Part shown: positions 1 to 64,000 of the stretch, piece after piece
Numbering within the stretch: the first letter of the stretch is position 1
Layout of the letters: every line of letters starts with the position of its first letter
From: a bacterium
GTDB lineage: Bacteria > Patescibacteriota > Saccharimonadia > CAILAD01 > JADZBC01
NCBI GenBank assembly: GCA_020852295.1
Contig: JADZBC010000016.1
Span: 294 to 64,293 of the forward strand
Reading direction: 5' to 3'
DNA: 64,000 nt
The notes under the pieces: generated by a model
Database searches by the model: none
Told to the model about the DNA's origin: nothing
Seen by the model: only the letters and a program-made list of their open reading frames with translations
Translations under genes and position numbers: made by a program

Positions 1-3000
1 TCATCAGATGGGTCTCTCGCGACAGCCCATCTTATTGCCTTTAACCAAGTCAGTAACCCAAACTTACGGGTTAGCGCAGATGGAAATTTCATCTACGTCG
101 CAGATGCCTACAATTTATACAAATATGATGTCGCACAGGATGCCACAAATTCAGTGGGAGTGTCGGCTCAAACTAGGTTGAATATTGCCGACTCACGCAC
201 GGCTCGTGATCAGATGTCGCTGAACCCGGCCGAAACACGACTCTACCTCGGTGGTGGCGACAAGATTGAGATATTTGATGTCACTTCAAACACTCCAGTA
301 TCTCTCGGCCACATGGACAGCGCTGCAGCCAATCCACGCCATGATCTTGTGTTTAGTGCCGACGGTAAACGGGCCTTTATGGCCTACGCTGCGCCGGTCA
401 ATAGTCAGCCGGGCATCGTCGTGGCGGAGTTTGATACTCAAAATAATCTCCCAATGGGCGTACTGAACGTCGACAAAAATCCTCTCACCGGAGCCGGCCT
501 AGTCCTATCCAATAACGTCACCGTTGTGGAATCAGCTACAGTTTCTTTCGACGTCAATCAACCAGTTATCTACGATACGAATGGTAGCTTTGAGTTCATC
601 AAGAACAATCCAACTACTCAAGATGTTGCAACCCGCTACGCCCTCGGCGCCCTGTCAATAAACGTGACTGGTGGCAATGTGCCAGATGGTATGACATTTG
701 GAATCTGTAATTACGGCCCCGAACAAAGACCCTGTTTCCAAGGTACTCCAGTCACGCCCGGAAGCTACACGTTTACTGCATCCATATCAGATGGCATCAC
801 GAACTCCGAGAAAGAATTCAATGTGACGATCAATAACGGCATCGAGTTTCTCAATCCAAACAACGAGTCACCCAACATCCAAACGACAACCGGCGTAACT
901 GGCCAGTCTTACTCGGCGACATTCAGTGTACGTCATCGAGTGGGTAACAGCACCATCTCCTTGATTAATGGCACCCTGCCCCCTGGTCTCAACTTCACCC
1001 AGGTTGATAATGACACGGCCACCATTACCGGGACGATTGACCAGAATCAGCCAATCGAAGGTGTATGTTTCACGTTACAAGCCACCGATGACTACAACTC
1101 AAACGAGCAGGGTTTCTGCATGAATATTGTCGCCACCCCATTGAGTATCACGACCGGTTCACTCCCTGATGGAACATTCACTACGCCATATAACCAAACT
1201 GTCTATACTGCTGGGGGCGATGCTCCGACAAGCTTTAGTGTCATAAGCGGTAGTCTACCAAGTGGGCTCGAACTCGACAGCGGCACTGGCGTGATATCTG
1301 GCACACCATCATCGCCGGGAACCTATACATTTACTATCCGCGCCACCGATCGTACGGGTAGTGTTGAGCAAGAGTACGTGCTGGTCATTCAAAGTGGGGT
1401 GAACAACAACGCCGAGATCACCACTACAAGTTTATCCCGTGGACGCATCAACATCCGCTACACCGGCGACTACGTGCAGCGTATTCAGGCCGCCAACTTC
1501 ACGGGCGACGTATCTTGGTCGGTGGTGACTGGAGACCTCCCGGCCGGTCTGAGTCTCTACCAAGATGGCAATGACGCCATCATCGACGGTACGCCAACCG
1601 AGTCGGGGATCTTTACCTTTACGGTCGCCGCGAGTGATGGCATCAATGACCGCACCAAAGAACTCAGTATCCGCATAGATCCAAACCCACCTGAGCCAGC
1701 TCGTACCTCTGTAACCATCACCTCACCGACCAACGGCGTCTCACTGGGTGGCCCAACCCAACTTGTCACCGGTACCGCCTCTCCGGCTGGATCAATCATC
1801 CAGCTCTCTATCGACAATGATAACCCGTTTGACGTCCAGGTGGGCGGCGACGGTAAGTGGAGCTTTGAGGCCAAAGGACTGACCTCGGGCCCCCACACCT
1901 TCCGCGCGAGCATCAAACAATCGGCCCGCGAGTACGCCTACGTACCAAACACCTATACTCACGACGTCAATATCATCAACACCGTCACCGATACCGTCGT
2001 CGGTACTATAAAAACACCAAACCCCAATCTGTTTACGGGAGGCGCCTGGGCAACCAAAGATGGTAAAACCGTCTACGTTGGAGGAGGTGACGTTCAGACT
2101 GATCCGGTATTCTCAATTTCCACCCTCATCTACGAGCTCGACACTGCGACCAACACATTTAAGCGTTCGATTCGGCTCGAAAATGATCAATTGAATTCAT
2201 TTGTGATCGACGCCAGCGACCGCTATGCCTACACCTCAACAATCGACACTACAAACGGCACAAAGAAACTCGTTAAGATCGACCTCAAAAATATGCAGAT
2301 CGTGAAAACTACTACCGTGCCATCGCTTGGTAACTACAGTCCCTATTTGCCGTTCGGCTACAGTGCACTGTCTGATGACGAATCAAAGCTCTTTATTCCT
2401 TACAGTGCAAGTAATTTTGTAAGTATCGTTGACACGAATACCCTCACCGTCATCGGCAGCACCGACATCGGCCGTCCATCCATCCAGTTGCAGGCACTTC
2501 CTGACGATAAGATCGTAGCTATGCCTTTCCTGGAGGTCCCTACTGCCAATCCAGTTATTACAATCCTCAACCAAAGTGGACAGGTCGCATCAACTGTTAC
2601 GACAGATACTCAGGGCACCCAGGTGCTTTATCTTGGTTCACTGCTTTCGTCGGATAACCAATACATCATCAATAGATTTTCAATACCGTCCGAAAATCTC
2701 AATGGTATTTCTATTGCGAACCCAACTACCCTATCTAACGTCGGCGTACTGACCGGGATCGGTTTTGGCTTTGGCATGTCAGCCACTGCGGACAGCCAGA
2801 AAGTCTATGTCGTAAATGGCAACCGCGACCCAGTAGGTGGTGGCTTTGGCTGGGGCTCAGTCGATGTCATAAAAAATCCAACCGGCATGTTGGTTGGTAG
2901 TAAATACCCCATCCAAGTCGGCCTATTCACCCAGGCACTCGGTAACTGGATCGCCAATATACCCGAAACCACCATTAGTACCTCAACGTCAGTCAATATC

Positions 3001-4551
3001 TATGGTGGCGTCAAGCCAAGCTCAGGTGGCACAACCGTCATCACACTCCCCGGCTTTAGGTTGCCAAATATTAGCTTGCCCAACATCAAGCCATTCAACC
3101 TACCGTCTTACAACTTCAATCCAAACCTCAATCTGCCAAACCTCGCTCCAATCACTGGCCTACCAACTGACAAAGTATCAGTGAGCAAAACCAACGCTGG
3201 AGTTCTCGATAACCTGCTTGGTACGCTCAAAACCAGTGTCAGCCTGGTACCTACCAAGGTCGCGCTTGCCTTCCCGTACCTGATGCTACTGGTACTTATC
3301 GTCATGATCTTGAGCCTGCTCGCACAGACCCGCGACGAGCTCGAGAAAGCCCGTGAGATCAAGCGCATCATTGCCAAGCGCAAGAGCCTCGAAGAAGAGC
3401 GTAATAACTTCATTAGCCTCATCTCGCACTACCTCAATACACCAATTAGTATGATGCAAGGTGGAGTTGATCTGATCGCCACCCTCCAGCGCGCACCAAA
3501 GAGCATGACTGATAGCCTGCAAAAAACGCTCAGCTCACTCGGTCAGAAGATCAAGAGCATGCTGACAAGCACTGCCCAAAGCAGCTTGGACAAGCCGGTC
3601 GATACGAAAAACCCTATCATGATCAAGCCATACAAGTCATTTGCGGTGATGGCGCCCGTAATACTCGTGGCCGTCTTCACTGCTGCGACCAACTGGCTGT
3701 TCAACGCTGCAGGGGTCGTCGATATCTCGATCATCAATATCTTCACCCAAATCATGGCCTTTGCCCTACTGATCCAGGCGCTTTTCTCTACATACAAGCA
3801 CCACGAAAATGCCAAGCACAACCTTGCCCTCGCCCAAGCCTCGCTCGACAACGAGGTGACCATGGCACAGGCTCGCCTCCACTTCCTGAGTGGCTCAGTC
3901 GAAGAACTCAAGACTGAAGTAGCCGGGCTGCGACGCAATCTCCCTGGGCTGGCTGCCGCGCCAAATGCCAAGGCCGTAAAAGATGGTTATGCCCGCCTCC
4001 AGAGTATTCTAAGCCGGCTGCAGCTTTTGACCGAAATCGAACAAGACAAGCATCGTGGCGAGATCAAGAGCTTCAATCTCCGCCGCGCCGTCGAGAACGT
4101 CATAAGTCAGTACAAACCACAGTTGGCCGCTCGCAATATCACCGTCGATATCGACGTCACCAAGTCGCTCTACATCAAGCAAGATCAGCAAATGCTCGAG
4201 CTAGTCATCAGCTCTCTGATCGATAATGCGATCAAATTTGTGCCAAAATCTGACGGCTACATCAAGATCGCCTCACGCGTCAACAAGGGTCGTATCAGCT
4301 TGACGGTCAGCGACAACGGCGCTGGTATCGCCAAGACCAAGCTCAAGCAGCTCTTTAAGCCATTCTCGCGAGCCGAAAGCGCCCTCCGCTTCAACTACGA
4401 AGGCCTTGGACTCAGTCTCTACCTCGACAAAGTCATCGTCGAAAAGCTCGGTGGAACTATCCAGATTGAATCAAGTAAAGGTAGTGGCACGACTGTCACC
4501 ATCGACCTTTCACCGCAACACAAACCAGTCAGCACGCCAAAAAAACGCTAA
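1..4551 (+). CDS. Giant membrane sensor histidine kinase, 5'-truncated at the window edge: large ectodomain, TM segments, C-terminal HisKA-like helix plus HATPase_c
   Basis: Frame 1 is open from nt 1, so the ORF continues upstream. N-terminal YVTN-type beta-propeller-like repeats (e.g. DGKRAFMAYAA, GKTVYVGGG, SDRYAYTSTID). Several putative-Ig-like repeats (GSLPSGL...GTPSSPGTYTFT). TM helix ALAFPYLMLLVLIVMILSLLA followed by an H-box-like SHYLNTPI, then two more TM helices. C-terminus has N-box DNAIKF, G1 DNGAGI and G2 GLGLSL of a HATPase_c domain. Confidence 0.75.
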   Translation, partial: SSDGSLATAHLIAFNQVSNPNLRVSADGNFIYVADAYNLYKYDVAQDATNSVGVSAQTRLNIADSRTARDQMSLNPAETRLYLGGGDKIEIFDVTSNTPVSLGHMDSAAANPRHDLVFSADGKRAFMAYAAPVNSQPGIVVAEFDTQNNLPMGVLNVDKNPLTGAGLVLSNNVTVVESATVSFDVNQPVIYDTNGSFEFIKNNPTTQDVATRYALGALSINVTGGNVPDGMTFGICNYGPEQRPCFQGTPVTPGSYTFTASISDGITNSEKEFNVTINNGIEFLNPNNESPNIQTTTGVTGQSYSATFSVRHRVGNSTISLINGTLPPGLNFTQVDNDTATITGTIDQNQPIEGVCFTLQATDDYNSNEQGFCMNIVATPLSITTGSLPDGTFTTPYNQTVYTAGGDAPTSFSVISGSLPSGLELDSGTGVISGTPSSPGTYTFTIRATDRTGSVEQEYVLVIQSGVNNNAEITTTSLSRGRINIRYTGDYVQRIQAANFTGDVSWSVVTGDLPAGLSLYQDGNDAIIDGTPTESGIFTFTVAASDGINDRTKELSIRIDPNPPEPARTSVTITSPTNGVSLGGPTQLVTGTASPAGSIIQLSIDNDNPFDVQVGGDGKWSFEAKGLTSGPHTFRASIKQSAREYAYVPNTYTHDVNIINTVTDTVVGTIKTPNPNLFTGGAWATKDGKTVYVGGGDVQTDPVFSISTLIYELDTATNTFKRSIRLENDQLNSFVIDASDRYAYTSTIDTTNGTKKLVKIDLKNMQIVKTTTVPSLGNYSPYLPFGYSALSDDESKLFIPYSASNFVSIVDTNTLTVIGSTDIGRPSIQLQALPDDKIVAMPFLEVPTANPVITILNQSGQVASTVTTDTQGTQVLYLGSLLSSDNQYIINRFSIPSENLNGISIANPTTLSNVGVLTGIGFGFGMSATADSQKVYVVNGNRDPVGGGFGWGSVDVIKNPTGMLVGSKYPIQVGLFTQALGNWIANIPETTISTSTSVNIYGGVKPSSGGTTVITLPGFRLPNISLPNIKPFNLPSYNFNPNLNLPNLAPITGLPTDKVSVSKTNAGVLDNLLGTLKTSVSLVPTKVALAFPYLMLLVLIVMILSLLAQTRDELEKAREIKRIIAKRKSLEEERNNFISLISHYLNTPISMMQGGVDLIATLQRAPKSMTDSLQKTLSSLGQKIKSMLTSTAQSSLDKPVDTKNPIMIKPYKSFAVMAPVILVAVFTAATNWLFNAAGVVDISIINIFTQIMAFALLIQALFSTYKHHENAKHNLALAQASLDNEVTMAQARLHFLSGSVEELKTEVAGLRRNLPGLAAAPNAKAVKDGYARLQSILSRLQLLTEIEQDKHRGEIKSFNLRRAVENVISQYKPQLAARNITVDIDVTKSLYIKQDQQMLELVISSLIDNAIKFVPKSDGYIKIASRVNKGRISLTVSDNGAGIAKTKLKQLFKPFSRAESALRFNYEGLGLSLYLDKVIVEKLGGTIQIESSKGSGTTVTIDLSPQHKPVSTPKKR

Positions 4552-4773
4552 CTATTGCTGCGCTATCTGATCGGCGCGCTGAATTGCGTCAACATAAATT
4601 GTGCGAACTTGATCTACTTTTTGTAGAGCCCTGTCAGTATTCGACTTTAAGTATTGTGCGTAACCACAGATAACCACAAGTACGATAACGAGCTTTATTT
4701 TCCAGGCCATCGCCTTCCCCACGTATACGCAACTATCCTAGGACCGACGGCAAACTTATGCAAGCATAGCTAG

Positions 4774-6207
4774 TTATGATTCGATCGGCAGACTCGATTG
4801 GGCCGAGCGTTCGAACTCAATCCGCTTCACTTCAGCAGCACGCTCTGCCAAATCGATTGGGTATTCCCCCGTAAAACAAGCCAAGCAAAGCGACTCGGCG
4901 GGCCGATCAATGGCGCCGAGCATGCCTTCGATCGACATATACCCCAGACTGTCAGCTCCGATCTCGGCTGCAACTTGCTGGGTCGAATGCAAACGCCCAG
5001 CGATGAGCTTGGTCTGATCAGGTGTATTGATGCCGTAGAAATCAGGATACAGCACTGGGGGTGAACTCACTCGGACATGAACCTCACGCGCGCCCGCCTC
5101 GCGCACCATCGCTACAATCTGTTTTGTGGTTGTACCACGCACGATCGAATCATCCACCAGGACGACCCGGCGATCTTTAACCACCTCAGGTAGTGGGTTG
5201 AGCTTCATCTGAACCGCCCGTTCGCGCAATTGCTGACCAGGGCTAATGAAGGTTCGGTGGATGTAGCGATTCTTGATAAGGCCATGGTCAAACTCGATAT
5301 TGAGCGCCTCGGCATAACCCAATGCCGCCGGAATCGAGGAATCAGGTACCGGAATCACAACATCGGCCTCAACCGGCTCTTCAAGCGCCAGAGTGTGTCC
5401 AAGCCGGCGACGGACTTCATTGACGCGCTGTCCCTGAAGTAAGCTATCTGGGCGCGCGAAGTAAATATATTCAAAAATCTCGAGCTTTTCTTTCGCTGGA
5501 CGAACGATGGTACTCGTCAGCTCGCCATCAATTATCTCGATAAGCTCTCCAGGCAGCACATCGCGCTCAAATTGAGCGCCAATAATATCAAAGGCACAGG
5601 TTTCGGACGCCACCACATAGCCTCCATCGGCTAGTCGCCCAATCGAGAGTGGCCGAATGCCATGTTCATCCCGAAAAGCGATCAAGCTATCACGAGTCAG
5701 CAGCACACAAGAAAAAGCGCCGGTAAATAGTGGCCAGACTTCACGTACTGCTTCGTGCGTGGTTTTTCCATGGTAGCGCCAGTATCGGATTGCATCCGCC
5801 ATCATCTCCGTGTCATTGCTGCCACGCTTGAAGACTTTGCGCTCCATAAGATAGTTTTTGAGTGCCTTCGTCGAAGGAATATTGCCATTGTGTGCCAGCG
5901 CAATCAGGTCGTCACTGCGCAAAACCGGCTGTACATGTGCATCATGCGCAGCGCCAGATGTTGCATATCGGTTGTGCCCAACGGCCGCAAACCCTTTTAG
6001 CTGATCAAGCGTAGCATCACTATAGACCTGAGCCACGAGCCCTGGCCCAACATGAGAACGAAACTGTTCGCCATCGGTAACTACAATACCTGAACTCTCT
6101 TGGCCACGGTGCTGAAGCGCAGATAGGCCATAGTAAGTAAGACGCGCCACATCTGATTTTGGCGCGTAAACTGCAAACACCGCACATTTTTCTGTGAGTT
6201 CACCCAT
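4774..6207 (-). CDS. purF: Amidophosphoribosyltransferase (glutamine-PRPP amidotransferase), class-II Ntn amidotransferase plus PRTase domain
   Basis: PRPP-binding motif VVLVDDSIVRGTT. N-terminal MGELTEKCAVF carries the Cys that would be exposed by a short propeptide. C-terminal CLACF cysteines as in Fe-S PurF. The ORF-track N-terminal extension (to 6321) overlaps tRNA-Pro, so I place the start at the ATG at 6207. Confidence 0.7.
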   Translation of the reverse strand: MGELTEKCAVFAVYAPKSDVARLTYYGLSALQHRGQESSGIVVTDGEQFRSHVGPGLVAQVYSDATLDQLKGFAAVGHNRYATSGAAHDAHVQPVLRSDDLIALAHNGNIPSTKALKNYLMERKVFKRGSNDTEMMADAIRYWRYHGKTTHEAVREVWPLFTGAFSCVLLTRDSLIAFRDEHGIRPLSIGRLADGGYVVASETCAFDIIGAQFERDVLPGELIEIIDGELTSTIVRPAKEKLEIFEYIYFARPDSLLQGQRVNEVRRRLGHTLALEEPVEADVVIPVPDSSIPAALGYAEALNIEFDHGLIKNRYIHRTFISPGQQLRERAVQMKLNPLPEVVKDRRVVLVDDSIVRGTTTKQIVAMVREAGAREVHVRVSSPPVLYPDFYGINTPDQTKLIAGRLHSTQQVAAEIGADSLGYMSIEGMLGAIDRPAESLCLACFTGEYPIDLAERAAEVKRIEFERSAQSSLPIES

Positions 6208-6251
6208 TAGCTTTAGTGTACTACGATCTTGGGATTGAATATAGATGAGAT

Positions 6252-6327
6252 TGGTCAGGGTGACAGGACTTGAACCTGCGACCTCACGGCCCCCAGCCGT
6301 ACGCGCTACCAGCTGCGCCACACCCTG
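6252..6327 (-). tRNA. tRNA-Pro (anticodon GGG), CCA encoded
   Basis: Hand-folded cloverleaf: 7-bp acceptor CAGGGTG/CACCCTG, D-stem GCGC/GCGC, anticodon stem TACGG/CCGTG, loop CTGGGGG with G37, T-loop TTCAAGT; total 76 nt. Confidence 0.8.
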
Positions 6328-6409
6328 ATAAAGATATTGTACTATGTTTCTCGATCAAAAATAGCTTTCAACTTTACATGATTGTCATGCTAAGGCATAA
6401 TACTTATGT

Positions 6410-6952
6410 ATGTTTAAGGTTGTTAAATCGCTGGAAGCACTCGAGATAGTGGGCCAAAAGAACGTCAGCTCACTCTCTGAGTTGGTGGACCACAAGCAGC
6501 TTCGATCGGTCTTTGCCACCAGCTCCGCTGGGGCGACCCGCCGTCGCATCATTGATACAATGGCAATTCTGTCGCGGCAGGGCTTTGTCTCGGTTGGCCA
6601 GCTCGACGGCGAAAAGATCTATAAGCTCTCAGCCAAAGGCAAAAAACATCTAGCCACATATAGTATCCTCAAGACGGGTGTGGTTCGGCCCGCTCGCTGG
6701 GATGGTAACTGGTACCTGGTCACGTTTGATATTCCGGAGCGCCAGAAGGTTGCCCGCAATAGTCTTATCAGTCATCTGAAAAATCAGGGTTTTATCAATT
6801 ACACCAAGGGTATCTGGATTCTTCCGTATAATCCGAAACGTTTCTTGACTGATCTCGCCCAGCATCTCGGTCTTACGTCCCAGATCAAGCTTATTGAAGC
6901 CCGCAAAATCGACGACGAGGCAAGATATAAGCGTCACTTCCGGCTCAAATAA
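6410..6952 (+). CDS. Hypothetical protein: N-terminal wHTH-like region and C-terminal Cas2/VapD-like or PaaX-like segment
   Basis: C-terminal segment WYLVTFDIPERQKVARNSLISHLKNQGFINYTKGIWILP follows the Cas2/PaaX_C-like pattern (hydrophobic-x-YDI...R...L...G...Q.SV). No Cas1 or CRISPR array nearby. Confidence 0.35.
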   Translation: MFKVVKSLEALEIVGQKNVSSLSELVDHKQLRSVFATSSAGATRRRIIDTMAILSRQGFVSVGQLDGEKIYKLSAKGKKHLATYSILKTGVVRPARWDGNWYLVTFDIPERQKVARNSLISHLKNQGFINYTKGIWILPYNPKRFLTDLAQHLGLTSQIKLIEARKIDDEARYKRHFRLK

Positions 6953-7161
6953 AAAACAGGCACCTTGGGCGCCTGAGAATGAATATAATGCCGGCTCCGC
7001 TCAAGAACCGCGTTCGTCACAACTCTTCCTGGACCACGCCAGGTGGGTGTCCGCAGCATGCACGCCTATAGCGAGCAGCAATCTAGGTCTCCCAAAATGA
7101 TACTTAAGCAGAAAAGTTGCGACGTTAAAGTGCGAGAGCAGCAGAGCTTACGCTCAGTATA

Positions 7162-7797
7162 TCATAAAATACCGCGACCCAGCAGGAGTGAGGCAAGGCC
7201 ACCAATGATACCCCCGAGGACTGGCTGCAAGAAGCTATAGAACAAGAAGAAGATGAAAAATACGCCGATTAGTCCGGTTGATTCAAACCGATCCATAGCA
7301 TCGGCCAGCGGATCGGGCGCAATTGCATAAATCAGCCGTGAACCGTCCAGGGGTGGGATCGGGATCATGTTAAAAACAAAAAAGCCCAGGTTAATCAGTA
7401 CGAAACCGACCAATATCTCATAGCCGAGCCCCGTGATTGCGAAGACACGCAGATAGATTGCCACAAACGCCGCCATCAAGAAGTTACTCAGCGGACCAGC
7501 AAACGCCACCATCGCAGCTCCGAATTTGCCGTATTTGACCGCATACGGGTTGAATGGTACTGGCTTAGCGGCTCCGAACACAATTGGTGAGCCAACCAGG
7601 ATGAGGATAATCGGCAACAGGAGTGTCAGGAAGGGATCAATGTGCGCCATCGGATTAAGCGTCAGTCTACCCTCTCGCTTCGCGGTCACATCTCCAAGGG
7701 CATGGCCTGCCCAAGCATGGGAAAACTCGTGAACCGTGATCACGATACCGACGATTCCGATATAAGCTAGGATGCTAATGAGGTTAAGATTTGCCAT
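7162..7797 (-). CDS. Site-2 protease family (M50) zinc metalloprotease, multi-pass membrane
   Basis: HEFSH (HExxH) motif inside the first TM region; several hydrophobic helices; size typical of short M50 proteases. Confidence 0.7.
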   Translation of the reverse strand: MANLNLISILAYIGIVGIVITVHEFSHAWAGHALGDVTAKREGRLTLNPMAHIDPFLTLLLPIILILVGSPIVFGAAKPVPFNPYAVKYGKFGAAMVAFAGPLSNFLMAAFVAIYLRVFAITGLGYEILVGFVLINLGFFVFNMIPIPPLDGSRLIYAIAPDPLADAMDRFESTGLIGVFFIFFLFYSFLQPVLGGIIGGLASLLLGRGIL

Positions 7798-7841
7798 GGC
7801 CCTATTCTAGCCTATTTCCAGTCCTCTCACCAGTCGAACAG

Positions 7842-7870
7842 TTGCACTTATCAGGATAAAATGCTATGAT
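7842..7870 (+). promoter_or_regulatory. Sigma70-like promoter upstream of rpmB
   Basis: TTGCAC, 17-nt spacer, TATGAT, lying 32 nt upstream of the rpmB ATG. Confidence 0.45.
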
Positions 7871-7901
7871 AACGCAGTTATATCACTAGGGTAAAAATAT
7901 T

Positions 7902-8123
7902 ATGTCTCACAAATGTGATCTTACAGGTAAAGGCAAGCAGTTCGGCTCAAACGTCAGCCACTCGATGCGCCACACCAAGAAAGTGTGGAAGCCAAACCTG
8001 CAAACCAAAACTCTCATCATCGATGGCCAGGCTGTACGTCTCAAGTTGGCCGCTTCGACGATCCGAACACTGAAGAAATATCAGGCACAAGAAGCTGCCC
8101 GCGCTGAAAAAGCTCAGGCGTAG
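7902..8123 (+). CDS. rpmB: 50S ribosomal protein L28
   Basis: MSHKCDLTGKGKQFGSNVSHSMRHTKKVWKPNLQ matches the L28 N-terminal signature; 73 aa. Confidence 0.85.
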   Translation: MSHKCDLTGKGKQFGSNVSHSMRHTKKVWKPNLQTKTLIIDGQAVRLKLAASTIRTLKKYQAQEAARAEKAQA

Positions 8124-8137
8124 ATAGCTCTCGCCTC

Positions 8138-8668
8138 TTACTGAAGAACTGTCAGGACCGTATCGTCCGGCAGTTCTTTTTTGGTGACTTTTAACTTTTC
8201 GACTGGCTCGACGGTGACACCCATATCTTTAGCGAGCGCAGCGAGCGCGGCGTCGTCGAAATTCATCGGGATTACTATAGAAGGCTCTATAGCTGCAATC
8301 TGCTTCGTAATATCGTCCGTCTTGAGCTTATCAAGGCTAATGACCAGTACATCGATCGCACCAAGCTGCTCCACCTGCTGATCGGTCAACGGGCTTTCGA
8401 GATCACCCAAAATACCAAGCTTAAGATCATCAACTGAGATTTGATACGCCGTATTTGAAGCGCTGGTCACGACACCAGTCACCATGCAGCTTTTGACTTC
8501 ATACTCACCTGGCCCATCAAAAACAACTTCGCCATCAGCAGCCTGGCCGGTCATTGCTTGGCTTAGTAGTCGCAGATCGACTTTGCTTTTTTGCTTATCG
8601 CCGTAAGCGATGGTGAGCTGTTTTGTATTAAATTTAAAGTTGTCGGGAGAAGTAAATGTAATATCCAT
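8138..8668 (-). CDS. Hypothetical protein
   Basis: 176-aa ORF with coding-like composition and no recognisable catalytic motif; lies between rpmB and the AI-2E transporter. Confidence 0.4.
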   Translation of the reverse strand: MDITFTSPDNFKFNTKQLTIAYGDKQKSKVDLRLLSQAMTGQAADGEVVFDGPGEYEVKSCMVTGVVTSASNTAYQISVDDLKLGILGDLESPLTDQQVEQLGAIDVLVISLDKLKTDDITKQIAAIEPSIVIPMNFDDAALAALAKDMGVTVEPVEKLKVTKKELPDDTVLTVLQ

Positions 8669-8691
8669 AGCTTGTTTATTGTAGCAAACTA

Positions 8692-9753
8692 TCAGGTGTT
8701 TCGCGAGCTATCTACCGGAGTAGCACGCAACCTTGGGTGGTTTGCAATAACATCCTCGGCGACCACAGCGATTACTGCTGCAACTGGAGCTGCTAGAAGC
8801 ACCCCGATAAATCCAAGCAGCTTGCCACCAACTAATACTGCTGTGAATATTACAATAGGTGGTACGCCAAGCGCGCGTTTCATAACTTGCGGCGTTATGA
8901 TATTACCCTGGAACTGCTGCATGAGCAGATAACCGAGTGCAACCAGGGCGGCTTGCGTCGGGGAACCTGTCGTAAATGCAACGAGCACGGCGGGTAATGC
9001 ACCGAGGTAGGCTCCAAGCAGTGGCACTAACTCCATAATGCCTGCGATGAGCGCTAACGTAAGCGCGTAGTCCACACCAAGCACCGTCAGGATGATCAAA
9101 GAGAGAATGAAAATTGATAATGACAGCAGTGCCTGGCCCCGAAGCCACCCCCCGAGCCTTGAGGATATGCGTAATCCCAAATCGACGATACGTTTCTGTA
9201 GGCTTTTGTCTGGAACGAGCTCAACGACACTCATGCCGAGTTTTTTTCCGCCAATGAGCATATAGAAGGTCAGTACAAGAAAAGTCAAAAAGCCAAATAT
9301 ACTGCCGAACACACCGAAGGTCAGTGAGAGGGCTTGGGTGTTGTACTGATCACCAATGTTGGTTGCTGCCCGACCAACCCGTCGCCAGATGTCCTCCAGC
9401 ACCGGCTGCCCGGTTATGGTTTGTTGAATGCGCGCTTGATAGGTCGGAATATTCTGCGAGATTGTATTGATTTGCGCCGTCACTGCTGGCACAAGCAAGT
9501 AAACTGCCAGGCCGATCAGCGAAATAAAGGCGAGATAGATTGATACAATCGCCAGCCAGCGTGGAACGCCGAGGCGGCTGATTGCCTTGACGGATGGATC
9601 AAGTGCGGCCGCCACGATCATACAGAGAAACAGCAGCACCAAGATATCAGCTACCTGCCAAGCGAGCCAGATTGCGCCTAGGAAAAGAAAAAGATACGCG
9701 AAGCTTGATGCCGAGATTCGTATTGTAGTTGTAGAATTTGACTGGTTAGTCAC
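8692..9753 (-). CDS. AI-2E family (PerM/UPF0118) membrane transporter
   Basis: About eight TM helices and the characteristic MELVPLLGAYLGALPAVLVAF segment. Confidence 0.7.
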   Translation of the reverse strand: MTNQSNSTTTIRISASSFAYLFLFLGAIWLAWQVADILVLLFLCMIVAAALDPSVKAISRLGVPRWLAIVSIYLAFISLIGLAVYLLVPAVTAQINTISQNIPTYQARIQQTITGQPVLEDIWRRVGRAATNIGDQYNTQALSLTFGVFGSIFGFLTFLVLTFYMLIGGKKLGMSVVELVPDKSLQKRIVDLGLRISSRLGGWLRGQALLSLSIFILSLIILTVLGVDYALTLALIAGIMELVPLLGAYLGALPAVLVAFTTGSPTQAALVALGYLLMQQFQGNIITPQVMKRALGVPPIVIFTAVLVGGKLLGFIGVLLAAPVAAVIAVVAEDVIANHPRLRATPVDSSRNT

Positions 9754-10459
9754 GTCTTATCTGGGCAGCAAAACTGGCTGCTTGCTCCGCGGTTATCTCA
9801 GCACTGGGTGCTGATACGTTTATGGTGTGCGCGGCGCCCATATCGTCACTATCGGCTTCTTCGTCACTTTTCTTAAAAACTTCAAGCTGATCGAGCAGGA
9901 TGATCTTTTTTGCATCAAGGATGTCCGATAAAAAGCGATCATTGAGGTTGCGACGGTAATCAAAGTCTTCTATCCGCATACAGGTATAGTTCAGTTCACG
10001 CGCCATGTCGCTTTCGAGTTCACCGATCAGATGCGACAGCTTAGTTTTATTAACATCGCCAACGATAAATATGTCGATCATCTGATTACTACCTCGAACA
10101 AATGCCCCAGACAAAAAGACCATCTTAACGTTTCCAGCTTTCATGATGCGCTTGAGAATCTGATCCTCTTCTTTGGTCTCCTTGATCTCTTTTGTCTTGG
10201 CCGGAATCTTTGAGAAGATCGACTGGAGTTCGTTATAAAACTTATATTTTGTGTTGACCTCGTAGTACAGACGATTCGACTGACTAACAGATTTTACGAT
10301 TCCGATTGTGAGCAAGTTCTGCAGTTCACGACGAACTGAGTTGATCTGCTCGTTAATTTTACGGGTGATCTCTCGCACATAAAACGGCCGCTCGGGATTG
10401 TTATAAAACAAGCTGAGAAGCTTGACGCGTGTCTTTGAGCCAAAAAGTTGATCAAACAT
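9746..10459 (-). CDS. wHTH transcriptional-regulator-like protein fused to a Pol-beta-type nucleotidyltransferase (MNT-like) domain
   Basis: N-terminal ERPFYVREITRKINEQINSVRRELQNLLTIGIV reads as a wHTH. Central VFLSGAFVRGSNQMIDIFIVGDVN matches the GS...D.D nucleotidyltransferase fold. Confidence 0.5.
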   Translation of the reverse strand: MFDQLFGSKTRVKLLSLFYNNPERPFYVREITRKINEQINSVRRELQNLLTIGIVKSVSQSNRLYYEVNTKYKFYNELQSIFSKIPAKTKEIKETKEEDQILKRIMKAGNVKMVFLSGAFVRGSNQMIDIFIVGDVNKTKLSHLIGELESDMARELNYTCMRIEDFDYRRNLNDRFLSDILDAKKIILLDQLEVFKKSDEEADSDDMGAAHTINVSAPSAEITAEQAASFAAQIRRD

Positions 10460-10588
10460 TATGCTGATTTCGCCTCCAGAATAATTGTGTCCATTGGCTT
10501 CAATTTAACCACCAATTAACTCGATTATAAACCTAATGCCATGACAAATCTAGCACCGAACACATTTTTTTACATGCAGTTTTGAGCG

Positions 10589-11314
10589 TTATTGGGGGCG
10601 CTTTGAGGCAAGCTCTGAAGCCTTTTTTTCTAGCGAGTCATCGAGCTCCGTAAGTACGGCTTCGTAGCCCGCTCGAGCAAGCGCAGCGGAAATCAAGAAG
10701 TCGGCGACGGCCGGATTTTTTGGCAAGAATGAGCCGTGAAGATATGTACCAATCGCGTTTTTGTACAATGCGCCCTCGACACCATCCTCGCCATTATTAC
10801 CCCCGCCCTGCACAACTTGACCAAGCGGCTCAAGGCTCGCTGCAAGTTTCGTCAGGCCACTATGATTCTCAAACCCAACGAGTTTCCCAAAGCGTTGACT
10901 ACGAACTACAACATTACCAATTAGCCGTCGGTTTGAGGCATCGGTAGCGGCATTAAACACGCCAATTCCCGGTAACTTTTTACCGGCGCTCGTCTTGAAG
11001 TAATGGCCAAAAAGCTGGTAGCCCCCACAGATTACCAGTGCAGGCAACCCAGCCTCGATCGAAGCCTTGATTTGGTGGCCTTTCTGAAAAAGATCATCAG
11101 CAACGAGCTCTTGCCCTCGATCTTGCCCACCGCCCATAAACAGCAGGTCATAATCCTCGGGTAGCTTCATGCCAACACCAACTGGCACAACTTCAATATC
11201 GATACCGCGCCACCGAGCACGCTGCTGTAAACATAATACATTGCCTCGGTCCCCATAAAGATTCATAAGATCAGGATAGAGATGGACAAGCTTAAGTTTA
11301 TGTTTCGACTTCAT
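10589..11314 (-). CDS. gatD: Lipid II isoglutaminyl synthase, glutaminase subunit (CobQ/GATase-1 type)
   Basis: GATase1-like LVICGGYQLFGHYF with the catalytic Cys. Its start overlaps the stop of the upstream Mur-ligase-family gene, as in characterised murT-gatD pairs. Confidence 0.7.
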   Translation of the reverse strand: MKSKHKLKLVHLYPDLMNLYGDRGNVLCLQQRARWRGIDIEVVPVGVGMKLPEDYDLLFMGGGQDRGQELVADDLFQKGHQIKASIEAGLPALVICGGYQLFGHYFKTSAGKKLPGIGVFNAATDASNRRLIGNVVVRSQRFGKLVGFENHSGLTKLAASLEPLGQVVQGGGNNGEDGVEGALYKNAIGTYLHGSFLPKNPAVADFLISAALARAGYEAVLTELDDSLEKKASELASKRPQ

Positions 11315-12672
11315 TTCCAGTAGTCCTCCATTTCGGTTTCCTTAACGAGAAAACGACGGATCTCTAGCATAGCCGTATAGGTTGGCAGGATATATACCGG
11401 CTCGCCCTCCTTTGTGACGTCAATGGCGCGGTCAAGACAAGCCGTTAGCTCATCGACGACCTGACCTGTCTTACCGGCATATTTGAGCCTCAATGCCATA
11501 TCGTAGCGCCTGAGTCCGCCAACAATTATCCTGCCCGAACGAATATCCTCTATAGCTGCATCCCACAGCCATGAAACGTCACGACCGTCGGCAAAGTTGT
11601 CATTAATAGCCAAGACAAGAGTCTGCTTTTTATCTTGTAAGTATGTTTGGATTGCCTGATTGAAGCCAGTTGGATTCTTGATCAAGACTATCACGACATC
11701 TCGATCCCTGTAGCGAATTTTCTCGTAGCGCCCGAAAGCGGCGGTGCTGTTTTTTAAGACTTTTGTTGTACTTTTCTCATCAATTCCCTGCGTTTCAGCT
11801 ACGGCAATGGCGGCTATTGCATTGTATATGTTGTATATACCCGGTAGACTCAGATCAATTTCCTGACTCTGGGCGGTTTCAGACTGCAGCATGAAGCGTG
11901 AGCCCTCAGTGTCAAAATTTTTCATTTTTATGAGCTCCCAGTCCGGCTTTGGCCGCACGAAATCACCATTCTTACTCTTATAAACTCCCATGTGACTAAA
12001 GTACTTCTTAGAGTAAACTAGGGGTGCATTGGATATCGGACTATGCACAGAGTCGGCAGTATAGTCATGCTTGAGAACCGGACCATTAAAGTCAGAAATC
12101 CCGAAAAACATATAAGTATTGCCGTCATTGTCCGCTAAGCTGGCGACGAGCGGATCATCGGCATTGAGTAGTATTGTCGCACCCTGTTGACTGGCAAGGC
12201 CTTTTTTAATCATCTGGGCGGTGGTCTGCAGCTCACCATAGCGATCGAGCTGATCCCGGAACAGATTGGTCACTAAAATGGTTCGCGCGTTGAGCTGAGA
12301 CAATACTGCAGGAATACTTGCCTCATCAACCTCAAGGAGCGCTACCTGAGCATCGATCCGACCGCGCCAATTGGCTCGCCGAAGCATTTCTGAGACAATA
12401 CCTCGCTCCAGATTTGACCCGGTCTTGTTGTGAAGATATGAGATGTCACTCACCTCTAAAATGTCGGCGATCAGTTTCGTTGTAGTGGTTTTGCCATTCG
12501 TGCCTGTCACAACGATAATTCCATCGGGGAAATTGTTCCAACAGAGATGTAATAATATTTGATCGTCTATCTTCTTAGCTATTAGTCCAGGCAAGGCAGC
12601 TCCACCGGTGCCGGTCAGGCGATTGAGCTTGAAAATTATCTTCGCTGATAGTATGGCGATAATCTGTAGCAT
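11311..12672 (-). CDS. murT: Lipid II isoglutaminyl synthase, Mur-ligase-family subunit
   Basis: Mur ligase central-domain P-loop IIVVTGTNGKTTTTKLIADIL and a DUF1727-like C-terminus; translationally coupled to gatD. Confidence 0.7.
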   Translation of the reverse strand: MLQIIAILSAKIIFKLNRLTGTGGAALPGLIAKKIDDQILLHLCWNNFPDGIIVVTGTNGKTTTTKLIADILEVSDISYLHNKTGSNLERGIVSEMLRRANWRGRIDAQVALLEVDEASIPAVLSQLNARTILVTNLFRDQLDRYGELQTTAQMIKKGLASQQGATILLNADDPLVASLADNDGNTYMFFGISDFNGPVLKHDYTADSVHSPISNAPLVYSKKYFSHMGVYKSKNGDFVRPKPDWELIKMKNFDTEGSRFMLQSETAQSQEIDLSLPGIYNIYNAIAAIAVAETQGIDEKSTTKVLKNSTAAFGRYEKIRYRDRDVVIVLIKNPTGFNQAIQTYLQDKKQTLVLAINDNFADGRDVSWLWDAAIEDIRSGRIIVGGLRRYDMALRLKYAGKTGQVVDELTACLDRAIDVTKEGEPVYILPTYTAMLEIRRFLVKETEMEDYWK

Positions 12673-12686
12673 AGCTATATTGTATA

Positions 12687-13604
12687 TCAGTCCTTGATTG
12701 AAAGGTAATCAGTAATCACCTCTAGGGCATATCTATCTGATTCACACCAAACAATGTATGGATTGCGCCTTAGCCAGGTCATCTGACGTCGCGCTAGCTG
12801 ATAGTCGTCACGGGTAAATCGCTCGCGTAGTTCGTCTAAAGTTATGCGACCAGACAAATATTCCACAGCATGACGATAGCCAATGATTGATAGTTGGGGA
12901 CAATCCTTGCCGTATCGATTTATTAATTTCTCAACCTCTTGAATAAAACCATTGTTCAACATTTCATCAACGCGAATTGCTATTTTTTGCTTTAAAATAG
13001 GCATTTCTGGTTTTTTTGCGACAATAATTCCACCAATTTTTAATTGCTGGCGATCGGCCTGTATCGCGGGTCCGAGGCGCAATATCTTGATGAGTCTTTG
13101 TCGATTTTTCCGTTCCGATAGCGGTACTGCATCAGCATATCGCTCAGCAACAAGATTTGATAATTCAGCAGTGCTCAATGTATCAAAATTATCAACTACA
13201 TTCGAAGAGGCTTGGCTGCGAAAAGTATAGCCAAACAACAAAGCGTCGATATATAAGCCGGTGCCACCAACTATGATGGGCAGGTGCCCACGCTGCCTTA
13301 TCTGATCGATAACGTGCTCTGCATCCCACTGGAAGTCAGCCGCACTATAATTCTCACCCGGATTACGGATATCAAGCAGATGATGCGGGACACCGAACTG
13401 TTCCTCGAGACTCGGTTTGGCCGTACCAATATCGAAGCCTCTATAGATCGTGCGTGAATCCGCTGCAATCACTTCACCGTTATAGCGTTTTGCGACCTCG
13501 ATAGCGAGCGCTGTTTTACCGCTTGCGGTCGGCCCTGCAATTACTACGAGTTTAGAGCTGTGCCCGGGATGAAACTTCATCTGTAACTCGTTCGACAAAA
13601 TCAT
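12687..13604 (-). CDS. miaA: tRNA dimethylallyltransferase
   Basis: P-loop VVIAGPTASGKTALAIEVAK and DSRTIYRGFDIGTAKPS motifs. The start may be an internal Met, since the N-terminus overlaps the thrS 3' end. Confidence 0.8.
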   Translation of the reverse strand: MILSNELQMKFHPGHSSKLVVIAGPTASGKTALAIEVAKRYNGEVIAADSRTIYRGFDIGTAKPSLEEQFGVPHHLLDIRNPGENYSAADFQWDAEHVIDQIRQRGHLPIIVGGTGLYIDALLFGYTFRSQASSNVVDNFDTLSTAELSNLVAERYADAVPLSERKNRQRLIKILRLGPAIQADRQQLKIGGIIVAKKPEMPILKQKIAIRVDEMLNNGFIQEVEKLINRYGKDCPQLSIIGYRHAVEYLSGRITLDELRERFTRDDYQLARRQMTWLRRNPYIVWCESDRYALEVITDYLSIKD

Positions 13605-15369
13605 CGACGCTGATCACTCCAAGGTCACCCTCGCCATATTTCCGAACGGCAACAGCCTGCGCGGTTGCTTCTTTCTCGCCCACGACCAGCGTGTAGGGTA
13701 CCTTCATGAGCTCAGCGGAGCGTATTCTTTTGCCAAGGGACTCACTATCGCTATCCAGGACTACGCGTACGCCTTTTTGCTTAAGAGCCTCAACCACCTT
13801 TTGAGCGTAATCACTAAACTGATCAGATACTGGCAAAACACGAACCTGTTCAGGTGCTAGCCATACCGGAAAAGCACCAGCCACGTGCTCAATATATACC
13901 GAGAGAAAGCGCTCGATGGAGCCGAGCAGCGCAAAATGAATCATTACCGGCGTTTTGGCTGAGCCATCACTGTCGACGTATGTCAATCCGAATCGTTCTG
14001 GCTGCACAAAATCCAACTGTGGAGTCGCAAGCTGGTGCTCCCGACCGAGCGCATCGGTTGCCATAAAATCGATTTTTGGCCCATAAAACGCAGCCTCACC
14101 CTGCTCTTCGTAGTAATCGAGCTTGAGTTCAGTCACGACGTCGCGCAGGATTTGCTCAGCCTGTCGCCATAGTCCCGCATCACCAAGATACGCATCAGAA
14201 TCATCACGCAGCGACAGCCGGGCGCGGAGAGGCATACCAAGCGTTGTGTAAAATTCTTTTGTGATGCGCCCCAACATCATAAGGACGTCCTTAATCTGAT
14301 CTGGAGTACAGAATGTATGGCTATCATCTTGTGTGATCGAACGCACTCGTGACAAGCCATTGAGCTCCCCTGACTTCTCGTCGCGATAAACCGTTGTGGT
14401 CTCCATGTATTTTATTGGGAGGTCTTTATAGCTCCGTGGCTTCGAAGCATAAATCTGCTGGTGGTGCGGACAATTCATTGGCTTCAAAACGAGCTCGTCT
14501 GATGTTTCCTGGCTCTTAACGAGCATCAGTTCATCACCAAACTTCGCCCAGTGACCAGACGTTTCGTAGAGATGCTTTTTCGTCAGATGAGGCACCCAAA
14601 CCTTTTCAAAGCCCTCGGCGGTGCGCAAGGCCTGCGAATAAGCGTTGAGCTCTTCGCGCAGTATCGTGCCGCGAGGTGTAAAGAGCGGTAAACCTGAGCC
14701 AACCTGTTCGGAAAAAGTGAAGAGATCGAGTTCACGCCCTAGCTTACGATGATCGCGTTTCAATGCCTCCTCCTGGTTTGCCAGAAATTCATCTAGTTGC
14801 GGCTGATTCTCAAATGCTACGCCATAAACCCGCTGCATCTGTGGATTCTTGTCATTGCCTCGCCAGTACGCACCCGACACCTTCGTAAGCTTAAATGCAC
14901 CAACCTGACCTGCTGTATCGACGTGCGGACCCCTACAAAGATCTACAAAATCCCCAGTCTTGTAGATAGAAACCGTGTCGACCTTGGCAGCACCACTCTC
15001 GATGCCAAGTTCACTTGAACCAACATCTTTGAGGTTTGTAGTGCCTTTCTCGGCCAGATCTCGTAGCAGCTCTACCTTGTAGAGCTGATTGTGGCTCGTA
15101 AAATAGTCTATTGCTTCTTGTATCGGCCAATCTTCATGCTCAAAGGCCACGTCAGACTCAACGATTTTTTTCATGTCGGACTCAATCGATACAAGGTCAT
15201 CAGTTGATAACGGCTTCTCAAGGTCAATATCATAGTAAAAACCATTGTCGATAACTGGTCCAACGCCAAACTTGGCCTCTGGGTGCCGCTTAGCGATCGC
15301 TGCTGCCATAATATGCGCCAAGCTGTGTCGCATGGCGTGAAGCTGCTGATCTTGATCTGAAAGACTCAT
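13552..15369 (-). CDS. thrS: Threonyl-tRNA synthetase (short form lacking the N-terminal TGS domain)
   Basis: Editing-domain HxxxH (MRHSLAHIMAAA), class-II motifs and an anticodon-binding C-terminus; 605 aa. Confidence 0.85.
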   Translation of the reverse strand: MSLSDQDQQLHAMRHSLAHIMAAAIAKRHPEAKFGVGPVIDNGFYYDIDLEKPLSTDDLVSIESDMKKIVESDVAFEHEDWPIQEAIDYFTSHNQLYKVELLRDLAEKGTTNLKDVGSSELGIESGAAKVDTVSIYKTGDFVDLCRGPHVDTAGQVGAFKLTKVSGAYWRGNDKNPQMQRVYGVAFENQPQLDEFLANQEEALKRDHRKLGRELDLFTFSEQVGSGLPLFTPRGTILREELNAYSQALRTAEGFEKVWVPHLTKKHLYETSGHWAKFGDELMLVKSQETSDELVLKPMNCPHHQQIYASKPRSYKDLPIKYMETTTVYRDEKSGELNGLSRVRSITQDDSHTFCTPDQIKDVLMMLGRITKEFYTTLGMPLRARLSLRDDSDAYLGDAGLWRQAEQILRDVVTELKLDYYEEQGEAAFYGPKIDFMATDALGREHQLATPQLDFVQPERFGLTYVDSDGSAKTPVMIHFALLGSIERFLSVYIEHVAGAFPVWLAPEQVRVLPVSDQFSDYAQKVVEALKQKGVRVVLDSDSESLGKRIRSAELMKVPYTLVVGEKEATAQAVAVRKYGEGDLGVISVDDFVERVTDEVSSRAQL

Positions 15370-15560
15370 TTTTTTTCTCCTATAAATACAAAAACCACCT
15401 AGAATACCCGGTCCCAGTCCGACTGGGAGGTTCCACCGGGTTTATCCAAAGGTGGATCACTCTTTTGTCCGATACGCCCGAACAAGCGGGACACATGAGT
15501 TGGTGAGTCTCATGTCTTGTCCTCTTCGACTAGGTATATTATATACACTCAGCCTTATCT
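15370..15560 (-). promoter_or_regulatory. Candidate T-box riboswitch leader of thrS
   Basis: On the minus strand the leader contains GGUGGAACC, matching the T-box core GGUGGNACC with a UGGA bulge. It is followed by the hairpin CCCAGUC-G-GACUGGG and a U-rich tract before the RBS-like GGAG and the ATG. An ACC Thr codon sits in an upstream stem. Confidence 0.4.
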
Positions 15561-15562
15561 GC

Positions 15563-16195
15563 TCAAGATGTTGCAGCTTTGGCCTTCCCATAATCAGTAT
15601 TAATCGGCACGCCTTTTTTGCATAAACTACATGCTTTAGCATCATATATGTGTAATTTTAGCTTTATCAAACTATATAGCTCTGGTATCTGCAAACTGTG
15701 AGCGTCGTGAGAATATCGATTGATAAGGCAGCCCGCCCCAACCAGCTTACCATCGTGCTGGGCAACCAGGTCACGCATGGCACGAATTGAGGTGCCCATA
15801 TTGAGCACATCGTCCACTATCAATACTCGCTTGTGGGCAATCGCCTTATCATAGCCACGCTTAACGATAAATCGTGGCGCCTGATCGGTCGAACCCTTAG
15901 CTTTATCCGCATAAATTGCCAGTACATCCCTATCCTGTAGTTTGCTTAGGTGATTGGCGACCCACTGCCCCATGATGACACCGCCTGCCACTGGGCCGAT
16001 TACAATATCGACCGCTTGGTGCACAAAATGCCGAGCAATCTGTTCGCAGAGCCGAGCAGTAAGCTCGGTATGCATAAAAACAGCATCTTTATTGAAATAG
16101 GTATCCCCATGTGCACCCGAAGTATAGACAAAGTGCCCATCTGAAATAAGCGCTCCCGTCGCCCGTATGGCTGCGAGAGTCTGCGTTTCACTCAT
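15563..16195 (-). CDS. Phosphoribosyltransferase, orotate-PRTase (PyrE)-like
   Basis: PRPP-binding motif RVLIVDDVLNMGTS; 210 aa, typical of type I PRTases. Confidence 0.55.
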   Translation of the reverse strand: MSETQTLAAIRATGALISDGHFVYTSGAHGDTYFNKDAVFMHTELTARLCEQIARHFVHQAVDIVIGPVAGGVIMGQWVANHLSKLQDRDVLAIYADKAKGSTDQAPRFIVKRGYDKAIAHKRVLIVDDVLNMGTSIRAMRDLVAQHDGKLVGAGCLINRYSHDAHSLQIPELYSLIKLKLHIYDAKACSLCKKGVPINTDYGKAKAATS

Positions 16196-16946
16196 CCGTC
16201 ATTGCCGCGACTGTTACTAAGCGACCCTCTGGCTCCGAAGTATGTGCCGAGACATAATGCGAAAAAAAGTTGCTATCGCTACCAGTATCGATTGGTGACA
16301 CCTCGATATTTTGCCGAGTCAGACCGCACTCCTCCAGCTGTGCCACATTGAAGCCAACCAGGTCGATGGCATACCGTCCGTCCGATCGTCGATGAACATA
16401 TGGCTGCCAGTCAGGTAGATCTTTCTGTACTGCATCGTCAAAAACATACGACTGAGCCTTAATGGATGGTCCAATCCAAGCTAGTAGCTCCGCTGGTGCA
16501 ACCGAGCAGTGCTCTTGCAGATATTCGACGACTAATTTTGCAAAGTTCTTGTCAGCATTGCGCCAACCGATGTGCACAAGCGCCAATACACGACGTCGGG
16601 GCGAGTAGAGAATAAGCGGGATACAGTCAGCGGTGAGCAAACTCAATGCAACACCAACATCGGTAGTAACCAGGCAGTCCAATTCGAAACTATCCTTGCC
16701 ATCGGTCATGCCCCGCCCCCTATCCGACGAGCCCACTTTTGCTATCTTCAAACCGTGCAAGCAGGCGATCATCGCGCCGGCGGACAGGTCAATCCCTAGG
16801 GCATCAAAAAACGCTTCTCGGCTTGCGAGAACGTCACTATACTCCCCGCGGATGAACGACATATTGCCAAATTCCTTACTAGAACTGCCATGCAGCAAGC
16901 CAGGCTGAGCCTGGAGTAATTTTGATCGAGCGATTTGTTTTACCAT
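16188..16946 (-). CDS. pgeF: Purine nucleoside phosphorylase / peptidoglycan editing factor, YfiH/DUF152 family
   Basis: TADCIPLIL (TADCxP), HIGWRN and SHY motifs of the YfiH family. Confidence 0.65.
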   Translation of the reverse strand: MVKQIARSKLLQAQPGLLHGSSSKEFGNMSFIRGEYSDVLASREAFFDALGIDLSAGAMIACLHGLKIAKVGSSDRGRGMTDGKDSFELDCLVTTDVGVALSLLTADCIPLILYSPRRRVLALVHIGWRNADKNFAKLVVEYLQEHCSVAPAELLAWIGPSIKAQSYVFDDAVQKDLPDWQPYVHRRSDGRYAIDLVGFNVAQLEECGLTRQNIEVSPIDTGSDSNFFSHYVSAHTSEPEGRLVTVAAMTDE

Positions 16947-16994
16947 ACAACCATATTGTACAGGACATCAGGATTTTTCTGATAAAATCGAATC

Positions 16995-17915
16995 ATGTTT
17001 TCTGCCCTACTCACCATTGCTGGCCTCAGTGTGTTTGAGATCGTTTCGAGTATCGACAATGCCATTATCAATGCCGAGGTGCTCGGCACTATGGGTAAGC
17101 GTGCACGGCGCTGGTTTCTAACTTGGGGGCTGTTTTTCGCCGTTTTTGTTGCGAGAGGCCTACTGCCCTGGTTGATCGTGTGGGCAACCGCGCCACAGCT
17201 TGGCCCCGTTGGCGCATTTACGGCAGCGCTGAGCGGCAATGAAGCACTCCATGCACTGATCGAATCGGCCGCACCACCCCTACTGGTTGGCGGTGGCACA
17301 TTTCTGATATTCCTATTTTTCCATTGGATATTTCTGGAACCAAAAAATTTCGGGTTAGCTAGAGTAGAGCGTTTTTTCAGCTCAAAAGGGGTGTGGTTTT
17401 ATGCGATCGTATCGATCATTTTAACTGTTATTGTCTATGAGGCGCTCCAATTCAATCCTATCGTTGCTCTGGGTGCCGTTGTGGGATCAACAGCGTTTTT
17501 TATAACTCACGGCTTCAAACAAAATGCCGAACAATCCGAAGCAAAGCTACTCGCCAAGTCAGGCAGTATGACGGACGTAAGCAAGCTTCTGTTTCTTGAG
17601 ATCATTGACCTCACCTTCTCAATCGATGGCGTGCTTGGAGCATTCGCTTTCACCCTCTCAGTACCACTCATCTTGATCGGTAACGGTGTGGGTGCGCTCG
17701 TCGTGCGCCAGCTCACGATGGGTAACATCGAGAAAATTAAGCAATACGCCTATCTGAAGAATGGGGCGATGTACTCCATCTTGGCACTCGGCACCATAAT
17801 GTTACTTGATGGCTTTGGTGTGCACATACCTGCCTGGGTCTCGCCGCTCGTTACAGCCGGCTGCGTTGGCTACTTCTTTGTCAGGTCACGCCGCGAGATT
17901 GCAGCTGCGCGTTGA
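16995..17915 (+). CDS. TerC/DUF475-family integral membrane protein
   Basis: Multi-pass membrane protein with an SIDNAII motif in the first helix, as in the TerC family. Confidence 0.45.
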   Translation: MFSALLTIAGLSVFEIVSSIDNAIINAEVLGTMGKRARRWFLTWGLFFAVFVARGLLPWLIVWATAPQLGPVGAFTAALSGNEALHALIESAAPPLLVGGGTFLIFLFFHWIFLEPKNFGLARVERFFSSKGVWFYAIVSIILTVIVYEALQFNPIVALGAVVGSTAFFITHGFKQNAEQSEAKLLAKSGSMTDVSKLLFLEIIDLTFSIDGVLGAFAFTLSVPLILIGNGVGALVVRQLTMGNIEKIKQYAYLKNGAMYSILALGTIMLLDGFGVHIPAWVSPLVTAGCVGYFFVRSRREIAAAR

Positions 17916-17950
17916 CGAGCGCCCAAGATTTAAGTAGAGTATTGGCTTGA

Positions 17951-18027
17951 GGGCGATTAGCTCAGTTGATTAGAGCGCTTCCTTGACGTGGAAGAGGTCA
18001 CAGGTTTGAATCCTGTATCGCCCACCA
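17951..18027 (+). tRNA. tRNA-Val (anticodon GAC), CCA encoded
   Basis: Cloverleaf GGGCGAT/ATCGCCC, anticodon loop TTGACGT, T-loop TTTGAAT; 77 nt. Confidence 0.8.
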
Positions 18028-18031
18028 TATT

Positions 18032-18054
18032 ATGCCCATCGGGGCATTTTTTTA
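18032..18054 (+). terminator. Rho-independent terminator after tRNA-Val
   Basis: Hairpin ATGCCC-ATCG-GGGCAT followed by TTTTTTT. Confidence 0.6.
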
Positions 18055-18765
18055 TTCTGAAATCATTCGCTGCATCATGCAGAAAAATAAACACTTCGCC
18101 TGATGAAAATTGGTAAGATCTATGCCGGTCTGAGCTTGAATACGGCGCAGTCGGTATGACAGCGTATTGCGATGCGTATTGAGTCGACGAGCCGCCTGCG
18201 CCAAGTTGAGATCGGCACTAAGAACCGCCTCCATGGTGCGCTTCAGGACAGGATCAGCCCAGATAGGCCCGCCGATAAGACCCAATAATTGTCGTGTATC
18301 CTCCGGCGCCATGCCACTCATATTAAGCCAAGCTAATGCTGTCGTAAGCTCACTACAAACACCCTGCGCTGGTCGTGCCTCGTGCAGGCGAGCAAACAGC
18401 CTCAATACTACGCCAAGCTGATCATGCGTATATAGTTTTGAGTGCACGCAATAGATAGAGTGCCGATATCGCGCAAGAGCCTCCCCTATACTAGTTATGA
18501 CGCCATCTTGTTGTGCTGCATCAACCAGTAGCCAATAGCGTCGGCGATCTACTGTGTAGCCACCAATATGCATCGCAAAAGCACCTGAGTCCAGCATCCT
18601 TTCGATCTGCTGTTGTGCCTCACTAGACTGCACAGCCACCAACATAGGCCGGTATCGGTCCACCTCGGTAACTGCTGAGTTTAGAAAGTGCGCCAAATCA
18701 AGATCTGAGACTGGACTGTCTGGCTCAATTGCAGCCTGTACTAGTTCAAACGGTAGCCTAACCAC
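18052..18765 (-). CDS. PucR/CdaR-family transcriptional regulator (C-terminal HTH)
   Basis: C-terminal LNLAQAARRLNTHRNTLSYRLRRIQAQTGIDL matches the PucR-type HTH (HrNTl.YRL). Confidence 0.55.
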   Translation of the reverse strand: MVRLPFELVQAAIEPDSPVSDLDLAHFLNSAVTEVDRYRPMLVAVQSSEAQQQIERMLDSGAFAMHIGGYTVDRRRYWLLVDAAQQDGVITSIGEALARYRHSIYCVHSKLYTHDQLGVVLRLFARLHEARPAQGVCSELTTALAWLNMSGMAPEDTRQLLGLIGGPIWADPVLKRTMEAVLSADLNLAQAARRLNTHRNTLSYRLRRIQAQTGIDLTNFHQAKCLFFCMMQRMISE

Positions 18766-19513
18766 TTATCTTACCGACAATTAGCTCAGACAGTATAACT
18801 GCATCTACGAAATTTACTGGGTTTAAACCTGTTAGCTGATAAAGCTTGGTGAGACGATAAAGCACGGTGTTGCGATGTAGGCCAAGCTGACGAGCAGCGT
18901 CCGTCAGGTTCATGTTTTCATCCAAAAAACACTTCAAGGTAACAAGTAGTGTCTGATCACTGAGCCAAGCCGACGACACTTTCTTCTCTTCAGCTAGTGC
19001 TCCGTTCAGTATTGCACTCAACCCCTTGTACGATCGAGTTGCATGAAGCCTCTTACCAAAGATCATAGCTAAGCCTTCTTCCACCAGACTCGCTCGATAC
19101 ATTTCAGCAAGCCTCCGGAGCGACAACATCAATTCATTCGCCTTGTGTGACGAGCTGTTATTCCAGGTCAATATCAGATCATTTCCCAAGACCGAATGAA
19201 TTATCAACTGCTGCCGACCAGAAATTTTCCATCTTTTTTGTTGATTTATTTTCAACGTTTTTATCGGCATAGAGTCACTAATAACACCCTGTAAAATGAG
19301 CCTGCTTGAAGGCTTTAGACCAATCGAGAGTAGTGCAGCGTGGAGCTGGCGCTCTACTCTGCTCTGACGCCCGGTCGAGCATACAAGACTTGCCATCAAA
19401 ATCCGTATCTTGAGCTGCTCTTCAGTCGCTGGTTCGATGCGCTTTGCGTGCATCAAGCTACCTAGTGTGCGTTCACCCTGCCCAAACTTTCTTGCAATAG
19501 CAGTACTGGTCAT
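18758..19513 (-). CDS. PucR/CdaR-family transcriptional regulator (paralog of the upstream gene)
   Basis: C-terminal LTDAARQLGLHRNTVLYRLTKLYQLTGLNP. Confidence 0.55.
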   Translation of the reverse strand: MTSTAIARKFGQGERTLGSLMHAKRIEPATEEQLKIRILMASLVCSTGRQSRVERQLHAALLSIGLKPSSRLILQGVISDSMPIKTLKINQQKRWKISGRQQLIIHSVLGNDLILTWNNSSSHKANELMLSLRRLAEMYRASLVEEGLAMIFGKRLHATRSYKGLSAILNGALAEEKKVSSAWLSDQTLLVTLKCFLDENMNLTDAARQLGLHRNTVLYRLTKLYQLTGLNPVNFVDAVILSELIVGKISG

Positions 19514-19574
19514 TCTTGATACCTTATTACTACCCAGCTTACCATCTGTTATTTTTTGTCGACAAGCATGTCAA

Positions 19575-20801
19575 CTATGTAGCCTTGCCGAAGCCAACTC
19601 TATCAGGCACGATATCGGCCCCCAGCCAGCTTGCCCGGCCAATTGCCCTGTTGCCGAAGCGGTCCAGTATCTCATCGCCTGCTCGACTGATAGCCTGACT
19701 ACCCTGCTCGCCAAAAATACTGAGTTGGCCCTCAGGTACTAAATCAAAAAGAGTTAGGCCAAGCCGACGCACCGGCCATAGCCCCCAGTACTGCCTCAAC
19801 AGATCAAAGCTTGCAAGAATAATCTCGTTATCCCCCGTCATTCTCATGGTGCCGCGCGCCACGGCCTTAACCCCTTGATGATATTGGTTGCCACCAAGCC
19901 ACAACATGAGTGATCGTGCGACCATTTCGTGCTGACGAAGCCGACGCCCAGCTTTAGAGGCGAGCTTAGTGAGAACGGTCCGTACACCGCTCTCATCGAC
20001 CAGGGGTTCACCTAAAATAGTCGTCTGGTGACCAATTGAACGAGGCGGTTTAAGCTGCGGCTCGAAGTCCACCTCATAGCCACGCATCCTCAAAAACCAC
20101 TTCTGGCCAACCAAGCCAAAATGACGAACCAAGAAATCTATCGGTGCATGGTACAGATCAAGCGTAGAATATATTCTGACTGCATACAGTCGACGCAACA
20201 TACGATAGTTTATGCCAGTTAACTTCATAAGTGGCAATCCAGCATAAAACCGCTCTAGATCGCTAATTTCCAGTAATTTAAAGCCATTGGGCTTTGCTGA
20301 GCTTGCCGCCATCTTAGCCAACCACATGTTTGTACTGACCCCAATCGAACACTTTATATAGTCACCAACACCATGGGCAAAAGTGCCTTTTATTGCTTTT
20401 TGTAAAGCAAAAATTGATTGTGGACGTCGTGCATATGACGGAATTATGAGGCATGCCTCATCGACACTTTTTGGCAAAACTTTACAGTACGTATCTTCGA
20501 GGATGGTCATTAAACGCCGGCTAATTGATCGATACAGCGCAGCATTGTCACGCACCAACGCAATTTCGGGGCACCGTCGGCGCGCCTCTGCAATGCGTAC
20601 ACCGACGCGAATACCAAGCCGTTTTGCCTCATAGGATGAGGCAATAACTGCGCAACCATCACCAAGACAAGGACAGACTGCCACCGGACGATTACGTAGC
20701 TCTGGTCGAAACTGCTGCTCGACAGAGGCGAAGAAAGCATCCATATCGACATACATCGTACTCAAGGCAGCGGGTGGTTTCTCTAAAAATTGATCTAGCA
20801 T
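19575..20801 (-). CDS. dinB: Y-family DNA polymerase (DNA polymerase IV-like)
   Basis: N-terminal MYVDMDAFFASVEQ catalytic motif and palm/finger regions (SIGVSTNMWLAKMAS). The start could be the internal MYVDMD Met. Confidence 0.75.
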   Translation of the reverse strand: MLDQFLEKPPAALSTMYVDMDAFFASVEQQFRPELRNRPVAVCPCLGDGCAVIASSYEAKRLGIRVGVRIAEARRRCPEIALVRDNAALYRSISRRLMTILEDTYCKVLPKSVDEACLIIPSYARRPQSIFALQKAIKGTFAHGVGDYIKCSIGVSTNMWLAKMAASSAKPNGFKLLEISDLERFYAGLPLMKLTGINYRMLRRLYAVRIYSTLDLYHAPIDFLVRHFGLVGQKWFLRMRGYEVDFEPQLKPPRSIGHQTTILGEPLVDESGVRTVLTKLASKAGRRLRQHEMVARSLMLWLGGNQYHQGVKAVARGTMRMTGDNEIILASFDLLRQYWGLWPVRRLGLTLFDLVPEGQLSIFGEQGSQAISRAGDEILDRFGNRAIGRASWLGADIVPDRVGFGKAT

Positions 20802-20877
20802 ATGAGATATAATACTAGAATAAACCTGTTTTTACAAACAAAATACGAACAGTATTTATGACTCCCCTAGATGGGTT

Positions 20878-22107
20878 CTACTCGTGACGCAGGGCTTCGA
20901 TGGGATTGATATGGCTAGCACGGCGAGCTGGGAAATACACCACCACAAAACCGACAATAGTAACAAACACGAAAGTAGCGGCAATGATCCATGGCTGCAA
21001 GTCAAAGGCTGTAATGCGATCAGGCACTCCCCGGCTCGCCGCCCAGCTATTGAGCACCAAATCAACGACTCGACCGCTCATATAGGCGCCAATCAGGCCG
21101 ATGAGGCCACCAAGGTGCGAGAGCGTAATCGACTCCATGATGAACAGCCGGCGGACATCACGCTGACGAGCACCAAGCGAAATCATCAGTCCAATTTCGC
21201 GAGTACGCTCCAGCAGCGAAATGGTCAGAGTGTTGAACATACCCAAGACAGCGATGATCATGCCGATGCCACCGAATCCAACAAGTATAAAGTTGAACAG
21301 GTTAAATATCTGGTTAATCTGGTCGAGCGTATCAAGTGGCGAACTAGATGTCAGACCAAAAGCCTCGATCTGCTTCTTGAGTTCAGGCACAGACTGTTGT
21401 GATTTTGCCAACACTTTTAATTGACTAGCGTTGACCACTCCTGAAGCAAGAAAACCTTTGCTATCGAGATAAACTTCCGCACCAGAGCCGCTCTCAATCA
21501 CGCCGACGATCTGAGCTGAAAGTGTAATATTCTTCTTAGCCCCAGCTTTGGTGTCATCAACGATTTCAACATTCACATTAAGATCCTTTTGCAGAGCAGA
21601 CTTTGTGTCGCTAATACCGACCGCTTTGAGAAGTGACAGATTCACCAAAGCTTGGCCGTCAGCTAGAGTCTGACCACTCCCCTCGACCACCTTAAGATTG
21701 CCGAGTTCGAGATAATCAGAGTCCACCCCAAAGACAATTGAGTCAGTCTTTGAGGTACCGATATTCGCCCGACCACCAAAATTGTATACCTTGGCCACCT
21801 TCTCAACTTCAGAAAGACTGGCAATGGATTTGACCGTCTCTGGATCAAGCTTAATAACCTTGGACTTCGTGGAGCTTACATCGATCGTTTTAACTGAGTT
21901 TGAGCCCACCACCTGCCGATTGACAAGCTTCTGGAGGCCCAGACCCAAAGAAACGAGAAATACGATAGAGCCAACCCCGATGACGACACCAAGTACTGTC
22001 AACGAGGTGCGCAGTTTCTTGAAAAACAGGTTCTTCAGTGACATATGTGCAAGAATCTGTGGCTTGATCACGCCGCGCAAACGATGGTGCTTGATCATTT
22101 CCTCCAC
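20878..22107 (-). CDS. ABC transporter permease, MacB/FtsX type, with a large extracytoplasmic domain between TM1 and TM2
   Basis: TM1 near the N-terminus, an extracytoplasmic domain of about 230 aa, then three C-terminal TM helices with an FtsX-like LERTREIGLMISLGA motif. Confidence 0.7.
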   Translation of the reverse strand: MEEMIKHHRLRGVIKPQILAHMSLKNLFFKKLRTSLTVLGVVIGVGSIVFLVSLGLGLQKLVNRQVVGSNSVKTIDVSSTKSKVIKLDPETVKSIASLSEVEKVAKVYNFGGRANIGTSKTDSIVFGVDSDYLELGNLKVVEGSGQTLADGQALVNLSLLKAVGISDTKSALQKDLNVNVEIVDDTKAGAKKNITLSAQIVGVIESGSGAEVYLDSKGFLASGVVNASQLKVLAKSQQSVPELKKQIEAFGLTSSSPLDTLDQINQIFNLFNFILVGFGGIGMIIAVLGMFNTLTISLLERTREIGLMISLGARQRDVRRLFIMESITLSHLGGLIGLIGAYMSGRVVDLVLNSWAASRGVPDRITAFDLQPWIIAATFVFVTIVGFVVVYFPARRASHINPIEALRHE

Positions 22108-22895
22108 TACACCCTCCTCTTGCGTTTGACGGGTGATTTTTTGGCATCGATGGCATCTGACATGGTGTTGCGCGCCTTGGTGAGTGTGGCTGATGACGCC
22201 TGATAGTGACCGCTATCTTCGGTCACGACACCGTCCTTTATGCTAATACGGTGATCACTGAGTGGAAGGTACTCGAGGTTGTGGGTAACTAACACTACAG
22301 TGGTATTGAAGTCATCGCGAAACTGCTGCAGCAGGTTCATAACCACATCGCCGTTCTTGGTATCTAGGTTGCCAGTTGGCTCATCCGCAATCAGCAAGGT
22401 CGGACTTACAACAGTAGCCCGCGCCAAGGAGATGCGCTGCTGCTGACCACCAGAGAGGAGCGTCGGGCGGTAATTGGCAAATTTCTCCAGACCAACCCGT
22501 GCGAGACTCAACTTTGCCTCACCAATTGCCTCGCCCTTCGATCGCCCCGTCAAATACAGCGGTAAGGCGATGTTTTCGAGCGCCGACAAAGATGCAACCC
22601 AGTAGTTGCTCTGATAGACCATACCGATCGTGTTGGCACGATAACGAGCCCGTTCGTCGGCGTTGAGCGCGTAAATATCGACTCCATCAACCATCACCTT
22701 TCCGGAAGTTGGTCGCTCGAGGCCAACCAAGACATTGAGTAATGTTGACTTACCCGAACCAGATGGACCGTAGATGATCGTGAAGCTGCCCCGCTTCACC
22801 TCGAAGTTGAGATCACGCAAAACCATGCTGGGACCTTCAGCGGTCTCAAACTGCTTATTAACGTTGGCAAATGATATGAGTACGTCGTCTTTCAT
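22107..22895 (-). CDS. ABC transporter ATP-binding protein (MacB/LolD-like)
   Basis: Walker A GPSGSGKST, signature LSGGQQQR, Walker B LLIADEPTGNLD; overlaps the start of the permease gene. Confidence 0.8.
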   Translation of the reverse strand: MKDDVLISFANVNKQFETAEGPSMVLRDLNFEVKRGSFTIIYGPSGSGKSTLLNVLVGLERPTSGKVMVDGVDIYALNADERARYRANTIGMVYQSNYWVASLSALENIALPLYLTGRSKGEAIGEAKLSLARVGLEKFANYRPTLLSGGQQQRISLARATVVSPTLLIADEPTGNLDTKNGDVVMNLLQQFRDDFNTTVVLVTHNLEYLPLSDHRISIKDGVVTEDSGHYQASSATLTKARNTMSDAIDAKKSPVKRKRRV

Positions 22896-22950
22896 CGATA
22901 GCTAGCTTTTCCCATATTATAGCATAAGCATTTTCGGCAAAGGAGCAATT

Positions 22951-25900
22951 CTAGCTCGAAAATCCAAATATGCGACGGAGGGCGTTAAAGATAATACTAA
23001 GCACACTGTCGGTGGCTCGCCCGACAATTGCCGACTGGGCTTCACCTTGGGTCAGATTTTTTGCCCTATCGCGAGACAGCGGTTGAACCTGATAGACATT
23101 GGATGGCGACAGGTCAGAAATTACCACCACGTGATCAGTTGTCAGCTTGTCGTCTTCAGCGGTTCGGCTCGTAAAGTTGCCACTATTGCCAACCCCGTAT
23201 GCGACCGCCGAAGTTGCCGGCTCATCTGTCTTCCAGGAAACGACGATCTGACCCCGAGCCTCTGAACCGCTGCCCTTCACGGCAACCTCCACTGATATAT
23301 CGCTAATCTTTGGTGAGCGAGTATCAAGCGCCGTACGGAAGTTCTGCTCATCAGATACTGCCGTGTTGCCAAACTCGTCACGAGAACGCGCTACGAGCGT
23401 GTAGTCACTATCGTCAAGCAGACCGCGCACGACAATTTCATGACTGGTGGTCCGGCCTGAGCTCAGCTCTTCAGCCTGTTTCTGCCCTTTTGGCCCATAA
23501 ACTATCTCGGTTGAAGCGGGGACATTTGTGTCCCAGCTAATCTTAAGTGTACTTGATGGCTCGCCGGCAACTGGTCGAAGAGACAGGTTGCTAATCCGTG
23601 GTCGGGCTAACGTCGTGAATGAGTTGGTATTGCCCTCGTACTCATTGCCATCAGCATCGACGCTGTTGATCTTGTAGAAATACTTGGTGCCGTCGTCTAG
23701 GCCATCGAGCACCACCGAGTAGGTACTTTCGTTGGCGGAAGTGTTTATCTTCTTAACGCCGCCGAATCCATCGCTTTTACCGTAGTAAATGATTGCTTGA
23801 GAAGCAGCTTTGACTGTAAAGTTTGTTGTAGCTTTATCTACATTTATCTGGGTTGTGGTGATTTCCTTCACTAGCGGTGCGGGTAGCGTCGTAAATGATA
23901 CTTCTTTACTGATCCCCGTATTGCCATCTTCGTCAGTCCACTTGGTGACAAAGTAGTAGGTAGTGCCCGGCTGGAGGTTGCTCAGCGTTACTGAGTGATT
24001 CGTCACCTGGGCTGAGCTGCCGACCTCTTCGGTGGCGTATTGGCCAGGATTTTTCCCAATCGAAACCTTACTGTCAGACTCACGATCGGTAAACCATACA
24101 ATCGTAGCTCTGCGGTTACCGATGTTCTCAGCGCGTGGCTGGTTAGTATCGGCTGTTAGATTTGCGGGTGAGGTGAAGCGTCCCGATGGCTTCTTGCTCA
24201 CAGTATTGCTCGCCACACTGCAGCTACCGGCATCGTCGCAGGCCTTAACCTGGTAGTAGTAAAGAACCTGACTCAAGCCAGAATCGATAAAGCTGAGATT
24301 GGTCGGCGAGGTTGAGCCTACCTGGGTAAAGTTTACATTGTCAGTCGATCGATAGACCCGATAGCTCGCTATCCCCGCACCTGGCTGTGTAGCTTCATTC
24401 CAGGATAATGCCAACTTCCAGGCCGATGTAGCTCGAATTGATATATCGGACACATCCAGGTTCTGCGGTGGACCCGGCGCCACGGTCGATGCCGAGAAGG
24501 TCACGCTCGCGTACTGAGTGCCATCAAAGTTGCCTGAGAGGTCTCTAGAGGACACATACATCGTGTTTACTCCCTGCTTGGTCGCATAGGCGCCTGAAGC
24601 AAGCTGGGTAATGCCCTCGCCTGTCCAGTTACAGTTGCTGCCATCCGCCGCGATCGGTGTATTGACGCTCCAGCAGTAGTTGATCGTGCCCGTACCGCCA
24701 AACGACATGGCTGGCGGGTCCCAGGTAAAGGCAAAATCATTTGTGCTATTACTACTCGGTGTAACCTGCAGATTTGTCGCGGCCCCGGCTGCTTGGTAGG
24801 TGATGGTGAAAATGAATCCCGGAGGACCCGAGTTAATGATATTGCCCGCATTATCAACCAGCGCAATGATCATACCGTTGATGCCGAAGAGTCCACCTCC
24901 CGCAATGCTGTCGTCTAGGCGTGCAGCATCCGCCACTGCCGTGCTGAGCGTGCCGTCAGTATACGGAAACACATCGCTCGTATCGGAAGCTTGGCCTGAG
25001 GTGTGGTTCTTACCATACCAGTTATTGTCATTCTCGCCGCAGCCTGAAAAACCATCTATCAATCTTGCAACACAGTACTTAAAGCCAGCAATACCAGATG
25101 TAGCATCAAACGATGGCGCCATCGGTAACCAAGTTGCAGATACGATTTTGCTATTTGTAACCGCTTTTGGCGGGGTGACGATTGTAGCGAGGGTTGGGTC
25201 GTCATTGTCATAGCGGAAGCTGATCACAGTCGCTGCGCTCGCCAGGTTGCCGGAGTTGTCGATGGGTCGCACCCCGACATAGTAGGTCGTTCCATTACTG
25301 AGGCTGGCCATTGATGAAATTGCCGCCAGATCGAGTGAAGTGCCGCTAATCGCGTACTCACAGGCGCCACCAGTATTGAGTGGGCTGGGATCCCCAATCA
25401 TATCTTTTGTCAGGCCATCGGGCGTAGTCGTATTTTGAGTGAGTCCAATGCAATAACCACCAACACCACTACCACCAATATTATCGGTGGCTGCCGACCA
25501 GCTCAGGTACGGCTTCTGATTGACCCAGGCATTGTTGGCCAGTGACTGGCCACCGTTAAAACGGTTCATATTGATTGAGCTGAGGATATTTGGCCCGGTG
25601 CTATCATTGCCGTGCTCAATCGTTACGGAGCTGACGGCTGCATCATGGGTACCATCATCAGAGAGCACTATCTGGTATTGCATATACTGCTGGCCAATAC
25701 CATAGCAACTCGAGCTCGTTATCGCGTCTCCGCTTGTCATATTTGAGCAATACCGAAAGTCAGTTGCTCCACTCATATCCGAACTAGCTGACGTACGTAT
25801 CCGAACTGTCTTTATGCCCGATCCGCTTGAATCGTAATTTAGATTGCCGTAGAAAGCATTGGCGCCCATATCAATGACCGATGAGGTCAATGTGCCATAC

Positions 25901-27312
25901 CGACCTGCCTGCCATTGGTAAACTCCTGTCTGCGAGCTGACGGCTGTTGAGCGAGCATACAGATACAGATTGCGGATCTGTATCTGTCGCCAGTCGGTCG
26001 AGAAAAGCAGAGCCGAGTCAAACTGCTGGGTGTTATTCGGGAAGAGCGGTCCAATTTGTGAGTAGTTTGCGCCGTTGTCAGTGCTGTAATACAGCTCTAC
26101 ACCACCGCTCAGCCTATTGATCAAGCGAAAACGCACATAGGCAGACTGACTGAACTGGGGTGAATTCTGCGGTGCAAAGTATGCCGACAGATTAGGGTCT
26201 CCCTCAAATCCAGCAATATTTACTGTTGAAACGTACCATTTCGCATTGGCACCACAATTATTTTGATCAGGTACGAGATTTGTGCCAACAGTTATTTGGT
26301 CATTTGGAGCCGCCGAATTCACGGTAAGCTTGAAATAGTTACCAGGACTGCCTTGCGAACAGTCGTTGAGAGAGCTAAAGTCCTGCCGATAGTCAAACTC
26401 CGTCACAAGATCGGTATCCGATAGACTGTACTGATAGTACGGTGACTGGGCGGTCAGGTTACATGCGGGGCCGGTCGTTGCGACACCACCATTGAAATCC
26501 GTTTCATTGCAACCATACCAGTAAGGGTTACCGTTATTACCGCTTAGTTCGTTAAAGTGATCTGCAAATAACATTGTATTATTTACATCAGAAACTGAAT
26601 TTGCGTTTGCGTTACCAAAATATACATACAAATTTGTGCTACCTTGTGGCAAGCTAGGGATCTTTACATAAACATCGGCCGACTGTCCGTTGTAGTCATG
26701 CGCAAGAAAATGACTGTAGTCTGTATCGCCCGCCTCATTGGTAAATCGTAGGTCTCGAAAATCTGACTGCATTCCGGTATCAGTTGTGATCGTAATTTTC
26801 GCCTGATAATTGGTAAAGGTTTGACTGGCCGTGTTTTTTACCGTGATAAGCTTACGGGCCGTCCAGTTTGTGTCACAATTTGGCGTGTTGCACCAATTGG
26901 CATGGTCAGAGGCACCAATACTCACGCTGCCAGCTGCTGGTACAGTATTATCAGCTTCAGCGTACTGGTTGACCGTGCTGCTACCTACCCCACCCGACCA
27001 GTCAGCTTGAACAAACTGATCAAATGCACCGGCAACTCTGGTGAAACCAATCATGGCAATGAGCGACATACCGATATACATCGCAAAAATACCGACGTGT
27101 ACCTTGTGGTGGTGTCGATGATTGTGCCAGCGGTCATACCAGCCAACTCGCTGACGGATCCGTTGATGTGGCCGATGTACGAGCACATGATGGGCGCGGC
27201 CAACACCATGCACGACCAAGTGAACTACCTCGGCAGGAGCCGCAATAGCATGGTGGGCAATGTGGTTAACTTTTCGCTTTATTCGCTTATGCTTTTTCAC
27301 CATTACCATCAT
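22951..27312 (-). CDS. Giant (1453-aa) N-terminally membrane-anchored surface protein, paralog B: His/Trp-rich cytoplasmic head, DUF2341-like plus LamG-like domains, C-terminal FN3 array
   Basis: His-rich N-terminus, then the TM helix IFAMYIGMSLIAMIGF. Conserved DWSGGVG...AEADN and a W..R..ItI...DlRF...vYVKiP...YYGN block resembling DUF2341. At least four FN3-like repeats at the C-terminus (e.g. PGPPQNL...YYYQVKACD and TLSNLQPGTTYYF). About 50% identical to the upstream paralog. Confidence 0.7.
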   Translation of the reverse strand: MMVMVKKHKRIKRKVNHIAHHAIAAPAEVVHLVVHGVGRAHHVLVHRPHQRIRQRVGWYDRWHNHRHHHKVHVGIFAMYIGMSLIAMIGFTRVAGAFDQFVQADWSGGVGSSTVNQYAEADNTVPAAGSVSIGASDHANWCNTPNCDTNWTARKLITVKNTASQTFTNYQAKITITTDTGMQSDFRDLRFTNEAGDTDYSHFLAHDYNGQSADVYVKIPSLPQGSTNLYVYFGNANANSVSDVNNTMLFADHFNELSGNNGNPYWYGCNETDFNGGVATTGPACNLTAQSPYYQYSLSDTDLVTEFDYRQDFSSLNDCSQGSPGNYFKLTVNSAAPNDQITVGTNLVPDQNNCGANAKWYVSTVNIAGFEGDPNLSAYFAPQNSPQFSQSAYVRFRLINRLSGGVELYYSTDNGANYSQIGPLFPNNTQQFDSALLFSTDWRQIQIRNLYLYARSTAVSSQTGVYQWQAGRYGTLTSSVIDMGANAFYGNLNYDSSGSGIKTVRIRTSASSDMSGATDFRYCSNMTSGDAITSSSCYGIGQQYMQYQIVLSDDGTHDAAVSSVTIEHGNDSTGPNILSSINMNRFNGGQSLANNAWVNQKPYLSWSAATDNIGGSGVGGYCIGLTQNTTTPDGLTKDMIGDPSPLNTGGACEYAISGTSLDLAAISSMASLSNGTTYYVGVRPIDNSGNLASAATVISFRYDNDDPTLATIVTPPKAVTNSKIVSATWLPMAPSFDATSGIAGFKYCVARLIDGFSGCGENDNNWYGKNHTSGQASDTSDVFPYTDGTLSTAVADAARLDDSIAGGGLFGINGMIIALVDNAGNIINSGPPGFIFTITYQAAGAATNLQVTPSSNSTNDFAFTWDPPAMSFGGTGTINYCWSVNTPIAADGSNCNWTGEGITQLASGAYATKQGVNTMYVSSRDLSGNFDGTQYASVTFSASTVAPGPPQNLDVSDISIRATSAWKLALSWNEATQPGAGIASYRVYRSTDNVNFTQVGSTSPTNLSFIDSGLSQVLYYYQVKACDDAGSCSVASNTVSKKPSGRFTSPANLTADTNQPRAENIGNRRATIVWFTDRESDSKVSIGKNPGQYATEEVGSSAQVTNHSVTLSNLQPGTTYYFVTKWTDEDGNTGISKEVSFTTLPAPLVKEITTTQINVDKATTNFTVKAASQAIIYYGKSDGFGGVKKINTSANESTYSVVLDGLDDGTKYFYKINSVDADGNEYEGNTNSFTTLARPRISNLSLRPVAGEPSSTLKISWDTNVPASTEIVYGPKGQKQAEELSSGRTTSHEIVVRGLLDDSDYTLVARSRDEFGNTAVSDEQNFRTALDTRSPKISDISVEVAVKGSGSEARGQIVVSWKTDEPATSAVAYGVGNSGNFTSRTAEDDKLTTDHVVVISDLSPSNVYQVQPLSRDRAKNLTQGEAQSAIVGRATDSVLSIIFNALRRIFGFSS

Positions 27313-27315
27313 ACC

Positions 27316-30300
27316 CTATCCTCCGAACCCAAAGATACGACTGAGCGCGTTAAAGATGATACTGAGGATACTATCTGAAGCTCGACCAACGATGGCAGAC
27401 TGACTTTCGCTCATGGCTTTGTTTCGTGCCTTATCGTACGAGATTGCTCGTACCTGATAGACACTTGATGGCGATAGGTCTGAGAGTACCACGACATGGT
27501 CTTTGGTGAGACGACCGTCTTCTGCTGTCTGCGAAGTAGCTGCCGACACATCCGTACCGATCCCATAGCCAACAGCTGAACTGGTTGGCTCATCAGTCTT
27601 CCAGGAAACGACGACCTGTCCGCGCGCCGATGCTCCGGTACCGCGTACGCCAACCTCTACATTGAAGTCTGATATCTTCGCGGGCCGGGTATCGAGTGCT
27701 GTGCGAAAGACCTGTTGACTTGATGTAGCGAGATTGCCGCTCGCATCACGGGAACGTGCGACGAGGCTATACTCTGTATCGTCCTCAAGATTACGGATGA
27801 TGAGCTCATGCTTGGTCGTAAGAGACGAATTGATAAGATCTTTTGGCGTAGCACCAACTGGTCCATACGAGACTTCGGAAGACGACGGCACGTTGGTCTC
27901 CCACGTCACTCGTTGAGTGCTCGATGGCTCTCCCTCGACTGTGTCAAAACGCAGATTTTGTATCTTTGGCAGTGGCAAAGTCGTGAAGGAATAAATGTTA
28001 CCAAAATACTGATTCCCATCTGAATCCGCCCCGTCGATTCTGAACAAATATTTTGTACCGTCGGTCAATTCAGGGAGTTCGACAGCATAGCTACTTTCGC
28101 GGGTCGATGTATTGAGTGTTTTGATACCACCGAACGTGTCGGTGCGACCGTAGTATATCTTGACAGCACTCGCCGAGCTGACAGTGAAGTTGATCGTTGC
28201 GCGATCAACGTTAATGTTAGTGGCGGCTGCTTCCTTGACGGTCGGTGCCGGCAACGTCGTAAAGCTGACTTCTGGTGAAACACCCGTATTGCCGTCGGTG
28301 TCTGTCCATTTGGTGACATAGTAGTACTTTGTACCTGGATTGAGATTATCGAGATTGACTCGGTGACTCGTGACTTGGTCTGAATTGCCGATCTCTTCAG
28401 TTGCATACTGTCCACTTGTTGTGCCAATCGCAACACGACTGTCTGATTCTCGATCGGTAAACCAGACAATACTAGCCTTTCGCGCTGTTATGTTTTCGGC
28501 ACGCGGCTGGTTCGCATCGCTGGTAAGGTTCGGTGGTGTCGTATACTTACCTGTTGGCTTCTTGCTTGAGATATTGCTTGCTACACCACAAGCATCCGCA
28601 TTGTCACAGGCCAGGACTTTATAATAGTACGTAACTTGGTTGAGACCCGAATCAATGAAGCTCAGGTTACTTGCCGAGGTAGATCCGACTTGAGTGAAGG
28701 TGCTATTGTCGGTTGACCGATAGATCTTGTAAGAGCTAATCCCTGCCCCGACGCTGACCGGCGCATCCCATGACATGGCAAGCCGCCAGGTACTTGTCGC
28801 CTTAATCGAGGCGTCTGCCACATCGAGATTGGTTGGTGCGCCAGGTGCTACCGTACTTGCTTCAAACTCAACCGTCGCAGCCTGGGTGCCATCAAAGTTG
28901 CCGGTATCATCCTTACCAGATATATACATGATGTTAGTGCCCTGCAGCGTTGCATATGGCCCGGCGGCAAGCTGTGTGATGCCTTTGCCGGTCCATTTAC
29001 AGTTACTGCCATCCTGGGCGATAGGCTCATTCACACTCCAGCAGTAGTTAATGTTTGACGGTGCCCCAACAAAGAAGCCCGGCTGATCCCAGCTAAAACT
29101 AAAGCTGTTTGCACTATTTGAGGTGGGGCTGACCGTCAAATTTGTTGGTGCACCGGCAGGGTGCTGCGTAATAAGAACCACTGCGTTGCTGCCATTATTG
29201 GCATTCCATAGGTTGCCGGCATTGTCGACGCCGACATAGTATACAAAGTTCACTCCGACACTAAACGGCCCACCGAGGTCAAGTCGATCGGCATCCGCCT
29301 CACTGGTTGAGGCGATGCCCTCGGCAAACGTAAAAACATCCGAGACGTCATCAATCCGGCCAGAGGTGTGATTCTTGCCATACCAGTTGTTGTCATTTTG
29401 AGTGCAGCCAGAAAAACCAAGATTTGCATTGGTGACGCAGTATTTAAAGCCAGCGAAGCCTGAGTCTGCCTCGATAACATTACCAAGCGTCAGCCAAGTA
29501 GCAGAAAACACCGCGCTATTTGTGGCAGCTGGCGGTGCGTTAAAGAGTGTCTGAACATCTGGAGCAACAGTATCGAGCTTCCAGCTCCGCTGTACAGAAC
29601 CAGTTGAAACATTGCCGGCATAATCAATGCTGCGCAGCGTTATATAGTATGTACTGCCATTATTCATCGAGCCATGACCGACCGAAGCAAGGTCAAGATT
29701 GGTATTGGCCGTAGCATACTGGCAAGCACCACCTGTATTAAGTGGACTTGGGTCAGTAATTATCCCCTTTGTAGTAGCTGGATCGTCGGTATTATTATCA
29801 CCAATATAGACACAGTATCCGGCAACCCCGGAACCACCGAGATTATCGCTCGCAGCATCCCAGCTGATGTATGGATTTTGGGTATTGATCCAGCCACCAT
29901 CTGCTATTGCTGTACCACTTGGTGATTTTTTTACAACGATATTTGCTGGTGTATCTGGAGCGTCCGGATCATCAAGGTACTCAATATCGACACTTTGCAC
30001 CGCGATATCACCACCTGCAGGCTGACTCATGAGTATCTGATACTGTACGTAGGGCTCGTTTGGCTCTACGCAACTCGATGTACTTATCGCTGCTCCCGAA
30101 TTAATAATATTGCAACTATCAAAGCCCTGCGCATCACTCATGTCGGAGTTTTGGGCAGTTCGGATGCGAACACCAACTACCCCACCACCAGATTGACCAA
30201 GAGTTAACGTTCCAAAGTATGGCTTCGTGCCCGCCTGGAAGGTGGCAGAGCTCAATGAACCGATAGCTCCACCCTGAGACTGCTCAAGACCAAAGAGCAC

Positions 30301-31665
30301 ATTAGTGCTGGCACCAGTCTTGTAGATCCGCACCGTATCAAGATTGAAGTTCGTATTAGTATAAGCGGTACCCACATATATGGTCGGCGCGAGTGGACTT
30401 CGGCTCATCGTAGGGGTATTGGGTGCAGTATACGTATCCCAGTTTACCCAGTTATTGCTCGCGTGATACTTTGCCCCTGTAGCTGTCGGCTCGATCGCAT
30501 AGCGACGCCACCAATTTGTCTGGCCTTCCTGTAGGCCCTGCATATCGGCAGGGTTAATGCTGTAGGGTTGGCCGTTCAGATAATCGTAGAAGGCGCCATA
30601 ATAATTACTATCGTTACCCGCTTCACAGCCAAAATAAGCACTGTGTTGATCGACAGCATTTCCCCAATCAATCACATTATACATGTTGGGCTGGAATGAT
30701 GTGCAAGTGCCGTTACTCTGATTTCCTAGCGACATAACGTTGACGCTAAACTCGAACCGCTTAGGATCGTTTCGGTCAATCTGATCGGTTATTGGGGTTA
30801 AGCCGCCGTTACCAGCACTATTGCCAGCGCTGTTATCAAAATGCAGTACTCCGTCGCTCACGCTTATCGCCGGATCAAGCGAGGCGCTTACATTCCACTT
30901 ACCGAGATCGATGCTATTACCATTGAAGTCATCGTAAAAAGAAAATACATCCTGGTCCCAGCTGGAGCCTGCGGCAGAATTACCATAATACATGTAGATC
31001 TTAGTAACCCCCTGTGCGAGCGTTGGGATTTTAACAAAGACCTCGTCCGATGTGGCGTTTTGAGTGTTCTCGTGCCACATTGACAGGAGTGTGCCATCTG
31101 TCAACGTGAAGCGCAGATCGGCAAAGTCAGACTTCATATTGCCGTTGTATGGCACGGTAAACTTCACTGGATAGTCTGTGCGGGCCTGATCACTATTGAT
31201 GTTAATCTGCTGCCGGTACTGCCAGTCACTATCACAGGAGCTAGGAATGTTACACCAGTCACTGATCGTCGTCGCGCCGACTGTGAGCTGGTTTGGCGTA
31301 CTAGTGACGATGTTATCAGCTTCCGCGAACTGATTTGAGTGATTAGTGCCGACACCACCACTCCAATCAGATTGGAGCCAGTTATCAAAGGCCTGGGCAA
31401 CGCGCCCAAAACCAAGCGACAACACCGCCATGACTGCCACGCTCACGACAAGGGCCGAATAGTGTACAACTCGATGACGAGGCTGTTCGTGCCAATTACG
31501 ATACCACTCCAGATGACGCACCAACCCCTCGTGGGTATTGTGGACGATCACTTCATGGCCCTTTTTGATTACCCTTACAGGAATATATAAAACACCTATC
31601 AGGCCAGAAGCCGTACCGGTACTGGACATTTTTGTCTTACTTTTTCTTTTCGGGTCTTTGGACAC
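27316..31665 (-). CDS. Giant (1449-aa) N-terminally membrane-anchored surface protein, paralog A of the same family
   Basis: Same architecture; shared strings include DNNWYGKNHTSG, NYCWSVN.PIA.DGSNC.WTG.GITQLA and the C-terminal QSAIVGRA.DS.LSIIFNAL.RIFGF. Its stop lies 3 nt from the start of paralog B. Confidence 0.7.
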   Translation of the reverse strand: MSKDPKRKSKTKMSSTGTASGLIGVLYIPVRVIKKGHEVIVHNTHEGLVRHLEWYRNWHEQPRHRVVHYSALVVSVAVMAVLSLGFGRVAQAFDNWLQSDWSGGVGTNHSNQFAEADNIVTSTPNQLTVGATTISDWCNIPSSCDSDWQYRQQININSDQARTDYPVKFTVPYNGNMKSDFADLRFTLTDGTLLSMWHENTQNATSDEVFVKIPTLAQGVTKIYMYYGNSAAGSSWDQDVFSFYDDFNGNSIDLGKWNVSASLDPAISVSDGVLHFDNSAGNSAGNGGLTPITDQIDRNDPKRFEFSVNVMSLGNQSNGTCTSFQPNMYNVIDWGNAVDQHSAYFGCEAGNDSNYYGAFYDYLNGQPYSINPADMQGLQEGQTNWWRRYAIEPTATGAKYHASNNWVNWDTYTAPNTPTMSRSPLAPTIYVGTAYTNTNFNLDTVRIYKTGASTNVLFGLEQSQGGAIGSLSSATFQAGTKPYFGTLTLGQSGGGVVGVRIRTAQNSDMSDAQGFDSCNIINSGAAISTSSCVEPNEPYVQYQILMSQPAGGDIAVQSVDIEYLDDPDAPDTPANIVVKKSPSGTAIADGGWINTQNPYISWDAASDNLGGSGVAGYCVYIGDNNTDDPATTKGIITDPSPLNTGGACQYATANTNLDLASVGHGSMNNGSTYYITLRSIDYAGNVSTGSVQRSWKLDTVAPDVQTLFNAPPAATNSAVFSATWLTLGNVIEADSGFAGFKYCVTNANLGFSGCTQNDNNWYGKNHTSGRIDDVSDVFTFAEGIASTSEADADRLDLGGPFSVGVNFVYYVGVDNAGNLWNANNGSNAVVLITQHPAGAPTNLTVSPTSNSANSFSFSWDQPGFFVGAPSNINYCWSVNEPIAQDGSNCKWTGKGITQLAAGPYATLQGTNIMYISGKDDTGNFDGTQAATVEFEASTVAPGAPTNLDVADASIKATSTWRLAMSWDAPVSVGAGISSYKIYRSTDNSTFTQVGSTSASNLSFIDSGLNQVTYYYKVLACDNADACGVASNISSKKPTGKYTTPPNLTSDANQPRAENITARKASIVWFTDRESDSRVAIGTTSGQYATEEIGNSDQVTSHRVNLDNLNPGTKYYYVTKWTDTDGNTGVSPEVSFTTLPAPTVKEAAATNINVDRATINFTVSSASAVKIYYGRTDTFGGIKTLNTSTRESSYAVELPELTDGTKYLFRIDGADSDGNQYFGNIYSFTTLPLPKIQNLRFDTVEGEPSSTQRVTWETNVPSSSEVSYGPVGATPKDLINSSLTTKHELIIRNLEDDTEYSLVARSRDASGNLATSSQQVFRTALDTRPAKISDFNVEVGVRGTGASARGQVVVSWKTDEPTSSAVGYGIGTDVSAATSQTAEDGRLTKDHVVVLSDLSPSSVYQVRAISYDKARNKAMSESQSAIVGRASDSILSIIFNALSRIFGFGG

Positions 31666-31792
31666 CAGGTTAACCTTGAGCGTTATCTATTAGGACTATT
31701 ATAAGATGCCCCTTATGGTTACGCAAGCTCAAATAGCAACGACTTTTTTCCACATACCGCAAGAGTTTTCCACTGGTATTTTTTATAGTTAT

Positions 31793-31810
31793 ATGACAAT
31801 ATATTGTCAT
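31793..31810. promoter_or_regulatory. Perfect 18-bp palindrome (NrdR-box-like) overlapping the nrdR start codon
   Basis: ATGACAATATATTGTCAT is exactly self-complementary; its AT-rich core ACAATATATTGT resembles NrdR-box operators. It sits in the divergent region between nrdR and the giant-protein operon. Confidence 0.45.
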
Positions 31811-32252
31811 GAAATGCGCATATTGTGGTTCAACAAAAACCGAGGTATTCAACTCTCGATCAACGCGTAGTGGCACGCAGATTTGGCGACGTCGTCGCTG
31901 TCAGGATTGTGGCGAGGTAATGACCAGCTACGAACGTCCTGACCTCTCTGCAGTCCTCTACATCGATACAGGGGCCAAAAAGAAGACGCGCTATAGCCGG
32001 GCAAAACTCCTCATCAGCCTGGTGCGTGCCTTCGAGCAGAGCAACAAGCTCACTGACCTAGAAAACATTATCGACACAATTGAGCAGCGGCTTATGGCAC
32101 TCAAGACAGAGTATGTCACTTCGGCCGAACTGACCGAGGTAGTCTTGCGCACGATCAAGCCAGTCGATACCGCTGCATTCGTCAAATACCTTGCTGCATA
32201 CGGTGATATTGCCTCCTCGCGTGAACTCAACAAACTCATGAAAAAATACTAG
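31809..32252 (+). CDS. nrdR: Transcriptional repressor NrdR (zinc ribbon plus ATP-cone)
   Basis: MKCAYCGSTKTEVFNSRSTRSGTQIWRRRRCQDCGEVMTSYER is the canonical NrdR N-terminus; 147 aa. Confidence 0.85.
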   Translation: MKCAYCGSTKTEVFNSRSTRSGTQIWRRRRCQDCGEVMTSYERPDLSAVLYIDTGAKKKTRYSRAKLLISLVRAFEQSNKLTDLENIIDTIEQRLMALKTEYVTSAELTEVVLRTIKPVDTAAFVKYLAAYGDIASSRELNKLMKKY

Positions 32253-32314
32253 CTCCAGATTAGGAGCTAGTATTTTTTACATAGTTGTTATGCTAAAGCA
32301 TGAAGATCAAGTTG

Positions 32315-32974
32315 CTATTCGCCAGCCTTTTCTTGCTCACCCTCAGCGGCCTCTTCACTGCCCTCTTCGGCAGGAATGTTTTCCACGATCTCTTCATCGA
32401 GTGCTTCGAGCTCTTCGTCACTGCGTGGCGGCTCGACTCGCGCAACCAACTCTTCGGCATCAGTCAGTAGCTTCACATCAGCCGGTAGTTTGACGTCAGC
32501 CACGGTAATTGTCTTCTCGAAGTCATCTAGTACTGAGATATCAACCTCAATCTGTTGAGGAAGATTGCCAGGAAGAGCCTCAATCTCGAGCGCCTCCAGG
32601 TTAGTTATAAGGCTACCATCCTGCTGAAAGACAGCGGTCGATTCACCGACGAAATGCAGTGGTACTTCTGTACGGATCACCTCATCCATCTTCACCAGAT
32701 AGATATCAGCGTGGATTGGCTCTGATTTGACGACATCAAAAGCAACGTCCTGTATAAGCACATTGTACTTCTTACCATCAAGCGAAAGCTCGAGGATACT
32801 ACTGTAGCCTGCCTGATTCAAGATACGGCCAAACTCCTTGGCATCAAGCGTAATGTTCTTGTTCTCGGCGCCACGGCCATACAGCACCGCAGGCACCTTA
32901 CCTGATTCGCGCAGTTTTTTTACAGCCTTTCCTGCTTCTTGACGCAGGTCAGCCGACAAAATGATCTTATCCAT
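32315..32974 (-). CDS. rplY: 50S ribosomal protein L25, general stress protein Ctc form
   Basis: N-terminal LSADLRQEAGKAVKKLRESGKVPAVLYGRG matches L25, with a two-domain Ctc-type body and an acidic C-terminal tail. Confidence 0.8.
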   Translation of the reverse strand: MDKIILSADLRQEAGKAVKKLRESGKVPAVLYGRGAENKNITLDAKEFGRILNQAGYSSILELSLDGKKYNVLIQDVAFDVVKSEPIHADIYLVKMDEVIRTEVPLHFVGESTAVFQQDGSLITNLEALEIEALPGNLPQQIEVDISVLDDFEKTITVADVKLPADVKLLTDAEELVARVEPPRSDEELEALDEEIVENIPAEEGSEEAAEGEQEKAGE

Positions 32975-32990
32975 TTTTTCCTAAATCTTA

Positions 32991-33338
32991 TTATTTGGTC
33001 TGTTTGTGCTTGGTAAGCTTCAGGTGGAACTCAGCGATTTCAGTCGAAGAAATCGCGCCCTTAGCCTTAAACTTAGCTTTTTCGCGTGGCTTGAGGTCAG
33101 TTTTCTTATGGTACGACTTTGGTTTAGCTGGTTCAGCTTCAACCTGTTCGGCACCACTCAACATGACCGTGGCCAGTACTGGCAGAGAACACTCGTGACA
33201 GCTTAACTGCATAAAGCAGCTAGAATCTACCTTACCCAAGAACTTAATATCATCAAAGTGATAGCTCGCGCCACAGGAGGGACATTTATAAAAAATCTGC
33301 AGATTACGAATAAGTTCTTGAAAGTTTTTTCTGTTCAA
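32991..33338 (-). CDS. Hypothetical zinc-ribbon protein with a lysine-rich C-terminus
   Basis: CPSCG...CHEC pairs of cysteines and a basic tail. Confidence 0.4.
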   Translation of the reverse strand: MNRKNFQELIRNLQIFYKCPSCGASYHFDDIKFLGKVDSSCFMQLSCHECSLPVLATVMLSGAEQVEAEPAKPKSYHKKTDLKPREKAKFKAKGAISSTEIAEFHLKLTKHKQTK

Positions 33339-33411
33339 TGACGTACTCCCTCTTAGCTACGAGAATACCACTTTTCTCCTGTAAGGTCAATCTAAACTGC
33401 GGTGGTCTAGC

Positions 33412-34473
33412 CTACGATGAAGTGTTTTTTCGGCGACGTAGCAGCGTCAGGAAAACAACAGAAGTCACCATCAGGAAGATGAGAGTCGCAATGGCGATCA
33501 CCTTCTGTCCGGTATTGGCGATGAGTGCAATCAGCCCGAAGGTTATCGAGATCGCATATATCAGAAGGACCGCTTGGCGCTGGCTCAAGCCAACATCGAT
33601 CAAAAGATGATGGAAATGCCCTCGATCGGCACTAAATGGCGAACGGCCGGTTGCAATACGGCGAATAAACGCCCATATTGCGTCAAAAATCGGCACACCA
33701 AGCACTAAAGCGGCAGTAGCAAGCTTGGCACCCGAGAAAATTGCCAAAATACCAAGCGTCATACCGAGAAAATAAGCACCACTATCGCCATTGAAGATCT
33801 TTGCTGGGTAAAAGTTGTATACAAGGTAACCCAGAGAGGCGCCCGTGAGCGTAATTGCGATGAGTGCTGTGTCGGGTTGGTTGACCGAGGGGCTAATCGC
33901 CAGGAGAAAGACTATAAATGCCGCGATAGCCGACACGCCTCCAGATAGGCCATCGAGACCATCAAGTAGGTTGATCGTATTGGTGATGCCGACCAGCCAG
34001 ATGATCGACAATACTGTGGCGATAAGCCCCGCCCCAACCTGAAATGGACCGATCGCCAGGGGCGGAACTTTGCTCGACAAAGAAATAGCCTGCCCGAAAG
34101 GATTTGTAATCGTGTCGATACTAATGCCGAAGCCAACCACCGCTACTGCAGCCGCCAGGATCTGAAAACACAACTTAATCCACGGACTCAAGCCTTTGAC
34201 GTCATCATACAGGCCGACCAGTAGTACAATCGTGCCCGCCAGCAACAGCCCTATGAAGTTCTGCGTGATCTTAGGAAGGAGTACTAAACAAACCAGTACG
34301 AAGCTCAGATAGATCGCCACGCCCCCAGCGCGAGGCACGGCATGCTTGTGTATCTTGCGCTCTTCCCGTCCAGCGTGATCAATCGCTCCAAATTGCGTGG
34401 CATAACGGATGACGATTGGCACTAAGATCGCAGCTACGATCAGGCTCAAGACGAGAGCAGCCCAGTACATCAT
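33412..34473 (-). CDS. Polyprenyl-phosphate N-acetylhexosamine-1-phosphate transferase (GT4 family, WecA/MraY-like)
   Basis: LYDDVKGL, NLLDGLDGLSGG and IFNGDSGAYFLG motifs; 10-11 TM helices. Confidence 0.7.
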   Translation of the reverse strand: MMYWAALVLSLIVAAILVPIVIRYATQFGAIDHAGREERKIHKHAVPRAGGVAIYLSFVLVCLVLLPKITQNFIGLLLAGTIVLLVGLYDDVKGLSPWIKLCFQILAAAVAVVGFGISIDTITNPFGQAISLSSKVPPLAIGPFQVGAGLIATVLSIIWLVGITNTINLLDGLDGLSGGVSAIAAFIVFLLAISPSVNQPDTALIAITLTGASLGYLVYNFYPAKIFNGDSGAYFLGMTLGILAIFSGAKLATAALVLGVPIFDAIWAFIRRIATGRSPFSADRGHFHHLLIDVGLSQRQAVLLIYAISITFGLIALIANTGQKVIAIATLIFLMVTSVVFLTLLRRRKNTSS

Positions 34474-36176
34474 TTCTTCACAGCCTTATCTGTTACACGA
34501 AACTCTAGATACTTGCCAAACATCAGGCGTGTCTGTGCATTGATGGCGGCTAGGGCGCCGAAGCATAGGGTTGTGACCGGTAGTAGTACCCACTGTGCCA
34601 CCATAAAGATGGTACGGGACTTCTTATAGCGGGCCGGGCGTGGCGGCAGCAAGATGATACTGATCCAGATAGTCACGAACATTCCCAGTGCGGCAAGAGT
34701 TAGGATCCGGCTCGCAATCACCGGCAATTGATGTGCCACCACCAAGGTTGCGAAGTCTTGGTTGACCAGCAGCGGTATCCAAGCTACGAAGGTCAGAATG
34801 ATTGGTGCGGTTGCCCAGCTGTAGTGCCCCTCAAATAGTCGACCGATCGAAACCAGCTTCTTACCGAGCGGAATGCGGTTGTTTTTGAGCGAGTGCTTGA
34901 CCACAAAAGCAAAGTCCGAGGCTCCCCAGGCCCAGCGCTGAAGCTGCTTAAACTGCGCCACGATGGTTTTGCGGTAGTTGTCCGATAGTACGGCATCTTG
35001 ATAGATCGGGATAAAGAGCGGCTCAACCGTATGATCGCCATCGTAGGCAAAAAATGTCCGCCAGTACTGGTGGCCGTCTTCGACGATCGTGTGGACAGAC
35101 CAGAAATCCGTGTCAATCAGGGTAGCGAGACCCTGTGCGTGAGCGGCAAAGTTACGCAAGCGATGTGGTCGTACCATCTCAATCATGGTCCAGAAGGAGT
35201 TACCAGTAGCGATTACTCGCATCGGCGCCGGACAATCCCAGATATTGTTAAAAAACATCGGGATCGGCTGATATGACTTGTGGCGCCGGTTTGGATCGGT
35301 GGCGTAGGCGTAGGTTAGGTAGCTAAAGTACTGGCGATCGACCCGATGGTCGGAGTCTAAAGTCGTCACAATAACGTGCTCTGGATCGATCTGCTTCTCC
35401 TTTACGTAGGTCAGGAAATGCTTACCAGCATAGGTAATGTTGGGACCCTTCCCTGTTTTGAGCTCACCCGGCAGGTTGGCCGGATGCTTGATAGTAATAA
35501 AATCGTAAAAAGTCGTACCAAACTCTTTCTTGAGCACTTCGGCATTTTTCTCTGTTTGCTCGCCACCCCGCTCTTCATAGGCCAGGATCACGATCATTTT
35601 CTTCAGATCATAGTCAGCCTCAGTCAGTGCCTGAATTGATGGACGAAGAATATCGATAGACTCATTGTAGGTAGCAACAATCACCGCCTGATAGATATCT
35701 TTGGGGCGCAACAGAGTCTGTGAGCGCTGATCTAGCAGCTGCAGCTCGGCGACATACTGCTGTAGGTCACGAGCTTTCTGATAGTGCTGTAGCCTTTGAC
35801 GGTCAAAACTAAACCGCTGCATAAAGCCAATCCGTTCGCTACGCTCATAGCGACGCTGATATTTCTCAAGCGCTTCATCAAGCTGATTGAGCTCAGAGAG
35901 TCGATCCGACCAATTCATTTTCATCGCCGCCTTGAAGTTGCGGTAGGCCTTGATCTGATACCAGCTCATGCGAAATGATTTCATCATCCAAAGCAAATCA
36001 AAGGCGATAATGAAATACGCAATCACGATCGGGCTGAACAGGCTCAGGATAATTGCCGCGACGATAGTTCCCCAGCTCATAAATCCTGGAAAAATCTCGA
36101 GCACTCGATAGAACCAGCGGCTATCCACGAAGCCTAGTGCCGTATAGTCGATCTTTTTTAGTCTAAACCGCGCCAT
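34470..36176 (-). CDS. Processive family-2 glycosyltransferase (cellulose/chitin/hyaluronan-synthase-like) with flanking TM helices
   Basis: QLQRWAWG (QxxRW) motif, TTLDSDH (D,D,D) motif, an N-terminal TM pair and a C-terminal TM cluster; overlaps the GT4 gene. Confidence 0.65.
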   Translation of the reverse strand: MARFRLKKIDYTALGFVDSRWFYRVLEIFPGFMSWGTIVAAIILSLFSPIVIAYFIIAFDLLWMMKSFRMSWYQIKAYRNFKAAMKMNWSDRLSELNQLDEALEKYQRRYERSERIGFMQRFSFDRQRLQHYQKARDLQQYVAELQLLDQRSQTLLRPKDIYQAVIVATYNESIDILRPSIQALTEADYDLKKMIVILAYEERGGEQTEKNAEVLKKEFGTTFYDFITIKHPANLPGELKTGKGPNITYAGKHFLTYVKEKQIDPEHVIVTTLDSDHRVDRQYFSYLTYAYATDPNRRHKSYQPIPMFFNNIWDCPAPMRVIATGNSFWTMIEMVRPHRLRNFAAHAQGLATLIDTDFWSVHTIVEDGHQYWRTFFAYDGDHTVEPLFIPIYQDAVLSDNYRKTIVAQFKQLQRWAWGASDFAFVVKHSLKNNRIPLGKKLVSIGRLFEGHYSWATAPIILTFVAWIPLLVNQDFATLVVAHQLPVIASRILTLAALGMFVTIWISIILLPPRPARYKKSRTIFMVAQWVLLPVTTLCFGALAAINAQTRLMFGKYLEFRVTDKAVKK

Positions 36177-36546
36177 AATTCACCGATGTAAAACCAAAAA
36201 GAATTGCCGTAGACAAAATTGCCACCAGCAAGCTAATAAATAGGAGAAATATCGCCATGAGCCGGCTCTTCTTGTAGAGGACGATGCCCAGTGCCAGGTT
36301 AGTCAAGAACGTTGCCAGAGAGATTATCACCAATTCATACAGTTCGTACCACTTTCCAAGCTCGAAATTCTGCAAACTCGTATAGTGAACCGGGATAAGT
36401 AATTCGGTTTGCCGGATATGTGTGATTGACCAGATAAACTCGAAGGCAATAACTAAAGCCGAGAAAAACAAAAAGCCCACAATCCAACCATCTTGGAAAA
36501 AGGCGTGACTCTTAATACCTTCGCGTGCTTTTTTCAGCCTACTCAT
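36163..36546 (-). CDS. Small polytopic membrane protein co-transcribed with the GT2 synthase
   Basis: 127 aa with 3-4 hydrophobic helices; overlaps the GT2 start. Confidence 0.45.
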   Translation of the reverse strand: MSRLKKAREGIKSHAFFQDGWIVGFLFFSALVIAFEFIWSITHIRQTELLIPVHYTSLQNFELGKWYELYELVIISLATFLTNLALGIVLYKKSRLMAIFLLFISLLVAILSTAILFGFTSVNYGAV

Positions 36547-36567
36547 GTGAGCTTATTATACTACTAA

Positions 36568-36643
36568 TGGAGCCACCTAGCGGGATCGAACCGCTGACCT
36601 ACGCTTTACGAAAGCGCCGCTCTACCAGCTGAGCTAAGGTGGC
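36568..36643 (-). tRNA. tRNA-Thr (anticodon CGT), discriminator U73, CCA encoded
   Basis: Cloverleaf GCCACCT/AGGTGGC, anticodon loop TTCGTAA, T-loop TTCGATC; 76 nt. Confidence 0.8.
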
Positions 36644-36671
36644 ATGGTTATTTCACTCAGGTCGCAAAATA

Positions 36672-36745
36672 TGGAGCGGGTAGCGGGAATCGAACCCGCA
36701 TCTCAACCTTGGGAAGGTCGCGTTCTACCACTAAACTATACCCGC
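36672..36745 (-). tRNA. tRNA-Gly (anticodon CCC), CCA encoded
   Basis: Cloverleaf GCGGGTA/TACCCGC, anticodon loop TTCCCAA, T-loop TTCGATT; 74 nt. Confidence 0.8.
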
Positions 36746-37181
36746 AGATACAAATTACTGGATTATTTTAGCATATTGGGCTGCCACACCGCTGATGTGG
36801 CGCAAAATACCCTATTTTATCCCCTTTGGACGCAAGAAAAACGTTTTGCCAAATTTTTTTGGCTGCTTTTTGCGTAAGTCCGTTGGGTCAAGATTTTTAA
36901 TTGCCATCATGTGTCTATCTGTCGAGATCCGACTCACCGCAACTTGCTTCTCGTCACGAGCGCTGCTATTGTTCATTGATTGCATAACTTTTGTACCCAA
37001 TTACAATTTATTGTTCAAAGCCATTTATCTAGTGTTCAAAAAGCTAATGTTTTGCTTTAAAATAAGCGTTTTTGTGTATTTTTAGTTATTTTACACCTGT
37101 AGAGTGCATAATTACAGCGTAACTACCTTGTGAATTGATCTATAGGGCCATTTCTGCTACCATATTTGGGTTATATGACGC

Positions 37182-37258
37182 GGGCTCGTGGTGTAGAGGC
37201 CTAACATGCCTCCCTGTCACGGAGGAGATCGCCGGTTCGAATCCGGTCGAGCCCGCCA
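37182..37258 (+). tRNA. tRNA-Asp (anticodon GTC), CCA encoded
   Basis: Cloverleaf GGGCTCG/CGAGCCC, anticodon stem CCTCC/GGAGG, loop CTGTCAC, T-loop TTCGAAT; 77 nt. Confidence 0.75.
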
Positions 37259-37264
37259 GAAAAG

Positions 37265-37293
37265 ACACTGAGCTAGTCTCGGTGTTTTTTCTT
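37265..37293 (+). terminator. Rho-independent terminator after tRNA-Asp
   Basis: Hairpin ACACTGAG-CTAGT-CTCGGTGT followed by TTTTT. Confidence 0.5.
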
Positions 37294-37464
37294 TGAAGCG
37301 TTCAAATTCCTGACAATAAAACTAAGAAGCGACCTCCCAGGTGATTTGGAGAAACTCCACCTTTGTAGTTCAGATACTTTACTATTGACTTTTGTACAAT
37401 ACATGTTAATATGTATGACTAGCTGGCAATCCGGCCTGCTAATGAGAGAATAGAGGTACCTCAC

Positions 37465-37838
37465 ATGACCACCCCAACCCTCACCCTGAACCTGGAGCGC
37501 GACCCGCTCATGCGAGAGGGCGTCACCTTCAGGGAGACCGTCCCGGCAGGGATCACCGAAGTCCGCATCGGGCGTGAAGCTCCGCTGCCGGGCGAGGTCG
37601 GTGACAACGTGCAGTTCTACTACATCCCTTGGGGCACCGTCTCCGCGGTGCACCTGATCATCCGACTAGAGGCCGATCGCTGGGTCCTCTACGACCCACG
37701 ATCGACCAATGGAACCTTCTGGCTGGAGGGCTCCGTTCCACCCCGCAAGCTGGAGAACGGCGTCCCCTACGTCCTGGAGGACGGTGCGCGTACCGGGTGG
37801 CCACCGGAGGGATCCTCAACATCGCCCTCGGCGAGTAG
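37465..37838 (+). CDS. FHA-domain protein in a high-GC segment, probably frameshifted (the frame-1 ORF runs to 38124; the FHA C-terminus continues in another frame to a stop at 37838)
   Basis: FHA signature RIGREAP...DNVQF...VSAVHLIIRLEADRWVLYDPRSTNGTFW. About 64% GC against a 48-50% background. After ...PYVLEDGA the FHA-like ending ...ATGGILNIALGE* continues in a different frame (the same frame as the 69-aa ORF 37629..37838). The remaining frame-1 tail is S/P/R-rich and antisense to the neighbouring gene. Confidence 0.5.
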
Positions 37839-37915
37839 GAAGGCACCTCTCCCCCGCCTCCGCGGGTTCATTATTCGTTTCACGACGAATGAAGAGCCCA
37901 AGGAGGCTTCTTCAT

Positions 37916-39034
37916 TTATTTCGAGTCAGCCTTCACCTCAACACTTATCAGATGAACGTAGCCCTTCCAGTTGCCCTCATCGCGATAGTACGAGATCGAG
38001 AGAGTATTGTCTTTGCTTAATTCAGGGTGCAAATAGGCGGCATATATGCCACTTGGCGCCGTGTAGGCCGTCACAGGGGTCGACCAGGGCCCTTCTGGGC
38101 GCTGCGCAGTACGCAGCTCTATAATTTTCGAGAATGCTGGTACCTTGACCGACACATAGGACTTGAGCGACTCACTGTACATCACCGAGAAGCCAGATGT
38201 AGAGCCAGGCACGACAGCCTTGGACTGAGCAAGGTCGGCAACCCAAGCACTACCCGTCCAAAAACTATACTTGTCCCGATTGAGGATATCCCCCGTCCTA
38301 ACTCGCGCTACCCGACAATATGACTCCAGGCTGCCAGCCACAATGTCGCAGCCATACAGGTAGGTGTAACCATCACGCTGTACATAGGCATGCTCAAACC
38401 TAGTTCCCTTCCCCGTAAAAAGATTGTCAACCAATCGATCTGCCTTAGTCTCGCCCGCTCGCACGCGCGCAACACCAGTGCCAATACCCTCGTAATTGAG
38501 ATAGCCTGGGTGCACCTTGAGCCGATCATAGAAAACAAGTGCGCTGTCTTTTGACTCGGGCACCATGAATCCAGGCCAGATGGCGTAGCGCTCATCTGGT
38601 TTACCGCTCGCCCGGTTGTAAGCGAGCTCCTCGGCATTAAAGTCTATAAACTGATACGGAACCCCGTTCTTGTCGAGCGGCTCTGAGAGCTGCGTAGGGT
38701 TGGCATATGTGCTGTAAGCGGCGGTGTTAGAGCGTCCATTACTCTTATCATCTACCGACTTACGAGCAAAGAGCGTATCGCCAAACATCCAGAGGATTTT
38801 GTCACCCAGCGGAACGCTGGCGCCGCCGTCTCGAAGTATGTAGCCCGTACTCGGATTGGTAAGCTCACCCACCTCGGCAACGTTGACGACAGATAGCTGC
38901 GGGGGCTTAGGGGTGATAAAAGCCGAGACAAACGAATAGGCCCCCGCCAAAACGACGAGCAGAAACAATCCACCAAGTGCAACCTGCTTACGAAGCGACT
39001 GCTTATTCATGCGTGCAGTATAGCGCATCTTCAC
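37916..39034 (-). CDS. Membrane-anchored DUF4185-like (sialidase/beta-propeller-like) protein
   Basis: N-terminal TM anchor, then the KILWMFGDT motif characteristic of DUF4185, a family found mainly in Actinobacteria; about 53% GC. Confidence 0.5.
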   Translation of the reverse strand: MKMRYTARMNKQSLRKQVALGGLFLLVVLAGAYSFVSAFITPKPPQLSVVNVAEVGELTNPSTGYILRDGGASVPLGDKILWMFGDTLFARKSVDDKSNGRSNTAAYSTYANPTQLSEPLDKNGVPYQFIDFNAEELAYNRASGKPDERYAIWPGFMVPESKDSALVFYDRLKVHPGYLNYEGIGTGVARVRAGETKADRLVDNLFTGKGTRFEHAYVQRDGYTYLYGCDIVAGSLESYCRVARVRTGDILNRDKYSFWTGSAWVADLAQSKAVVPGSTSGFSVMYSESLKSYVSVKVPAFSKIIELRTAQRPEGPWSTPVTAYTAPSGIYAAYLHPELSKDNTLSISYYRDEGNWKGYVHLISVEVKADSK

Positions 39035-39110
39035 TGATTATCCTATTACAAACATTGACAATTAACCATAATAATGTTAATATAATAGCCCATCGATCAA
39101 GGAGGTGCGC

Positions 39111-39371
39111 GTGCAAATCACGCTTCCCCAGATGTTCATCGCGCTCGGCGCCTGCATGGTGTTGTGCCTGATCGGCCTGCTGCTCGTGCACTACGAGCTG
39201 TTGCGCCGGCGGCGCGCCAAGAGCGATCCACTAGTGCGCGGCATTCGTGTCAGCAAGGGCGAGGCTGCCTACGTGCAGACTGTTGAAAACACCCTGCTCG
39301 GCATCGAGTACCTGGTCCACCTCTTCAACGAGGCACCCTGGATGAAGGCCCGCAAGAACAAGCGTCGATGA
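39111..39371 (+). CDS. Small high-GC membrane protein (GTG start, strong SD AAGGAGG)
   Basis: AAGGAGG lies 8 nt upstream of the GTG at 39111; one TM helix (FIALGACMVLCLIGLLLV) and a basic tail; about 62% GC. Confidence 0.45.
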   Translation: MQITLPQMFIALGACMVLCLIGLLLVHYELLRRRRAKSDPLVRGIRVSKGEAAYVQTVENTLLGIEYLVHLFNEAPWMKARKNKRR

Positions 39372-39440
39372 ACCCCCGGATCCCCGAAAGGAGCAATCCA
39401 CAGGGTGATCCGGGCACCCACAGCAATCATTACAAAAAAA

Positions 39441-39463
39441 GAGCCCCCGGGGGCTCTTTTTTT
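39441..39463. terminator. Bidirectional rho-independent terminator
   Basis: GAGCCCCCGGGGGCTC palindrome flanked by an A-run upstream and a T-run downstream; lies between convergent genes. Confidence 0.6.
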
Positions 39464-39466
39464 GTA

Positions 39467-40543
39467 CTAGATCTTGATATATTCGGCTATCTTAGCCTTG
39501 CTACGCTGATCCTTGAGCCAACTATCGAGGTCGGTCGCCTTGATAAGTATCTGCGAGATACGGACCTGATCATCTTTCTTTTCGGTAACCTTAATGATGT
39601 GGTAACCGTACTGGGTCTTGATAATGTCGCTGTATTTACCAACTTCCAGCTTAAAGGCAGCGTCTTCGAGCTCAGGAACTCCGAGCTGACCACGGCCCAC
39701 AAAACCGAGATCACCACCGTTACTCGCGTAGCCATCAGTTGAAGTCTTTTTGGCAAGTTCGGCAAAGTCCGCACCAGACCCAAGCTGCTTGAGGACATCA
39801 TCGGCCTGCTTCTTGGCAGTCGCGTTGAGCTTGTCATCTTTCACGATCTTGTCGCCAAGCTTTTGCTGCAAGATTCCATCGCGAATCTTGTCTTTGAAGT
39901 CAGCTACCGTCCAGCCATAAAGTTTGTCTAGAGTTGTTTTTACTTTGTCTGGACCACCTGCTTCTTTGACGATGTTGTTGTACTGATCTTCGATCTCTTT
40001 TTGAGAAACAGTAATACTATACTTACGTGCGCCCTGGGCGTAGATGATGTTGTTTTCGAGACGCGTCAGGATCTCCTTCTTCATTTTGGCAAGCTGTTCT
40101 TTGCCTTCTTTTGAGTTGAGGTCAGTGCCCTGGTACTGCAAGTATTTTTTGATTGAGTTTACTTCAAAAAGATACTGTCGATAGGTTGCGACGTTCCACA
40201 GTACGCTACCGTTGACGCTCACTACTGGATACGGCACGATCATGGCAGCGATCTCAACGGCTCGGCTCTCGCTCTTATTCTTGTAAATGAGTACACCAAA
40301 AGTCACGAGCGTTACTACCAGCGCCGCCAATGCCCCGACACCGATAATCACTGCAAGCTTTTTGTTTGGTTCACGCTTCACTCCAAGCTTTTTGAGCCGC
40401 TCTGAAAAACCCGGCTTTGTAGGGGTCTCAACTTTAGCAGCAGCTGGCTTTGTAGTCTTAGCTGGAGTCGATTTTGTAGTAGCTTTGACTGGCTTCTTGG
40501 CTGAGGTTGATTTTGGTTTTTTACTATCTGATGCGGTGGCCAT
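39467..40543 (-). CDS. Membrane-anchored parvulin-type peptidyl-prolyl isomerase (PrsA/SurA-like foldase)
   Basis: Lys/Ala/Thr-rich N-terminus, TM anchor and a C-terminal PpiC domain ([44 protein letters not shown]). Confidence 0.7.
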
Positions 40544-40578
40544 ATTTCTTCCTCTTAGATTTCATGCTCTATCATATA

Positions 40579-41136
40579 CTACCTGGTTGGGTGTGTCGAA
40601 TCAAAAGCCTGAACGGCATCAAGAATCTTCTGCTGAAACTTGGCTGGTCGGTGTACAAAGTCCATATTGAATCCGCCACTTCCAGAAAGCGTTTCAACCA
40701 CAACATCGCCATAACCGAAAGCGGAAGCCTGAAAGCCGTCGATTTTATAGTTAACGCTCTGAATATTGTTGAGTGCAAGGTCAGACACTGACCTTCGGAA
40801 GAACCCGCGCTGGGTAATAACGGTCAGCTTTGTTGAAGTCAGCAGATAAATGCTATAGTACCAACCGACCCACTCGCGCAGCCAGTACCACGCCAAAACA
40901 GCGAAAGCCACAAACATCCAGTTGTAAGCCATACCGAGCCAGTCCGCTCCAGTATTCATAGCAAATGCCCACGGAATCATACCTACTAGTATAATGAGCA
41001 TGCCATGTATTAAGGGCCAGCGCATGACCACCGGAAAACGACGAACGACGGCAATTACGTCTTCGTCACTGTCTTGTTGATGTTGTCGCTTTGTTACGTC
41101 GCGCTTAACTGGTCGATCCATAACTACATTGTACAA
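40579..41136 (-). CDS. Bacterial PH-domain (bPH_2/YdbT-like) membrane protein
   Basis: Two TM helices followed by a PH-like domain of about 80 aa, the typical DUF304 layout. Confidence 0.5.
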   Translation of the reverse strand: MYNVVMDRPVKRDVTKRQHQQDSDEDVIAVVRRFPVVMRWPLIHGMLIILVGMIPWAFAMNTGADWLGMAYNWMFVAFAVLAWYWLREWVGWYYSIYLLTSTKLTVITQRGFFRRSVSDLALNNIQSVNYKIDGFQASAFGYGDVVVETLSGSGGFNMDFVHRPAKFQQKILDAVQAFDSTHPTR

Positions 41137-41211
41137 TAATTCAGATCCTAAAGCGGAAACCCGACCGTCGTTGGTCGGGCTGGTGGCAATATGAAACCGC
41201 CATGTCCGCTT

Positions 41212-41688
41212 TTACAGGTGCCACTCGTAGTAGATCTTGTCTCCCTTCTGCTCGATGACGACCCGGTCCGAAGAGCGCGGCAGCTCTCGGATATCTGCCT
41301 GACACAGCCGTACAGACTCACGAGCCATCCGACTCGTGTAACTGTAGACACGTTCCGCAGAACGACCTCTGGTATAAAGCGTGATGCGCTTCTGCGCCAG
41401 ATAGTCGAGCAGCTGCTTGATGGCCGCCGTCTTGCTCGTTGCCAGTATCCAGAAGTACTCTTCGCGCCCTGAGTTGATGGCAAGCAAGTAGTACTGCTCG
41501 GTTCGGACCCGAGTTGGGTGCCGCGACCGCGCAGCCTGGACTTCCTCGGGCTCTGGCACGAGCTCGAGCCACGGCTCGTCAAAGTCGAGATCGCTGACGT
41601 CTTCGTCGCACGCAGGGCAGATCGTCGTCTCGGGAGAGATCGACGCCCCACAGTTTAGACAACGGTACATAGGACGGATCACCTCCAC
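41212..41688 (-). CDS. Hypothetical zinc-ribbon protein in a high-GC segment beside tRNA-Arg
   Basis: CLNCG...CPAC N-terminal zinc ribbon; about 57% GC. Preferred over the overlapping R/S-rich alternative frame (41148..41651). Confidence 0.45.
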   Translation of the reverse strand: MEVIRPMYRCLNCGASISPETTICPACDEDVSDLDFDEPWLELVPEPEEVQAARSRHPTRVRTEQYYLLAINSGREEYFWILATSKTAAIKQLLDYLAQKRITLYTRGRSAERVYSYTSRMARESVRLCQADIRELPRSSDRVVIEQKGDKIYYEWHL

Positions 41689-41781
41689 TACACTTGTAAA
41701 GCTACGGACGCCCCAAAACTACAATCATAAGTAATTTATGTCAAGCTGATATCTTACACTTTGGTATAATAGTCTTGCCCT

Positions 41782-41857
41782 ACCCCGGTAGCTCAGTGGA
41801 TAGAGCGTCTCCGTCCTAAGGAGAGCGTCGGGGGTTCGATTCCCTCCCGGGGTACCA
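41782..41857 (+). tRNA. tRNA-Arg (anticodon CCT), CCA encoded
   Basis: Cloverleaf ACCCCGG/CCGGGGT, anticodon stem TCTCC/GGAGA, loop GTCCTAA, T-loop TTCGATT; 76 nt. Confidence 0.8.
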
Positions 41858-41861
41858 AAAA

Positions 41862-41890
41862 ACACTCCATTATTAGAGTGTTTTTCTTTT
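41862..41890. terminator. Bidirectional terminator between tRNA-Arg and ndk
   Basis: Hairpin ACACTC-CATTATTA-GAGTGT with an A-run upstream and a TTTTCTTTTT run downstream. Confidence 0.55.
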
Positions 41891-41899
41891 TCGGACGAT

Positions 41900-42427
41900 C
41901 TATCCTTCCGAGCGGGGCTGGGTGTAGGCTTCGTGGAGCGTAGTATACTCAAAGAGTTCTGACTCAGCAAACCAGTGAGCGATTTCCTGCTTGGCTTCAT
42001 CGGCATCACCAGAGGCGTGAATAAGGTTTGGAATGCCAATCTTTTGGGCATCACCGTGCGCATAGCTCATGTGGGCATAGTCACCACGAATCGTGCCTGG
42101 TTCAGCTGATTTTGGCTCGGTACCACCAACCATCTTACGTACCAGGCTGGCCGCTTCAATGCCCTCGAGCACCATTGCCAGCACTGGTCCGCGATTCATA
42201 AACTTGAGCGTCGCATCAAACACTTCCTCACCGCGACGCGACACCATCTTGCCGATCGTCTCGTAGTGATGATAGTAGTCATCACGACTCGGCTGGATCA
42301 TTTTGGCGCCGACTATCTTCAGACCAACTTTTTCAAATCGGTTTACAATCTCACCAACGATGCCGCGCTGCAAAGCATCTGGTTTGAGGATAATTAGTGT
42401 CTGTTCAACTGTCTCTGGCTTACTCAT
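41900..42427 (-). CDS. ndk: Nucleoside diphosphate kinase
   Basis: TLIILKPDALQRGIVGEIVNRFEKVGLKIVGAKM and the active-site NLIHASGD motif. Confidence 0.85.
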   Translation of the reverse strand: MSKPETVEQTLIILKPDALQRGIVGEIVNRFEKVGLKIVGAKMIQPSRDDYYHHYETIGKMVSRRGEEVFDATLKFMNRGPVLAMVLEGIEAASLVRKMVGGTEPKSAEPGTIRGDYAHMSYAHGDAQKIGIPNLIHASGDADEAKQEIAHWFAESELFEYTTLHEAYTQPRSEG

Positions 42428-42436
42428 ATCTTCTCC

Positions 42437-43717
42437 TTATTGGGTAATCAATTTTTCGTACTTGGCCTTAGCTGAATCATCAAACGGGCCAATCATCGCC
42501 AAACGCAGATTATCCTTCGCAAGATAATTCTGAGCGACGCGCGCCACATCTGCAGCAGTAACGGCATCTATTTTACGAAGCATTTGCTCGAGCGTCCAGA
42601 TCTTTCCGGTCAAAATAAGATCCGTCCCCATGTCATCCGCAACCGAAAAGTTATTTTCGAGGCCCATAATCATCCGGCCCTTTACCTGCTCGACTGCTTT
42701 TTGTAGCTCGGCACTTGGCACTGGCTCGTCAATGATTTTCTTGAGCTCCTCGCCGATCGCCACAAGCGCCTGCTCGGCCTTGTCTTTATTGACCCCAGCA
42801 TAGATCTCAAACTTACCACTATCGACAAAACCATTGCCGGTCGAGTAAATGGTGTAAGCCAAACCTTTGCGCTCACGGACATTGAGAAATAGTCGTGAGC
42901 TCATACCCCCGCCCAAAATGGCCGACATAACACGCATCGGTGCTTCGTCCTCACTCTCGAGTATCGCGCCTCGAGCACAAACCACCATGTGCACCTGGTT
43001 GGTGTCCTGGTTCACAATGTTTGACCGCTGGTCGGATATTCCACCTTTGATGTGTTCGTAGCCACGACTCGCTTTGGTCTGTAGCTCGCCCAATTTAGCT
43101 TGGGCGGCAGCCACTACATCAGCGTGCTCAACATTGCCCGCCACCGAGACAACCATGTTATCGACCGTATAGAGCGACTTGTAGTAGTCAGCGATGGTCG
43201 AGCGCTGCATGCCGGTAATGATCTCAGCTGTACCAATCACATTGGTGCGCAGCGTGTCCTCAGGCCAAAGCAGATCGCCTACCAGATCAAACACAAAGCG
43301 TGCCGGATCGTCTTTATACACATTCATCTCTTCGAGGATCACGCCTCGTTCGCGCTCGATCTCATCGGGGTCAAACAGTGGATCGGTCAGGATGTCACTG
43401 AGGATATCAAAGGCCAATGTAAAATGCTGCTTGGGTAGCTTGATGTAGTAGGCCGTGTGATCTTCCGTCGTATAGGCGTTCATCAGCCCGCCAACGCTAT
43501 CGACCTCTTCGGCAATGATTTTGGCCGAGGGTCGCTTGGTTGTGCCCTTGAAGAGCAAGTGCTCGAGAAAATGCGCCGCGCCATACTCGGTGGTCATATC
43601 TTCGTAGCGACCGCCCGCCCCTACATAAAATCCAATCGTAACCGAGTCGTTATCTTCCATGCGTCGTGTTACTACGCGCAATCCGTTACTAAGCTTTTCA
43701 ATCTGATGTTTGGTCAT
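42437..43717 (-). CDS. M16-family (insulinase/pitrilysin-like) zinc peptidase
   Basis: Inverted zinc motif HFLEHLLFKGT (HxxEH) and the downstream conserved Glu region. Confidence 0.8.
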   Translation of the reverse strand: MTKHQIEKLSNGLRVVTRRMEDNDSVTIGFYVGAGGRYEDMTTEYGAAHFLEHLLFKGTTKRPSAKIIAEEVDSVGGLMNAYTTEDHTAYYIKLPKQHFTLAFDILSDILTDPLFDPDEIERERGVILEEMNVYKDDPARFVFDLVGDLLWPEDTLRTNVIGTAEIITGMQRSTIADYYKSLYTVDNMVVSVAGNVEHADVVAAAQAKLGELQTKASRGYEHIKGGISDQRSNIVNQDTNQVHMVVCARGAILESEDEAPMRVMSAILGGGMSSRLFLNVRERKGLAYTIYSTGNGFVDSGKFEIYAGVNKDKAEQALVAIGEELKKIIDEPVPSAELQKAVEQVKGRMIMGLENNFSVADDMGTDLILTGKIWTLEQMLRKIDAVTAADVARVAQNYLAKDNLRLAMIGPFDDSAKAKYEKLITQ

Positions 43718-44331
43718 TTTGTATCCTTTTTACTGTTCATTTTTCTGCCGACGAACCTGACGAGGAAAAGTACTACTGCCAATATTACCAAATAGTCGAC
43801 GTAGTGGAGGTATTCATAATAATCACGCCAGCTCTCGCCGAGTGCGTAGCCAAGGCTCACGAAAACCGCCGACCAGACCAGCGAACCAAGAAATGTATCC
43901 CGTAAAAATACGCGGACATCCATCCCAAACGTGCCGGCCGGGAAACTAATAAAGGTACGGATCACTGGGGTGAGACGCGATATAAAGATAGCCTTACTGC
44001 CCCGTTTCTTAAACCACGCCTCGGCTTTCTCGTAGTCATGGGCCGATATCAGCAGGTACTTGCCATATTTCTTCACCAGCGGACCACCACCATACTTACC
44101 GATAGCATAAGCCAGTCCCGCACCAACAGTCTGCGCAAATGCCCCTAGAAGGATCACAATCCAGAAGTTAAACTTCCCAACCCGTGCCTGCGAGCCAGCG
44201 AGAGCCAGGACTGCCTCTGACGGGATCGGCACACCGCAGTTATCGACAATCAGTATGATCGTAATGCCCAAGTAGCCGATACGATCGATAAAACCAATGG
44301 CAAATTCAAGTAGACTGGCGGTCAAGTTCAA
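43714..44331 (-). CDS. DedA/SNARE-associated (TVP38) family membrane protein
   Basis: NCGVPIPSEAVLALAG DedA signature; overlaps the M16 gene. Confidence 0.7.
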   Translation of the reverse strand: MNLTASLLEFAIGFIDRIGYLGITIILIVDNCGVPIPSEAVLALAGSQARVGKFNFWIVILLGAFAQTVGAGLAYAIGKYGGGPLVKKYGKYLLISAHDYEKAEAWFKKRGSKAIFISRLTPVIRTFISFPAGTFGMDVRVFLRDTFLGSLVWSAVFVSLGYALGESWRDYYEYLHYVDYLVILAVVLFLVRFVGRKMNSKKDTK

Positions 44332-44358
44332 CGGCGCGCTTCCTGGTTAAAATGCTTG

Positions 44359-46233
44359 TTATAGTTTAGCAGTTTTGTTGTGGTGGTGGATAGCCACCAT
44401 CAGAATACTCAGATCGGCCGGCGTGATCCCCTGCACCAGCTCCGCCTGTGCGAGCGAGCTTGGGCGAACCTCCATGAGTCGCTCGCGCGCCTCATTGCGC
44501 AGGCCCTTAACCGTCTTGTAGTCAAGTTCGGCGGGGATTTTGTGAGTGCGGCGCTGCTGCAGCTTTTGCGCATCTCGCTGCTGCTTTGCAAAGTAACCAC
44601 TGTATTTGACCTCATTCTCAACACAACTCGCGATGTCGCTTGGCAAATGCTCGAGACCATATGCTTGGCAGGTAGCCGCAAAATCATGTTCCGGACGTGT
44701 GAGGTACTGATAAGCCGTTACCTTGCGACCATCGATCGTCTTACTACTCGTGTGAAGGAGTGCAATGTAGTCATCAATGGCGCGCTGCTTGGTTATTACC
44801 CGTTCGTAGGCGAGCCGCCCCAGCAAACCAAGCTTATAGCCATATTTACTGAGCCGTAGATCGGCATTGTCATTGCGCAGCAGCAAGCGAAACTCGGCAC
44901 GCGAAGTAAACATGCGATATGGCTCAACGTGGATTTTGGTTACCAAATCTTCAATTAATACACCGATATAACTTTCGCTTCGCTCGAGCGTGAATGGCTT
45001 TTTGCCGAGTGCCTTGCGAGCTGCATTTATACCTGATATGAGACCCTGGGCAGCTGCCTCTTCGTAGCCAGTTGTACCATTGAGTTGGCCCGCCAAAAAC
45101 AGATTTTGAACAACTTTTGTTTCCAATGTAAGACCGAGTTGATGTGGCATAAAAAAGTCATACACCACGGCATAGCCCGGTGCTAAAAACTTGGCATTTT
45201 CCAATCCCGGAATGGTGCGAATGATTTTTTCTTGTAGCTCAGCCGGAAACGCCAACGAACCACCCTGTATATACATACGCTCGCCATCAGGCCCGTCAGC
45301 TCGCCCCTCTGGCTCAATAAAGATCGGATGACGGCTCTTCTCCGGAAAATTAGCTACCTTGCGATCAAGTGATGGGCAGCTCCGTGGCGCGCGCTCGGTG
45401 ATGAGTCCTGAAAAAATCGGTGACTTTTTGAGGTTATCGAGAATAAGCTGGTGCGTCTTCTCGTTGGTATAGGTCAGATAGCAAGGTTCTTGCTCGCTGA
45501 GTGACATCAACTCTGTATCGGGATATGAGAAGCTCACTGCCCCACCACTCCCGGATGCCACTTCCATCTGATCATAATCAATGCTATCGCGAGCGATCCG
45601 TGGTGGTGTCCCGGTTTTTAACCGGCCCGACTTGAGTCCAAGCGCCAAGAGAGACTCGGTCAGGCCCTCACTTGCCTTCTCGTCCATTCGTCCACCCTTT
45701 TTGACCACCTCATCGCCGATGATAATCTCCCCATTGAGAAAAGTGCCACCACAGACCACGACAGCCTTGGTGTCAATCTCGCCTGTTTCAGCTGTTTTGA
45801 CGGCTTCTACGACGCCATTGGGCGCCACCACTGCCTTGACCTCATCCTGAAGCAGATCAAGCCCATCGGTGGTCATCAGCACCTCGAGCATATGCTCGTT
45901 GTAGAGCGTCTTATCGAGCTGGGCACGGTAGGCACGAACTGCCGGCCCTTTGCTGGTATTGAGCTGCTTGATCTGTATCGCGCTCTTGTCGGCCACCTCG
46001 GCCATAATGCCGCCAAGGGCACCTATTTCACGCACCAAGTGCCCCTTGCCAGGCCCACCGATGCTTGGATTACATGGCAAAGTCGCCACTTTCTGGAGAT
46101 TGGTGGTAATTAACAGGGTCTGGGCGCCAAGCTTGGCGGCGGCTACAGCGGCTTCACAGCCTGCATGACCAGCACCAACGACGATAACATCGTACATTTT
46201 ATCTGTTTGCATGACACTCATTATACTAGCCAC
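44359..46233 (-). CDS. mnmG: tRNA uridine-5-carboxymethylaminomethyl modification enzyme
   Basis: FAD-binding [24 protein letters not shown] and conserved MnmG core and C-terminal helical domain. Confidence 0.85.
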
Positions 46234-46271
46234 ACCTTGACCAACAAAATCGTAGCCCTTAAGCTTAAGGC

Positions 46272-47183
46272 ATGTTCTCCGAATACCTCAGTGATTTTTT
46301 GGACTATCTTGAAGTCGAGCGCGGCCGTAGCCTGAAGACAATCGAAAATTATTCGCACTATCTCAACCGTTTTATAGATTTTACAGATGACGTGCAGGTT
46401 AAAAAGATTGATGTTGAGCTGATCAGTAAATGGCGCCAGTGGCTCAATCGTCTCAAGCTTGAGGATGGCCGCGAGGTCAGCCGCACAACTCAAAACTATC
46501 ACCTGATCGCAATGCGGAGTTTTCTCAAATACCTAGCCAAGCGCAATATCCCCTCTTTAGGCCCCGAGAAGATTGAACTTGCCACCACCAAGCGCCCCCA
46601 AGTAAGCTTTCTGACTAAGGAAGAGATTGAGAGGCTCTTTAGTACGGTGGCCAATATTGAGTCCCCTATCGGACGGCGCGACTACGCCATCCTGAGTATG
46701 CTTTTTAGTACGGGCTTACGGGTATCCGAGCTTACTAATCTCAATGTCGAGAATATCAACCTACAGCGTGGCGAGTTTACCGTCCGTGGAAAGGGCCAAA
46801 AAGATCGACCTGTCTTCCTTACAAAAGGGGCAACAATCGCGCTTGAGCGGTACCTAGATGGTCGCCATGACAAGTATGAGCCACTTTTCATCCACTACAG
46901 CGGCAGCAAAAGTGAACTTGATGGGAACTACACCCGACTTACGCCCCGTAGTATCCAGCGCATCGTCGAGAAATACGCCAAGGCGGCCGGCATCACGAAG
47001 CATGTCACGCCACACACACTCCGACACTCTTTTGCGACCGACCTACTTATCAACGGTGCTGATCTTCGTAGCGTCCAGTCCCTCCTTGGACATAGCAATA
47101 TCGCTACGACACAGGTGTATACGCACTTGACCGACCCTCAGCTGCGTGAAGTTCACAAAAAGTTTCATTCAGATAACGAATAG
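46272..47183 (+). CDS. Tyrosine site-specific recombinase, XerC/XerD family
   Basis: R..HxxR..Y catalytic residues: [37 protein letters not shown]. Confidence 0.8.
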
Positions 47184-47184
47184 T

Positions 47185-48240
47185 CTAGTTCTCGCAGGTT
47201 GGGTCATTTTTGCCGGCATTTGGACCAGCACCGCTGTAATCGCTATAGACCTGCATGGTTTTACAAAGGTTTTTGCCGGAGTAGAGGACATTTGATACAA
47301 AATCAAATGTCGTGTATTCGATTGGCTTCGTAGCCTGTACCCGACGATAGGTCTGGCCTGACCGAGCAGTGACATCGATCACGGCGTACGGAAAACGCAC
47401 ATTCGACGGGTTGCCTGCGGAGTCGGCAAAACGCATAGAGTAACTCGTGCCGGTATATCGAGACGTAACTCGGATGACAACATTTTTACCCGATGGAATA
47501 CCAAGTGTTGCTAGGTCAACATAGCCGGTACCGTTCGCATTTGGATAGCCACATTGATAATTATTCATTGCAGCTGGCGGATTTGGGTTGCAGCCACTTG
47601 GGCTGAGCAGAATAGTCTTCATTGGAAGGCTGCCGCCAGAAAAGTCTGAAGCGTTGAACTTATCGGGATCTCCCACATTGCCATACCAGACAAATGTGAG
47701 CTCTAGCGTCGCAGGACGCGAACCATAAGCACTCAAGACTGGATAGTATGGATTTGGTGCTGCTGGTAGTCCTGAGGCAGCACCGTCTGTGCCCTTTAGG
47801 CCCCAGTTTAGGCGTAAGTTTCGAACATCCGAAACTCGCGACAAATCAACCTGAACTGTATTGTCGCGATCGATTTGACCACTCATACTGTCACCTTGAT
47901 TGGTTACCGTGGCGCACGTCACCGCTACATCACCCTGAGCATCATTGATTTTCTGTTCAGGCTGCTGGCTACCGGTGTCGCCAAAGTCGTTACATTTCTC
48001 AAATGTCTTACTTGGATCGGCCGCGATCTGCTGCGCCAACTCCTGCACCTTCGATTGAGCACCATTGAGCGCACGGTTACTCTGGTCAGTGTTACTTGCT
48101 TGGCGACTCTCTTGGTTTGAAAGCAACGTAAGCCCGGCAATCATACCAACAACAACAATGCTCAATATGATCGTAACCAGGATTGAGGCTGCACCAGTTT
48201 TTTTCTTGAAAAGCTTACTCATATGCTTTGATTGGTCCAC
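47185..48240 (-). CDS. Pilus-associated protein with a non-canonical N-terminal TM, Cys/Gly/Pro-rich; possible minor pilin or tip-associated protein
   Basis: Hydrophobic N-terminus lacking the G-F-T-L-E class III motif; sits at the 3' end of the minor-pilin gene string. Confidence 0.4.
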   Translation of the reverse strand: MDQSKHMSKLFKKKTGAASILVTIILSIVVVGMIAGLTLLSNQESRQASNTDQSNRALNGAQSKVQELAQQIAADPSKTFEKCNDFGDTGSQQPEQKINDAQGDVAVTCATVTNQGDSMSGQIDRDNTVQVDLSRVSDVRNLRLNWGLKGTDGAASGLPAAPNPYYPVLSAYGSRPATLELTFVWYGNVGDPDKFNASDFSGGSLPMKTILLSPSGCNPNPPAAMNNYQCGYPNANGTGYVDLATLGIPSGKNVVIRVTSRYTGTSYSMRFADSAGNPSNVRFPYAVIDVTARSGQTYRRVQATKPIEYTTFDFVSNVLYSGKNLCKTMQVYSDYSGAGPNAGKNDPTCEN

Positions 48241-48284
48241 TTCTTTATGCTTATGCTATCACTTATCGCCCACCGCTGCAATCA

Positions 48285-48950
48285 CTATTGATTGAGTCCA
48301 AAGAACGCTACATGGACAGTTAACGTGTTTTGAAACTTCTGCGGCGAGCCAAAAAGAGATACTGGCGGCCCCTTGCGCTTTACGCCGAGCAGTAGATCAA
48401 CTGAATAAGTTTTTGAGCCACCAGATCCCGGCGCCGGGGATGTAGTTACAATTGTCGGATCAAACACGTTCACACTGACACTCTCTGCGCTCACTACTGC
48501 TGCTCCGGTAGCCCTTGTGCCAACCTCATTGTTCAGAGCTGTCTCTTCTGGAGATCCGGCGATGGCCGGGGCGCAGGTTGTAACTGCTGTAGTCAGCTCT
48601 TTTCGCAATAATCTGACCGTAGTATCTGGCGCAGCATAATCAGCTGGGCTGACTACGCTCGTAAAATAGAGGAGTGCTCTCTGGCTTGAGGGCTTCAAAC
48701 AGAGCACCTTGGCACCACCAGAGTTGATAACCTTCATGTCCTGGGAAAATTCGGCTCGTCGGCCAATTTCTTCAGTAATATTACGAACGGCCTGCTGATT
48801 ATCTCGTGAAGAGTTTGCTCCTGCATAGATAGTAAGTGAGTTCACGAACGCGCCAATGGCAGCTATGAGTAGAAAGCTAAACATGGCGGCAGCAATAATC
48901 GCTTCAACTAAGGTGAATCCCGGGCGTTTTTTCCTATAGAGCCGCTTCAT
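48285..48950 (-). CDS. Minor pilin / pseudopilin with class III signal peptide
   Basis: KKRPGFTLVEAIIAAAMFSFLL prepilin leader. Confidence 0.65.
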   Translation of the reverse strand: MKRLYRKKRPGFTLVEAIIAAAMFSFLLIAAIGAFVNSLTIYAGANSSRDNQQAVRNITEEIGRRAEFSQDMKVINSGGAKVLCLKPSSQRALLYFTSVVSPADYAAPDTTVRLLRKELTTAVTTCAPAIAGSPEETALNNEVGTRATGAAVVSAESVSVNVFDPTIVTTSPAPGSGGSKTYSVDLLLGVKRKGPPVSLFGSPQKFQNTLTVHVAFFGLNQ

Positions 48951-49417
48951 TAGTTAAGATCCCCCAGTCTCACAAATAGCGTTACTTCGTCGGAGGCATC
49001 CCCTACATTTGGTCGGACGGAACTTTGCCACTTCACCGATACAGTAAAGTTGCAGTACGTCACTCCAGCTGGGCAGTCAGGGGTGATTTTTTGTTCAAAT
49101 GGAGTTTCGGTCGTAAGTGCGCCTGATTGCCTTACCCAACCTGCGGCCGGATTGGCAGTATCAAATGACATATAAAAACTTGAGCCCCCTACTTCGCTCT
49201 TAAACGCAGCCCACAGCTTGCTCTTCTTGTATGCCTTGAGTGCATCCGCTTGGCGTTGCGCCAACCCAGTAGCCTTTGTCCGTTCACCCGCAAGTCGCGA
49301 CGCACGCCAGGCATTGAGCGAGCCAGATGTCGCGATCGTAATGACGCTCGCCAGAATTGCCAGACTGATCACTACCTCAATGAGGGTATCGCCACGCCTC
49401 ACGCCTAGATGCTGCAC
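48950..49417 (-). CDS. Minor pilin / pseudopilin
   Basis: RRGDTLIEVVISLAILASV leader. Confidence 0.6.
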   Translation of the reverse strand: MQHLGVRRGDTLIEVVISLAILASVITIATSGSLNAWRASRLAGERTKATGLAQRQADALKAYKKSKLWAAFKSEVGGSSFYMSFDTANPAAGWVRQSGALTTETPFEQKITPDCPAGVTYCNFTVSVKWQSSVRPNVGDASDEVTLFVRLGDLN

Positions 49418-50163
49418 TTTGCACCTCCTGGATACTGCTGTATGTCATTTGCAGCTAAATTAATGATAATGCACGCGCTTAAGCCCGGATCTTTGGTACC
49501 TTTGAGTTTGAGCATAATCTTTTGTGCGGCACTACTATTGTAGCCATTGGAACCTGATGTCGGAATGAGCTCCATGTCGCTAGTGCGCGAGTAACCAAGG
49601 TCGTCAGAAAATACTTTTGTCTGTATTGGCAGTGTAGTTGAATCCTTGCTTAGCTTATAAAACACTACAAAAACCGAGTTCTTCGAACAGCTCGTGAGCG
49701 ATGCGCCCGCTCTTACCTGATAACAGTCATACCCCATTTCCGCAGGCAGAATCTTGCCACTCGCTGCATATGGCAGGACGCTACCGGCTGATCCGACTTT
49801 CAAACGACGCTCTTGATAATTGGTTACTAACCCTGCATCGGTAGTAAAGTTAAAGCCGCTGTGTGTACCACCGGCGCCATTAAAATGCAACGCCTCACCA
49901 AAAAGCAGATCGCCCGGCTGAAGCGGGCACGACGACCCACCCGGACAGTTGCTATCCGGCTCTGGGCCGATTCCTGCCTCGGCACGGTTGAGTGAAAGAC
50001 GTAGCGAGCTTTGTAGTTGCTGTGTATTGATATCGAATTTTGCGCGATCATTGTTGCCAAGAGCGGAAAATGCCGCAGGCACCATTAGTGCGGTGATAGC
50101 AAGTACGATAACTAGCTCGATAAGAGTTACACCTGGTCGAAGTTGTAAGGTTGAGCGCTTCAT
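49405..50163 (-). CDS. Minor pilin / pseudopilin
   Basis: RPGVTLIELVIVLAITALM leader. Confidence 0.6.
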   Translation of the reverse strand: MKRSTLQLRPGVTLIELVIVLAITALMVPAAFSALGNNDRAKFDINTQQLQSSLRLSLNRAEAGIGPEPDSNCPGGSSCPLQPGDLLFGEALHFNGAGGTHSGFNFTTDAGLVTNYQERRLKVGSAGSVLPYAASGKILPAEMGYDCYQVRAGASLTSCSKNSVFVVFYKLSKDSTTLPIQTKVFSDDLGYSRTSDMELIPTSGSNGYNSSAAQKIMLKLKGTKDPGLSACIIINLAANDIQQYPGGAKCSI

Positions 50164-50202
50164 ATTTTAGGCTATTATACCACTTATGCTATCTACGGAC
50201 AC

Positions 50203-50979
50203 CTAATACAGCCGTAGCTTGTCCGCAAAAATCAAGCCAAAGTAGAGGCCAAATATCAGATACGGCCCAAATGCGATGTGGTCGGTGCGCTTCTTGCGGC
50301 CAGTCAGTAGCAACACAACTGCCACGACTGCACCGGCATTAAATCCTGCCACCGTCGCGACGGCTAGCTGCCAGGGATGCAGCAGCATACCCATGATGGC
50401 CGCCAAGCGAATATCCCCGTCCCCCATCGCCTTACCACCAGAGAAACGCCACAGTCCGTAGAAAAAGAATGTCACGACCGCAATGCCGGCCAGACGCGGC
50501 CAGAGCTGCGACGGGTCAGCAGCAATAATCACAAGCAAGTACAGCGCGGATAGGGCCAGCGCGGGCGTCGTGAAGACGTCTGGCAGCAATGAGTGCTTTT
50601 GGTCGTAGCTGCATGCACCGACGAGCAGTACCGTGATAGCTAGGAGTGTCACGAGCTTCACCCACCCTAGCAAATTGGTTGGGTCGAAGTAGCTAAAGAG
50701 AACCAGAAAGAGCGCAGCCGTCATTGACTCTACTATCGGATACCGTGGCGAGATAGGCTTGCGGCACATCCGGCACTTACCCGCCAGGACGGCGTAGCTC
50801 AGTACTGGCACCAAGTCATACCACTTCAGTGGTTTTTTGCAATGAGGACACATCGAGTGACCCTTGGCGATACTACGCTCAGTCTCGATGCGCCATACCC
50901 AGGCGTTGATAAAGCTCCCAAAGATAAGACCGAGGCCTGTCGCAAAAACCGCCCCTACAATGAAGTAATCACCTGTCAT
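50203..50979 (-). CDS. pilD: Prepilin peptidase (A24 family)
   Basis: N-terminal CxxC...CxxC tetracysteine plus polytopic membrane domain (CPHCKKPL...CRMCRKPI). Confidence 0.8.
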   Translation of the reverse strand: MTGDYFIVGAVFATGLGLIFGSFINAWVWRIETERSIAKGHSMCPHCKKPLKWYDLVPVLSYAVLAGKCRMCRKPISPRYPIVESMTAALFLVLFSYFDPTNLLGWVKLVTLLAITVLLVGACSYDQKHSLLPDVFTTPALALSALYLLVIIAADPSQLWPRLAGIAVVTFFFYGLWRFSGGKAMGDGDIRLAAIMGMLLHPWQLAVATVAGFNAGAVVAVVLLLTGRKKRTDHIAFGPYLIFGLYFGLIFADKLRLY

Positions 50980-50985
50980 AATTAC

Positions 50986-51435
50986 CTACTGACTACTCGT
51001 CAGTGTGTAGACACCGCCCTCAATACACATTTTAAGAGTAAAGTCTCTTGGTGAACCTGCATTGGAATTTTTATAGAATATCTTGGCATTCTCAGTTGAG
51101 CTGATATTTGTACAGGTTGGGTCGCCATATGCATAGCTATAGTTGCCACCATTGGGTCGCGGATCATTGATCGAGCCTGCTTTCCAGTAGCCTTCAGAAA
51201 CAAATCGACCGGCTGTACCGCTCCAGTCCGTCCCCCAGACTGGGTATTTTCCACTGTTGTTGTCAGCCCACTGCTCTAGCGCAGTTGAGAGTTTATTGAC
51301 ATCAGCCCGGCGACGCGTATCGCGTTGACTTCGTTCAGCACCCTGGGCGCTCAGTAATACAGTGGAGGTGATTAGCGCACCTATAGCCAACGCTATTATT
51401 AGCTCAAGAAGTGTAAATCCAGACCTTTTCTTCAT
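50986..51435 (-). CDS. Type IV pilin (second pilin gene)
   Basis: KRSGFTLLELIIALAIGALI leader; 149 aa with C-terminal Cys residues. Confidence 0.65.
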   Translation of the reverse strand: MKKRSGFTLLELIIALAIGALITSTVLLSAQGAERSQRDTRRRADVNKLSTALEQWADNNSGKYPVWGTDWSGTAGRFVSEGYWKAGSINDPRPNGGNYSYAYGDPTCTNISSTENAKIFYKNSNAGSPRDFTLKMCIEGGVYTLTSSQ

Positions 51436-51479
51436 TACTCTTATGTTAGCACATTTACCCGTCTAAACAAAAAGGATTA

Positions 51480-51509
51480 AAAAAAGACGCCGGATGGCGT
51501 CTTTTTTTA
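51480..51509. terminator. Hairpin terminator between the two pilin genes
   Basis: GACGCC-GGAT-GGCGTC flanked by A- and T-runs. Confidence 0.55.
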
Positions 51510-51521
51510 ATTTCTGATTTA

Positions 51522-51932
51522 CTATTGTGCGTTGTAAGTAGCTCCACCTTCGAGACATACACTAGCCTTGTCAGGTGCAAACTCGATGCGGATAACTGTT
51601 GGTGCCGCTGTGGCAGAACAGCTCAATGCTCCAGCCTGGTACGTATAGGCTACCAGGCCCGCATTACTGTCAACTGGACCACGCTTATCTGGCACTGCCG
51701 CTTCAACTTGAGCAACAGTCGGAGTGCCGCCGTTTACCCCAAGATTTGCACGAGCATCAGTGATAGCAGCACGTGACTTGTCCGCCAAAGCACGACGACC
51801 ATCATTACGCTGTGAACGTTGGGCCCCAGTAACCCCCAGTAATACGATCACAATAATCAAGGCCGCAATAGCTAGTGCAATTACGATTTCAATCAGTGTG
51901 AAACCCTTTTTAGTTGATAATGTCTTTTGCAT
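51522..51932 (-). CDS. pilA: Type IV major pilin candidate
   Basis: KKGFTLIEIVIALAIAALII class III leader; 136 aa with a C-terminal Cys pair; strong SD (AGGAGGGTG) and its own terminator. Confidence 0.65.
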   Translation of the reverse strand: MQKTLSTKKGFTLIEIVIALAIAALIIVIVLLGVTGAQRSQRNDGRRALADKSRAAITDARANLGVNGGTPTVAQVEAAVPDKRGPVDSNAGLVAYTYQAGALSCSATAAPTVIRIEFAPDKASVCLEGGATYNAQ

Positions 51933-52014
51933 ATTTATTCACCCTCCTGGTGTGATTATTTTTTATAAAATGCTTGTGCTTAATGTACCTAAATTAGCCT
52001 CTTGAGTCAACTTC

Positions 52015-53274
52015 TTACTTGGCTTGAGTCGAGGACGAACTAGATGAACTACCAAAGTTATCAAGTCCACCACCTACAAGGCTGTAGATTGGGAAAAGGA
52101 CAGCACCAATGATGAAAAACACCATGCCGCCAAGCACTACTATCATAAATGGCTCAATGATTGTACTAAGATTCTTGACCTGCTGATCTACTTCCTCTTC
52201 ATAGAAGCTAGCGGTCTTGTCAAGCATATCGCCGAGCGTACCAGAGTCCTCGCCGATGCGTATCATCTGCGGGACAAGGGTAAGAAAATACTCATTGTTT
52301 GCCAGAACGGCTGAGAGGGACTTGCCGCCCTTTACGCTTTCGGCACCTCGCAGGACGATATCGCGGATAATGACATTATTGACCGCCTCTGAGACAATCT
52401 CAAGTGATTCGAGAATCGGCACGCCACTATTTACCAATGATGCCATGGTACGCGAAAATCGAGCCATGTACATCTTCTTAAAAAGCATGCCGATGACCGG
52501 AATGCGCATCTTAGTACGATCTTTGAGCTTACGGCCAGCCGGTGTATGAAAATAAGATCTCACACCAGCAAATACAGCTATCAAAATAAGTATTGTTAGC
52601 CACCAATAGTTTGTGACGAAATTTGCCACAGCCAAAAGAAAAGCAGTCGTGAAGGGCAAAGACTTACCGAGGCTCTCATACAAACTAGATACTTGAGGCA
52701 GGATCGACACAAGCATGAAAATAATCACCAGGATAATTACCACCATTACGATGGCTGGATAAATCAGCGCACCACGAACCTTGCTAATAATCGCCTGCTC
52801 CTTCTCGAGCTCGTCAGCCAGGCGAAGCATGGCCTTATCGAGAGTACCAGAGGTCTCGCCAGCCGCTACAAGACTAATAAATACGTGACTAAAAATGTCT
52901 GGGTGCTCAGCAAAGGCATCGGCCAGCGATGAACCACCCTCCACTGAAGCGACTACCTGATCGAGTGCCTGGCGGAGCTTCTTACTCTGAACTTGCTCAA
53001 CGGCAGTGGTTAAAGCCTGGGTAATGGGTAAGCCAGCTCTTATGAGCGTCGAGAGCTGACGGGTAAAGATAACCTTATCTTTACCACTAACCCGATTTAA
53101 GCCATTGAGGTTGATCCCAAGAAACGACTGCTCGCCCGCGACCTGGATCTTTATCGGAAAAAGATTTTTTTCCATCAAAAGCCGAGCTGCGATAGAATCG
53201 TTGTCAGCCTGAATCTGCCCCTTTACAACCTTCCCGTTGGTGTTGTCTTTTGCGGTGTAGCGATAATCTCGCAT
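52015..53274 (-). CDS. pilC: Type IV pilus platform protein (GspF/PilC family)
   Basis: Two T2SSF repeats and three TM segments. Confidence 0.8.
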   Translation of the reverse strand: MRDYRYTAKDNTNGKVVKGQIQADNDSIAARLLMEKNLFPIKIQVAGEQSFLGINLNGLNRVSGKDKVIFTRQLSTLIRAGLPITQALTTAVEQVQSKKLRQALDQVVASVEGGSSLADAFAEHPDIFSHVFISLVAAGETSGTLDKAMLRLADELEKEQAIISKVRGALIYPAIVMVVIILVIIFMLVSILPQVSSLYESLGKSLPFTTAFLLAVANFVTNYWWLTILILIAVFAGVRSYFHTPAGRKLKDRTKMRIPVIGMLFKKMYMARFSRTMASLVNSGVPILESLEIVSEAVNNVIIRDIVLRGAESVKGGKSLSAVLANNEYFLTLVPQMIRIGEDSGTLGDMLDKTASFYEEEVDQQVKNLSTIIEPFMIVVLGGMVFFIIGAVLFPIYSLVGGGLDNFGSSSSSSSTQAK

Positions 53275-53276
53275 CG

Positions 53277-54494
53277 CTATTTCCTCATCAGACGGTCAAG
53301 TTCCTCAAGGTCGACCGCGAAGTTTTTGGCTTCTTCGTAGGTAATCTTGCCGGAGTGAATGAGCTCAACCAGAGTCTTGTCCATGCTAACCATACCGTGC
53401 TCCGCCCCGGTCTGGATAACTGCATCTAGCTGGTGAGACTTAGCCTCGCGAATGATATTGCGAACGGCTGGTGTCACTACCAGAATCTCCGCTGCAGCAA
53501 TACGACCACCACCTACCATCGGGATAAGGCGCTGAGCGACGATGCCCTGCAATACCCCGGCTAACTGGATGCGAATCTGCTGCTGTTGGTGTGGCGGAAA
53601 GACATCGATCATACGATCGATCGAACCGGCGGCCGAGTTGGTATGTAGAGTAGCCAGTACTAAGTGGCCAGTTTCGGCAATCGTAATAGCCGTGGCGATG
53701 GTTTCAAGGTCACGCATCTCACCGATGAGAACAACGTCTGGATCTTCACGCAGGGCACTACGCAGGGCTGCACCAAATGAATTACTATCGAAGTGAATCT
53801 CACGCTGTACAACGATCGACTTCTTGTGATGGTGTTGATACTCAACTGGATCCTCGATCGTGATAATGTGCATGGCCTTCTCTGAGTTGATCAGATCGAT
53901 CATGGCGGCGAGGGTCGTGGACTTACCAGAACCAGTTGGACCAGTTACGAGCACGAGGCCGCGCGGAAACTGGGTGAAGTTTTTGACGACCTGCGGCATA
54001 CCGAGTTCTTCGAGCGTGCGGATCTTGGTCGGGATAAGACGCAAGGCGGCGGCCAGGCTCCCCTTTTCGTGGAAGGCATTGACACGAAAACGCCCAAGAT
54101 CACCAAAGGCAAACGAAAAGTCGAGCTCTTTGTCTTCAATAAGCATCTTTTTCTGCTTCTCATCAAGCAGCGGCAAAATAAGATTTTCTATGGTGGCGTC
54201 ATCGACCGGAGCAACGTCACCAATTGGTTTGAGCGCGCCATCGATACGGAGCATTGGCGGCAAACCTACCTGAAGGTGTAAGTCAGATGCATCACGACGG
54301 ATAACCTCCTCAAGGTATGGCTCAATCCGCGGCAAGCTCTCGCTTGCCTGCGTTGCGGCTGGCGCGGCGTCTTGTGGCACCATTGGCGGCGCGTCAGCCG
54401 CCGGTGGTGGCGGTGGTGGTGCCTGGTTGGCTACCGGAGCTCCATCGACTGGGCTGGCTGGAATATTGTTTTGTGTCTGATCAGTTGGCTGCAT
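53277..54494 (-). CDS. pilT: Type IV pilus retraction ATPase with a Pro/Ala-rich N-terminal extension
   Basis: GPTGSGKSTT, HIITIEDPVEY and LREDPDVVLIGEMRDLETI...TGHLVLATLHTNSAAG motifs. Confidence 0.8.
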   Translation of the reverse strand: MQPTDQTQNNIPASPVDGAPVANQAPPPPPPAADAPPMVPQDAAPAATQASESLPRIEPYLEEVIRRDASDLHLQVGLPPMLRIDGALKPIGDVAPVDDATIENLILPLLDEKQKKMLIEDKELDFSFAFGDLGRFRVNAFHEKGSLAAALRLIPTKIRTLEELGMPQVVKNFTQFPRGLVLVTGPTGSGKSTTLAAMIDLINSEKAMHIITIEDPVEYQHHHKKSIVVQREIHFDSNSFGAALRSALREDPDVVLIGEMRDLETIATAITIAETGHLVLATLHTNSAAGSIDRMIDVFPPHQQQQIRIQLAGVLQGIVAQRLIPMVGGGRIAAAEILVVTPAVRNIIREAKSHQLDAVIQTGAEHGMVSMDKTLVELIHSGKITYEEAKNFAVDLEELDRLMRK

Positions 54495-56278
54495 TAGTAA
54501 TCACTCGCTACCCTTGCTACTTCTTCTATAGTTGTGACTGCGGTTAGTGCCTTGAGAAGACCATCCTGTTTCATGGTAAGCATGCCATCTTTCATAGCTT
54601 GCTCTTGAATCTGCGTCGTGGTCGCATGATTGACCAGCAGATGCTCCATGGCATCGTTCATCTCAAAGACTTCAAATATACCTACACGGCCCTTATAGCC
54701 ATCAGTACACTCTTCGCATCCCGCCCCCTTATATAAAGTATAAGCGTTTTGGTTAAAGAGTGGCAAGTTTTCGTAGCCAACCCAAGCCTCAATCTTCGCC
54801 CGATCGGCTTCACTCTTTGGCAAGACGTAACCGAGTGACTGATTGATCATCTGGGTAGCAGCTGGGGTTGTCTGAAATGGCTGCCGACACTTGTCGCAAA
54901 CTCGTCGCACCAGTCGCTGACCAATCACCGTGTTGATGGTAGAAGCAACTAGGAAAGGTTCGATACCCATATCTAAAAGACGTGGCAGTACTCCGGAAGC
55001 CGAGTTGGTGTGCAGCGTGGAAAGCACGATGTGTCCAGTTAGCGCAGCTTGTACCGCCAAGTCGGCTGTTTCGTGGTCACGAATCTCGCCAACCATGATG
55101 ACATTCGGGTCCTGACGCAAGATGGAGCGCAATCCGCTCGCAAAAGTGAGACCCACCGCCGTATTGACCTGAATCTGGTTAATGCCGTCCATTTTGTACT
55201 CAACCGGGTCTTCGAGGGTGACGATGTTGATCTTGACCGATTTAATCTCCTGAATGACCGCATACAGGGTGGTTGACTTACCAGAACCAGTCGGACCAGT
55301 TGAGAGAATCATGCCGTGCGGCTTGGACATACCATTTTTGATCAGTCGGTAGGCTTGCCCGCGGAAGCCGAGGGTGTCCAGGCTAATCATCTGGTCATTC
55401 TTATCAAGAATACGAATCACGACCTGCTCGCCATAGGTCAGTGGTGCGATGGCGATACGAAGATCGACTTCGCGACCATTGATCTTGTACTGCGCCTGAC
55501 CATCCTGCGGGATACGGTGTTCATCGATCTTGAGGTTGGACATAATCTTAATACGCGATATTAGCGCCGGCTCGGTGCTCTTTGGGAGTGTCATCGCCTC
55601 TTGCAAGATTCCATCGATACGAAAACGAATCTTGAGCTCATGCTCGCGCGGCTCTACGTGAATGTCCGAGGCTTTCGAGTTGATCGCATACTCAAAAATG
55701 GCATTGAGCGCCCGAGTGATTGGTGCGTCCTGTACGATCGTCTCGACCTTCTTAGAGGTCTCTTTATCGACTTTCTGTCCCTCAACCGTGGTCTGCTGCT
55801 GTTGAGCAGTGTCGAGCTCTTTAGCGACCTCAGCGCCAAGATTGGCCACATAGCCACCAATGATCTTCTCAATCTGTCGGTGCGATGCCATGAATGGATT
55901 GACGTAGTAACCCGTTTTCTTCGAGATAAAGTCAATTGCCTGCAGATCTTGCGGATCAGCCATAGCCAAGTTGAGTTTGCCATCGACCATACCAATTGGC
56001 ACAGCCATGTAGCGCTGCGCAACATCGCGTGGCACTAGACGGAGAACCTCTTCAGGAATCTGCTGGTTCGTAAGATCAACGTATGGCACATGTGAAGCAA
56101 TGGCCGTAAGCTTGACTGAGTCTTCTTCTTTGAGGAGTTTCTGCTCAATCAGAATGTCTATAGTGGTCTTGCCAACCTTGGCCGCCTCGATGCGCGCCAG
56201 CTCCATAGCGTGTGAGTCCACAATATTGTTATCGAGGATCAACTGCTCTATCTTGTGGAGAGTTTCGTTACTGAGCAT
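54494..56278 (-). CDS. pilB: Type IV pilus assembly ATPase (GspE family)
   Basis: T2SSE_N domain, GPTGSGKSTTLYA, TLEDPVEY, GHIVLSTLHTNSASG and a C-terminal tetracysteine CDKC...CEEC. Confidence 0.85.
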   Translation of the reverse strand: MLSNETLHKIEQLILDNNIVDSHAMELARIEAAKVGKTTIDILIEQKLLKEEDSVKLTAIASHVPYVDLTNQQIPEEVLRLVPRDVAQRYMAVPIGMVDGKLNLAMADPQDLQAIDFISKKTGYYVNPFMASHRQIEKIIGGYVANLGAEVAKELDTAQQQQTTVEGQKVDKETSKKVETIVQDAPITRALNAIFEYAINSKASDIHVEPREHELKIRFRIDGILQEAMTLPKSTEPALISRIKIMSNLKIDEHRIPQDGQAQYKINGREVDLRIAIAPLTYGEQVVIRILDKNDQMISLDTLGFRGQAYRLIKNGMSKPHGMILSTGPTGSGKSTTLYAVIQEIKSVKINIVTLEDPVEYKMDGINQIQVNTAVGLTFASGLRSILRQDPNVIMVGEIRDHETADLAVQAALTGHIVLSTLHTNSASGVLPRLLDMGIEPFLVASTINTVIGQRLVRRVCDKCRQPFQTTPAATQMINQSLGYVLPKSEADRAKIEAWVGYENLPLFNQNAYTLYKGAGCEECTDGYKGRVGIFEVFEMNDAMEHLLVNHATTTQIQEQAMKDGMLTMKQDGLLKALTAVTTIEEVARVASDY

Positions 56279-56289
56279 AGGTGACCCCC

Positions 56290-56541
56290 TTAGTTGATAA
56301 CTGGTTTTGGCGTAGCGCTTGCGTCTGGCTTAAGCTCTTGAGAGAAGTCTTTGATCTTCTTGTCGTTTTTGAGTGCACCCATTTGTTCACTGTTTGGCAG
56401 ATCTGTCTTGACTGGTCGCGGCACAATAACCTTGATGCCCGAATCAGCTGGTGGCGGTACTACAATACGGTACACCATGGCACTCGCAACAATCAGGATG
56501 ATGGTCGAAATGACGATTGTGATGATATCTTTTCGTTTCAT
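56290..56541 (-). CDS. Small single-pass membrane protein within the pilus operon
   Basis: 83 aa with one TM and a Pro/Lys-rich tail. Confidence 0.35.
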   Translation of the reverse strand: MKRKDIITIVISTIILIVASAMVYRIVVPPPADSGIKVIVPRPVKTDLPNSEQMGALKNDKKIKDFSQELKPDASATPKPVIN

Positions 56542-57245
56542 TACTTCAGGTCCTCTTCACGATCTTCGATATTTGCTTTGTCCTGGTAGTAAGACAAGAA
56601 ATCAATTTCAGCTTTTACTTCGGCCGACGAGCCGTCGAGTTTCATCTTACGAAAGTTGATGACGCGAGCTGACTTTTCGGTATTGGCCAAGAAATCCAAT
56701 AGGGCCGGGTATGAGCCGATGATAGTGACAGTAAAGGCCACTGGCTTGGGAGACTGCGGTTCACCAGGGCCGCCACCGGTATTCTCAGTAGTGCTCGTAC
56801 TGGTGCTGGCCGCCTGATCAGTCTGCTTCACTTCCTGCATCTTCACGTTGGCCTGTTTAGCCATTTCTTCAAGCATGGCGTAGAGATTCTTCTGATCTTG
56901 CGTGTATGGCAAAGCTCGCAAAATCAGTTCTGCGTCACTCACCTTAGCATCTCCGCGCACTTGCTTCACTTCTTTGTATGCACCATTTTTGAGTGTCTCA
57001 AGATCGTTCTTCTTGGTCTCCAAGAGGCCCTTCTGTTTCTCGAGTGCCTTGAGCTTATTGGAAGACTCCAGGAAGCTATTTGTTAAGTTCCAAATGAAGT
57101 AACCGCCGACTAGCAAGATTGCCCCGACGATGATACCGGAGATTACGAGATAGTTGGTTGTGCCCTGGGTATCTTCGAGTGATACCTGGGTATTTGGAAT
57201 ACTTAGCTTTGGTTTCTTTGTAGCTTGCTTGATGTCTTGTTTCAT
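56541..57245 (-). CDS. pilO: Pilus assembly protein PilO-like
   Basis: Single TM, coiled-coil, then a C-terminal domain; position and size match PilO. Confidence 0.55.
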   Translation of the reverse strand: MKQDIKQATKKPKLSIPNTQVSLEDTQGTTNYLVISGIIVGAILLVGGYFIWNLTNSFLESSNKLKALEKQKGLLETKKNDLETLKNGAYKEVKQVRGDAKVSDAELILRALPYTQDQKNLYAMLEEMAKQANVKMQEVKQTDQAASTSTSTTENTGGGPGEPQSPKPVAFTVTIIGSYPALLDFLANTEKSARVINFRKMKLDGSSAEVKAEIDFLSYYQDKANIEDREEDLK

Positions 57246-57934
57246 TGGTTCGTCTCCGTCGTAACGGTTCCTGGGCTGCTACCCTTGATGAGATTACGAT
57301 CGAGTAGGAATGTCATTTCGTAGCTGACTTTGCCGGTCTTCAAATCCTGCGAACTCTTGGTGATGTTGGTCTTACTAAAGAGGGCTTGGCCTGGGTCAAG
57401 GTTGAATCGTTGGCTCTCTGGTCGATCCTTTTTGTACGTCACATTATATGCTTCGATGGCCTGAGCAAACGTACTAACTGCCTTATAGTCATCTGCCAAG
57501 CCCTTGATCGTTGCAAGACTCAAGCTTGATGATGAGTCCGTTGATGAGCTACCGCTGGCAGTATCAGAATCCGATATCTCAAACGAGTTTACTACCACAT
57601 TTGGCTGTATGGTATTGCTTAAGTTGCCAAATACGCTACTGGCAAAGAGTCGGTCAGCATTTAGCTTATAGAATGAATCGAGATGCTCTTGTAAATCGGC
57701 TGCTGTTTGTTCGACATCGCGCAGATCAGCTACATCTTTTTTGAAGCGCTCAATATCCCCTTTTACAAGTGATTCATTGGCGGCATTGGCGGCAAGCAGA
57801 AACAGAAGCGTACCAATGATCGTACCAACCACCAGCGCAACAAAAATAAGTCCCCCTGTAGCAAGCTGCTTGCGACGGCGATTGCGCAGCTTAACGAGTC
57901 GTGCTTCGGGTAATAGATTAACAACGACACTCAT
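57242..57934 (-). CDS. pilN: Pilus assembly protein PilN-like
   Basis: N-terminal VNLLPE motif, TM, coiled-coil. Confidence 0.6.
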   Translation of the reverse strand: MSVVVNLLPEARLVKLRNRRRKQLATGGLIFVALVVGTIIGTLLFLLAANAANESLVKGDIERFKKDVADLRDVEQTAADLQEHLDSFYKLNADRLFASSVFGNLSNTIQPNVVVNSFEISDSDTASGSSSTDSSSSLSLATIKGLADDYKAVSTFAQAIEAYNVTYKKDRPESQRFNLDPGQALFSKTNITKSSQDLKTGKVSYEMTFLLDRNLIKGSSPGTVTTETNQ

Positions 57935-58986
57935 TAGACAAAGTTCCTCATAGCAAGACCAATTGCGCTGGCGTAATTGAGCGAAATCGTTGCAAGCTTA
58001 GGCTGTAATGCGGCCGGGTAGCTCACGTTAACCCATGGGTTACCAATCTCAACCGTAATGCCGGTAGAGTTAGCTAGATAGACCGGTAACTCTGGCAGCG
58101 CTGACGTACCACCCGTAATGATAATCTTCTCGATCTTGTCGCCACCCGAGTGCTCGTGGAAATATGACACCGACTTATTGATCTCTTCAACCACCGTATC
58201 AAGTACAGGCTTGAGCGATTTGTATACTTGCCCCTCGAGTTTGGTCTGGATCAAACCAAACTTGCGCATGAACTGCTCCCCTTGCGCTTCATCGAGGCCA
58301 AGGTTTTGGCTAACTACTCGAATCAGTGCACGCGATCCGACATTAACTGTGCGCACGAGCTTCGGTACTTGATGTGAAATGATGGCCATGTCGGTCGCAA
58401 CCGAGCCAATATCCACGATGATGACCGAGAGATCTTTGTTTGTCGTGAGTGAGCGCGCTTGGGCAATCGGGTTAATTTCGAGCGCGAGTAATTCTAGGCC
58501 AGCTTTTTGAATAATATTGAGGTATTTGTTCGCAACAGAATTTGGCGCAGCAACCAGTAGTACCTCTACCTCCTCGGCATTTCTTCCTGGACCGACGACA
58601 GTCCAGTCGAGTTTCACCTGGTCAATGGCCATCGGTATATACTTGTCGGCCTGAAAACGAATAGAACTGGCCAGCTCATCATGTGAGAGCTTTGGTGTAT
58701 TGATAACTGCTACATATGAACTTACTGAGGGCAAAGCCGCCACCACGTTCTTTGTCGAAACACGAGCGTCGTCAGCTAGTTTGCGTACGATATCGCTCAG
58801 GCGATCCTGATCGACGGGAGAATCAGAATTGAGCAGTCCAGTAGGCGTCTGGATGTCCCCGTAGGTCACCAAACTAGGCTTGCCGTGCAGATTCTTCAAC
58901 TGCACTAGCTTTATACTACTCGCCCCCAAATCGAGTCCAAAATAATTTTCTTCTTCTTCAAAGAGACTCATAGCTGATCCTAGCAT
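57934..58986 (-). CDS. pilM: Pilus assembly protein PilM (actin-like ATPase fold)
   Basis: YFGLDLGASSIKLVQL phosphate-1 motif and actin-like fold length. Confidence 0.75.
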   Translation of the reverse strand: MLGSAMSLFEEEENYFGLDLGASSIKLVQLKNLHGKPSLVTYGDIQTPTGLLNSDSPVDQDRLSDIVRKLADDARVSTKNVVAALPSVSSYVAVINTPKLSHDELASSIRFQADKYIPMAIDQVKLDWTVVGPGRNAEEVEVLLVAAPNSVANKYLNIIQKAGLELLALEINPIAQARSLTTNKDLSVIIVDIGSVATDMAIISHQVPKLVRTVNVGSRALIRVVSQNLGLDEAQGEQFMRKFGLIQTKLEGQVYKSLKPVLDTVVEEINKSVSYFHEHSGGDKIEKIIITGGTSALPELPVYLANSTGITVEIGNPWVNVSYPAALQPKLATISLNYASAIGLAMRNFV

Positions 58987-59010
58987 AACAACTTTTGTCT
59001 GAAATGTGAA

Positions 59011-62000
59011 CTAAAAACGAGGATTTAATTCACCGTACAAGTACTGTACTTCCGTTGCACTCGGTGTGTAGCGATCCTCAAAACCTGGGGCTGGGTAAAT
59101 TAGCCCCTGGGCAGCACCCGCGAAAAGCTCTGCCGGCTGATTGCTACTGCGATTTGGCCCACTGGTTGCATAGAAGTTTCTCCCGAGTTCAAAACCACGA
59201 GTCGCACCAACTGATCCAACCACACTGAGCGATTGATTACAGCTCTGAGATGGATATCCTTCGCAGGTCTTAATCTTGCCGCTGGCGTAGAGCATTGCGT
59301 CGATACGGCCAACATTGCTGCGGATAATGATGTCACCCTCAACGATGATGCCGAGATTTGGCAGTAAGTTTTCATTATAGTTACCCCCCTGTGCGGCAAA
59401 GTCATTGCGGATATCACCGGTAATCGTAAGATTACCCTTGATCCAAAGTGTCGCCCTACCCTGCGTGATCGTCAGTCCACCAATCGTGCGGTCGCCATCA
59501 GCTGGACGCCAGATTTTCGCACAGTTTGCGTTAGAGTTGATGACGCCGCTCGTGATCATAGAGTTTTCGACTTGGTAAGGATTCTCAATACCGTCAGATG
59601 GCGTTGCCGGACAGCTCGTGATACCCGCCGGACGGTTGCCATACTTGTTGATATTGCGATAGATATCGTCTTCTGGGGAGACATTCGGCGCGTAGAGCTT
59701 ATTCTTGCAGGAATCAAGATCGCTACTAGCCTCAAGTCCGAATGCCATGCGATTGAGACTGCAGAAGTTGGTAGAGATGCGAGACATGATAACGTACTCC
59801 GCTTCTTTTGTACTGACATCGGCCGTGTTGCGGCCACCGTTGATACCGGTCGTCTGACCGATTATCTGGTCCTTCACCATCACGTCACCACGCTTAGTCT
59901 GTACCCATGGGTTGAAGCGACGTCGATAGCGCACCACCACATCATCACTTGAGTCGCCGCCATCACCACTACATATAATCCGGTATCTGACTTCTCGATC
60001 ATCAACCGAGGCGTCACTCGAGCGATTCTCGTTGCCGCCGCCTACGGCCTTCGGTCCGGACCATGGTGAGCCGATCGCTGGGCCACTCAATACTGCAGTG
60101 GAAGCCGTGCAGCTCTTAGCTGGCCCGCCACCCACGGTCCAGCGTACCCCTACCGACGTATCGGACTCAATTTCAACTGGGCTCGGTGGATTATCGAGAC
60201 CATTAACCGTCAAATCTACATTTGGTGGCGGTAATTTACGGAAATATACCGTCACATACGTGCGCTTACCTGCTGCAAGATACGGGGTGACCTGAAGCTC
60301 AGTCCAGCCATAGGGGCTATCTGGATACTGCACCACTACCCTATCGACCACCCAACCAGTGTTGGGGGCCACCAATGTCGAGACACCGAAGTAACCTGTG
60401 TTAGTTGACGACAGGGGTCCTTTTAGTACCGGTTCGCTGTTGGATTTGCAGAAGTTACCCGGTATCTGCAGACAGGCTCCTGCTGCAACTGGCGGATTAT
60501 TGAAGCTCGGACTCACATTACCATTTTGGTCTATCGTCTTAAATCCGATATAGGCTTCTGATTTCCCTGCTTGGCAGTTGAGCCGTACGGTGTGAAAGGC
60601 TGGTGAATATCTTCCATTAGATTGACCGGCTACCGAAACAAGCTTAAATGTCAGCCCCGAGAAATCGGCACCACCGGGATTACCCTGACTATATTGGACC
60701 GAGGCGATACTACAGCCTGCTGGCACATTTGAGATAGTCGCCTGCCACAATACATAGCAGCTATATTCTCGCGAAGTCAGAAAACCGCCAGACGCATTCG
60801 TGGTGGTACTTCCGGATGTTAAGCCACCACAGAAGTCGCCAGCGGGTTCACCGCCACGCTGAGTGATAGTAAGGGTCGCATTTGCAACGGGCGCACCACC
60901 GCTATCAAGTATTTGCCCGCCATATCCCGTCCAGTGGTTTGGCCCTGGGGTACCTGGACACGCTTCGGCCGGCTGCGGCAATATGAAAGCCAACACTCTC
61001 GAAAAGACCGATTGCCCTGAATCAGCTGAGCGACATTGGTACTGTGAGCCTGTGCTAGCGATAAGGATCTGTGGCGATAAGCCAGTCCCAAAAATCCGTG
61101 CCCTCGCCAGTGCATCTTTTGTGTAGCTTTCCCAGTCTGCAAATTGACCACCAGTTTTATTTTCGAGCCGGTAGATATAATAGTAGCCGCCCTCTGACCG
61201 TGTTACCGAGGTGTAATCACCGATGTTCTTGAGTGCGAGTATCGCTTCTTTGTCTTTTGGGTCAGCAAACTGCTTCAGTCCAACTGATGCGCTTAATCCT
61301 GTCAGTACTTCGCTATACGCTGTGTCTGGATTGATTTTATAGTCCTCATTCTCTTCGTAATTTTTGATCGTGACACTATTTTGCAGTATCTCCTCAGTAC
61401 TGGCTTTACGCTCAAACAGCGGAAGATACCGTTTTTCGAGTGTCTCTTTCGCTTTACGATCTACCTCTTCGTCGCTCACCTGCGGCCGATTGGGGTTGTA
61501 ATCCCAGCGCGTGGTGACACTAAGCACATCTACGGTACTCAATAGCTTATTGGCTAGTTTCTTCTGAAGGACAGAGATCCTAATGGGGCGCAGTGCATTG
61601 TCGGCAGACAGTTCATTTGCTTGAGCCTGGACCACTTGGTACTGACGAATTGCTTCTGCATCATCAGCAGATGTAATTTTTGGATCGGTGGATCTGACTT
61701 CACTTGCAATCTCACCTGTAAGCAACGGAACATTATTGGCCCTCGCATCATTCTCGAGACTCTTCTCTAGAATGAGTTGCTCACGGGTATATTTCTCAAC
61801 ATCGTCATTAATAACTGTGTTTTGGCTTCGCTTACCATAGCTCCGATACGAATCCAACGCAGCGCCGTATTGCTGCTTCGTGATCACCTGGGTGCCAACG
61901 CGAGCGTACACATCTTTATTGCGGATAAACATGACCGCAACGTAGCAAACTAGCACAGCAATAATACCGATGCCAAGCCACTTCTTTGACTGCTTGCGCA

Positions 62001-62076
62001 GCTGAGCGGTCTTCTTGACCTTCTGCTGGTCGATTAATTCTTCAGCTTTCGGTGTATTGGAAACTGGTTCCACCAA
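59011..62076 (-). CDS. Large (1021-aa) membrane-anchored extracytoplasmic protein at the head of the pilus operon, with a beta-helix-like C-terminal module ending ...APGFED...GELNPRF
   Basis: N-terminal TM, a SurA_N-like chaperone segment and Cys-rich Gly/Ser-rich domains. C-terminal 250 aa are shared with the next gene (VRYRIICSGDGGDSSDD..VRYRRRF, TITQGRATLWIKGNLTI, ...NPRF). Confidence 0.55.
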   Translation of the reverse strand: MVEPVSNTPKAEELIDQQKVKKTAQLRKQSKKWLGIGIIAVLVCYVAVMFIRNKDVYARVGTQVITKQQYGAALDSYRSYGKRSQNTVINDDVEKYTREQLILEKSLENDARANNVPLLTGEIASEVRSTDPKITSADDAEAIRQYQVVQAQANELSADNALRPIRISVLQKKLANKLLSTVDVLSVTTRWDYNPNRPQVSDEEVDRKAKETLEKRYLPLFERKASTEEILQNSVTIKNYEENEDYKINPDTAYSEVLTGLSASVGLKQFADPKDKEAILALKNIGDYTSVTRSEGGYYYIYRLENKTGGQFADWESYTKDALARARIFGTGLSPQILIASTGSQYQCRSADSGQSVFSRVLAFILPQPAEACPGTPGPNHWTGYGGQILDSGGAPVANATLTITQRGGEPAGDFCGGLTSGSTTTNASGGFLTSREYSCYVLWQATISNVPAGCSIASVQYSQGNPGGADFSGLTFKLVSVAGQSNGRYSPAFHTVRLNCQAGKSEAYIGFKTIDQNGNVSPSFNNPPVAAGACLQIPGNFCKSNSEPVLKGPLSSTNTGYFGVSTLVAPNTGWVVDRVVVQYPDSPYGWTELQVTPYLAAGKRTYVTVYFRKLPPPNVDLTVNGLDNPPSPVEIESDTSVGVRWTVGGGPAKSCTASTAVLSGPAIGSPWSGPKAVGGGNENRSSDASVDDREVRYRIICSGDGGDSSDDVVVRYRRRFNPWVQTKRGDVMVKDQIIGQTTGINGGRNTADVSTKEAEYVIMSRISTNFCSLNRMAFGLEASSDLDSCKNKLYAPNVSPEDDIYRNINKYGNRPAGITSCPATPSDGIENPYQVENSMITSGVINSNANCAKIWRPADGDRTIGGLTITQGRATLWIKGNLTITGDIRNDFAAQGGNYNENLLPNLGIIVEGDIIIRSNVGRIDAMLYASGKIKTCEGYPSQSCNQSLSVVGSVGATRGFELGRNFYATSGPNRSSNQPAELFAGAAQGLIYPAPGFEDRYTPSATEVQYLYGELNPRF

Positions 62077-62134
62077 ATAAACTCACAATTCTTATGCTTA
62101 CTATGCTAGCGCAAACTCGGTTTGCTCACAAGCG

Positions 62135-64000
62135 CTAGAACCGCGGATTTGCCTCACCGCTTGAGTACTTCACTGCAGTGGCGTCGTCGCTCAAGATATC
62201 TTCGAATCCTGGCGGCGGGAAGACGATCGATTGGGCGGTACCAATGAGGCTTTCGGCAGGTACTGTGCCGGTGCGGTCTGCCCTATTGGCAGCACCTAGA
62301 TCAACGGCATTTCGACCGAAGTAAAAGCCACCTTCTGCACCCATAATTCCGAGAACAGTAAGCGCTCGATTACAGGATGGACTTGATGGAGTAGCATAGG
62401 CTGAGCATGTTCTGATTTTCCCGTTTGTGGAGTCGGTGTCATTGTCTCGGTAGGCGTAGAGGGCAGCCTGAACATTTGTAACGCTCGGTTCAATAACGAT
62501 ATTTTTGGCAATAAAAGCAACATTTGGATACTGGTTGGTTGTATAGCTCGCCTCTCCCGTCGGATTCGTCAGCACATTTCCGCGTATTGTAAGGGTGCCC
62601 TTCACCCATACTGTAGCACGACCTCGTTTAATGCTGTATCCATCAAGCGTGTAGTTACCGTTGATGACCCATATTTTTGCACACACCTTGTCTAGCGCAC
62701 CACCGTCAACCAATTTTCCGCTGTTTGGTAAATCTGATACAAAGGATACATCGTATGGACGCTTAGAACTTTCAGGATCATTAGGAGGCGCACAGGAGAT
62801 ATTGCTGCTGCCAGGAGCATATTTCTCTAAACTCGCCTTAACTAAGTTGCTTGGGTTGTTCTCCGGCACATAGGCTCCTGCTTCACATGGGTAAGCCTGT
62901 GTTTTAGGAGGCACCATGCCGAAAAGTGCAGGATAACGACTACAGAAATATTTTGACAATGTAGACATGACGACATAGTCAGCCGATCCTTCAGAGCTGC
63001 TATATGAACCTGCTTTTTTATCTGAAGCAGATGATGCTCCTGAAACCTTGATCTCGTTCATGATCGAGACGTCGCCGTTTTGGGTCTTAATGTATGGATA
63101 GAATTTTCGACGATAACGAACCGCGACCGTCGATGTATCGGAATCTCCGCCTGGCCCAGTACATTTAATTGAATACTTAATTGTGCGGTCATTGGTGTCG
63201 CTATCAATCGCGCGATCTTCTGTTCGCTCGGCTTGAGTACCATCACCCCTACGTGCACCCGTCCAACTGACACCAGAGTCATTACTTGCCGTACATCCCG
63301 TTACAATTCCGCCCGGCTCCCAGGTGAGATCGGCTTGGTGCTGCCCTGGCGTGCGATCTGCTTCAATCAATACCGGATTTTCGGTTGCATTTGTTTTGCC
63401 ATTCATCTTCAAGACTACCGTTGGCTTAGGTGCCTGTTTGTAAAATGTACTAAGCACAGCATCCACTGCACCACCAGCGCAATTGTCGGCCACGGTTATG
63501 GTTGCGACCGTGACAAAACCACCACCAGGAGCATACCCCCATGGACCGGCTAAGCCACCACCACACGGATAATAGATTTCAAAATGGTCAAATACCCAGC
63601 CAGATGCAGGCTTAGGCGCTCCGCCGCCATTACTCACAACCATGGCGCCATAATCCTGAGCAACGAGCTCATAAGTTGTGGTGGCAGTGGGGGTGTCATT
63701 TGTATTACATGCCCACAGCGGTGCGGTTACAAACACATTGGACATGCACGTCATGACCCCTCTATTTTCCGTCTGCGGTATATTGGCCTTGACTCTCGTA
63801 CCATCGTTCTTAATTTGCCAATGCTCAATTGATATTTGCCCATTACGCTGCACACAGTCCATGACCAGCCAAGTATTTGGATCATCGGTGCCATTTGCGC
63901 CACTCTGCAGTGTCATTGGCGCCTCGTAGGTACAGCCAGCGTACGAAACGATAACTTTCCAGTACATATAGCAACTAAAGTCGCGACCAGATCGCCACCA
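62135..64000 (-). CDS. Paralog of the preceding large pilus-linked protein, truncated at the window end (its N-terminus lies beyond 64000)
   Basis: The reading frame is open to the window edge. C-terminus IKYSIKCTGPGGDSDTS.VAVRYRRKF, IKRGRATVWVKGTLTI and ...PPGFEDILSDDATAVKYSSGEANPRF parallel the upstream gene. Confidence 0.55.
   Translation of the reverse strand, partial: WWRSGRDFSCYMYWKVIVSYAGCTYEAPMTLQSGANGTDDPNTWLVMDCVQRNGQISIEHWQIKNDGTRVKANIPQTENRGVMTCMSNVFVTAPLWACNTNDTPTATTTYELVAQDYGAMVVSNGGGAPKPASGWVFDHFEIYYPCGGGLAGPWGYAPGGGFVTVATITVADNCAGGAVDAVLSTFYKQAPKPTVVLKMNGKTNATENPVLIEADRTPGQHQADLTWEPGGIVTGCTASNDSGVSWTGARRGDGTQAERTEDRAIDSDTNDRTIKYSIKCTGPGGDSDTSTVAVRYRRKFYPYIKTQNGDVSIMNEIKVSGASSASDKKAGSYSSSEGSADYVVMSTLSKYFCSRYPALFGMVPPKTQAYPCEAGAYVPENNPSNLVKASLEKYAPGSSNISCAPPNDPESSKRPYDVSFVSDLPNSGKLVDGGALDKVCAKIWVINGNYTLDGYSIKRGRATVWVKGTLTIRGNVLTNPTGEASYTTNQYPNVAFIAKNIVIEPSVTNVQAALYAYRDNDTDSTNGKIRTCSAYATPSSPSCNRALTVLGIMGAEGGFYFGRNAVDLGAANRADRTGTVPAESLIGTAQSIVFPPPGFEDILSDDATAVKYSSGEANPRF

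Follow-up and report, generated by a model that had tools for sequence, protein, structure and literature searches.

The DNA analysed, a stretch of 64,000 nucleotides referred to below as the window, begins inside a large gene on the plus strand. Frame 1 is open from nucleotide 1 to the TAA stop codon at 4549–4551 and translates without a frameshift into 1516 residues. This product is 100% identical to MCC7289480.1 (P0001; 1613 residues, annotated as 'partial'), whose 90% cluster also holds a full-length protein of 2130 residues (P0511) and a 518-residue N-terminal fragment (P0510) from a different contig of the same MAG. The protein is cut off by the window start and also by the edge of the source contig; the window carries the C-terminal ~71% of a protein of ~2130 residues, in keeping with a sequence-only reading that had described it as longer than 1500 residues and cut at the window start. 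The gene, which comes from a Saccharibacteria (Patescibacteria/CPR) bacterium, is probably monocistronic and is predicted to encode an orphan sensor histidine kinase. Its features, all on the plus strand, are as follows.

1–4551, +, single ORF, 1516 residues and stop; orphan sensor histidine kinase (frame 1 open throughout)
1–660, +, putative tail of an N-terminal beta-propeller-like region, weakly supported (homologue matches, repeat-like sequence)
673–1920, +, Ig-like stalk: four He_PIG (dystroglycan/cadherin-like) units, then one Big_7/Big_13-type Ig unit (Pfam, NCBIfam)
1900–2985, +, YVTN-type beta-propeller, ~28 predicted strands, seven blades expected (NCBIfam, PDB, AF2, Foldseek)
2986–3225, +, Pro/Asn/Leu-rich low-complexity tether from propeller to TM1, predicted disordered (AF2, sequence)
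3259–3321, +, TM1, residues 1087–1107, running out to in, one helix with the H-box helix (hydropathy, AF2)
3343–3585, +, DHp-A, complete HisKA-like hairpin, residues ~1115–1195 (Pfam, family profile, conservation)
3424–3444, +, H-box SHYLNTP, residues 1142–1148, between TM1 and TM2; the only conserved H-box of the family
3427–3429, +, putative phospho-acceptor His1143
3640–3786, +, TM2–TM3 membrane hairpin, residues 1214–1237 and 1242–1262, with a very short outer loop (hydropathy, AF2)
3787–4041, +, DHp-B, degenerate His-less DHp copy, residues 1263–1347, leading into CA (hhalign, Foldseek, conservation)
3901–3903, +, Glu1301, at the phospho-acceptor position of DHp-B (alignment of A with B)
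4183–4512, +, HATPase_c catalytic (CA) domain, residues 1395–1504 (Pfam PF02518, E 5.3e-23)
4222–4239, +, N box DNAIKF
4312–4329, +, G1 box DNGAGI
4354–4371, +, F box FKPFSR
4402–4419, +, G2 box GLGLSL

The next gene downstream is purF, in convergent orientation. The earlier remark that no response regulator lies downstream holds more widely, as phmmer searches of all 64 kb of the window with five receiver-domain queries found no receiver domain; among 13 related loci, 12 likewise showed none within 8–10 kb. Of 11 family loci, 3 have an ABC ATPase gene next to the gene for the kinase module; in the window the giant kinase has no ABC transporter gene as a neighbour.

The ectodomain

The full protein comprises an N-terminal signal anchor, with which the full-length homologue P0511 starts, YVTN-type beta-propeller(s), four He_PIG repeats, one Big-type Ig repeat, three transmembrane segments and an intact HATPase_c. 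The Ig-like character of the stalk, proposed earlier, is borne out by Pfam, where He_PIG is matched in four stretches (E 3.4e-26, best at residues 390–463) and Big_7 at residues 570–636 (E 1e-3), and an NCBIfam match to Ca_tandemer (1.2e-5) also falls here; against the about six repeats given, there are five units in the window. The YVTN-like propeller of the same reading is backed by sub-threshold NCBIfam matches (YncE 1.1e-6, PQQ repeats 2.2e-6, TIGR02276 5.5e-3), by a sequence match to PDB 1L0Q (E 3.8e-5) and by an AF2 model of residues 634–1075 containing the ~28 strands (pTM 0.68, pLDDT 65). Foldseek returns the YVTN propeller of 1L0Q as the best match of the modelled propeller (residues 634–995; E 1.7e-15, TMt 0.66). 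The tether that follows has a pLDDT of ~30 and no secondary structure in the model. Nucleotides 1–660 have no Pfam or NCBIfam match; weak matches of full-length homologues to Lactonase, Beta-prop_THOC3 and Beta-prop_ACSF4, together with the repeat-like sequence, weakly suggest the tail of a further propeller.

The folds of the ectodomain are those of 1L0Q, an archaeal YVTN beta-propeller/PKD S-layer protein, and of He_PIG surface proteins, which are structural or adhesive and, unlike the giant kinase, lack a cytoplasmic signalling module. For an episymbiotic lineage, the role suggested earlier, in which the protein would sense cues coming from a host or a surface, is plausible. Giant cell-surface proteins of Saccharibacteria are usually read as host-attachment adhesins.

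The split kinase module

Hydropathy analysis reveals exactly three hydrophobic transmembrane segments, at residues 1087–1107, 1214–1232/1237 and 1242–1262, the first with a Kyte–Doolittle maximum of 2.76. AF2 models the module (pLDDT 81.8, pTM 0.68) as two helical hairpins, each continuous with a transmembrane helix, and then the CA domain. The helix from TM1 through the H-box is unbroken (segment positions 12–88), TM2 occupies positions 141–164 and the helix continuous with TM3 positions 171–245, so that hydropathy and AF2 agree with the order TM1, H-box helix, TM2, TM3, second helix and HATPase_c originally proposed. The membrane hairpin is conserved at Pro1219 (171/180 relatives), Asn1231 (125/180), Asn1246 (124/180) and Gln1250 (157/180); its loop is shorter than ~10 residues, and the stretch spanning it is of fixed length in 178 of 180. 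Lys/Arg-rich stretches, the expected positive-inside charges, lie just after TM1 and TM3. Because of these stretches, the N-terminal signal anchor and the very short TM2–TM3 loop, we assign CA and both hairpins to the cytoplasmic side, as the first reading requires of its kinase core.

DHp-A is matched by Pfam HisKA at residues 1134–1189 (E 1.7e-3) with 18.8 bits, below the gathering cut-off of 26.9. A family profile of this hairpin nevertheless matches the DHp domains of EnvZ (6.7e-8), CpxA and HK853 (to 1e-5) over both helices, aligning His1143 with His243 of EnvZ. Each family protein has one H-box, and the histidine is present in 177 of 180 relatives. It lies 266 residues before the N-box Asn1409, which is also the family median, as against a canonical ~110 (range 100–115). 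The residue at His+1 is tyrosine in 174 of 180 relatives; in a count set against control kinases it is tyrosine in 167 of 176 family members, compared with Glu or Asp in 78 of 81 ordinary kinases. Thr occupies His+4 in 175 of 180 relatives. An acidic residue at His+1 is needed for autokinase activity, and Thr or Asn at His+4 is tied to phosphatase activity (PMC3510030). With tyrosine in place of that acidic residue, autophosphorylation of His1143 might therefore be inefficient, and the two positions together suggest that the autokinase chemistry is altered, while competence for phosphatase or phosphotransfer reactions is kept.

The two hairpins are homologous (hhalign E 5.7e-5 and 1.3e-6, probability 91%). 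In DHp-B the position equivalent to the acceptor is Glu1301, 108 residues before the N-box Asn, the canonical distance; in relatives this column holds A, E, T, S, D, G, Q or I, and His in 0 of 180. Foldseek superposes DHp-B and CA, over ~233 columns, on the whole cytoplasmic core of HK853. Because A and B are homologous hairpins, each continuous with a transmembrane helix, we conclude that a unit consisting of a transmembrane segment, stalk, alpha1, loop and alpha2 has been duplicated, the histidine being retained in copy A and the ATPase in copy B. In the CA domain, modelled with a pLDDT of 92–96, the family shows no variation at the N, G1 and G2 residues, and the four boxes overall are invariant or nearly so.

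The family and its relation to known kinases

The reading from sequence had presented this layout as the peculiarity of one protein, a view that did not survive. We propose a new family, recognised by a full-length match to the 316-residue non-CA module, an HY-type H-box between TM1 and TM2 and a C-terminal location; the window protein, which served as the query, has all three. Cluster representatives matching the module at E<=1e-10 put the arrangement TM1, DHp-A with His, TM2, TM3, DHp-B without His and CA in at least 331 clusters. In all 150 matches listed of the 331 the module is C-terminal, nearly all span query positions ~4–305, and the proteins among the matches listed range from 378 to 3627 residues. 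Their ectodomains differ (RCC1 with TIG, fn3, He_PIG, or none), and the full-module matches in genomes were all from Saccharibacteria/Patescibacteria. The split layout is that of a large conserved family common to hundreds of uncharacterised CPR proteins; we found no published description of it.

With class I kinases such as EnvZ, CpxA, HK853 and WalK the giant kinase shares HATPase_c with its N, G1, F and G2 boxes, and a DHp hairpin of two helices that carries an S-H-x-L-R-T-P-type H-box and whose alpha1 is continuous with a transmembrane segment. In those kinases the His-bearing hairpin is joined to CA, whereas here two transmembrane segments and a His-less DHp copy intervene; the class I rule that the histidine lies on DHp alpha1 directly before CA fails, with Glu1301 in its place. 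Class I kinases also have Glu or Asp at His+1 where the giant kinase has Tyr, and one transmembrane segment after the ectodomain where it has three; the giant kinase also lacks an adjacent response regulator. A CA-adjacent DHp without an acceptor histidine, like DHp-B, is known from DivL (His to Tyr) and RetS, both among the structural neighbours of the module, but neither carries a second, intact H-box in its chain.

Another structural neighbour, BceS (8g3a), has two transmembrane segments with a minimal extracellular loop straight before DHp and CA, much like TM2–TM3 here. BceS-type kinases, however, have one His-bearing DHp, no ectodomain and a link to BceAB-type ABC transporters, a link that is weak in this family and missing in the window; with a His-less DHp after TM3, a huge ectodomain and no adjacent ABC transporter gene, membership of that type was rejected. 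In CheA, the phospho-acceptor unit is physically apart from a His-less dimerisation domain that bears the ATP-binding domain. The likeness extends to this logic of a separated histidine alone, and the giant kinase is not a CheA-family member: the histidine of CheA lies on an HPt four-helix bundle, here on a HisKA-like hairpin anchored in the membrane on both sides. Class II membership was rejected, as Pfam finds no Hpt, H-kinase_dim, CheW, P2 or P5 domain in the window protein and the His unit matches a HisKA DHp.

Proposed phosphoryl transfer to DHp-A

His1143 lies 36 residues beyond TM1 and Glu1301 lies 39 beyond TM3, which places the two positions at nearly equal depth. As the His helix and the enzyme hang from different transmembrane segments at similar depth, movement of TM1 would directly gate their encounter. 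We think it probable that CA, anchored on DHp-B, phosphorylates His1143 of DHp-A, in a reaction resembling the trans reaction within an ordinary kinase dimer. Ligand or contact would shift TM1 relative to the TM2/TM3 hairpin and so control access of CA to the histidine, and the phosphoryl group would then pass to a response regulator encoded elsewhere.

More tentatively, at somewhat less than even chances, hairpins A and B of one chain may pack into an intramolecular four-helix bundle, a single-chain 'pseudo-dimer' with one His and one ATPase. The monomeric HWE/HisKA2 kinase EL346 shows that histidine kinases are not always symmetric homodimers (PMC10359499). This precedent bears on the pseudo-dimer; EL346 itself is a soluble LOV kinase that belongs to another DHp subfamily and has a single DHp-like domain, with neither duplication nor transmembrane insertion. 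If the pseudo-dimer is correct, the asymmetry that is transient in ordinary kinase dimers would be hard-wired, fixing phosphorylation in the trans-type mode. The signal would be a sliding or rotation of TM1, which is linked to the ectodomain and carries the substrate helix, relative to the enzyme-bearing TM3; the three membrane helices would form a bundle stabilised by the conserved Pro, Asn, Asn and Gln. The module would then be the standard Saccharibacteria wiring of giant surface proteins directly to phospho-signalling.

The best-surviving alternative is a variant in quaternary structure of transfer from DHp-B to DHp-A, lacking the intramolecular bundle: DHp-B would dimerise and hold CA, much as P3–P4 of CheA do, and DHp-A would form a separate homodimeric bundle that is phosphorylated and docks the regulator. 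A and B each resemble a complete dimerisation hairpin, and CheA provides a general precedent for the separation. We nevertheless consider this arrangement unlikely. No observation speaks against it in particular; that His1143 and Glu1301 lie equally deep below the membrane, and that TM2 and TM3 are tightly linked, favours side-by-side packing without proving it.

Less probable again, and improbable in our judgement, is that His1143 is not autophosphorylated. The protein would then mainly serve a regulator phosphorylated by a different kinase, as its phosphatase or phosphotransfer scaffold, or would be a pseudokinase that binds ATP and anchors a giant adhesin. The orphan gene and the Tyr that replaces the acidic residue of ordinary kinases at His+1 would fit such a role; the strict conservation of all four CA boxes argues for ATP turnover, and a strongly conserved histidine with an intact CA is most simply explained by autophosphorylation.

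The original proposal of two functional H-boxes, with an acceptor His on the post-TM3 helix (YKHHENAKHN...ARLHFLSG) at the canonical distance, stands in part: by hhalign this helix is homologous to the H-box helix, from which it has diverged, and its distance from the N-box is canonical. What it lacks is a conserved histidine, so that there are not two H-boxes, and we regard the proposal as very improbable. His1267, His1268, His1273 and His1294 were each rejected as acceptors, none being conserved among relatives. Column 1267 is mostly Asn, 1268 is His in just 28 of 180 relatives and, in a 39-sequence alignment, 1273 is His in 5 and 1294 in 4, while the acceptor-equivalent column, that of Glu1301, is without His in all 180. 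The four sequences with His at 1294 are the window protein and its closest homologues.

That assembly or annotation falsely fused separate genes for an adhesin and a kinase, or that the gene is a pseudogene, is the least credible explanation of all, for although the gene is split over two contigs in the NCBI MAG, the ORF is unbroken here and in each of the full-length homologues (2110, 2163 and 2130 residues, from independent samples). The presence of ectodomain and kinase in one gene, as first read, agrees with these homologues; three assemblies independent of one another show the same architecture and conserve the synteny, and other Saccharibacteria ORFs, of 2262 to more than 3000 residues, end with the same module.

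The complete gene and its ectodomain

Frame 1 of the forward strand is open from nucleotide 1 of the window to a TAA at 4549–4551, a run of 1,516 codons, and the two remaining forward frames contain stops throughout 1–4551; no frameshift separates the ectodomain from the kinase. The sequence-only reading had described a protein of more than 1500 aa cut by the window start, and this is borne out by the identical protein in public data, P0001 (MCC7289480.1, 1,613 aa), whose title is 'putative Ig domain-containing protein, partial [bacterium]'. The missing N-terminus was recovered through the 90% cluster of P0001 (P0510, P0511), which contains a 518-aa N-terminal fragment, MCC7289479.1, on another contig of the same MAG, and the full-length P0511 from ENA, with 2,130 aa. 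Since the fragment, two further residues and P0001 together make up the full length, the break in the gene is nothing more than a contig end. In its complete form the protein begins with a signal anchor, MQERT...RRFSWRIFLCSLLVLNNFVIIVNNLKAKA. Full-length homologues are found in two independent samples: P0002 (2,110 aa, 60% identity) and P0003 (2,163 aa, 53% identity). The best named relatives of the ThrRS encoded in the window, at 62–66% identity, come only from Candidatus Saccharibacteria, Saccharimonadales and Patescibacteria, which identifies the source as a saccharibacterium (CPR).

The description of the ectodomain as a propeller with Ig-like repeats essentially holds, on the strength of Pfam matches, propeller matches and the predicted fold.

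Domains of the ectodomain
He_PIG 'putative Ig' domains: four (Pfam, E 3.4e-26)
Big_7/Big_13-type Ig domain: one (Pfam)
Propeller, aa 634–1080: YncE 1.1e-6, PQQ repeats 2.2e-6, TIGR02276 YVTN 5.5e-3, all sub-threshold

Residues 634–1080 match PDB entry 1L0Q (E 3.8e-5). The AF2 prediction for the region, which had only 4 sequences as input and is moderately confident (pLDDT 65), has about 28 strands; Foldseek ranks 1L0Q, the YVTN propeller of an archaeal S-layer protein, first among its matches (E 1.7e-15), with other 7-bladed propellers next. The propeller is joined to TM1 by a stretch for which disorder is predicted (pLDDT ~30):

2986–3225 (+): Pro/Asn/Leu-rich quasi-repetitive tether, LPNISLPNIKPFNLPSYNFNPNLNLPNL, about 80 residues

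Two hairpins and a single conserved histidine

Few bacterial sensors are understood as well as histidine kinases; in the canonical enzyme, a symmetric homodimer, the phospho-acceptor helix lies in a hairpin fused to the ATPase. Hydropathy analysis of all 1,516 aa of the window protein reveals exactly three TM segments, 1087–1107, 1214–1232 and 1242–1262, with Lys/Arg-rich stretches after TM1 and after TM3 and a very short TM2–TM3 loop. Taken with the N-terminal signal anchor, this pattern of segments and charges places the ectodomain outside and everything past TM1, the tiny loop excepted, inside, in agreement with a cytoplasmic kinase core. The AF2 model of the module (443 aa, 39 homologues; pLDDT 81.8, pTM 0.68) is composed of the following elements.

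Elements of the module in the AF2 model (segment positions)
12–88: TM1 and H-box, one unbroken helix
94–122: return helix
Between 94–122 and TM2: poorly ordered linker
141–164: TM2 helix
171–245: unbroken helix from TM3 onward
251–274: second return helix
After 251–274: CA domain, high confidence

In PDB searches, the helix LEEERNNFISLISHYLNTPISMMQGG of hairpin A, which lies between TM1 and TM2, aligns to H-box helices of several kinases, SrrB and WalK among them. A profile of this hairpin (27 sequences) matches, across both of its helices, the DHp domains of EnvZ (6.7e-8), CpxA and HK853, and places His1143 on their acceptor His. Hairpin B follows TM3 and is fused to the CA domain (HATPase_c). 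Sequence alignments of this C-terminal part to solved kinases start only at the second helix of the hairpin; in Foldseek, about 233 columns match the entire DHp+CA core of HK853, and we conclude that hairpin B is a structurally complete DHp. Profile–profile comparison identifies its first helix as a diverged duplicate of the hairpin A H-box helix (E 5.7e-5; E 1.3e-6 and probability 91% in a second comparison), with Glu1301 paired to His1143. The hairpin B profile alone gave no significant DHp match in the PDB (best kinase E 0.016), and its identification as a DHp therefore derives from the profile–profile and structural evidence. A split DHp, with α1 before TM2 and α2 after TM3 forming one hairpin, is rejected, because the match of hairpin A to solved DHp domains extends over its two helices and hairpin B with the CA domain superposes on a complete core.

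Conservation in 180 aligned family sequences
His1143: His 177/180
Tyr1144 (His+1): Tyr 174/180
Thr1147 (His+4): Thr 175/180
Pro1148: Pro 178/180
1301 (hairpin B counterpart of the acceptor): A/E/T/S/D/G/Q/I, His in none
Pro1219 (TM2/TM3): 171/180
Asn1231 (TM2/TM3): 125/180
Asn1246 (TM2/TM3): 124/180
Gln1250 (TM2/TM3): 157/180

Thus, of the duplicated H-box proposed in the sequence-only reading, the copied helix stands and the second histidine does not; the histidines of the post-TM3 helix that had been taken for it, at 1267, 1268, 1273 and 1294, are not conserved. That helix does sit at the canonical spacing, with 108 aa between Glu1301 and the N-box Asn, and His1143 lies 266 aa upstream of the same Asn. 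The distance from the end of TM1 to His1143 is 36 residues and that from the end of TM3 to Glu1301 is 39, which indicates that the duplicated unit comprised TM, stalk, α1, loop and α2, the two copies lying at near-equal depth. The segment across the TM2–TM3 loop is of invariant length in 178 of the 180 relatives and, together with the conserved TM2/TM3 residues, this argues that the membrane hairpin is under selection and is more than a linker.

The residue following the histidine is also unusual. It is Glu in 74 and Asp in 4 of 81 ordinary kinases from the same search, and Tyr in 167/176 family members. An acidic residue at His+1 is required for kinase but not phosphatase activity, and Thr or Asn at His+4 for phosphatase activity (Willett and Kirby, PMC3510030). 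The family retains the Thr but not the acid, and it is mainly for this reason that we are cautious about autokinase activity.

Size and distribution of the family

The module defines a large conserved family and is not a one-off. A search with its 443 aa retrieved about 35 clusters at 30–35% identity and 95–98% coverage, mostly of 640–680-aa proteins, one of them bearing the title 'ATP-binding protein [Candidatus Saccharibacteria bacterium]'. When the non-CA part alone (aa 1080–1395) was searched exhaustively by phmmer, 536 cluster representatives were found at E<=1e-3, 331 of them at E<=1e-10; among the 150 matches listed, nearly all span positions ~4–305, always at the C-terminus of proteins of 378–3,627 aa. 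In a pattern-based scan of 185,579 species-representative genomes, the full module was seen, among the matches listed, only in Saccharibacteria/Patescibacteria MAGs (L005–L013), where ORFs ending in it reach 2,535 aa, 2,262 aa (with fn3) and at least 3,066 aa (RCC1 propeller and TIG).

Database names for the family are confined to 'ATP-binding protein', 'putative Ig domain-containing protein' and 'signal transduction histidine kinase'. Within the module only HATPase_c reaches a curated Pfam or NCBIfam cut-off, and no model of either collection covers the region from TM2 to the end of hairpin B. In full-text searches of the literature on Saccharibacteria/Patescibacteria kinases and on tandem DHp domains, the architecture was not found described; one apparent precedent, 'tandem DHp', refers to DHp-CA tandems and not to a duplicated DHp.

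The closest short relative, P0121 (497 aa, 60% identity, encoded outside the window), lacks the ectodomain and has a multi-TM N-terminal region with a weak BlaR1/Peptidase_M56 match (E 9e-5), so that the same output module is paired with a quite different membrane input. Two further loci contain large ORFs beside the module:

L011, 1–6432: giant-ectodomain relative of at least 2,144 aa, overlapping the start of a module ORF (6300–7676) in a different frame
L006 (complete 799-kb Saccharibacteria chromosome), 3–1589 and 9439–15009: very large similar ORFs flanking the 2,535-aa kinase

A frameshift error, a pseudogene or a natural two-gene split of ectodomain and kinase would each account for the overlap in L011; the arrangement in L006 suggests that giant surface proteins are clustered there.

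Genomic neighbourhood and proposed mechanism

As the sequence-only reading had it, no response regulator lies downstream: five receiver queries found no receiver domain at E<=10 in the whole 64-kb window. Of 13 related loci, 12 likewise have none within 8–10 kb of the gene, and the receiver in the 13th is part of a distinct, canonical HK-RR pair. The loci of P0002 and P0003 share the neighbourhood of the window, with a HIT protein divergently upstream, and the downstream purF and PaaX-like genes also occur in the homologous locus L001, where the contig reaches that far. With a convergent purF on one side and, in the homologues, a divergent HIT gene on the other, the kinase gene is monocistronic and an orphan.

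4774–6321 (−): purF long ORF, GVAQLVARTAGG..., overlapping a same-strand tRNA-Pro(GGG) at 6252–6327; the true start is therefore internal, around MGELTEKCAVF...
6410–6952 (+): PaaX-like protein (PaaX_M, E 1.8e-18), ~2 kb from the kinase; the nearest transcription-factor-like gene, without a receiver domain, its position kept in L001

The only recurrent neighbour is an ABC ATPase, in 3/11 loci (L005 6578–7270, L006 15013–15777, L007 1–705), an arrangement reminiscent of BceS/BceAB coupling; no receiver domain recurs. No ABC-transporter ATPase gene adjoins the kinase in the window.

The family departs from the rule of the kinase core in the duplication, the loss of the enzyme-proximal His, the membrane hairpin between the copies and the Tyr at His+1. 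The departure is specific and family-wide. On computational grounds we infer that the CA domain carried by hairpin B would phosphorylate His1143 on hairpin A, and that motion of TM1 relative to TM2/TM3 may gate the reaction. The hairpins would pack either as an intrachain four-helix bundle, a single-chain pseudo-dimer, or as two homodimeric bundles, as in CheA; mean-field DCA for A–B contacts (180 family sequences, Neff ~175) returned gap and terminal artefacts as top couplings. In its predicted working the protein resembles class I histidine kinases, all parts of which are present, but its His lies outside the CA-proximal DHp, and of the two residues that mark the H-box the acidic one at His+1 is absent and the Thr at His+4 is kept. 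The logic of a separated His is common to CheA, none of whose domains are found here. If true, the mechanism would provide a natural system, in which substrate and enzyme each have their own membrane anchor, for the study of asymmetric or trans autophosphorylation and of TM-to-kinase coupling.

Saccharibacteria, a lineage that is still poorly understood, are episymbionts with reduced genomes and few regulators. Since the module is attached to ectodomains as large as ~3,000 aa, some of their giant surface proteins may be receptors and not passive adhesins, which makes them concrete candidates for host-contact sensing.

Further features were observed elsewhere in the window; MurT–GatD pairs amidate peptidoglycan.

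10589–12672 (−): adjacent MurT (Mur-ligase-like) and GatD (CobQ-type glutamine amidotransferase)-like genes, by eye
18052–19513 (−): pair of neighbouring paralogous regulators with a PucR-type HTH at each C-terminus (HTH_30, E ~1e-16), directly upstream of the ORF at 19575–20801
19575–20801 (−): ORF with N-terminus YVDMDAFFASVEQ, which we take to be a Y-family DNA polymerase-like motif
20878–22107: MacB/FtsX-type permease-like ORF, by eye, ~16 kb from the kinase

Follow-up and report, generated by a model that had tools for sequence, protein, structure and literature searches.

What two giant, adhesin-like proteins have to do with the ABC transporter encoded directly behind them is the question raised by a locus in the 64,000-nucleotide stretch of bacterial DNA analysed here (the window). 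We consider that this cassette is probably an ATP-driven system that mounts or controls long cell-surface fibrils and has not been described before; such a role is made probable by the recurrence of the cassette in all sampled Saccharibacteria relatives and in other ultrasmall (CPR) bacteria. The original prediction had named no described system of this composition, and a literature search likewise found no published description of the cassette.

The cassette and its conservation

All four genes lie on the minus strand. Giant A (27316-31665; 1449 aa) is followed after a 3-nt gap by its tandem paralogue giant B (22951-27312; 1453 aa), both from ORF calls and Pfam and alike in architecture. After a further 55 nt comes an ABC ATPase of the MacB/LolD/FtsE-like NBD class (22107-22895; 262 aa), whose gene overlaps by 1 nt that of a MacB_PCD and FtsX permease (20878-22107; 409 aa), a type VII (MacB-fold) ABC permease with four transmembrane segments. 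The ORFs, the strand and the two gaps agree with the layout first proposed, and the paralogues, predicted to be about 50% identical, share 48% identity across their full length by BLASTP. The NCBI entry P0001, 'DUF2341 domain-containing protein [bacterium]', is identical to giant A.

Of the Saccharibacteria loci, 70 extend far enough downstream to be informative, and in all 70 the ATPase and permease genes come directly after a giant homologue in the same orientation, while the flanks vary. The ATPase orthologues directly behind the giants in these 70 loci are 45-70% identical to that of the window and the permease orthologues directly behind the ATPase 43-56%; the gap from giant to ABC gene is mostly between -29 and +61 nt, and the ABC and permease genes overlap. 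When all ORFs were compared, the only families common to the 77 loci were the giant, the ATPase and the permease (77, 73 and 72 loci), the next family reaching 12 loci; a membrane-fusion protein of the HlyD/MacA family was absent from the Pfam-annotated neighbourhoods and from the families conserved among the 77 loci. Most cassettes carry a single giant, and tandem pairs occur also in L003, L005, L009, L010, L011, L013, L017, L018 and L020. Sampling in the reverse direction, both of two permease homologues (P0134, P0089) had an upstream LamG/FN3 giant of 2022-2079 aa together with the ABC gene.

The association extends well beyond the close relatives. A profile built from the final FN3 domain together with the tail matched 23,589 proteins, 2,821 of them at E<=1e-30, and a related tail ends 49 of the top 150 matches. 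Distant tail-bearing giants of 2462-5134 aa (L081, L083, L084) have an ABC gene and a MacB permease downstream, another distant CPR locus (L004) holds two cassettes with the ABC pair beside the giants, and on the P0231 contig a giant adjoins the ABC pair in reversed gene order. A pilin-like gene lies behind the L004 cassette. Exceptions to the linkage appear once more distant lineages are included: a frameshifted tail-bearing giant (L080) has no ABC gene within 8 kb, and a WWE3 giant (L079) has MutS downstream, the upstream side being missing from that sequence. MacB-type pairs also occur in S. epibionticum, an oral Saccharibacterium in which no DUF2341 or Pur_ac_phosph_N giant is annotated, so this type of transporter can exist alone. 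Some loci also contain lower-identity MacB-type paralogue pairs with no giant, as in L008 at 5221-7297. The giant-ABC-FtsX linkage is borne out in relatives, where a giant homologue almost always has the ABC pair beside it, as in the 70 informative Saccharibacteria loci and the CPR loci L004, L081, L083 and L084; it is a conserved functional unit, a widespread CPR cassette that is not peculiar to the source genome.

The giant proteins

Both giants begin with a long, basic, signal-peptide-like N-terminus that closes in A-x-A. In giant A (aa 1-92; 31390-31665, minus strand, as for all features below) it comprises a basic His/Trp-rich n-region with a W-Y-x-x-W-H motif, a hydrophobic h-region of about 20 aa, and AQA followed by FD. 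After the h-region, position -1 is Ala in every homologue read in the alignments and position -3 is small or aliphatic; the invariance of Ala and the small residue matches what is expected for signal peptidase I. This stretch is probably an extended Sec signal peptide, and the hydrophobic segment, which had been taken for a transmembrane anchor, is judging from these alignments probably cleaved off. A Cys or lipobox following the signal peptide is absent, the A-x-A of the aligned giants being followed by F/L. About half of the homologues, and certain distant CPR giants as well (P0308, P0387), have the W-Y-x-x-W-H / H-x-x-V-H motif ahead of the hydrophobic segment; the type-1 (T1) giants of L005, L008, L009, L011, L013, L017, L018 and L020 have a short, ordinary n-region with no such motif and have kept the cassette.

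The mature protein would start with a cap, 'FD..QSDWSGGVG' (aa 93-130; 31276-31389), which is conserved in T1 giants and modelled by AF2 as disordered, with low pLDDT. Distant CPR giants carry a cap-related 'TFTWTQNDWSGG' after the signal peptide, and type-2 (T2) giants combine a different N-terminal motif (WDFS..) with the same tail. The His/Trp motif, the hydrophobic segment and the DWSGG cap are conserved too, and if this region stays uncleaved, it may itself be what makes the contact or anchors the protein.

A DUF2341 beta-sandwich follows (aa 180-259; 30889-31128; Pfam PF10102, E 3.4e-15; model pLDDT ~85-90), and after it a ConA-like jelly roll of the LamG/GH16/PL7 type (aa ~260-465; 30271-30888); the AF2 model of the head is of moderate quality only (pLDDT 68.6, built from 9 sequences). 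Of the domains originally called, DUF2341 was recovered by Pfam in both giants (E 3e-15 and 7e-14; 56.7 and 52.5 bits against a PF10102 cut-off of 23.4), as was FN3, and the LamG call went unmatched, with no hit to the LamG or Laminin_G_3 models.

The remainder of the protein is a rod. Its conserved, beta-rich middle (aa 566-940; 28846-29970), 52% identical between A and B, shows repeated '..D.AGN..' motifs and matches no Pfam model apart from marginal fn3, and may be made of Ig-like domains; near here starts the similarity to the longer T2 giants (query 540-1447). An array of about five FN3 or Pur_ac_phosph_N-like domains comes next (aa 941-1425; 27391-28845), Pfam finding fn3 and three copies of the FN3-like Pur_ac_phosph_N in each giant. 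Identity between A and B climbs toward the C-terminus: the ConA-like head, the most divergent part, stands at 19%, the FN3 array at 63% and the tail at 79%.

The tail itself (aa 1426-1449; 27319-27390; ..IVGRASDSILSIIFNALSRIFGFGG) is an amphipathic helix that recurs at the end of giant B (22954-23025), and the shared ending SIIFNAL.RIFGF is indeed present at both C-termini. It is conserved in 11 of 11 aligned homologues, with the consensus ..GRAsDSvLsIIfNaL..iFGf, and forms a terminal amphipathic helix of about 16 residues that stops 1-6 residues short of the C-terminus. Among 48 distinct giants, which were picked by the tail motif and so possess it by construction, 29 end one residue past the conserved F-G; column counts over the 48 and a hydrophobic moment (muH) of 0.5-0.6 further support the tail. 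AF2 places a helix at aa 1433-1444 of giant A (pLDDT 62-67) behind a last FN3-like domain modelled at pLDDT>90; from its lower pLDDT, the helix appears not to pack on that domain. Neither Pfam nor NCBIfam gives a sortase-type signal, a transmembrane segment or a wall-binding domain in the giants, and the tail has no hydrophobic run of transmembrane length, no terminal basic cluster and no match to an NCBIfam CTERM model.

The ABC ATPase and permease

The ATPase is an ABC_tran protein (Pfam, E 1e-31) with Walker A, Q-loop, LSGGQ, Walker B plus Glu, and H-loop all intact; its best NCBIfam matches are LolD, FtsE and MacB NBDs, each below cut-off. In distant cassettes, the ATPases have an extra C-terminal domain of about 200 aa. 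The permease matches MacB_PCD at aa 34-249 (E 4e-17; profile positions 1-206 of 207) and FtsX at aa 278-402 (E 1.1e-20). Hydropathy places its transmembrane segments at 38-56, 273-291, 321-339 and 374-392, leaving between the first two an extracytoplasmic domain (aa ~57-272; 21292-21939; MacB_PCD by Pfam) of about 216 aa, close to the 230 aa or so predicted. With its four-segment FtsX domain, the insert between TM1 and TM2 and an NBD of the MacB/LolD/FtsE class, the pair fits type VII, the MacB/FtsX superfamily. The nearest solved sequences to the permease are B. subtilis YtrF (9o9x, E 3e-23), MacB (5lil, over aa 21-408) and Spr0695 (5xu1), and sources label its homologues 'ABC-type antimicrobial peptide transport system permease'.

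That the pair might turn out to be a standard LolCDE or MacB system had been named as the alternative outcome. It does not: the equivalog scores lie far under every NCBIfam cut-off for LolCDE, MacB and FtsEX (for the permease, 32-34 bits against FtsX cut-offs of 225-255, and 47.6 bits against 362 for lolCE, with a single permease gene), and the giant is joined by no membrane-fusion protein or other conserved partner.

Which end of the giant would meet the transporter?

The original prediction proposed the N-terminal DWSGGVG module as the docking site. The comparison of trees points instead to the other end. Pairwise distances of the C-terminal 400 aa of the giants correlate with those of the permease at r=0.85, nearly as do those of permease and ATPase (r=0.87), a correlation that reflects shared species history in part. 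In the NJ tree, permeases group according to cassette type, including those from genomes that have both types. Two giants (L022, L027) have a type-1 head and yet fall in the type-2 clade in the trees of stalk and permease alike, which indicates that heads have been exchanged while stalk and transporter were inherited together. By these sequence comparisons, it is the C-terminal stalk, not the head, that co-diverges with the permease.

A proposed mechanism and its alternatives

Known MacB-fold members, as described in two papers (PMC11466899; PMC12646458), engage their partners or substrates on the outer side of the membrane, and type VII transporters have no transmembrane substrate channel, which is also established family knowledge (PMC11466899). 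We propose that the type VII pair is a mechanotransducer whose target is the C-terminal end of a fibril exported through Sec, which it would dock, hold or release, and we give this reading about an even chance of being right. The giants would leave by Sec through their unusually long, His/Trp-rich signal peptides, each forming a long rod of some 8-9 beta-sandwich domains whose distal N-terminal end would be a lectin-like head (DUF2341 and the ConA-like jelly roll) that evolves fast and can be exchanged. The ABC pair would not carry the giant through the membrane; it would bind the membrane-proximal stalk and the helix at the outer face, and ATP binding and hydrolysis would load, hold or release this end. 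By such handling the pair would be the membrane base of the surface fibril and its assembly or detachment switch. The sequences show the anatomy, the tight operon, the linkage and the way stalk and transporter diverge together; what we infer is that the signal peptide is cleaved, that the C-terminus lies near the membrane, that tail and permease touch, and which way the ATP-driven step runs, whether hold and actuate or extract and release. The fibril would most likely serve in attachment or host recognition.

The same parts can be arranged the other way round, with the giant as a bitopic membrane protein held by an uncleaved signal anchor, whose transmembrane helix and cytoplasmic His/Trp motif join the permease and ATPase, the DWSGG cap resting on the extracytoplasmic domain, as the original prediction had it, and the C-terminal helix lying distal. 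The motif found in about half of the homologues and in P0308 and P0387, the wide conservation of the cap, and the extra ATPase domain of distant cassettes, which could bind a cytoplasmic partner, would all suit this arrangement. We nevertheless think it unlikely: many T1 giants have a short n-region with no motif and keep the cassette, the invariant Ala at -1 and small residue at -3 fit signal peptidase I, the cap is modelled as disordered, and heads are exchanged among cassette lineages while the stalk tracks the permease. It is also conceivable that the giants polymerise head to tail, the cap binding the C-terminal helix of the next subunit and A alternating with B, on a MacB-type assembly platform. 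Conservation of both extreme ends of the mature giant around a variable interior head is what such a fibre would call for, tandem pairs are common, and there is the pilin-like gene of L004; but single giants predominate, cap-tail complementarity is without support, and T2 giants pair another N-terminal motif with the same tail, which makes the idea rather improbable.

Two further readings concern the transporter itself. It could be an ordinary pump, for efflux, antimicrobial peptides or the handling of lipids, that shares a transcript with the giants for the sake of regulation or envelope upkeep and is physically uncoupled from them, as the annotation of its homologues and the giant-free pairs of S. 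epibionticum and of loci such as L008 might suggest. Such a pump has little to explain why adjacency holds in 70 of 70 loci with unconserved flanks, why the pair stays with giants in very distant CPR lineages even in reversed order, or why paralogous cassettes of one genome keep their own transporters, co-diverging with the stalk; we put little weight on it. The idea of a dedicated exporter, already raised in the original prediction, recalls T1SS logic in its conserved extreme C-terminal signal and neighbouring ABC gene, with the tail as secretion signal and the giant as cargo. Because the giants carry N-terminal Sec-type signal peptides and the MacB fold is channel-less (PMC11466899), we hold it to be very improbable, and the permease fold (PF02687 plus PF12704, not the T1SS ABC_membrane) and the absence of a membrane-fusion protein also speak against it.

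Relation to known systems

A close parallel to the proposed mechanotransducer is FtsEX with PcsB, EnvC, CwlO or RipC, which shares the 4-TM FtsX domain, a large extracytoplasmic domain and a separate ATPase, passes an ATP-driven conformational change to a protein bound outside, and works in monoderm envelopes. The cassette permease differs in having a full MacB_PCD in place of the FtsX extracytoplasmic domain and in its low FtsX scores, and its partner, encoded within the same operon, is a beta-sandwich rod of 1450-6300 aa with no coiled coil or hydrolase domain. LolCDE, and by extension the outer-leaflet extractors YbbAP-TesA and HrtBA, has the MacB fold, and the principle is plausibly shared: a hydrophobic or amphipathic element, in the giants the C-terminal helix, would be drawn from the outer leaflet or inserted into it. 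Unlike LolCDE, the cassette has giants with no lipobox or Cys, one permease gene where LolCDE has the LolC/LolE pair, no LolA-like acceptor and a lolCE score far below cut-off, and it belongs to monoderm organisms. MacAB-TolC, Spr0693-0695, YknXYZ and YtrEF include the closest solved sequences and have the same PCD, but these pumps differ from the cassette, which lacks a membrane-fusion protein and has a giant fibril protein as its conserved neighbour. From T1SS the cassette is set apart by its permease families, PF02687/PF12704 and not PF00664, and by the signal-peptide-like N-termini of the giants.

Giant secreted or membrane proteins of Patescibacteria with FN3, ConA-like and DUF2341 domains have been proposed as adhesins or host-interaction factors in passages of genome surveys (PMC11809585; PMC13059738); the C-terminal tail, the obligatory ABC/MacB partner and the cassette go unmentioned in those matching passages. 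A short conserved C-terminal motif on large surface proteins, coupled to a dedicated processing or transport gene, is familiar from LPXTG/sortase, PEP-CTERM, PGF-CTERM, MYXO-CTERM and T1SS signals. The tail of the giants lacks the tripartite motif, transmembrane helix and basic cluster of such sorting signals, and the partner encoded beside it is a MacB-fold ABC transporter, not a sortase-type transpeptidase or a T1SS ABC protein.

The Cassette and Its Conservation in Saccharibacteria

The cassette consists of four genes on the minus strand of the window. Giant A (27316-31665, 1449 aa, GTG start) is followed by its paralogue giant B (22951-27312, 1453 aa), which starts 3 nt past the stop of A, and after a gap of 55 nt by an ABC ATPase (22107-22895, 262 aa) and, with a 1-nt overlap, by a permease (20878-22107, 409 aa). 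The giants align over their whole length with 48% identity, in line with the paralogy of about 50% in the original prediction. The ATPase has a Pfam match to ABC_tran and keeps every catalytic motif. The permease matches MacB_PCD (aa 34-249) and FtsX (aa 278-402), and has four hydrophobic segments with a domain of about 216 aa between TM1 and TM2. No further MacB or ABC paralogues were found in the window.

A whole-protein homology search with a word pre-filter returned 16 matches only; the large size of the family was revealed by an alignment-seeded genome scan and an exhaustive HMMER search. The scan gave 157 confirmed matches and 74 loci, almost all of which bear the label Candidatus Saccharibacteria or Saccharimonadia. 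Four loci stop at the contig edge downstream of the giant, and in all 70 that continue, an ATPase and then a permease follow directly on the same strand, so that the proposed linkage of giant, ABC and permease is borne out. These orthologues share 45-70% (ATPase) and 43-56% (permease) identity with those of the window, and their spacing is operon-tight: usually -29 to +61 nt between giant and ABC, with an overlap of 1-44 nt between ABC and permease. Sampling in the reverse direction, from two permease homologues (P0134 and P0089), found both preceded by a LamG/FN3 giant of 2022-2079 aa and an ATPase. When the ORFs of 77 loci were clustered, the giant was present in 77, the ATPase in 73 and the permease in 72, while the next commonest family occurred in 12; since only these three families are common to the loci, it is the cassette that is conserved and not its surroundings. 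Tandem giants like A and B occur in at least nine loci, and several contigs carry two separate cassettes.

Typical Saccharibacteria-type cassettes were also seen on contigs labelled ‘uncultured Burkholderiales’ (L040, CAZFAO010000011.1) and ‘Candidatus Nomurabacteria’ (L046, JACKGS010000006.1). These labels probably reflect faulty binning or classification of the MAGs from which the contigs come.

Distribution beyond Saccharibacteria

The cassette is widespread in the CPR. An exhaustive HMMER search with a profile of the last FN3 domain plus the C-terminal tail retrieved 23,589 representatives with E ≤ 1e-3, of which 2,821 reached E ≤ 1e-30. Many of the matches are FN3 proteins of a generic kind, and T9SS-type ends occur in some of them. 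A related tail, ..S[VI][LI][QD][IL]I[IM].NFE.TFG[WF].., clearly ends 49 of the best 150 matches. These 49 distant giants span 962-6321 aa; 13 have a signal peptide with a ‘TFTWTQNDWSGG’-type cap motif, and two have the His/Trp motif. The order giant, ABC, MacB-type permease recurs at loci L081 (giant of 2600 aa) and L083 (5134 aa), and at L084 (2462 aa) with a receiver domain between giant and ABC; on the contig of homologue P0231 the order is ABC, permease, giant. One non-Saccharibacteria contig, L004, carries two cassettes, the second of which (L004:4042-9118) pairs a 1029-aa BNR/FN3 protein with a fused ABC-MacB_PCD-FtsX protein of 653 aa.

In the distant CPR cassettes the ATPase has a length of 437-460 aa (L081:16204-17517, L083:19200-20582, L084:13829-15142). 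It has a helical C-terminal extension of about 200 aa with a repeated ‘GG[IM]G[LM]’ motif, which is missing from the 262-aa ATPase of the window.

There are exceptions. At L080:4066-8453, a tail-bearing FN3 giant is split into many ORFs, for which frameshifts in a long-read contig are the probable cause, and T4SS pilin (TrbC-like), Big_5 and LamG genes follow it; this locus departs from the linkage, since no ABC/MacB pair lies within 8 kb of the giant. At L079 (WWE3) the upstream side is uninformative. The oral Saccharibacterium S. epibionticum ML1 has a pair of MacB_PCD/FtsX permease and ATPase (SEML1_0053/0054) with a growth defect in Tn-seq (PMC10633639 supplement). Upstream of this pair stands a tRNA in place of a giant, and the ML1 gene table contains no PF10102 or PF16656 protein. 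S. epibionticum appears to be without a giant while keeping MacB-type pairs, possibly through loss of the giant in the host-associated G1 clade. Two essential FN3/VCBS proteins of the same organism, SEML1_0890/0891 (Cell 2023), were considered as candidate giants and rejected, being of 195 and 565 aa with unrelated neighbours.

Relation of the Transporter to Known Systems

The nearest NCBIfam models are the LolD/FtsE/MacB NBDs for the ATPase and the MacB/LolCE/FtsX permeases for its partner, all with scores far under the curated cut-offs, so the pair belongs to the MacB superfamily but to none of its named systems. Among proteins of solved structure, B. subtilis YtrF (9o9x), MacB and pneumococcal Spr0695 are the nearest in sequence. 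By sequence criteria the transporter qualifies as a type VII ABC and falls outside FtsEX, LolCDE, MacAB and T1SS; the cassette has no MFP. A standard LolCDE or MacB efflux system, the outcome that the original prediction named as speaking against it, is not what these scores and this gene content describe. We regard the cassette as a type VII ABC system whose probable partner is of a new class.

As described in passages of a published account (PMC11466899), transporters of the MacB fold do not conduct substrates through the bilayer and instead pass ATP-driven movements to their extracytoplasmic domain. FtsEX activates bound proteins in this way; LolCDE, YbbAP-TesA and HrtBA pull lipid-anchored or hydrophobic species out of the outer leaflet; and MacAB supplies a periplasmic conduit (PMC11466899).

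Anatomy of the Giant Proteins

The anatomy of the giants was derived by aligning 11 homologues and inspecting both termini of about 50 others. The N-terminus has a basic n-region, which is often long and His-rich and in about half of the cases carries a W-Y-x-x-W-H motif, and then a hydrophobic segment of about 20 residues. Directly after this segment stands a small-x-Ala site (AQA|FD in A, AGA|FD in B; VSA|FS, ALA|LD and AFA|AD in other giants), in which the Ala at -1 is invariant among the sequences read. Of the single N-terminal TM that had been predicted, the hydrophobic segment stands and a stable membrane anchor probably does not: judged by this site, the N-terminus is probably an extended, cleavable Sec signal peptide.

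Next after this segment comes a conserved cap motif, ‘FD..QSDWSGGVG’. The Pfam matches in each giant are DUF2341, fn3 and, three times, the FN3-like Pur_ac_phosph_N, in agreement with the earlier calls of DUF2341 and FN3. The LamG call finds no Pfam match in the window giants even at E ≤ 1, and a fold-level assignment to a ConA-like domain is used in its place. The model of this head (ConA/DUF2341 part) is of moderate quality. A GH16 enzyme reading of the jelly roll was set aside, with no catalytic motif seen by eye and an A/B identity of 19%. The middle (aa 566-940) is conserved and beta-rich with repeated D-x-A-G-N motifs and has no Pfam match; about five FN3-like domains follow (aa 941-1425). 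A PDB sequence search with the giant gave no match.

The giants end in a tail, ..IVGRAsDSiLSIIFNALsRIFGF, which stops 1-6 residues short of the C-terminus in the 48 distinct giants compared; these were picked by a tail regular expression, so the independent support for its conservation comes from the 11-homologue alignment. The tail is amphipathic (muH 0.5-0.6). AF2, run with a 79-sequence alignment, gives it as a helix at pLDDT 62-67 after a last FN3-like domain above 90, and this lower pLDDT suggests that the tail may not be packed on that domain. The identity between A and B climbs steadily toward the tail from 19% in the ConA-like domain, through 44% in DUF2341, 52% in the middle and 63% in the FN3 array, to 79% in the tail itself. 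Pfam and NCBIfam find no sortase signal, TM segment or wall-binding domain in the predicted mature giant, which would leave the C-terminal helix and the stalk as the only conserved candidates for its retention.

Two Cassette Lineages

The giants of Saccharibacteria come in two types with a common C-terminal part of about 900 aa plus tail. T1 giants, among them A and B of the window, have the DWSGG cap and a DUF2341 head and are about 1400-1660 aa long; T2 giants, of about 2040 aa, have a ‘WDFS..ARLKAQNY’ cap, Laminin_G_3 and propeller-like repeats. An NJ tree of the permeases splits largely by giant type, even where both types share one contig. The tree of the C-terminal 400 aa of the giants mirrors it, with distance matrices correlated at r = 0.85; for comparison, permease and ATPase, two subunits expected in one complex, give r = 0.87. 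The giants at L022 and L027 have T1 heads and yet fall within the T2 clade in both the stalk and the permease trees, which indicates that heads are exchanged while stalk, tail and transporter are inherited as one unit. A variable head on a conserved stalk argues for a C-terminus proximal to the machine and a distal head.

In six T1 cassettes a CheY-like single-domain response-regulator receiver of 121-147 aa abuts or overlaps the permease stop (L008:16117-16491, with equivalents in L009, L010, L013, L017 and L020), and a receiver lies between giant and ABC in the distant CPR cassette L084 (L084:13389-13832). The window has none. Because the receiver is operon-encoded in some lineages, it suggests that transporter activity is regulated there and hints at regulated rather than constitutive action.

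A Possible Mechanism and Its Significance

Any mechanism has to account for what the sequences show. A tight and conserved operon encodes an intact type VII ABC transporter, which diverges together with the stalk of the giants; the giants in turn have Sec-like N-termini, lectin-like heads that are exchanged, and a rod of beta-sandwich domains and an amphipathic helix at the very end, both of them conserved. In the general model that we prefer, the giant would be exported by Sec and its signal peptide cleaved; the transporter would then grip the C-terminal end and use ATP to load, hold or release it, serving as the membrane base and switch of a fibril. Two equivalent sites, as on a homodimeric permease, would suit two copies of one giant or a tandem A/B pair. 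We give this model, with its inferred contact and orientation, roughly even confidence; of its two variants, ‘hold and actuate’ and ‘extract and release’, the present evidence favours neither. The fuller picture is tentative and less probable: a CPR-wide and so far undescribed class of ATP-powered surface machinery in which the type VII ABC is motor and base of giant modular fibrils, grips their C-terminal helix, and deploys, tensions or releases them at host attachment, with CheY-like control in some lineages and lectin-like heads that set host specificity.

Other readings of the same operon have to be weighed. The giant could be coupled through an N-terminal anchor that stays uncleaved; the hydrophobic segment is there to provide one, the small-x-Ala site follows it in every sequence read, and we think this rather unlikely. 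Assembly of the giants head to tail into a fibre seems improbable. So does an efflux or immunity pump unrelated to the giants: the ATPase and permease follow the giant at all 70 informative Saccharibacteria loci and diverge together with its stalk. True export of the giant by way of its tail would give the conserved helix a role; with non-conducting relatives and Sec-like N-termini, it is very improbable indeed.

A full-text literature search of incomplete coverage found no paper on the cassette, on the tail or on a link between giants and MacB. Passages of two surveys (PMC11809585; PMC13059738) list large FN3/DUF2341/ConA proteins of Patescibacteria as putative adhesins and make no mention of a transporter beside them. 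Cryo-ET of the Saccharibacterium M. amalyticus has revealed pili, a tube shaped like a lance and a diffuse outer layer, none of them linked to the cassette genes.

Few envelope modules of several genes are, like this cassette, shared by Saccharibacteria and very distant CPR lineages, and this one couples a membrane machine that consumes energy with the largest surface proteins of tiny genomes. The CPR, or Patescibacteria, account for much of bacterial diversity and live attached to other microbes; to our knowledge, type IV pili and a few adhesins are the only structures described for this attachment. If the coupling is physical, a new class of partner would be added to those of the type VII ABC mechanotransducers (FtsEX, LolCDE, MacAB, YbbAP, BceAB), namely a giant beta-sandwich fibril that is recognised by its C-terminal amphipathic helix, and there would be a tractable experimental handle on how monoderm CPR cells anchor or release host-binding fibrils. 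The variable heads on a conserved stalk offer a route to predicting host-range determinants from metagenomes.

Genes around the Cassette

The flanks of the window cassette are housekeeping genes: dinB lies downstream, and on the upstream side are nrdR, L25 and an MraY-like transferase. A promoter and terminator scan of 19400-32400 gave counts equal to the shuffled expectation and carries no information on operon boundaries; Rfam and tRNA scans of the window found six tRNAs only, none tied to the cassette. Downstream of dinB (18052-19513, minus strand) are two CdaR/PucR-type HTH_30 ORFs of 251 and 237 aa with an 8-nt overlap. They are a split gene or a frameshift, since the syntenic locus L003 has a single 521-aa protein with both HTH copies.

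On L004 a type IV pilin-like gene with a GFTLIE class III signal (L004:16812-17252) comes right after the permease of the first cassette. Immediately upstream of T1 giants in about 10 loci are bitopic membrane proteins of about 200 aa, a family that has no counterpart beside the window cassette; it has an N-terminal TM and a C-terminal ‘YIDYFDDK.VA..YF’ domain and is found, for example, at L005:2060-2752, L008:9317-9850, L009:9390-10019, L010:9390-10004 and L011:4322-4927.

Follow-up and report, generated by a model that had tools for sequence, protein, structure and literature searches.

Small stand-alone FHA proteins of Actinobacteria are of the GarA/OdhI type, and tRNA-linked islands are tyrosine-integrase elements located at tRNA 3′ ends. 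The GH183 family includes EndoMA1 from Microbacterium arabinogalactanolyticum, Rv3707c/AraH2, DgGH4185 from Dysgonomonas gadei, an enzyme from Myxococcus xanthus, and a homolog from the saccharibacterium Ca. Mycosynbacter amalyticus. The biochemistry of this family and its presence in M. amalyticus have been reported (PMC10115798, PMC10509167), and the homolog from M. amalyticus proved insoluble when studied (PMC10115798). Catalysis relies on an Asp nucleophile and an Asp acid/base, namely D33/D51 in EndoMA1 and D39/D56 in Rv3707c (PMC10115798, PMC10509167), and the species bearing DUF4185 are mostly Actinobacteria (PMC10509167).

Here, we discuss a 2212-bp interval (37259–39470) located 3′ of tRNA-Asp in a stretch of 64,000 nucleotides (the window), in which an FHA-domain gene, a DUF4185 gene, and a gene for a small membrane protein are found. 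An earlier note had suspected a Saccharibacteria-like genome, which agrees with the lineage (Ca. Saccharibacteria), and had described the interval as one island. We found that it is an ordinary accessory slot rather than one imported island; probably, it is a composite slot in the Saccharibacteria chromosome, holding three independent transcription units of different ages. The tRNA-adjacent cassette, found in this species only, combines a terminator of its own and an AT-rich promoter with a stand-alone, GC-rich FHA gene; the remainder is taken up by an older pair pre-dating the species split, i.e., a GH183 homolog and a divergently transcribed small membrane protein.

The interval is the GC peak of the window (54.5% vs. 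49.8%): only 9 of the 1236 sliding windows equaled it, each of them overlapping the interval. The GC rise after tRNA-Asp was confirmed, with the FHA and small genes as the GC maxima, and a GC content of ≥60% in 374-bp windows was reached only in these two and in a third small gene (~41.2–41.7 kb). Against a reference GC3 of 0.53 ± 0.067 across 56 window ORFs, the FHA ORF (37465–37838; 65.5% GC, GC3 0.81) and the small gene (39105–39371; 61.8% GC, GC3 0.83) were outliers by more than 4 sd, whereas the DUF4185 gene (37916–39034; 53.3% GC, GC3 0.59) was less than 1 sd above the mean. Hence, the expected atypical composition and codon usage held for the first two genes but not for DUF4185, which lies within the background, and base composition is atypical over parts of the interval rather than over the whole. 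In addition, the GC-rich tract ends exactly at ORF boundaries: the leader of FHA (37259–37464) and the divergent intergenic region upstream of the small gene (39035–39104) contain 39.8% and 28.6% GC, respectively, resembling native intergenic DNA, and both carry near-consensus sigma-70-like promoters according to a promoter scan.

The left conserved anchor of the slot is tRNA-Asp(gtc) (37182–37258, + strand; ARAGORN, Rfam tRNA 61.9 bits), which is 94.9% identical to its counterpart at the sister-species locus, L004. Homology ends at 37261, and species-specific DNA starts 3 nt past the CCA. An intrinsic-terminator-like hairpin (8 bp, 5-nt loop) with a T-run, recognized from the sequence (37265–37295, + strand), is likewise species-specific, with a gap at the matching L004 point in the alignment. 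The right anchor of the exchangeable cassette is a terminator (37851–37916, + strand) made of a long, conserved hairpin and a U-rich tail, which abuts the DUF4185 stop codon. This 66-nt element is 92.4% identical to L004 6480–6545, as against 64–74% for the flanking coding DNA, and its RNA fold is stable (−41.6 kcal/mol, z = −6.3). It occurs once in the window and was seen only in the window's species and the sister species. Farther downstream, the bidirectional terminator described in the earlier note proved real: a perfect 18+18-nt palindrome with A and T runs on its flanks (39431–39466; inverted repeat I2, 100% complementary) separates the convergent small gene and the gene for a PpiC/SurA-like peptidyl-prolyl isomerase (39467–40543, − strand; Pfam Rotamase families). 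PpiC is a backbone gene that forms the right edge of the slot and adjoins it across Saccharibacteria, the backbone order being tRNA-Arg, bPH, PpiC, [slot], tRNA-Asp, tRNA-Gly/Thr, GT568.

Behind a sigma-70-like promoter (TTGACT-16 nt-TG-TAATAT; 37385–37412, + strand; 9/12 matches, extended −10 TG), the FHA-domain gene occupies 37465–37838 on the + strand. Its family assignment holds (Pfam FHA, E = 7e-7; PF00498 at 30–32 bits, cutoff 20.7), and the sequence retains the phosphothreonine-binding motifs G36-R37, S60/H63, and N82-G83. However, the reading frame is not intact. At ~37786, the GC3 phase jumps from the third codon position to the second, a 1-nt frameshift is located near 37789–37791, and the two final strands, like the natural stop (37836–38), are in another frame. 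The ATG frame stays open until 38124, running through the terminator into DUF4185 antisense, whereas the repaired gene has ~124 codons and a tail, YRVATGGIL, that aligns with the C-termini of FHA homologs. The frameshift sequence is identical in L001, L002, and L003, which are the three other assemblies covering the position, and the FHA sequence of L001 is identical although nearby blocks differ by 3–5%. As a side observation, the sole gene called over this ORF in the public annotation of L020 is a 126-aa antisense ORF, and the annotation of L001 has no gene there; at least one public gene call in the region, that of L020, is wrong.

Similar to GarA/OdhI-type proteins, the FHA protein has a single FHA domain of ~120–140 aa with G-R, S-x-x-H, and N-G motifs, but the gene here is frameshifted and an orphan by sequence. 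In a set of 1.84 billion representative proteins, no relative fell below E = 9e-8, and the best named, weak match was an Actinomycetota protein, P0050 (E = 1.3e-5). Solved FHA proteins showed no significant similarity, the best PDB match being the FHA domain of M. tuberculosis Rv1747 (E = 0.15); PHROG, IMG/VR, and INPHARED phage records gave no match either. No Ser/Thr kinase or phosphatase gene was detected among the ORFs scanned at 34.5–41.7 kb. The cassette is missing from the sister species and from ~90 other loci, and it is the only species-specific part of the interval, the other two genes being retained in the sister species. At the sister locus, the FHA position is held by an unrelated 141-aa gene (GC3 0.70). 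Because the 141-aa family also occupies the slot of the more distant L014, FHA is taken as the derived state. Most likely, the FHA gene is what is left of foreign DNA in decay; for both FHA and the small gene, a foreign origin is suggested by composition and patchy distribution, and the searches yielded no donor homolog. The cassette may have replaced unrelated genes via recombination between the tRNA-Asp and 66-nt hairpin anchors.

The DUF4185 gene (37916–39034, − strand) encodes a putative GH183-type endo-alpha-D-arabinanase of 372 aa, consistent with the earlier domain assignment (Pfam DUF4185, E = 4e-28). An N-terminal transmembrane helix (residues 11–39) precedes a beta-rich, glycoside-hydrolase-type catalytic domain. 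The PF13810 match (98.9 bits, cutoff 39.5) covers profile positions 154–294 only, leaving the N-terminal catalytic half unaligned by HMMER, whereas a family profile search matched the PDB endo-alpha-D-arabinanase 8ic1/8hhv (EndoMA1; E = 5e-25). The AlphaFold model (pLDDT 93.8) retrieved EndoMA1 8ic1 as the top Foldseek match (E = 2e-18, TM 0.68 over 343 columns) and 8an0 (M. tuberculosis AraH2) at rank 6 (E = 2e-7). Across 28 homologs, D69 is invariant and D86 is at least 90% conserved; the spacing of 17 residues equals that of D39/D56 in Rv3707c, and this segment gave no residue-level alignment to a solved enzyme. At the level of the predicted fold, the protein is thus a membrane-anchored GH183-type endo-D-arabinanase homolog, encoded, as for M. 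amalyticus and Myxococcus, by an epibiont or predator. It differs from EndoMA1 in being only ~20% identical, in carrying an N-terminal membrane anchor instead of a C-terminal CBM-like domain, and in having Gly, in this subfamily, at the position of E243, the third essential acidic residue of EndoMA1. The putative enzyme may act extracellularly on D-arabinan of host arabinogalactan or lipoarabinomannan, which would imply a Mycobacteriales-type host. Outside the sister species, the placeable relatives are an Anaeromyxobacteraceae cluster (P0010) plus P0005 and P0011, the latter two in non-CPR gene contexts; they belong to high-GC non-CPR genomes, two of which measured 70–73% GC. The only named source among these nearest relatives is Anaeromyxobacteraceae, not Actinobacteria, and the solved actinobacterial GH183 enzymes are at most ~20% identical to this protein.

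The genes for the small membrane protein (86 aa; 39111–39371, + strand; mechanical ORF start 39105) and DUF4185 are divergently transcribed in both species; the small gene has a sigma-70-like promoter (TTGACA-17 nt-TG-TAATAT; 39055–39083, + strand; 10/12 matches in the promoter scan). The reported AAGGAGG SD is present at 39099–39105, with the GTG start at 39111, and a public 86-aa gene call (P0060) matches the gene at 99% identity. In this protein, a single hydrophobic helix at the N-terminus is followed by a conserved VHYELLRRRR...NEAPW domain and then a basic tail. Searches of Pfam, PHROG, PADLOC, and the IMG/VR and INPHARED phage records gave no match, and homologs were found only in its own and the sister species. 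Synonymous divergence (dS) between the two species is saturated in backbone genes, yet GC3 of the small gene is high in both (0.83/0.74), as is that of a Zn-ribbon gene at 41212–41688 (0.72/0.60). Since high GC3 persists despite saturated dS, GC content by itself says little about recent transfer; a high GC content may be a feature that particular genes maintain rather than a sign that they were transferred.

Comparison with the sister species separates the three genes by age. L004 carries the DUF4185 ortholog in the same position and orientation (59% aa identity) and the small-gene ortholog (50%), and this synteny indicates that both predate the species split; the interval is not present or absent as a unit, since L004 keeps these two genes without FHA. 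Beyond the L004 hairpin lie a WYL gene and then a 317-aa EPSP-synthase-like gene, neither of which occurs in the window, and none of FHA, DUF4185, and the small gene was found in the slots of more distant relatives. Across 50 loci, the gap 3′ of tRNA-Asp ranged from 32 to 7703 bp (median 784) and the 5′ gap had a median of 113 bp, although some of these measurements take in undetected PpiC or backbone genes (SOD, VKOR, MFS, Mur ligase, malic enzyme). The excess on the 3′ side is independent of tRNA-Asp orientation. In distant Saccharibacteria, the slot contains ordinary genes whose GC is normal (SOD, VKOR, MFS transporters, Mur ligase, malic enzyme), and simple rearrangement, not integration, may account for some of the variability. 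In the window's clade, slot cargo consists almost entirely of singletons, and the tRNA-Asp-proximal genes are GC3-rich in all five genomes (0.65–0.81 vs. a local background of ~0.42–0.50).

The locus resembles tRNA-linked islands in that variable DNA adjoins the 3′ end of the tRNA directly, all genes but DUF4185 are atypical in composition, content varies between related genomes, and relatives carry tRNA 3′-end copies. Conversely, the three genes are of unequal age, two of them being fixed at the site in the sister species, and the window lacks both an integrase and a flanking direct repeat. The last 45 nt of tRNA-Asp, aligned to 37259–39520 on both strands, scored 7.5–8.5 at best, below the shuffle mean of 9.4 (max 15), contrary to the partial repeat proposed near 39.4 kb, and a repeat search found no direct repeat of the tRNA-Asp 3′ end in the window. 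Pfam detected no integrase or recombinase family among the interval ORFs, of which the three with coding signal are FHA, DUF4185, and one without a Pfam match; L004 likewise lacks an integrase and an att repeat. What survives of the integration-site proposal is a slot that is variable phylum-wide and, in several relatives, exact copies of the tRNA-Asp 3′ end a short way downstream of the tRNA.

Phage or integrative elements of Saccharibacteria targeting the tRNA-Asp T loop could have left the tRNA-proximal GC-rich genes as remnants, in which case FHA would have been an accessory gene of a phage, now decayed, that served, e.g., host takeover or anti-defence; we regard this as a tentative possibility. 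It aligns with exact 14–18-nt copies of the tRNA-Asp 3′ end, 83–190 nt downstream (L014, L032/L047, L042, L046, L055, L060, and L101), which in all eight loci begin in the T loop. The same arrangement was seen once at tRNA-Arg, once at tRNA-Val, and at 0 of 125 tRNA-Gly/Thr/Pro genes. It also accords with the L016 slot, which encodes a Tad4 domain (E = 1.7e-12), a weak Phage_endo_I match, and an NYN domain, and with the L004 WYL gene, which matches phrog_3715 (E = 1e-25). However, PHROG has no match for the 141-aa family, FHA, or the small gene, the latter two also have no match in the IMG/VR and INPHARED phage records, the window itself bears no scar, and Pfam found no integrase family among the scanned slot ORFs of L004, L013, L014, and L016, distant slots being judged by eye.

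Alternatively, no transfer need have occurred: native, fast-evolving genes might keep their GC3 through selection or biased gene conversion, with ordinary loss and rearrangement near tRNAs. The persistent GC3 of the small and Zn-ribbon genes, the confinement of high GC to ORFs behind native-looking AT-rich promoters, and the lack of mobility genes in the Pfam-scanned interval and clade slots fit this explanation. Nevertheless, it appears unlikely, as FHA is decaying and missing from the sister and every other sampled locus, clade cargo is almost all singletons, GC3-rich genes cluster tRNA-proximally in all five clade genomes, phage-family genes occur in the slots of two relatives, and several relatives carry tRNA 3′-end copies.

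We give little credence to an undescribed, integrase-less, T-loop-targeting system at the 3′ flank of tRNA-Asp (occasionally tRNA-Arg or tRNA-Val) that repeatedly delivers and exchanges small GC3-rich genes from a GC-rich pool. Its trace in relatives would be a module of ~100–150 nt ending in the exact tRNA 3′-end copy, its pool might be the host, host phages, or Saccharibacteria phages, and both the small gene, with its persistent GC-richness, and the FHA cassette would be among its products.

A single mosaic island passed from a high-GC actinobacterial host to its epibiont is highly improbable: the tRNA-adjacent position, the two GC3-rich ORFs, the weak P0050 and non-significant Rv1747 matches, and the predominance of Actinobacteria among DUF4185-bearing species (PMC10509167) are in its favor, but two genes are syntenic in the sister species, which already largely refutes the island as a unit, DUF4185 is normal in composition, att repeat and integrase are absent from the window, the leaders of both GC-rich ORFs look native, the placeable DUF4185 relatives are non-CPR with one named Anaeromyxobacteraceae, actinobacterial GH183 enzymes are distant, and homolog searches on FHA, the small gene, and DUF4185 identified no donor, an exhaustive search for homologs of FHA and the small gene having turned up none near enough to point to one.

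With the composite accessory slot as the preferred reading, a GC-rich patch beside a tRNA in a CPR genome should not be taken for one recent island of host origin; the patch described here breaks down into genes that differ in age, and GC3-richness outlasts synonymous saturation. The membrane-anchored GH183 homolog is a useful biological lead, as it suggests that the host has a D-arabinan wall of the Mycobacteriales/Corynebacteriales type. It is a candidate for how the epibiont may breach or feed on the host wall, an idea raised before for M. amalyticus.

The interval downstream of tRNA-Asp (37259-39470) is an accessory slot of composite make-up at a tRNA hot spot, with genes of different ages. 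Across the 64-kb window (49.8% GC as a whole), GC peaks in these 2.2 kb, and the rise in GC after tRNA-Asp described in the earlier note was borne out by segment GC, GC3, and this window-wide maximum. tRNA-Asp(gtc) (37182-37258) is followed by a hairpin and a T-run; the segments from 37259 onward are a leader (37259-37464, 39.8% GC), the FHA ORF (37465-37838, 65.5%), the DUF4185 gene (37916-39034, 53.3%), an intergenic segment (39035-39104, 28.6%), the small membrane gene (39105-39371, 61.8%), and a perfect 18+18-nt bidirectional terminator (39431-39466). High GC is restricted to two ORFs, with AT-rich leaders carrying near-consensus promoters upstream: GC3 was 0.81 in FHA and 0.83 in the small gene vs 0.53 ± 0.067 for 56 ORFs, among which DUF4185 (0.59) was no outlier. 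Short windows of at least 60% GC were confined to FHA, the small gene, and a third small gene near 41.2-41.7 kb. Pfam matches support the FHA and DUF4185 identities (E = 7e-7 and 4e-28, respectively), and the AAGGAGG Shine-Dalgarno sequence, GTG start, and bidirectional terminator were all found, the real GTG lying at 39111 and giving 86 aa. An Rfam scan of the region returned tRNAs only.

The earlier note had treated these genes as a single island, but comparison with a sister species (contigs L004, L005, and L006; PpiC and GT568 with ~80% aa identity to the window) did not support this. There, the small gene and DUF4185 (50% and 59% identity, respectively) match the window in position and orientation, whereas the FHA cassette is absent; an unrelated 141-aa gene instead lies between tRNA-Asp and a 66-nt element, and beyond this element come two genes that the window lacks, a WYL gene and an EPSP-synthase-like gene of 317 aa. 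DNA homology between the two species ends 3 nt past the tRNA CCA and restarts at 37851-37916. This stretch is the 66-nt element, which is 92.4% identical between species (vs 64-74% in flanking coding DNA), forms a long hairpin (−41.6 kcal/mol, z = −6.3) with a U-rich tail behind it, and touches the DUF4185 stop codon in the window; it is best read as a terminator hairpin rather than a known RNA family. Because the 141-aa family also occupies the slot of the more distant locus L014 (53% identity), FHA is the derived state in the window's lineage. Recent arrival is upheld for the FHA cassette. FHA, DUF4185, and the small gene were not found at the tRNA-Asp site in any other of ~90 loci. An ATGAAC microhomology, suggested by MAFFT, was considered as mediator of a deletion of the WYL and 317-aa genes and rejected: according to the L004 sequence, the window ATGAAC belongs to the orthologous DUF4185 C-terminus (VH motif).

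The FHA gene is a species-specific, decaying orphan. Its ATG frame (from 37465) is stop-free until 38124, crossing the terminator hairpin and 209 nt antisense to DUF4185. GC3 periodicity jumps by one phase, from 0.66/0.46/0.82 up to 37785 to 0.50/0.94/0.65 in 37786-37838; the shifted frame meets a TAG at 37836-37838, 13 nt ahead of the hairpin, and its tail (YRVATGGILNIALGE) can be aligned to the C-terminal strands of the top two FHA homologs. The frameshift is real and no assembly error, since the same sequence was present in all three other assemblies covering the position, which come from three different samples and include L001, an assembly whose nearby blocks are 3-5% divergent from the window. 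Pfam scores of the repaired and unrepaired proteins (32.4 vs 31.2 bits) are uninformative because the model ends at the frameshift; the question is settled by GC3 phase and the pairwise alignments. The protein carries the canonical G-R, S-x-x-H, and N-G motifs. A word-indexed protein search found no relatives, and exhaustive phmmer against 1.84 billion representatives found the protein itself and generic FHA similarity (E = 9e-8 or weaker). There were likewise no relatives in IMG/VR viral contigs or INPHARED phages, no PHROG or PADLOC match, and no significant match in the PDB. A 126-aa antisense ORF inside FHA (37273-37653, minus strand) is the sole gene called there in the public assembly L020 (3-380), and the L001 annotation has no gene across the FHA region. 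The ORF lacks a codon-phase signal (GC3 0.54) and is on that ground taken to be an annotation artefact stemming from the frameshift in FHA.

We placed the slot in a wider context by searching species-representative genomes with the neighbouring PpiC protein, which gave seven loci (six with the title uncultured Ca. Saccharibacteria, one with Patescibacteria group), and by collecting 80 more metagenome loci with the GT568 protein. The backbone order of tRNA-Arg(cct), bPH protein, PpiC, tRNA-Asp, tRNA-Thr/Gly, GT568, tRNA-Val, and tRNA-Pro is strongly kept; the orientation of tRNA-Asp varies among loci, and variable DNA lies on its 3′ side either way. The 3′ gap ranged from 32 to 7703 bp (median 784 bp, some lengths taking in an undetected PpiC or lineage-backbone gene, e.g., SOD or VKOR) vs a median of 113 bp on the 5′ side, and eight loci repeat 14-18 nt of the tRNA-Asp 3′ end without mismatch 83-190 nt downstream. 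At the level of the phylum, the premise of a hot spot at the tRNA 3′ end thus holds. The window itself contains no partial tRNA-Asp copy, the best alignment falling below the shuffle mean, so the repeat proposed as a check on the island was not recovered. No integrase or recombinase family matched among the ORFs of the interval or the scanned slot ORFs of the closest relatives.

In all five genomes of the window's clade, GC3 is high (0.65-0.81) in the genes nearest tRNA-Asp; phage-like genes occur among these tRNA-proximal ones (Tad4 in L016, phrog_3715/WYL in L004), and the PpiC-proximal slot genes are ordinary, with normal GC. The 7.7-kb slot of the relative L016 (~9518-17222) has GC3-rich genes (0.76-0.81) adjoining tRNA-Asp. 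Among their products are a 240-aa protein bearing a Tad4 domain (type I Thoeris inhibitor; E = 1.7e-12), a protein with an NYN domain, a formyltransferase, and a weak match to Phage_endo_I; genes for an ordinary Mur ligase and malic enzyme follow. Five independent contigs terminate inside tRNA-Asp or within 16 nt of it, at window positions 37208 (L002), 37229 (L003), and 37274 (L020), and, in two further loci, at tRNA-Asp in L029 (1-77) and L064 (2-80). These ends may reflect assembly-graph forks arising from strain-level differences beyond the tRNA.

The tRNA-end copies of relatives lie in a recurrent order: the tRNA's own terminator, a ~100-150-nt module, the 3′-end copy, and a second terminator. 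Such modules follow tRNA-Asp in L014 (13426-13585, minus), L032 (4377-4514, minus), L042 (6061-6193, plus), L046 (6881-7057, plus), L055 (8214-8389, plus), L060 (4822-4917, plus), and L101 (4418-4607, minus; no cargo behind it), tRNA-Arg in L031 (5457-5532, minus), and tRNA-Val in L098 (13020-13096, minus). They contain inverted and direct copies of the same tRNA's T-arm 5′ half and the motifs GGTTCG-N3-5-AGCRAAG, CGAGCR, and GCGCT; the end copy is an exact 14-19 nt of the same tRNA's 3′ end, starts in the T loop, and co-varies with its tRNA (L042). Their frequency was 7/56 at tRNA-Asp, 1/41 at tRNA-Arg, 1/53 at tRNA-Val, and 0/125 at tRNA-Gly/Thr/Pro. The modules match no Rfam family, and RNAalifold found no convincing shared structure among those of the relatives (−1.3 kcal/mol). 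They could be att scars, non-autonomous integrative mini-elements, or small RNAs mimicking the tRNA end. No module was found in the window.

The 86-aa product of the small gene has one N-terminal hydrophobic helix and a conserved domain (VHYELLRRRR...NEAPW). Its homologs were limited to its own species and the sister ortholog found by synteny, with no viral, Pfam, PHROG, or PADLOC match. In both species it is transcribed divergently from DUF4185, a hint that the two may be functionally linked. Its GC3 is high in the window (39111-39371, 0.83; background 0.53) and in L004 (3908-4171, 0.74; background ~0.45). A third GC-rich small gene, outside the interval and adjoining tRNA-Arg(cct), encodes a 158-aa zinc-ribbon protein (41212-41688, minus strand; 58.9% GC, GC3 0.72); its sister copy is syntenic and ~30% identical (GC3 0.60), and between strains it is 97% identical vs 100% for its neighbours. 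NG86 dS between the window and L004 was undefined or >3, i.e., saturated, for GT568, PpiC, bPH, mem127, and DUF4185, so that a donor signature from before the split should have decayed. The GC3-richness of the small gene and the zinc-ribbon gene is therefore maintained, neutral amelioration being no explanation, and GC is weaker evidence of recent transfer here.

Strain-level comparison of window positions 28000-45700 with L001 showed mosaic identity, with 100% blocks alternating with 95-97% blocks, the pattern expected from homologous recombination within a population. The near-100% identity of the interval was considered as a recent sweep and rejected: the identical block (~37.2 to 41.2 kb) also spans backbone genes, and there are several mosaic blocks of this kind. 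Two tandem giant genes (22951-27312 and 27316-31665, minus strand; 1453 and 1449 aa) are hypervariable from strain to strain, identity to L001 being 61-86% over ~29.2-33.2 kb vs 95-100% across most of the locus. The L001 counterpart has DUF2341, fn3, and Pur_ac_phosph_N matches, and these genes probably encode surface proteins under diversifying pressure.

The actinobacterial donor suggested in the earlier note was not supported. The best named weak match of FHA is an Actinomycetota FHA protein (E = 1.3e-5); Actinomycetota have FHA domains in abundance, so this match does not count as evidence for a donor. For DUF4185, all relatives other than the syntenic sister ortholog were at most 49% identical. 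In a neighbour-joining tree (without branch support), the window and sister proteins adjoin a clade holding P0010 (cluster member named Anaeromyxobacteraceae, locus of 69.6% GC), P0005 (contig of 72.6% GC), P0011, and others, P0005 and P0011 having non-CPR gene neighbourhoods; P0032, a homolog that NCBI names as Saccharibacteria, falls elsewhere. Judging from these neighbours and the syntenic ortholog, DUF4185, if transferred, moved before the two species split, and the partner looks myxobacterial rather than actinobacterial.

A profile of 28 DUF4185 homologs matched the solved endo-alpha-D-arabinanase EndoMA1 (E = 5e-25). In the confident AlphaFold model (pLDDT 93.8), an N-terminal helix (residues 11-39) precedes a beta-rich domain; EndoMA1 was the best structural match of the model (E = 2e-18, TM 0.68) and M. 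tuberculosis AraH2 the sixth. D69 is invariant and D86 nearly invariant among the 28 homologs, and their spacing of 17 equals that of the catalytic Asp pair of Rv3707c (PMC10115798), whereas the third essential acidic residue of EndoMA1 (PMC10509167) aligns with Gly in this subfamily. The GH183/DUF4185 family cleaves D-arabinan of arabinogalactan and lipoarabinomannan, and it has already been noted in Myxococcus, actinophage lysis cassettes, and the Saccharibacterium M. amalyticus (PMC10115798, PMC10509167). All parts of the interval fall within known kinds: a variable region next to a tRNA, an epibiont's GH183 homolog, and an orphan gene in decay. Of these, the putative GH183 enzyme is the most useful lead, pointing to a host whose cell wall contains arabinan.
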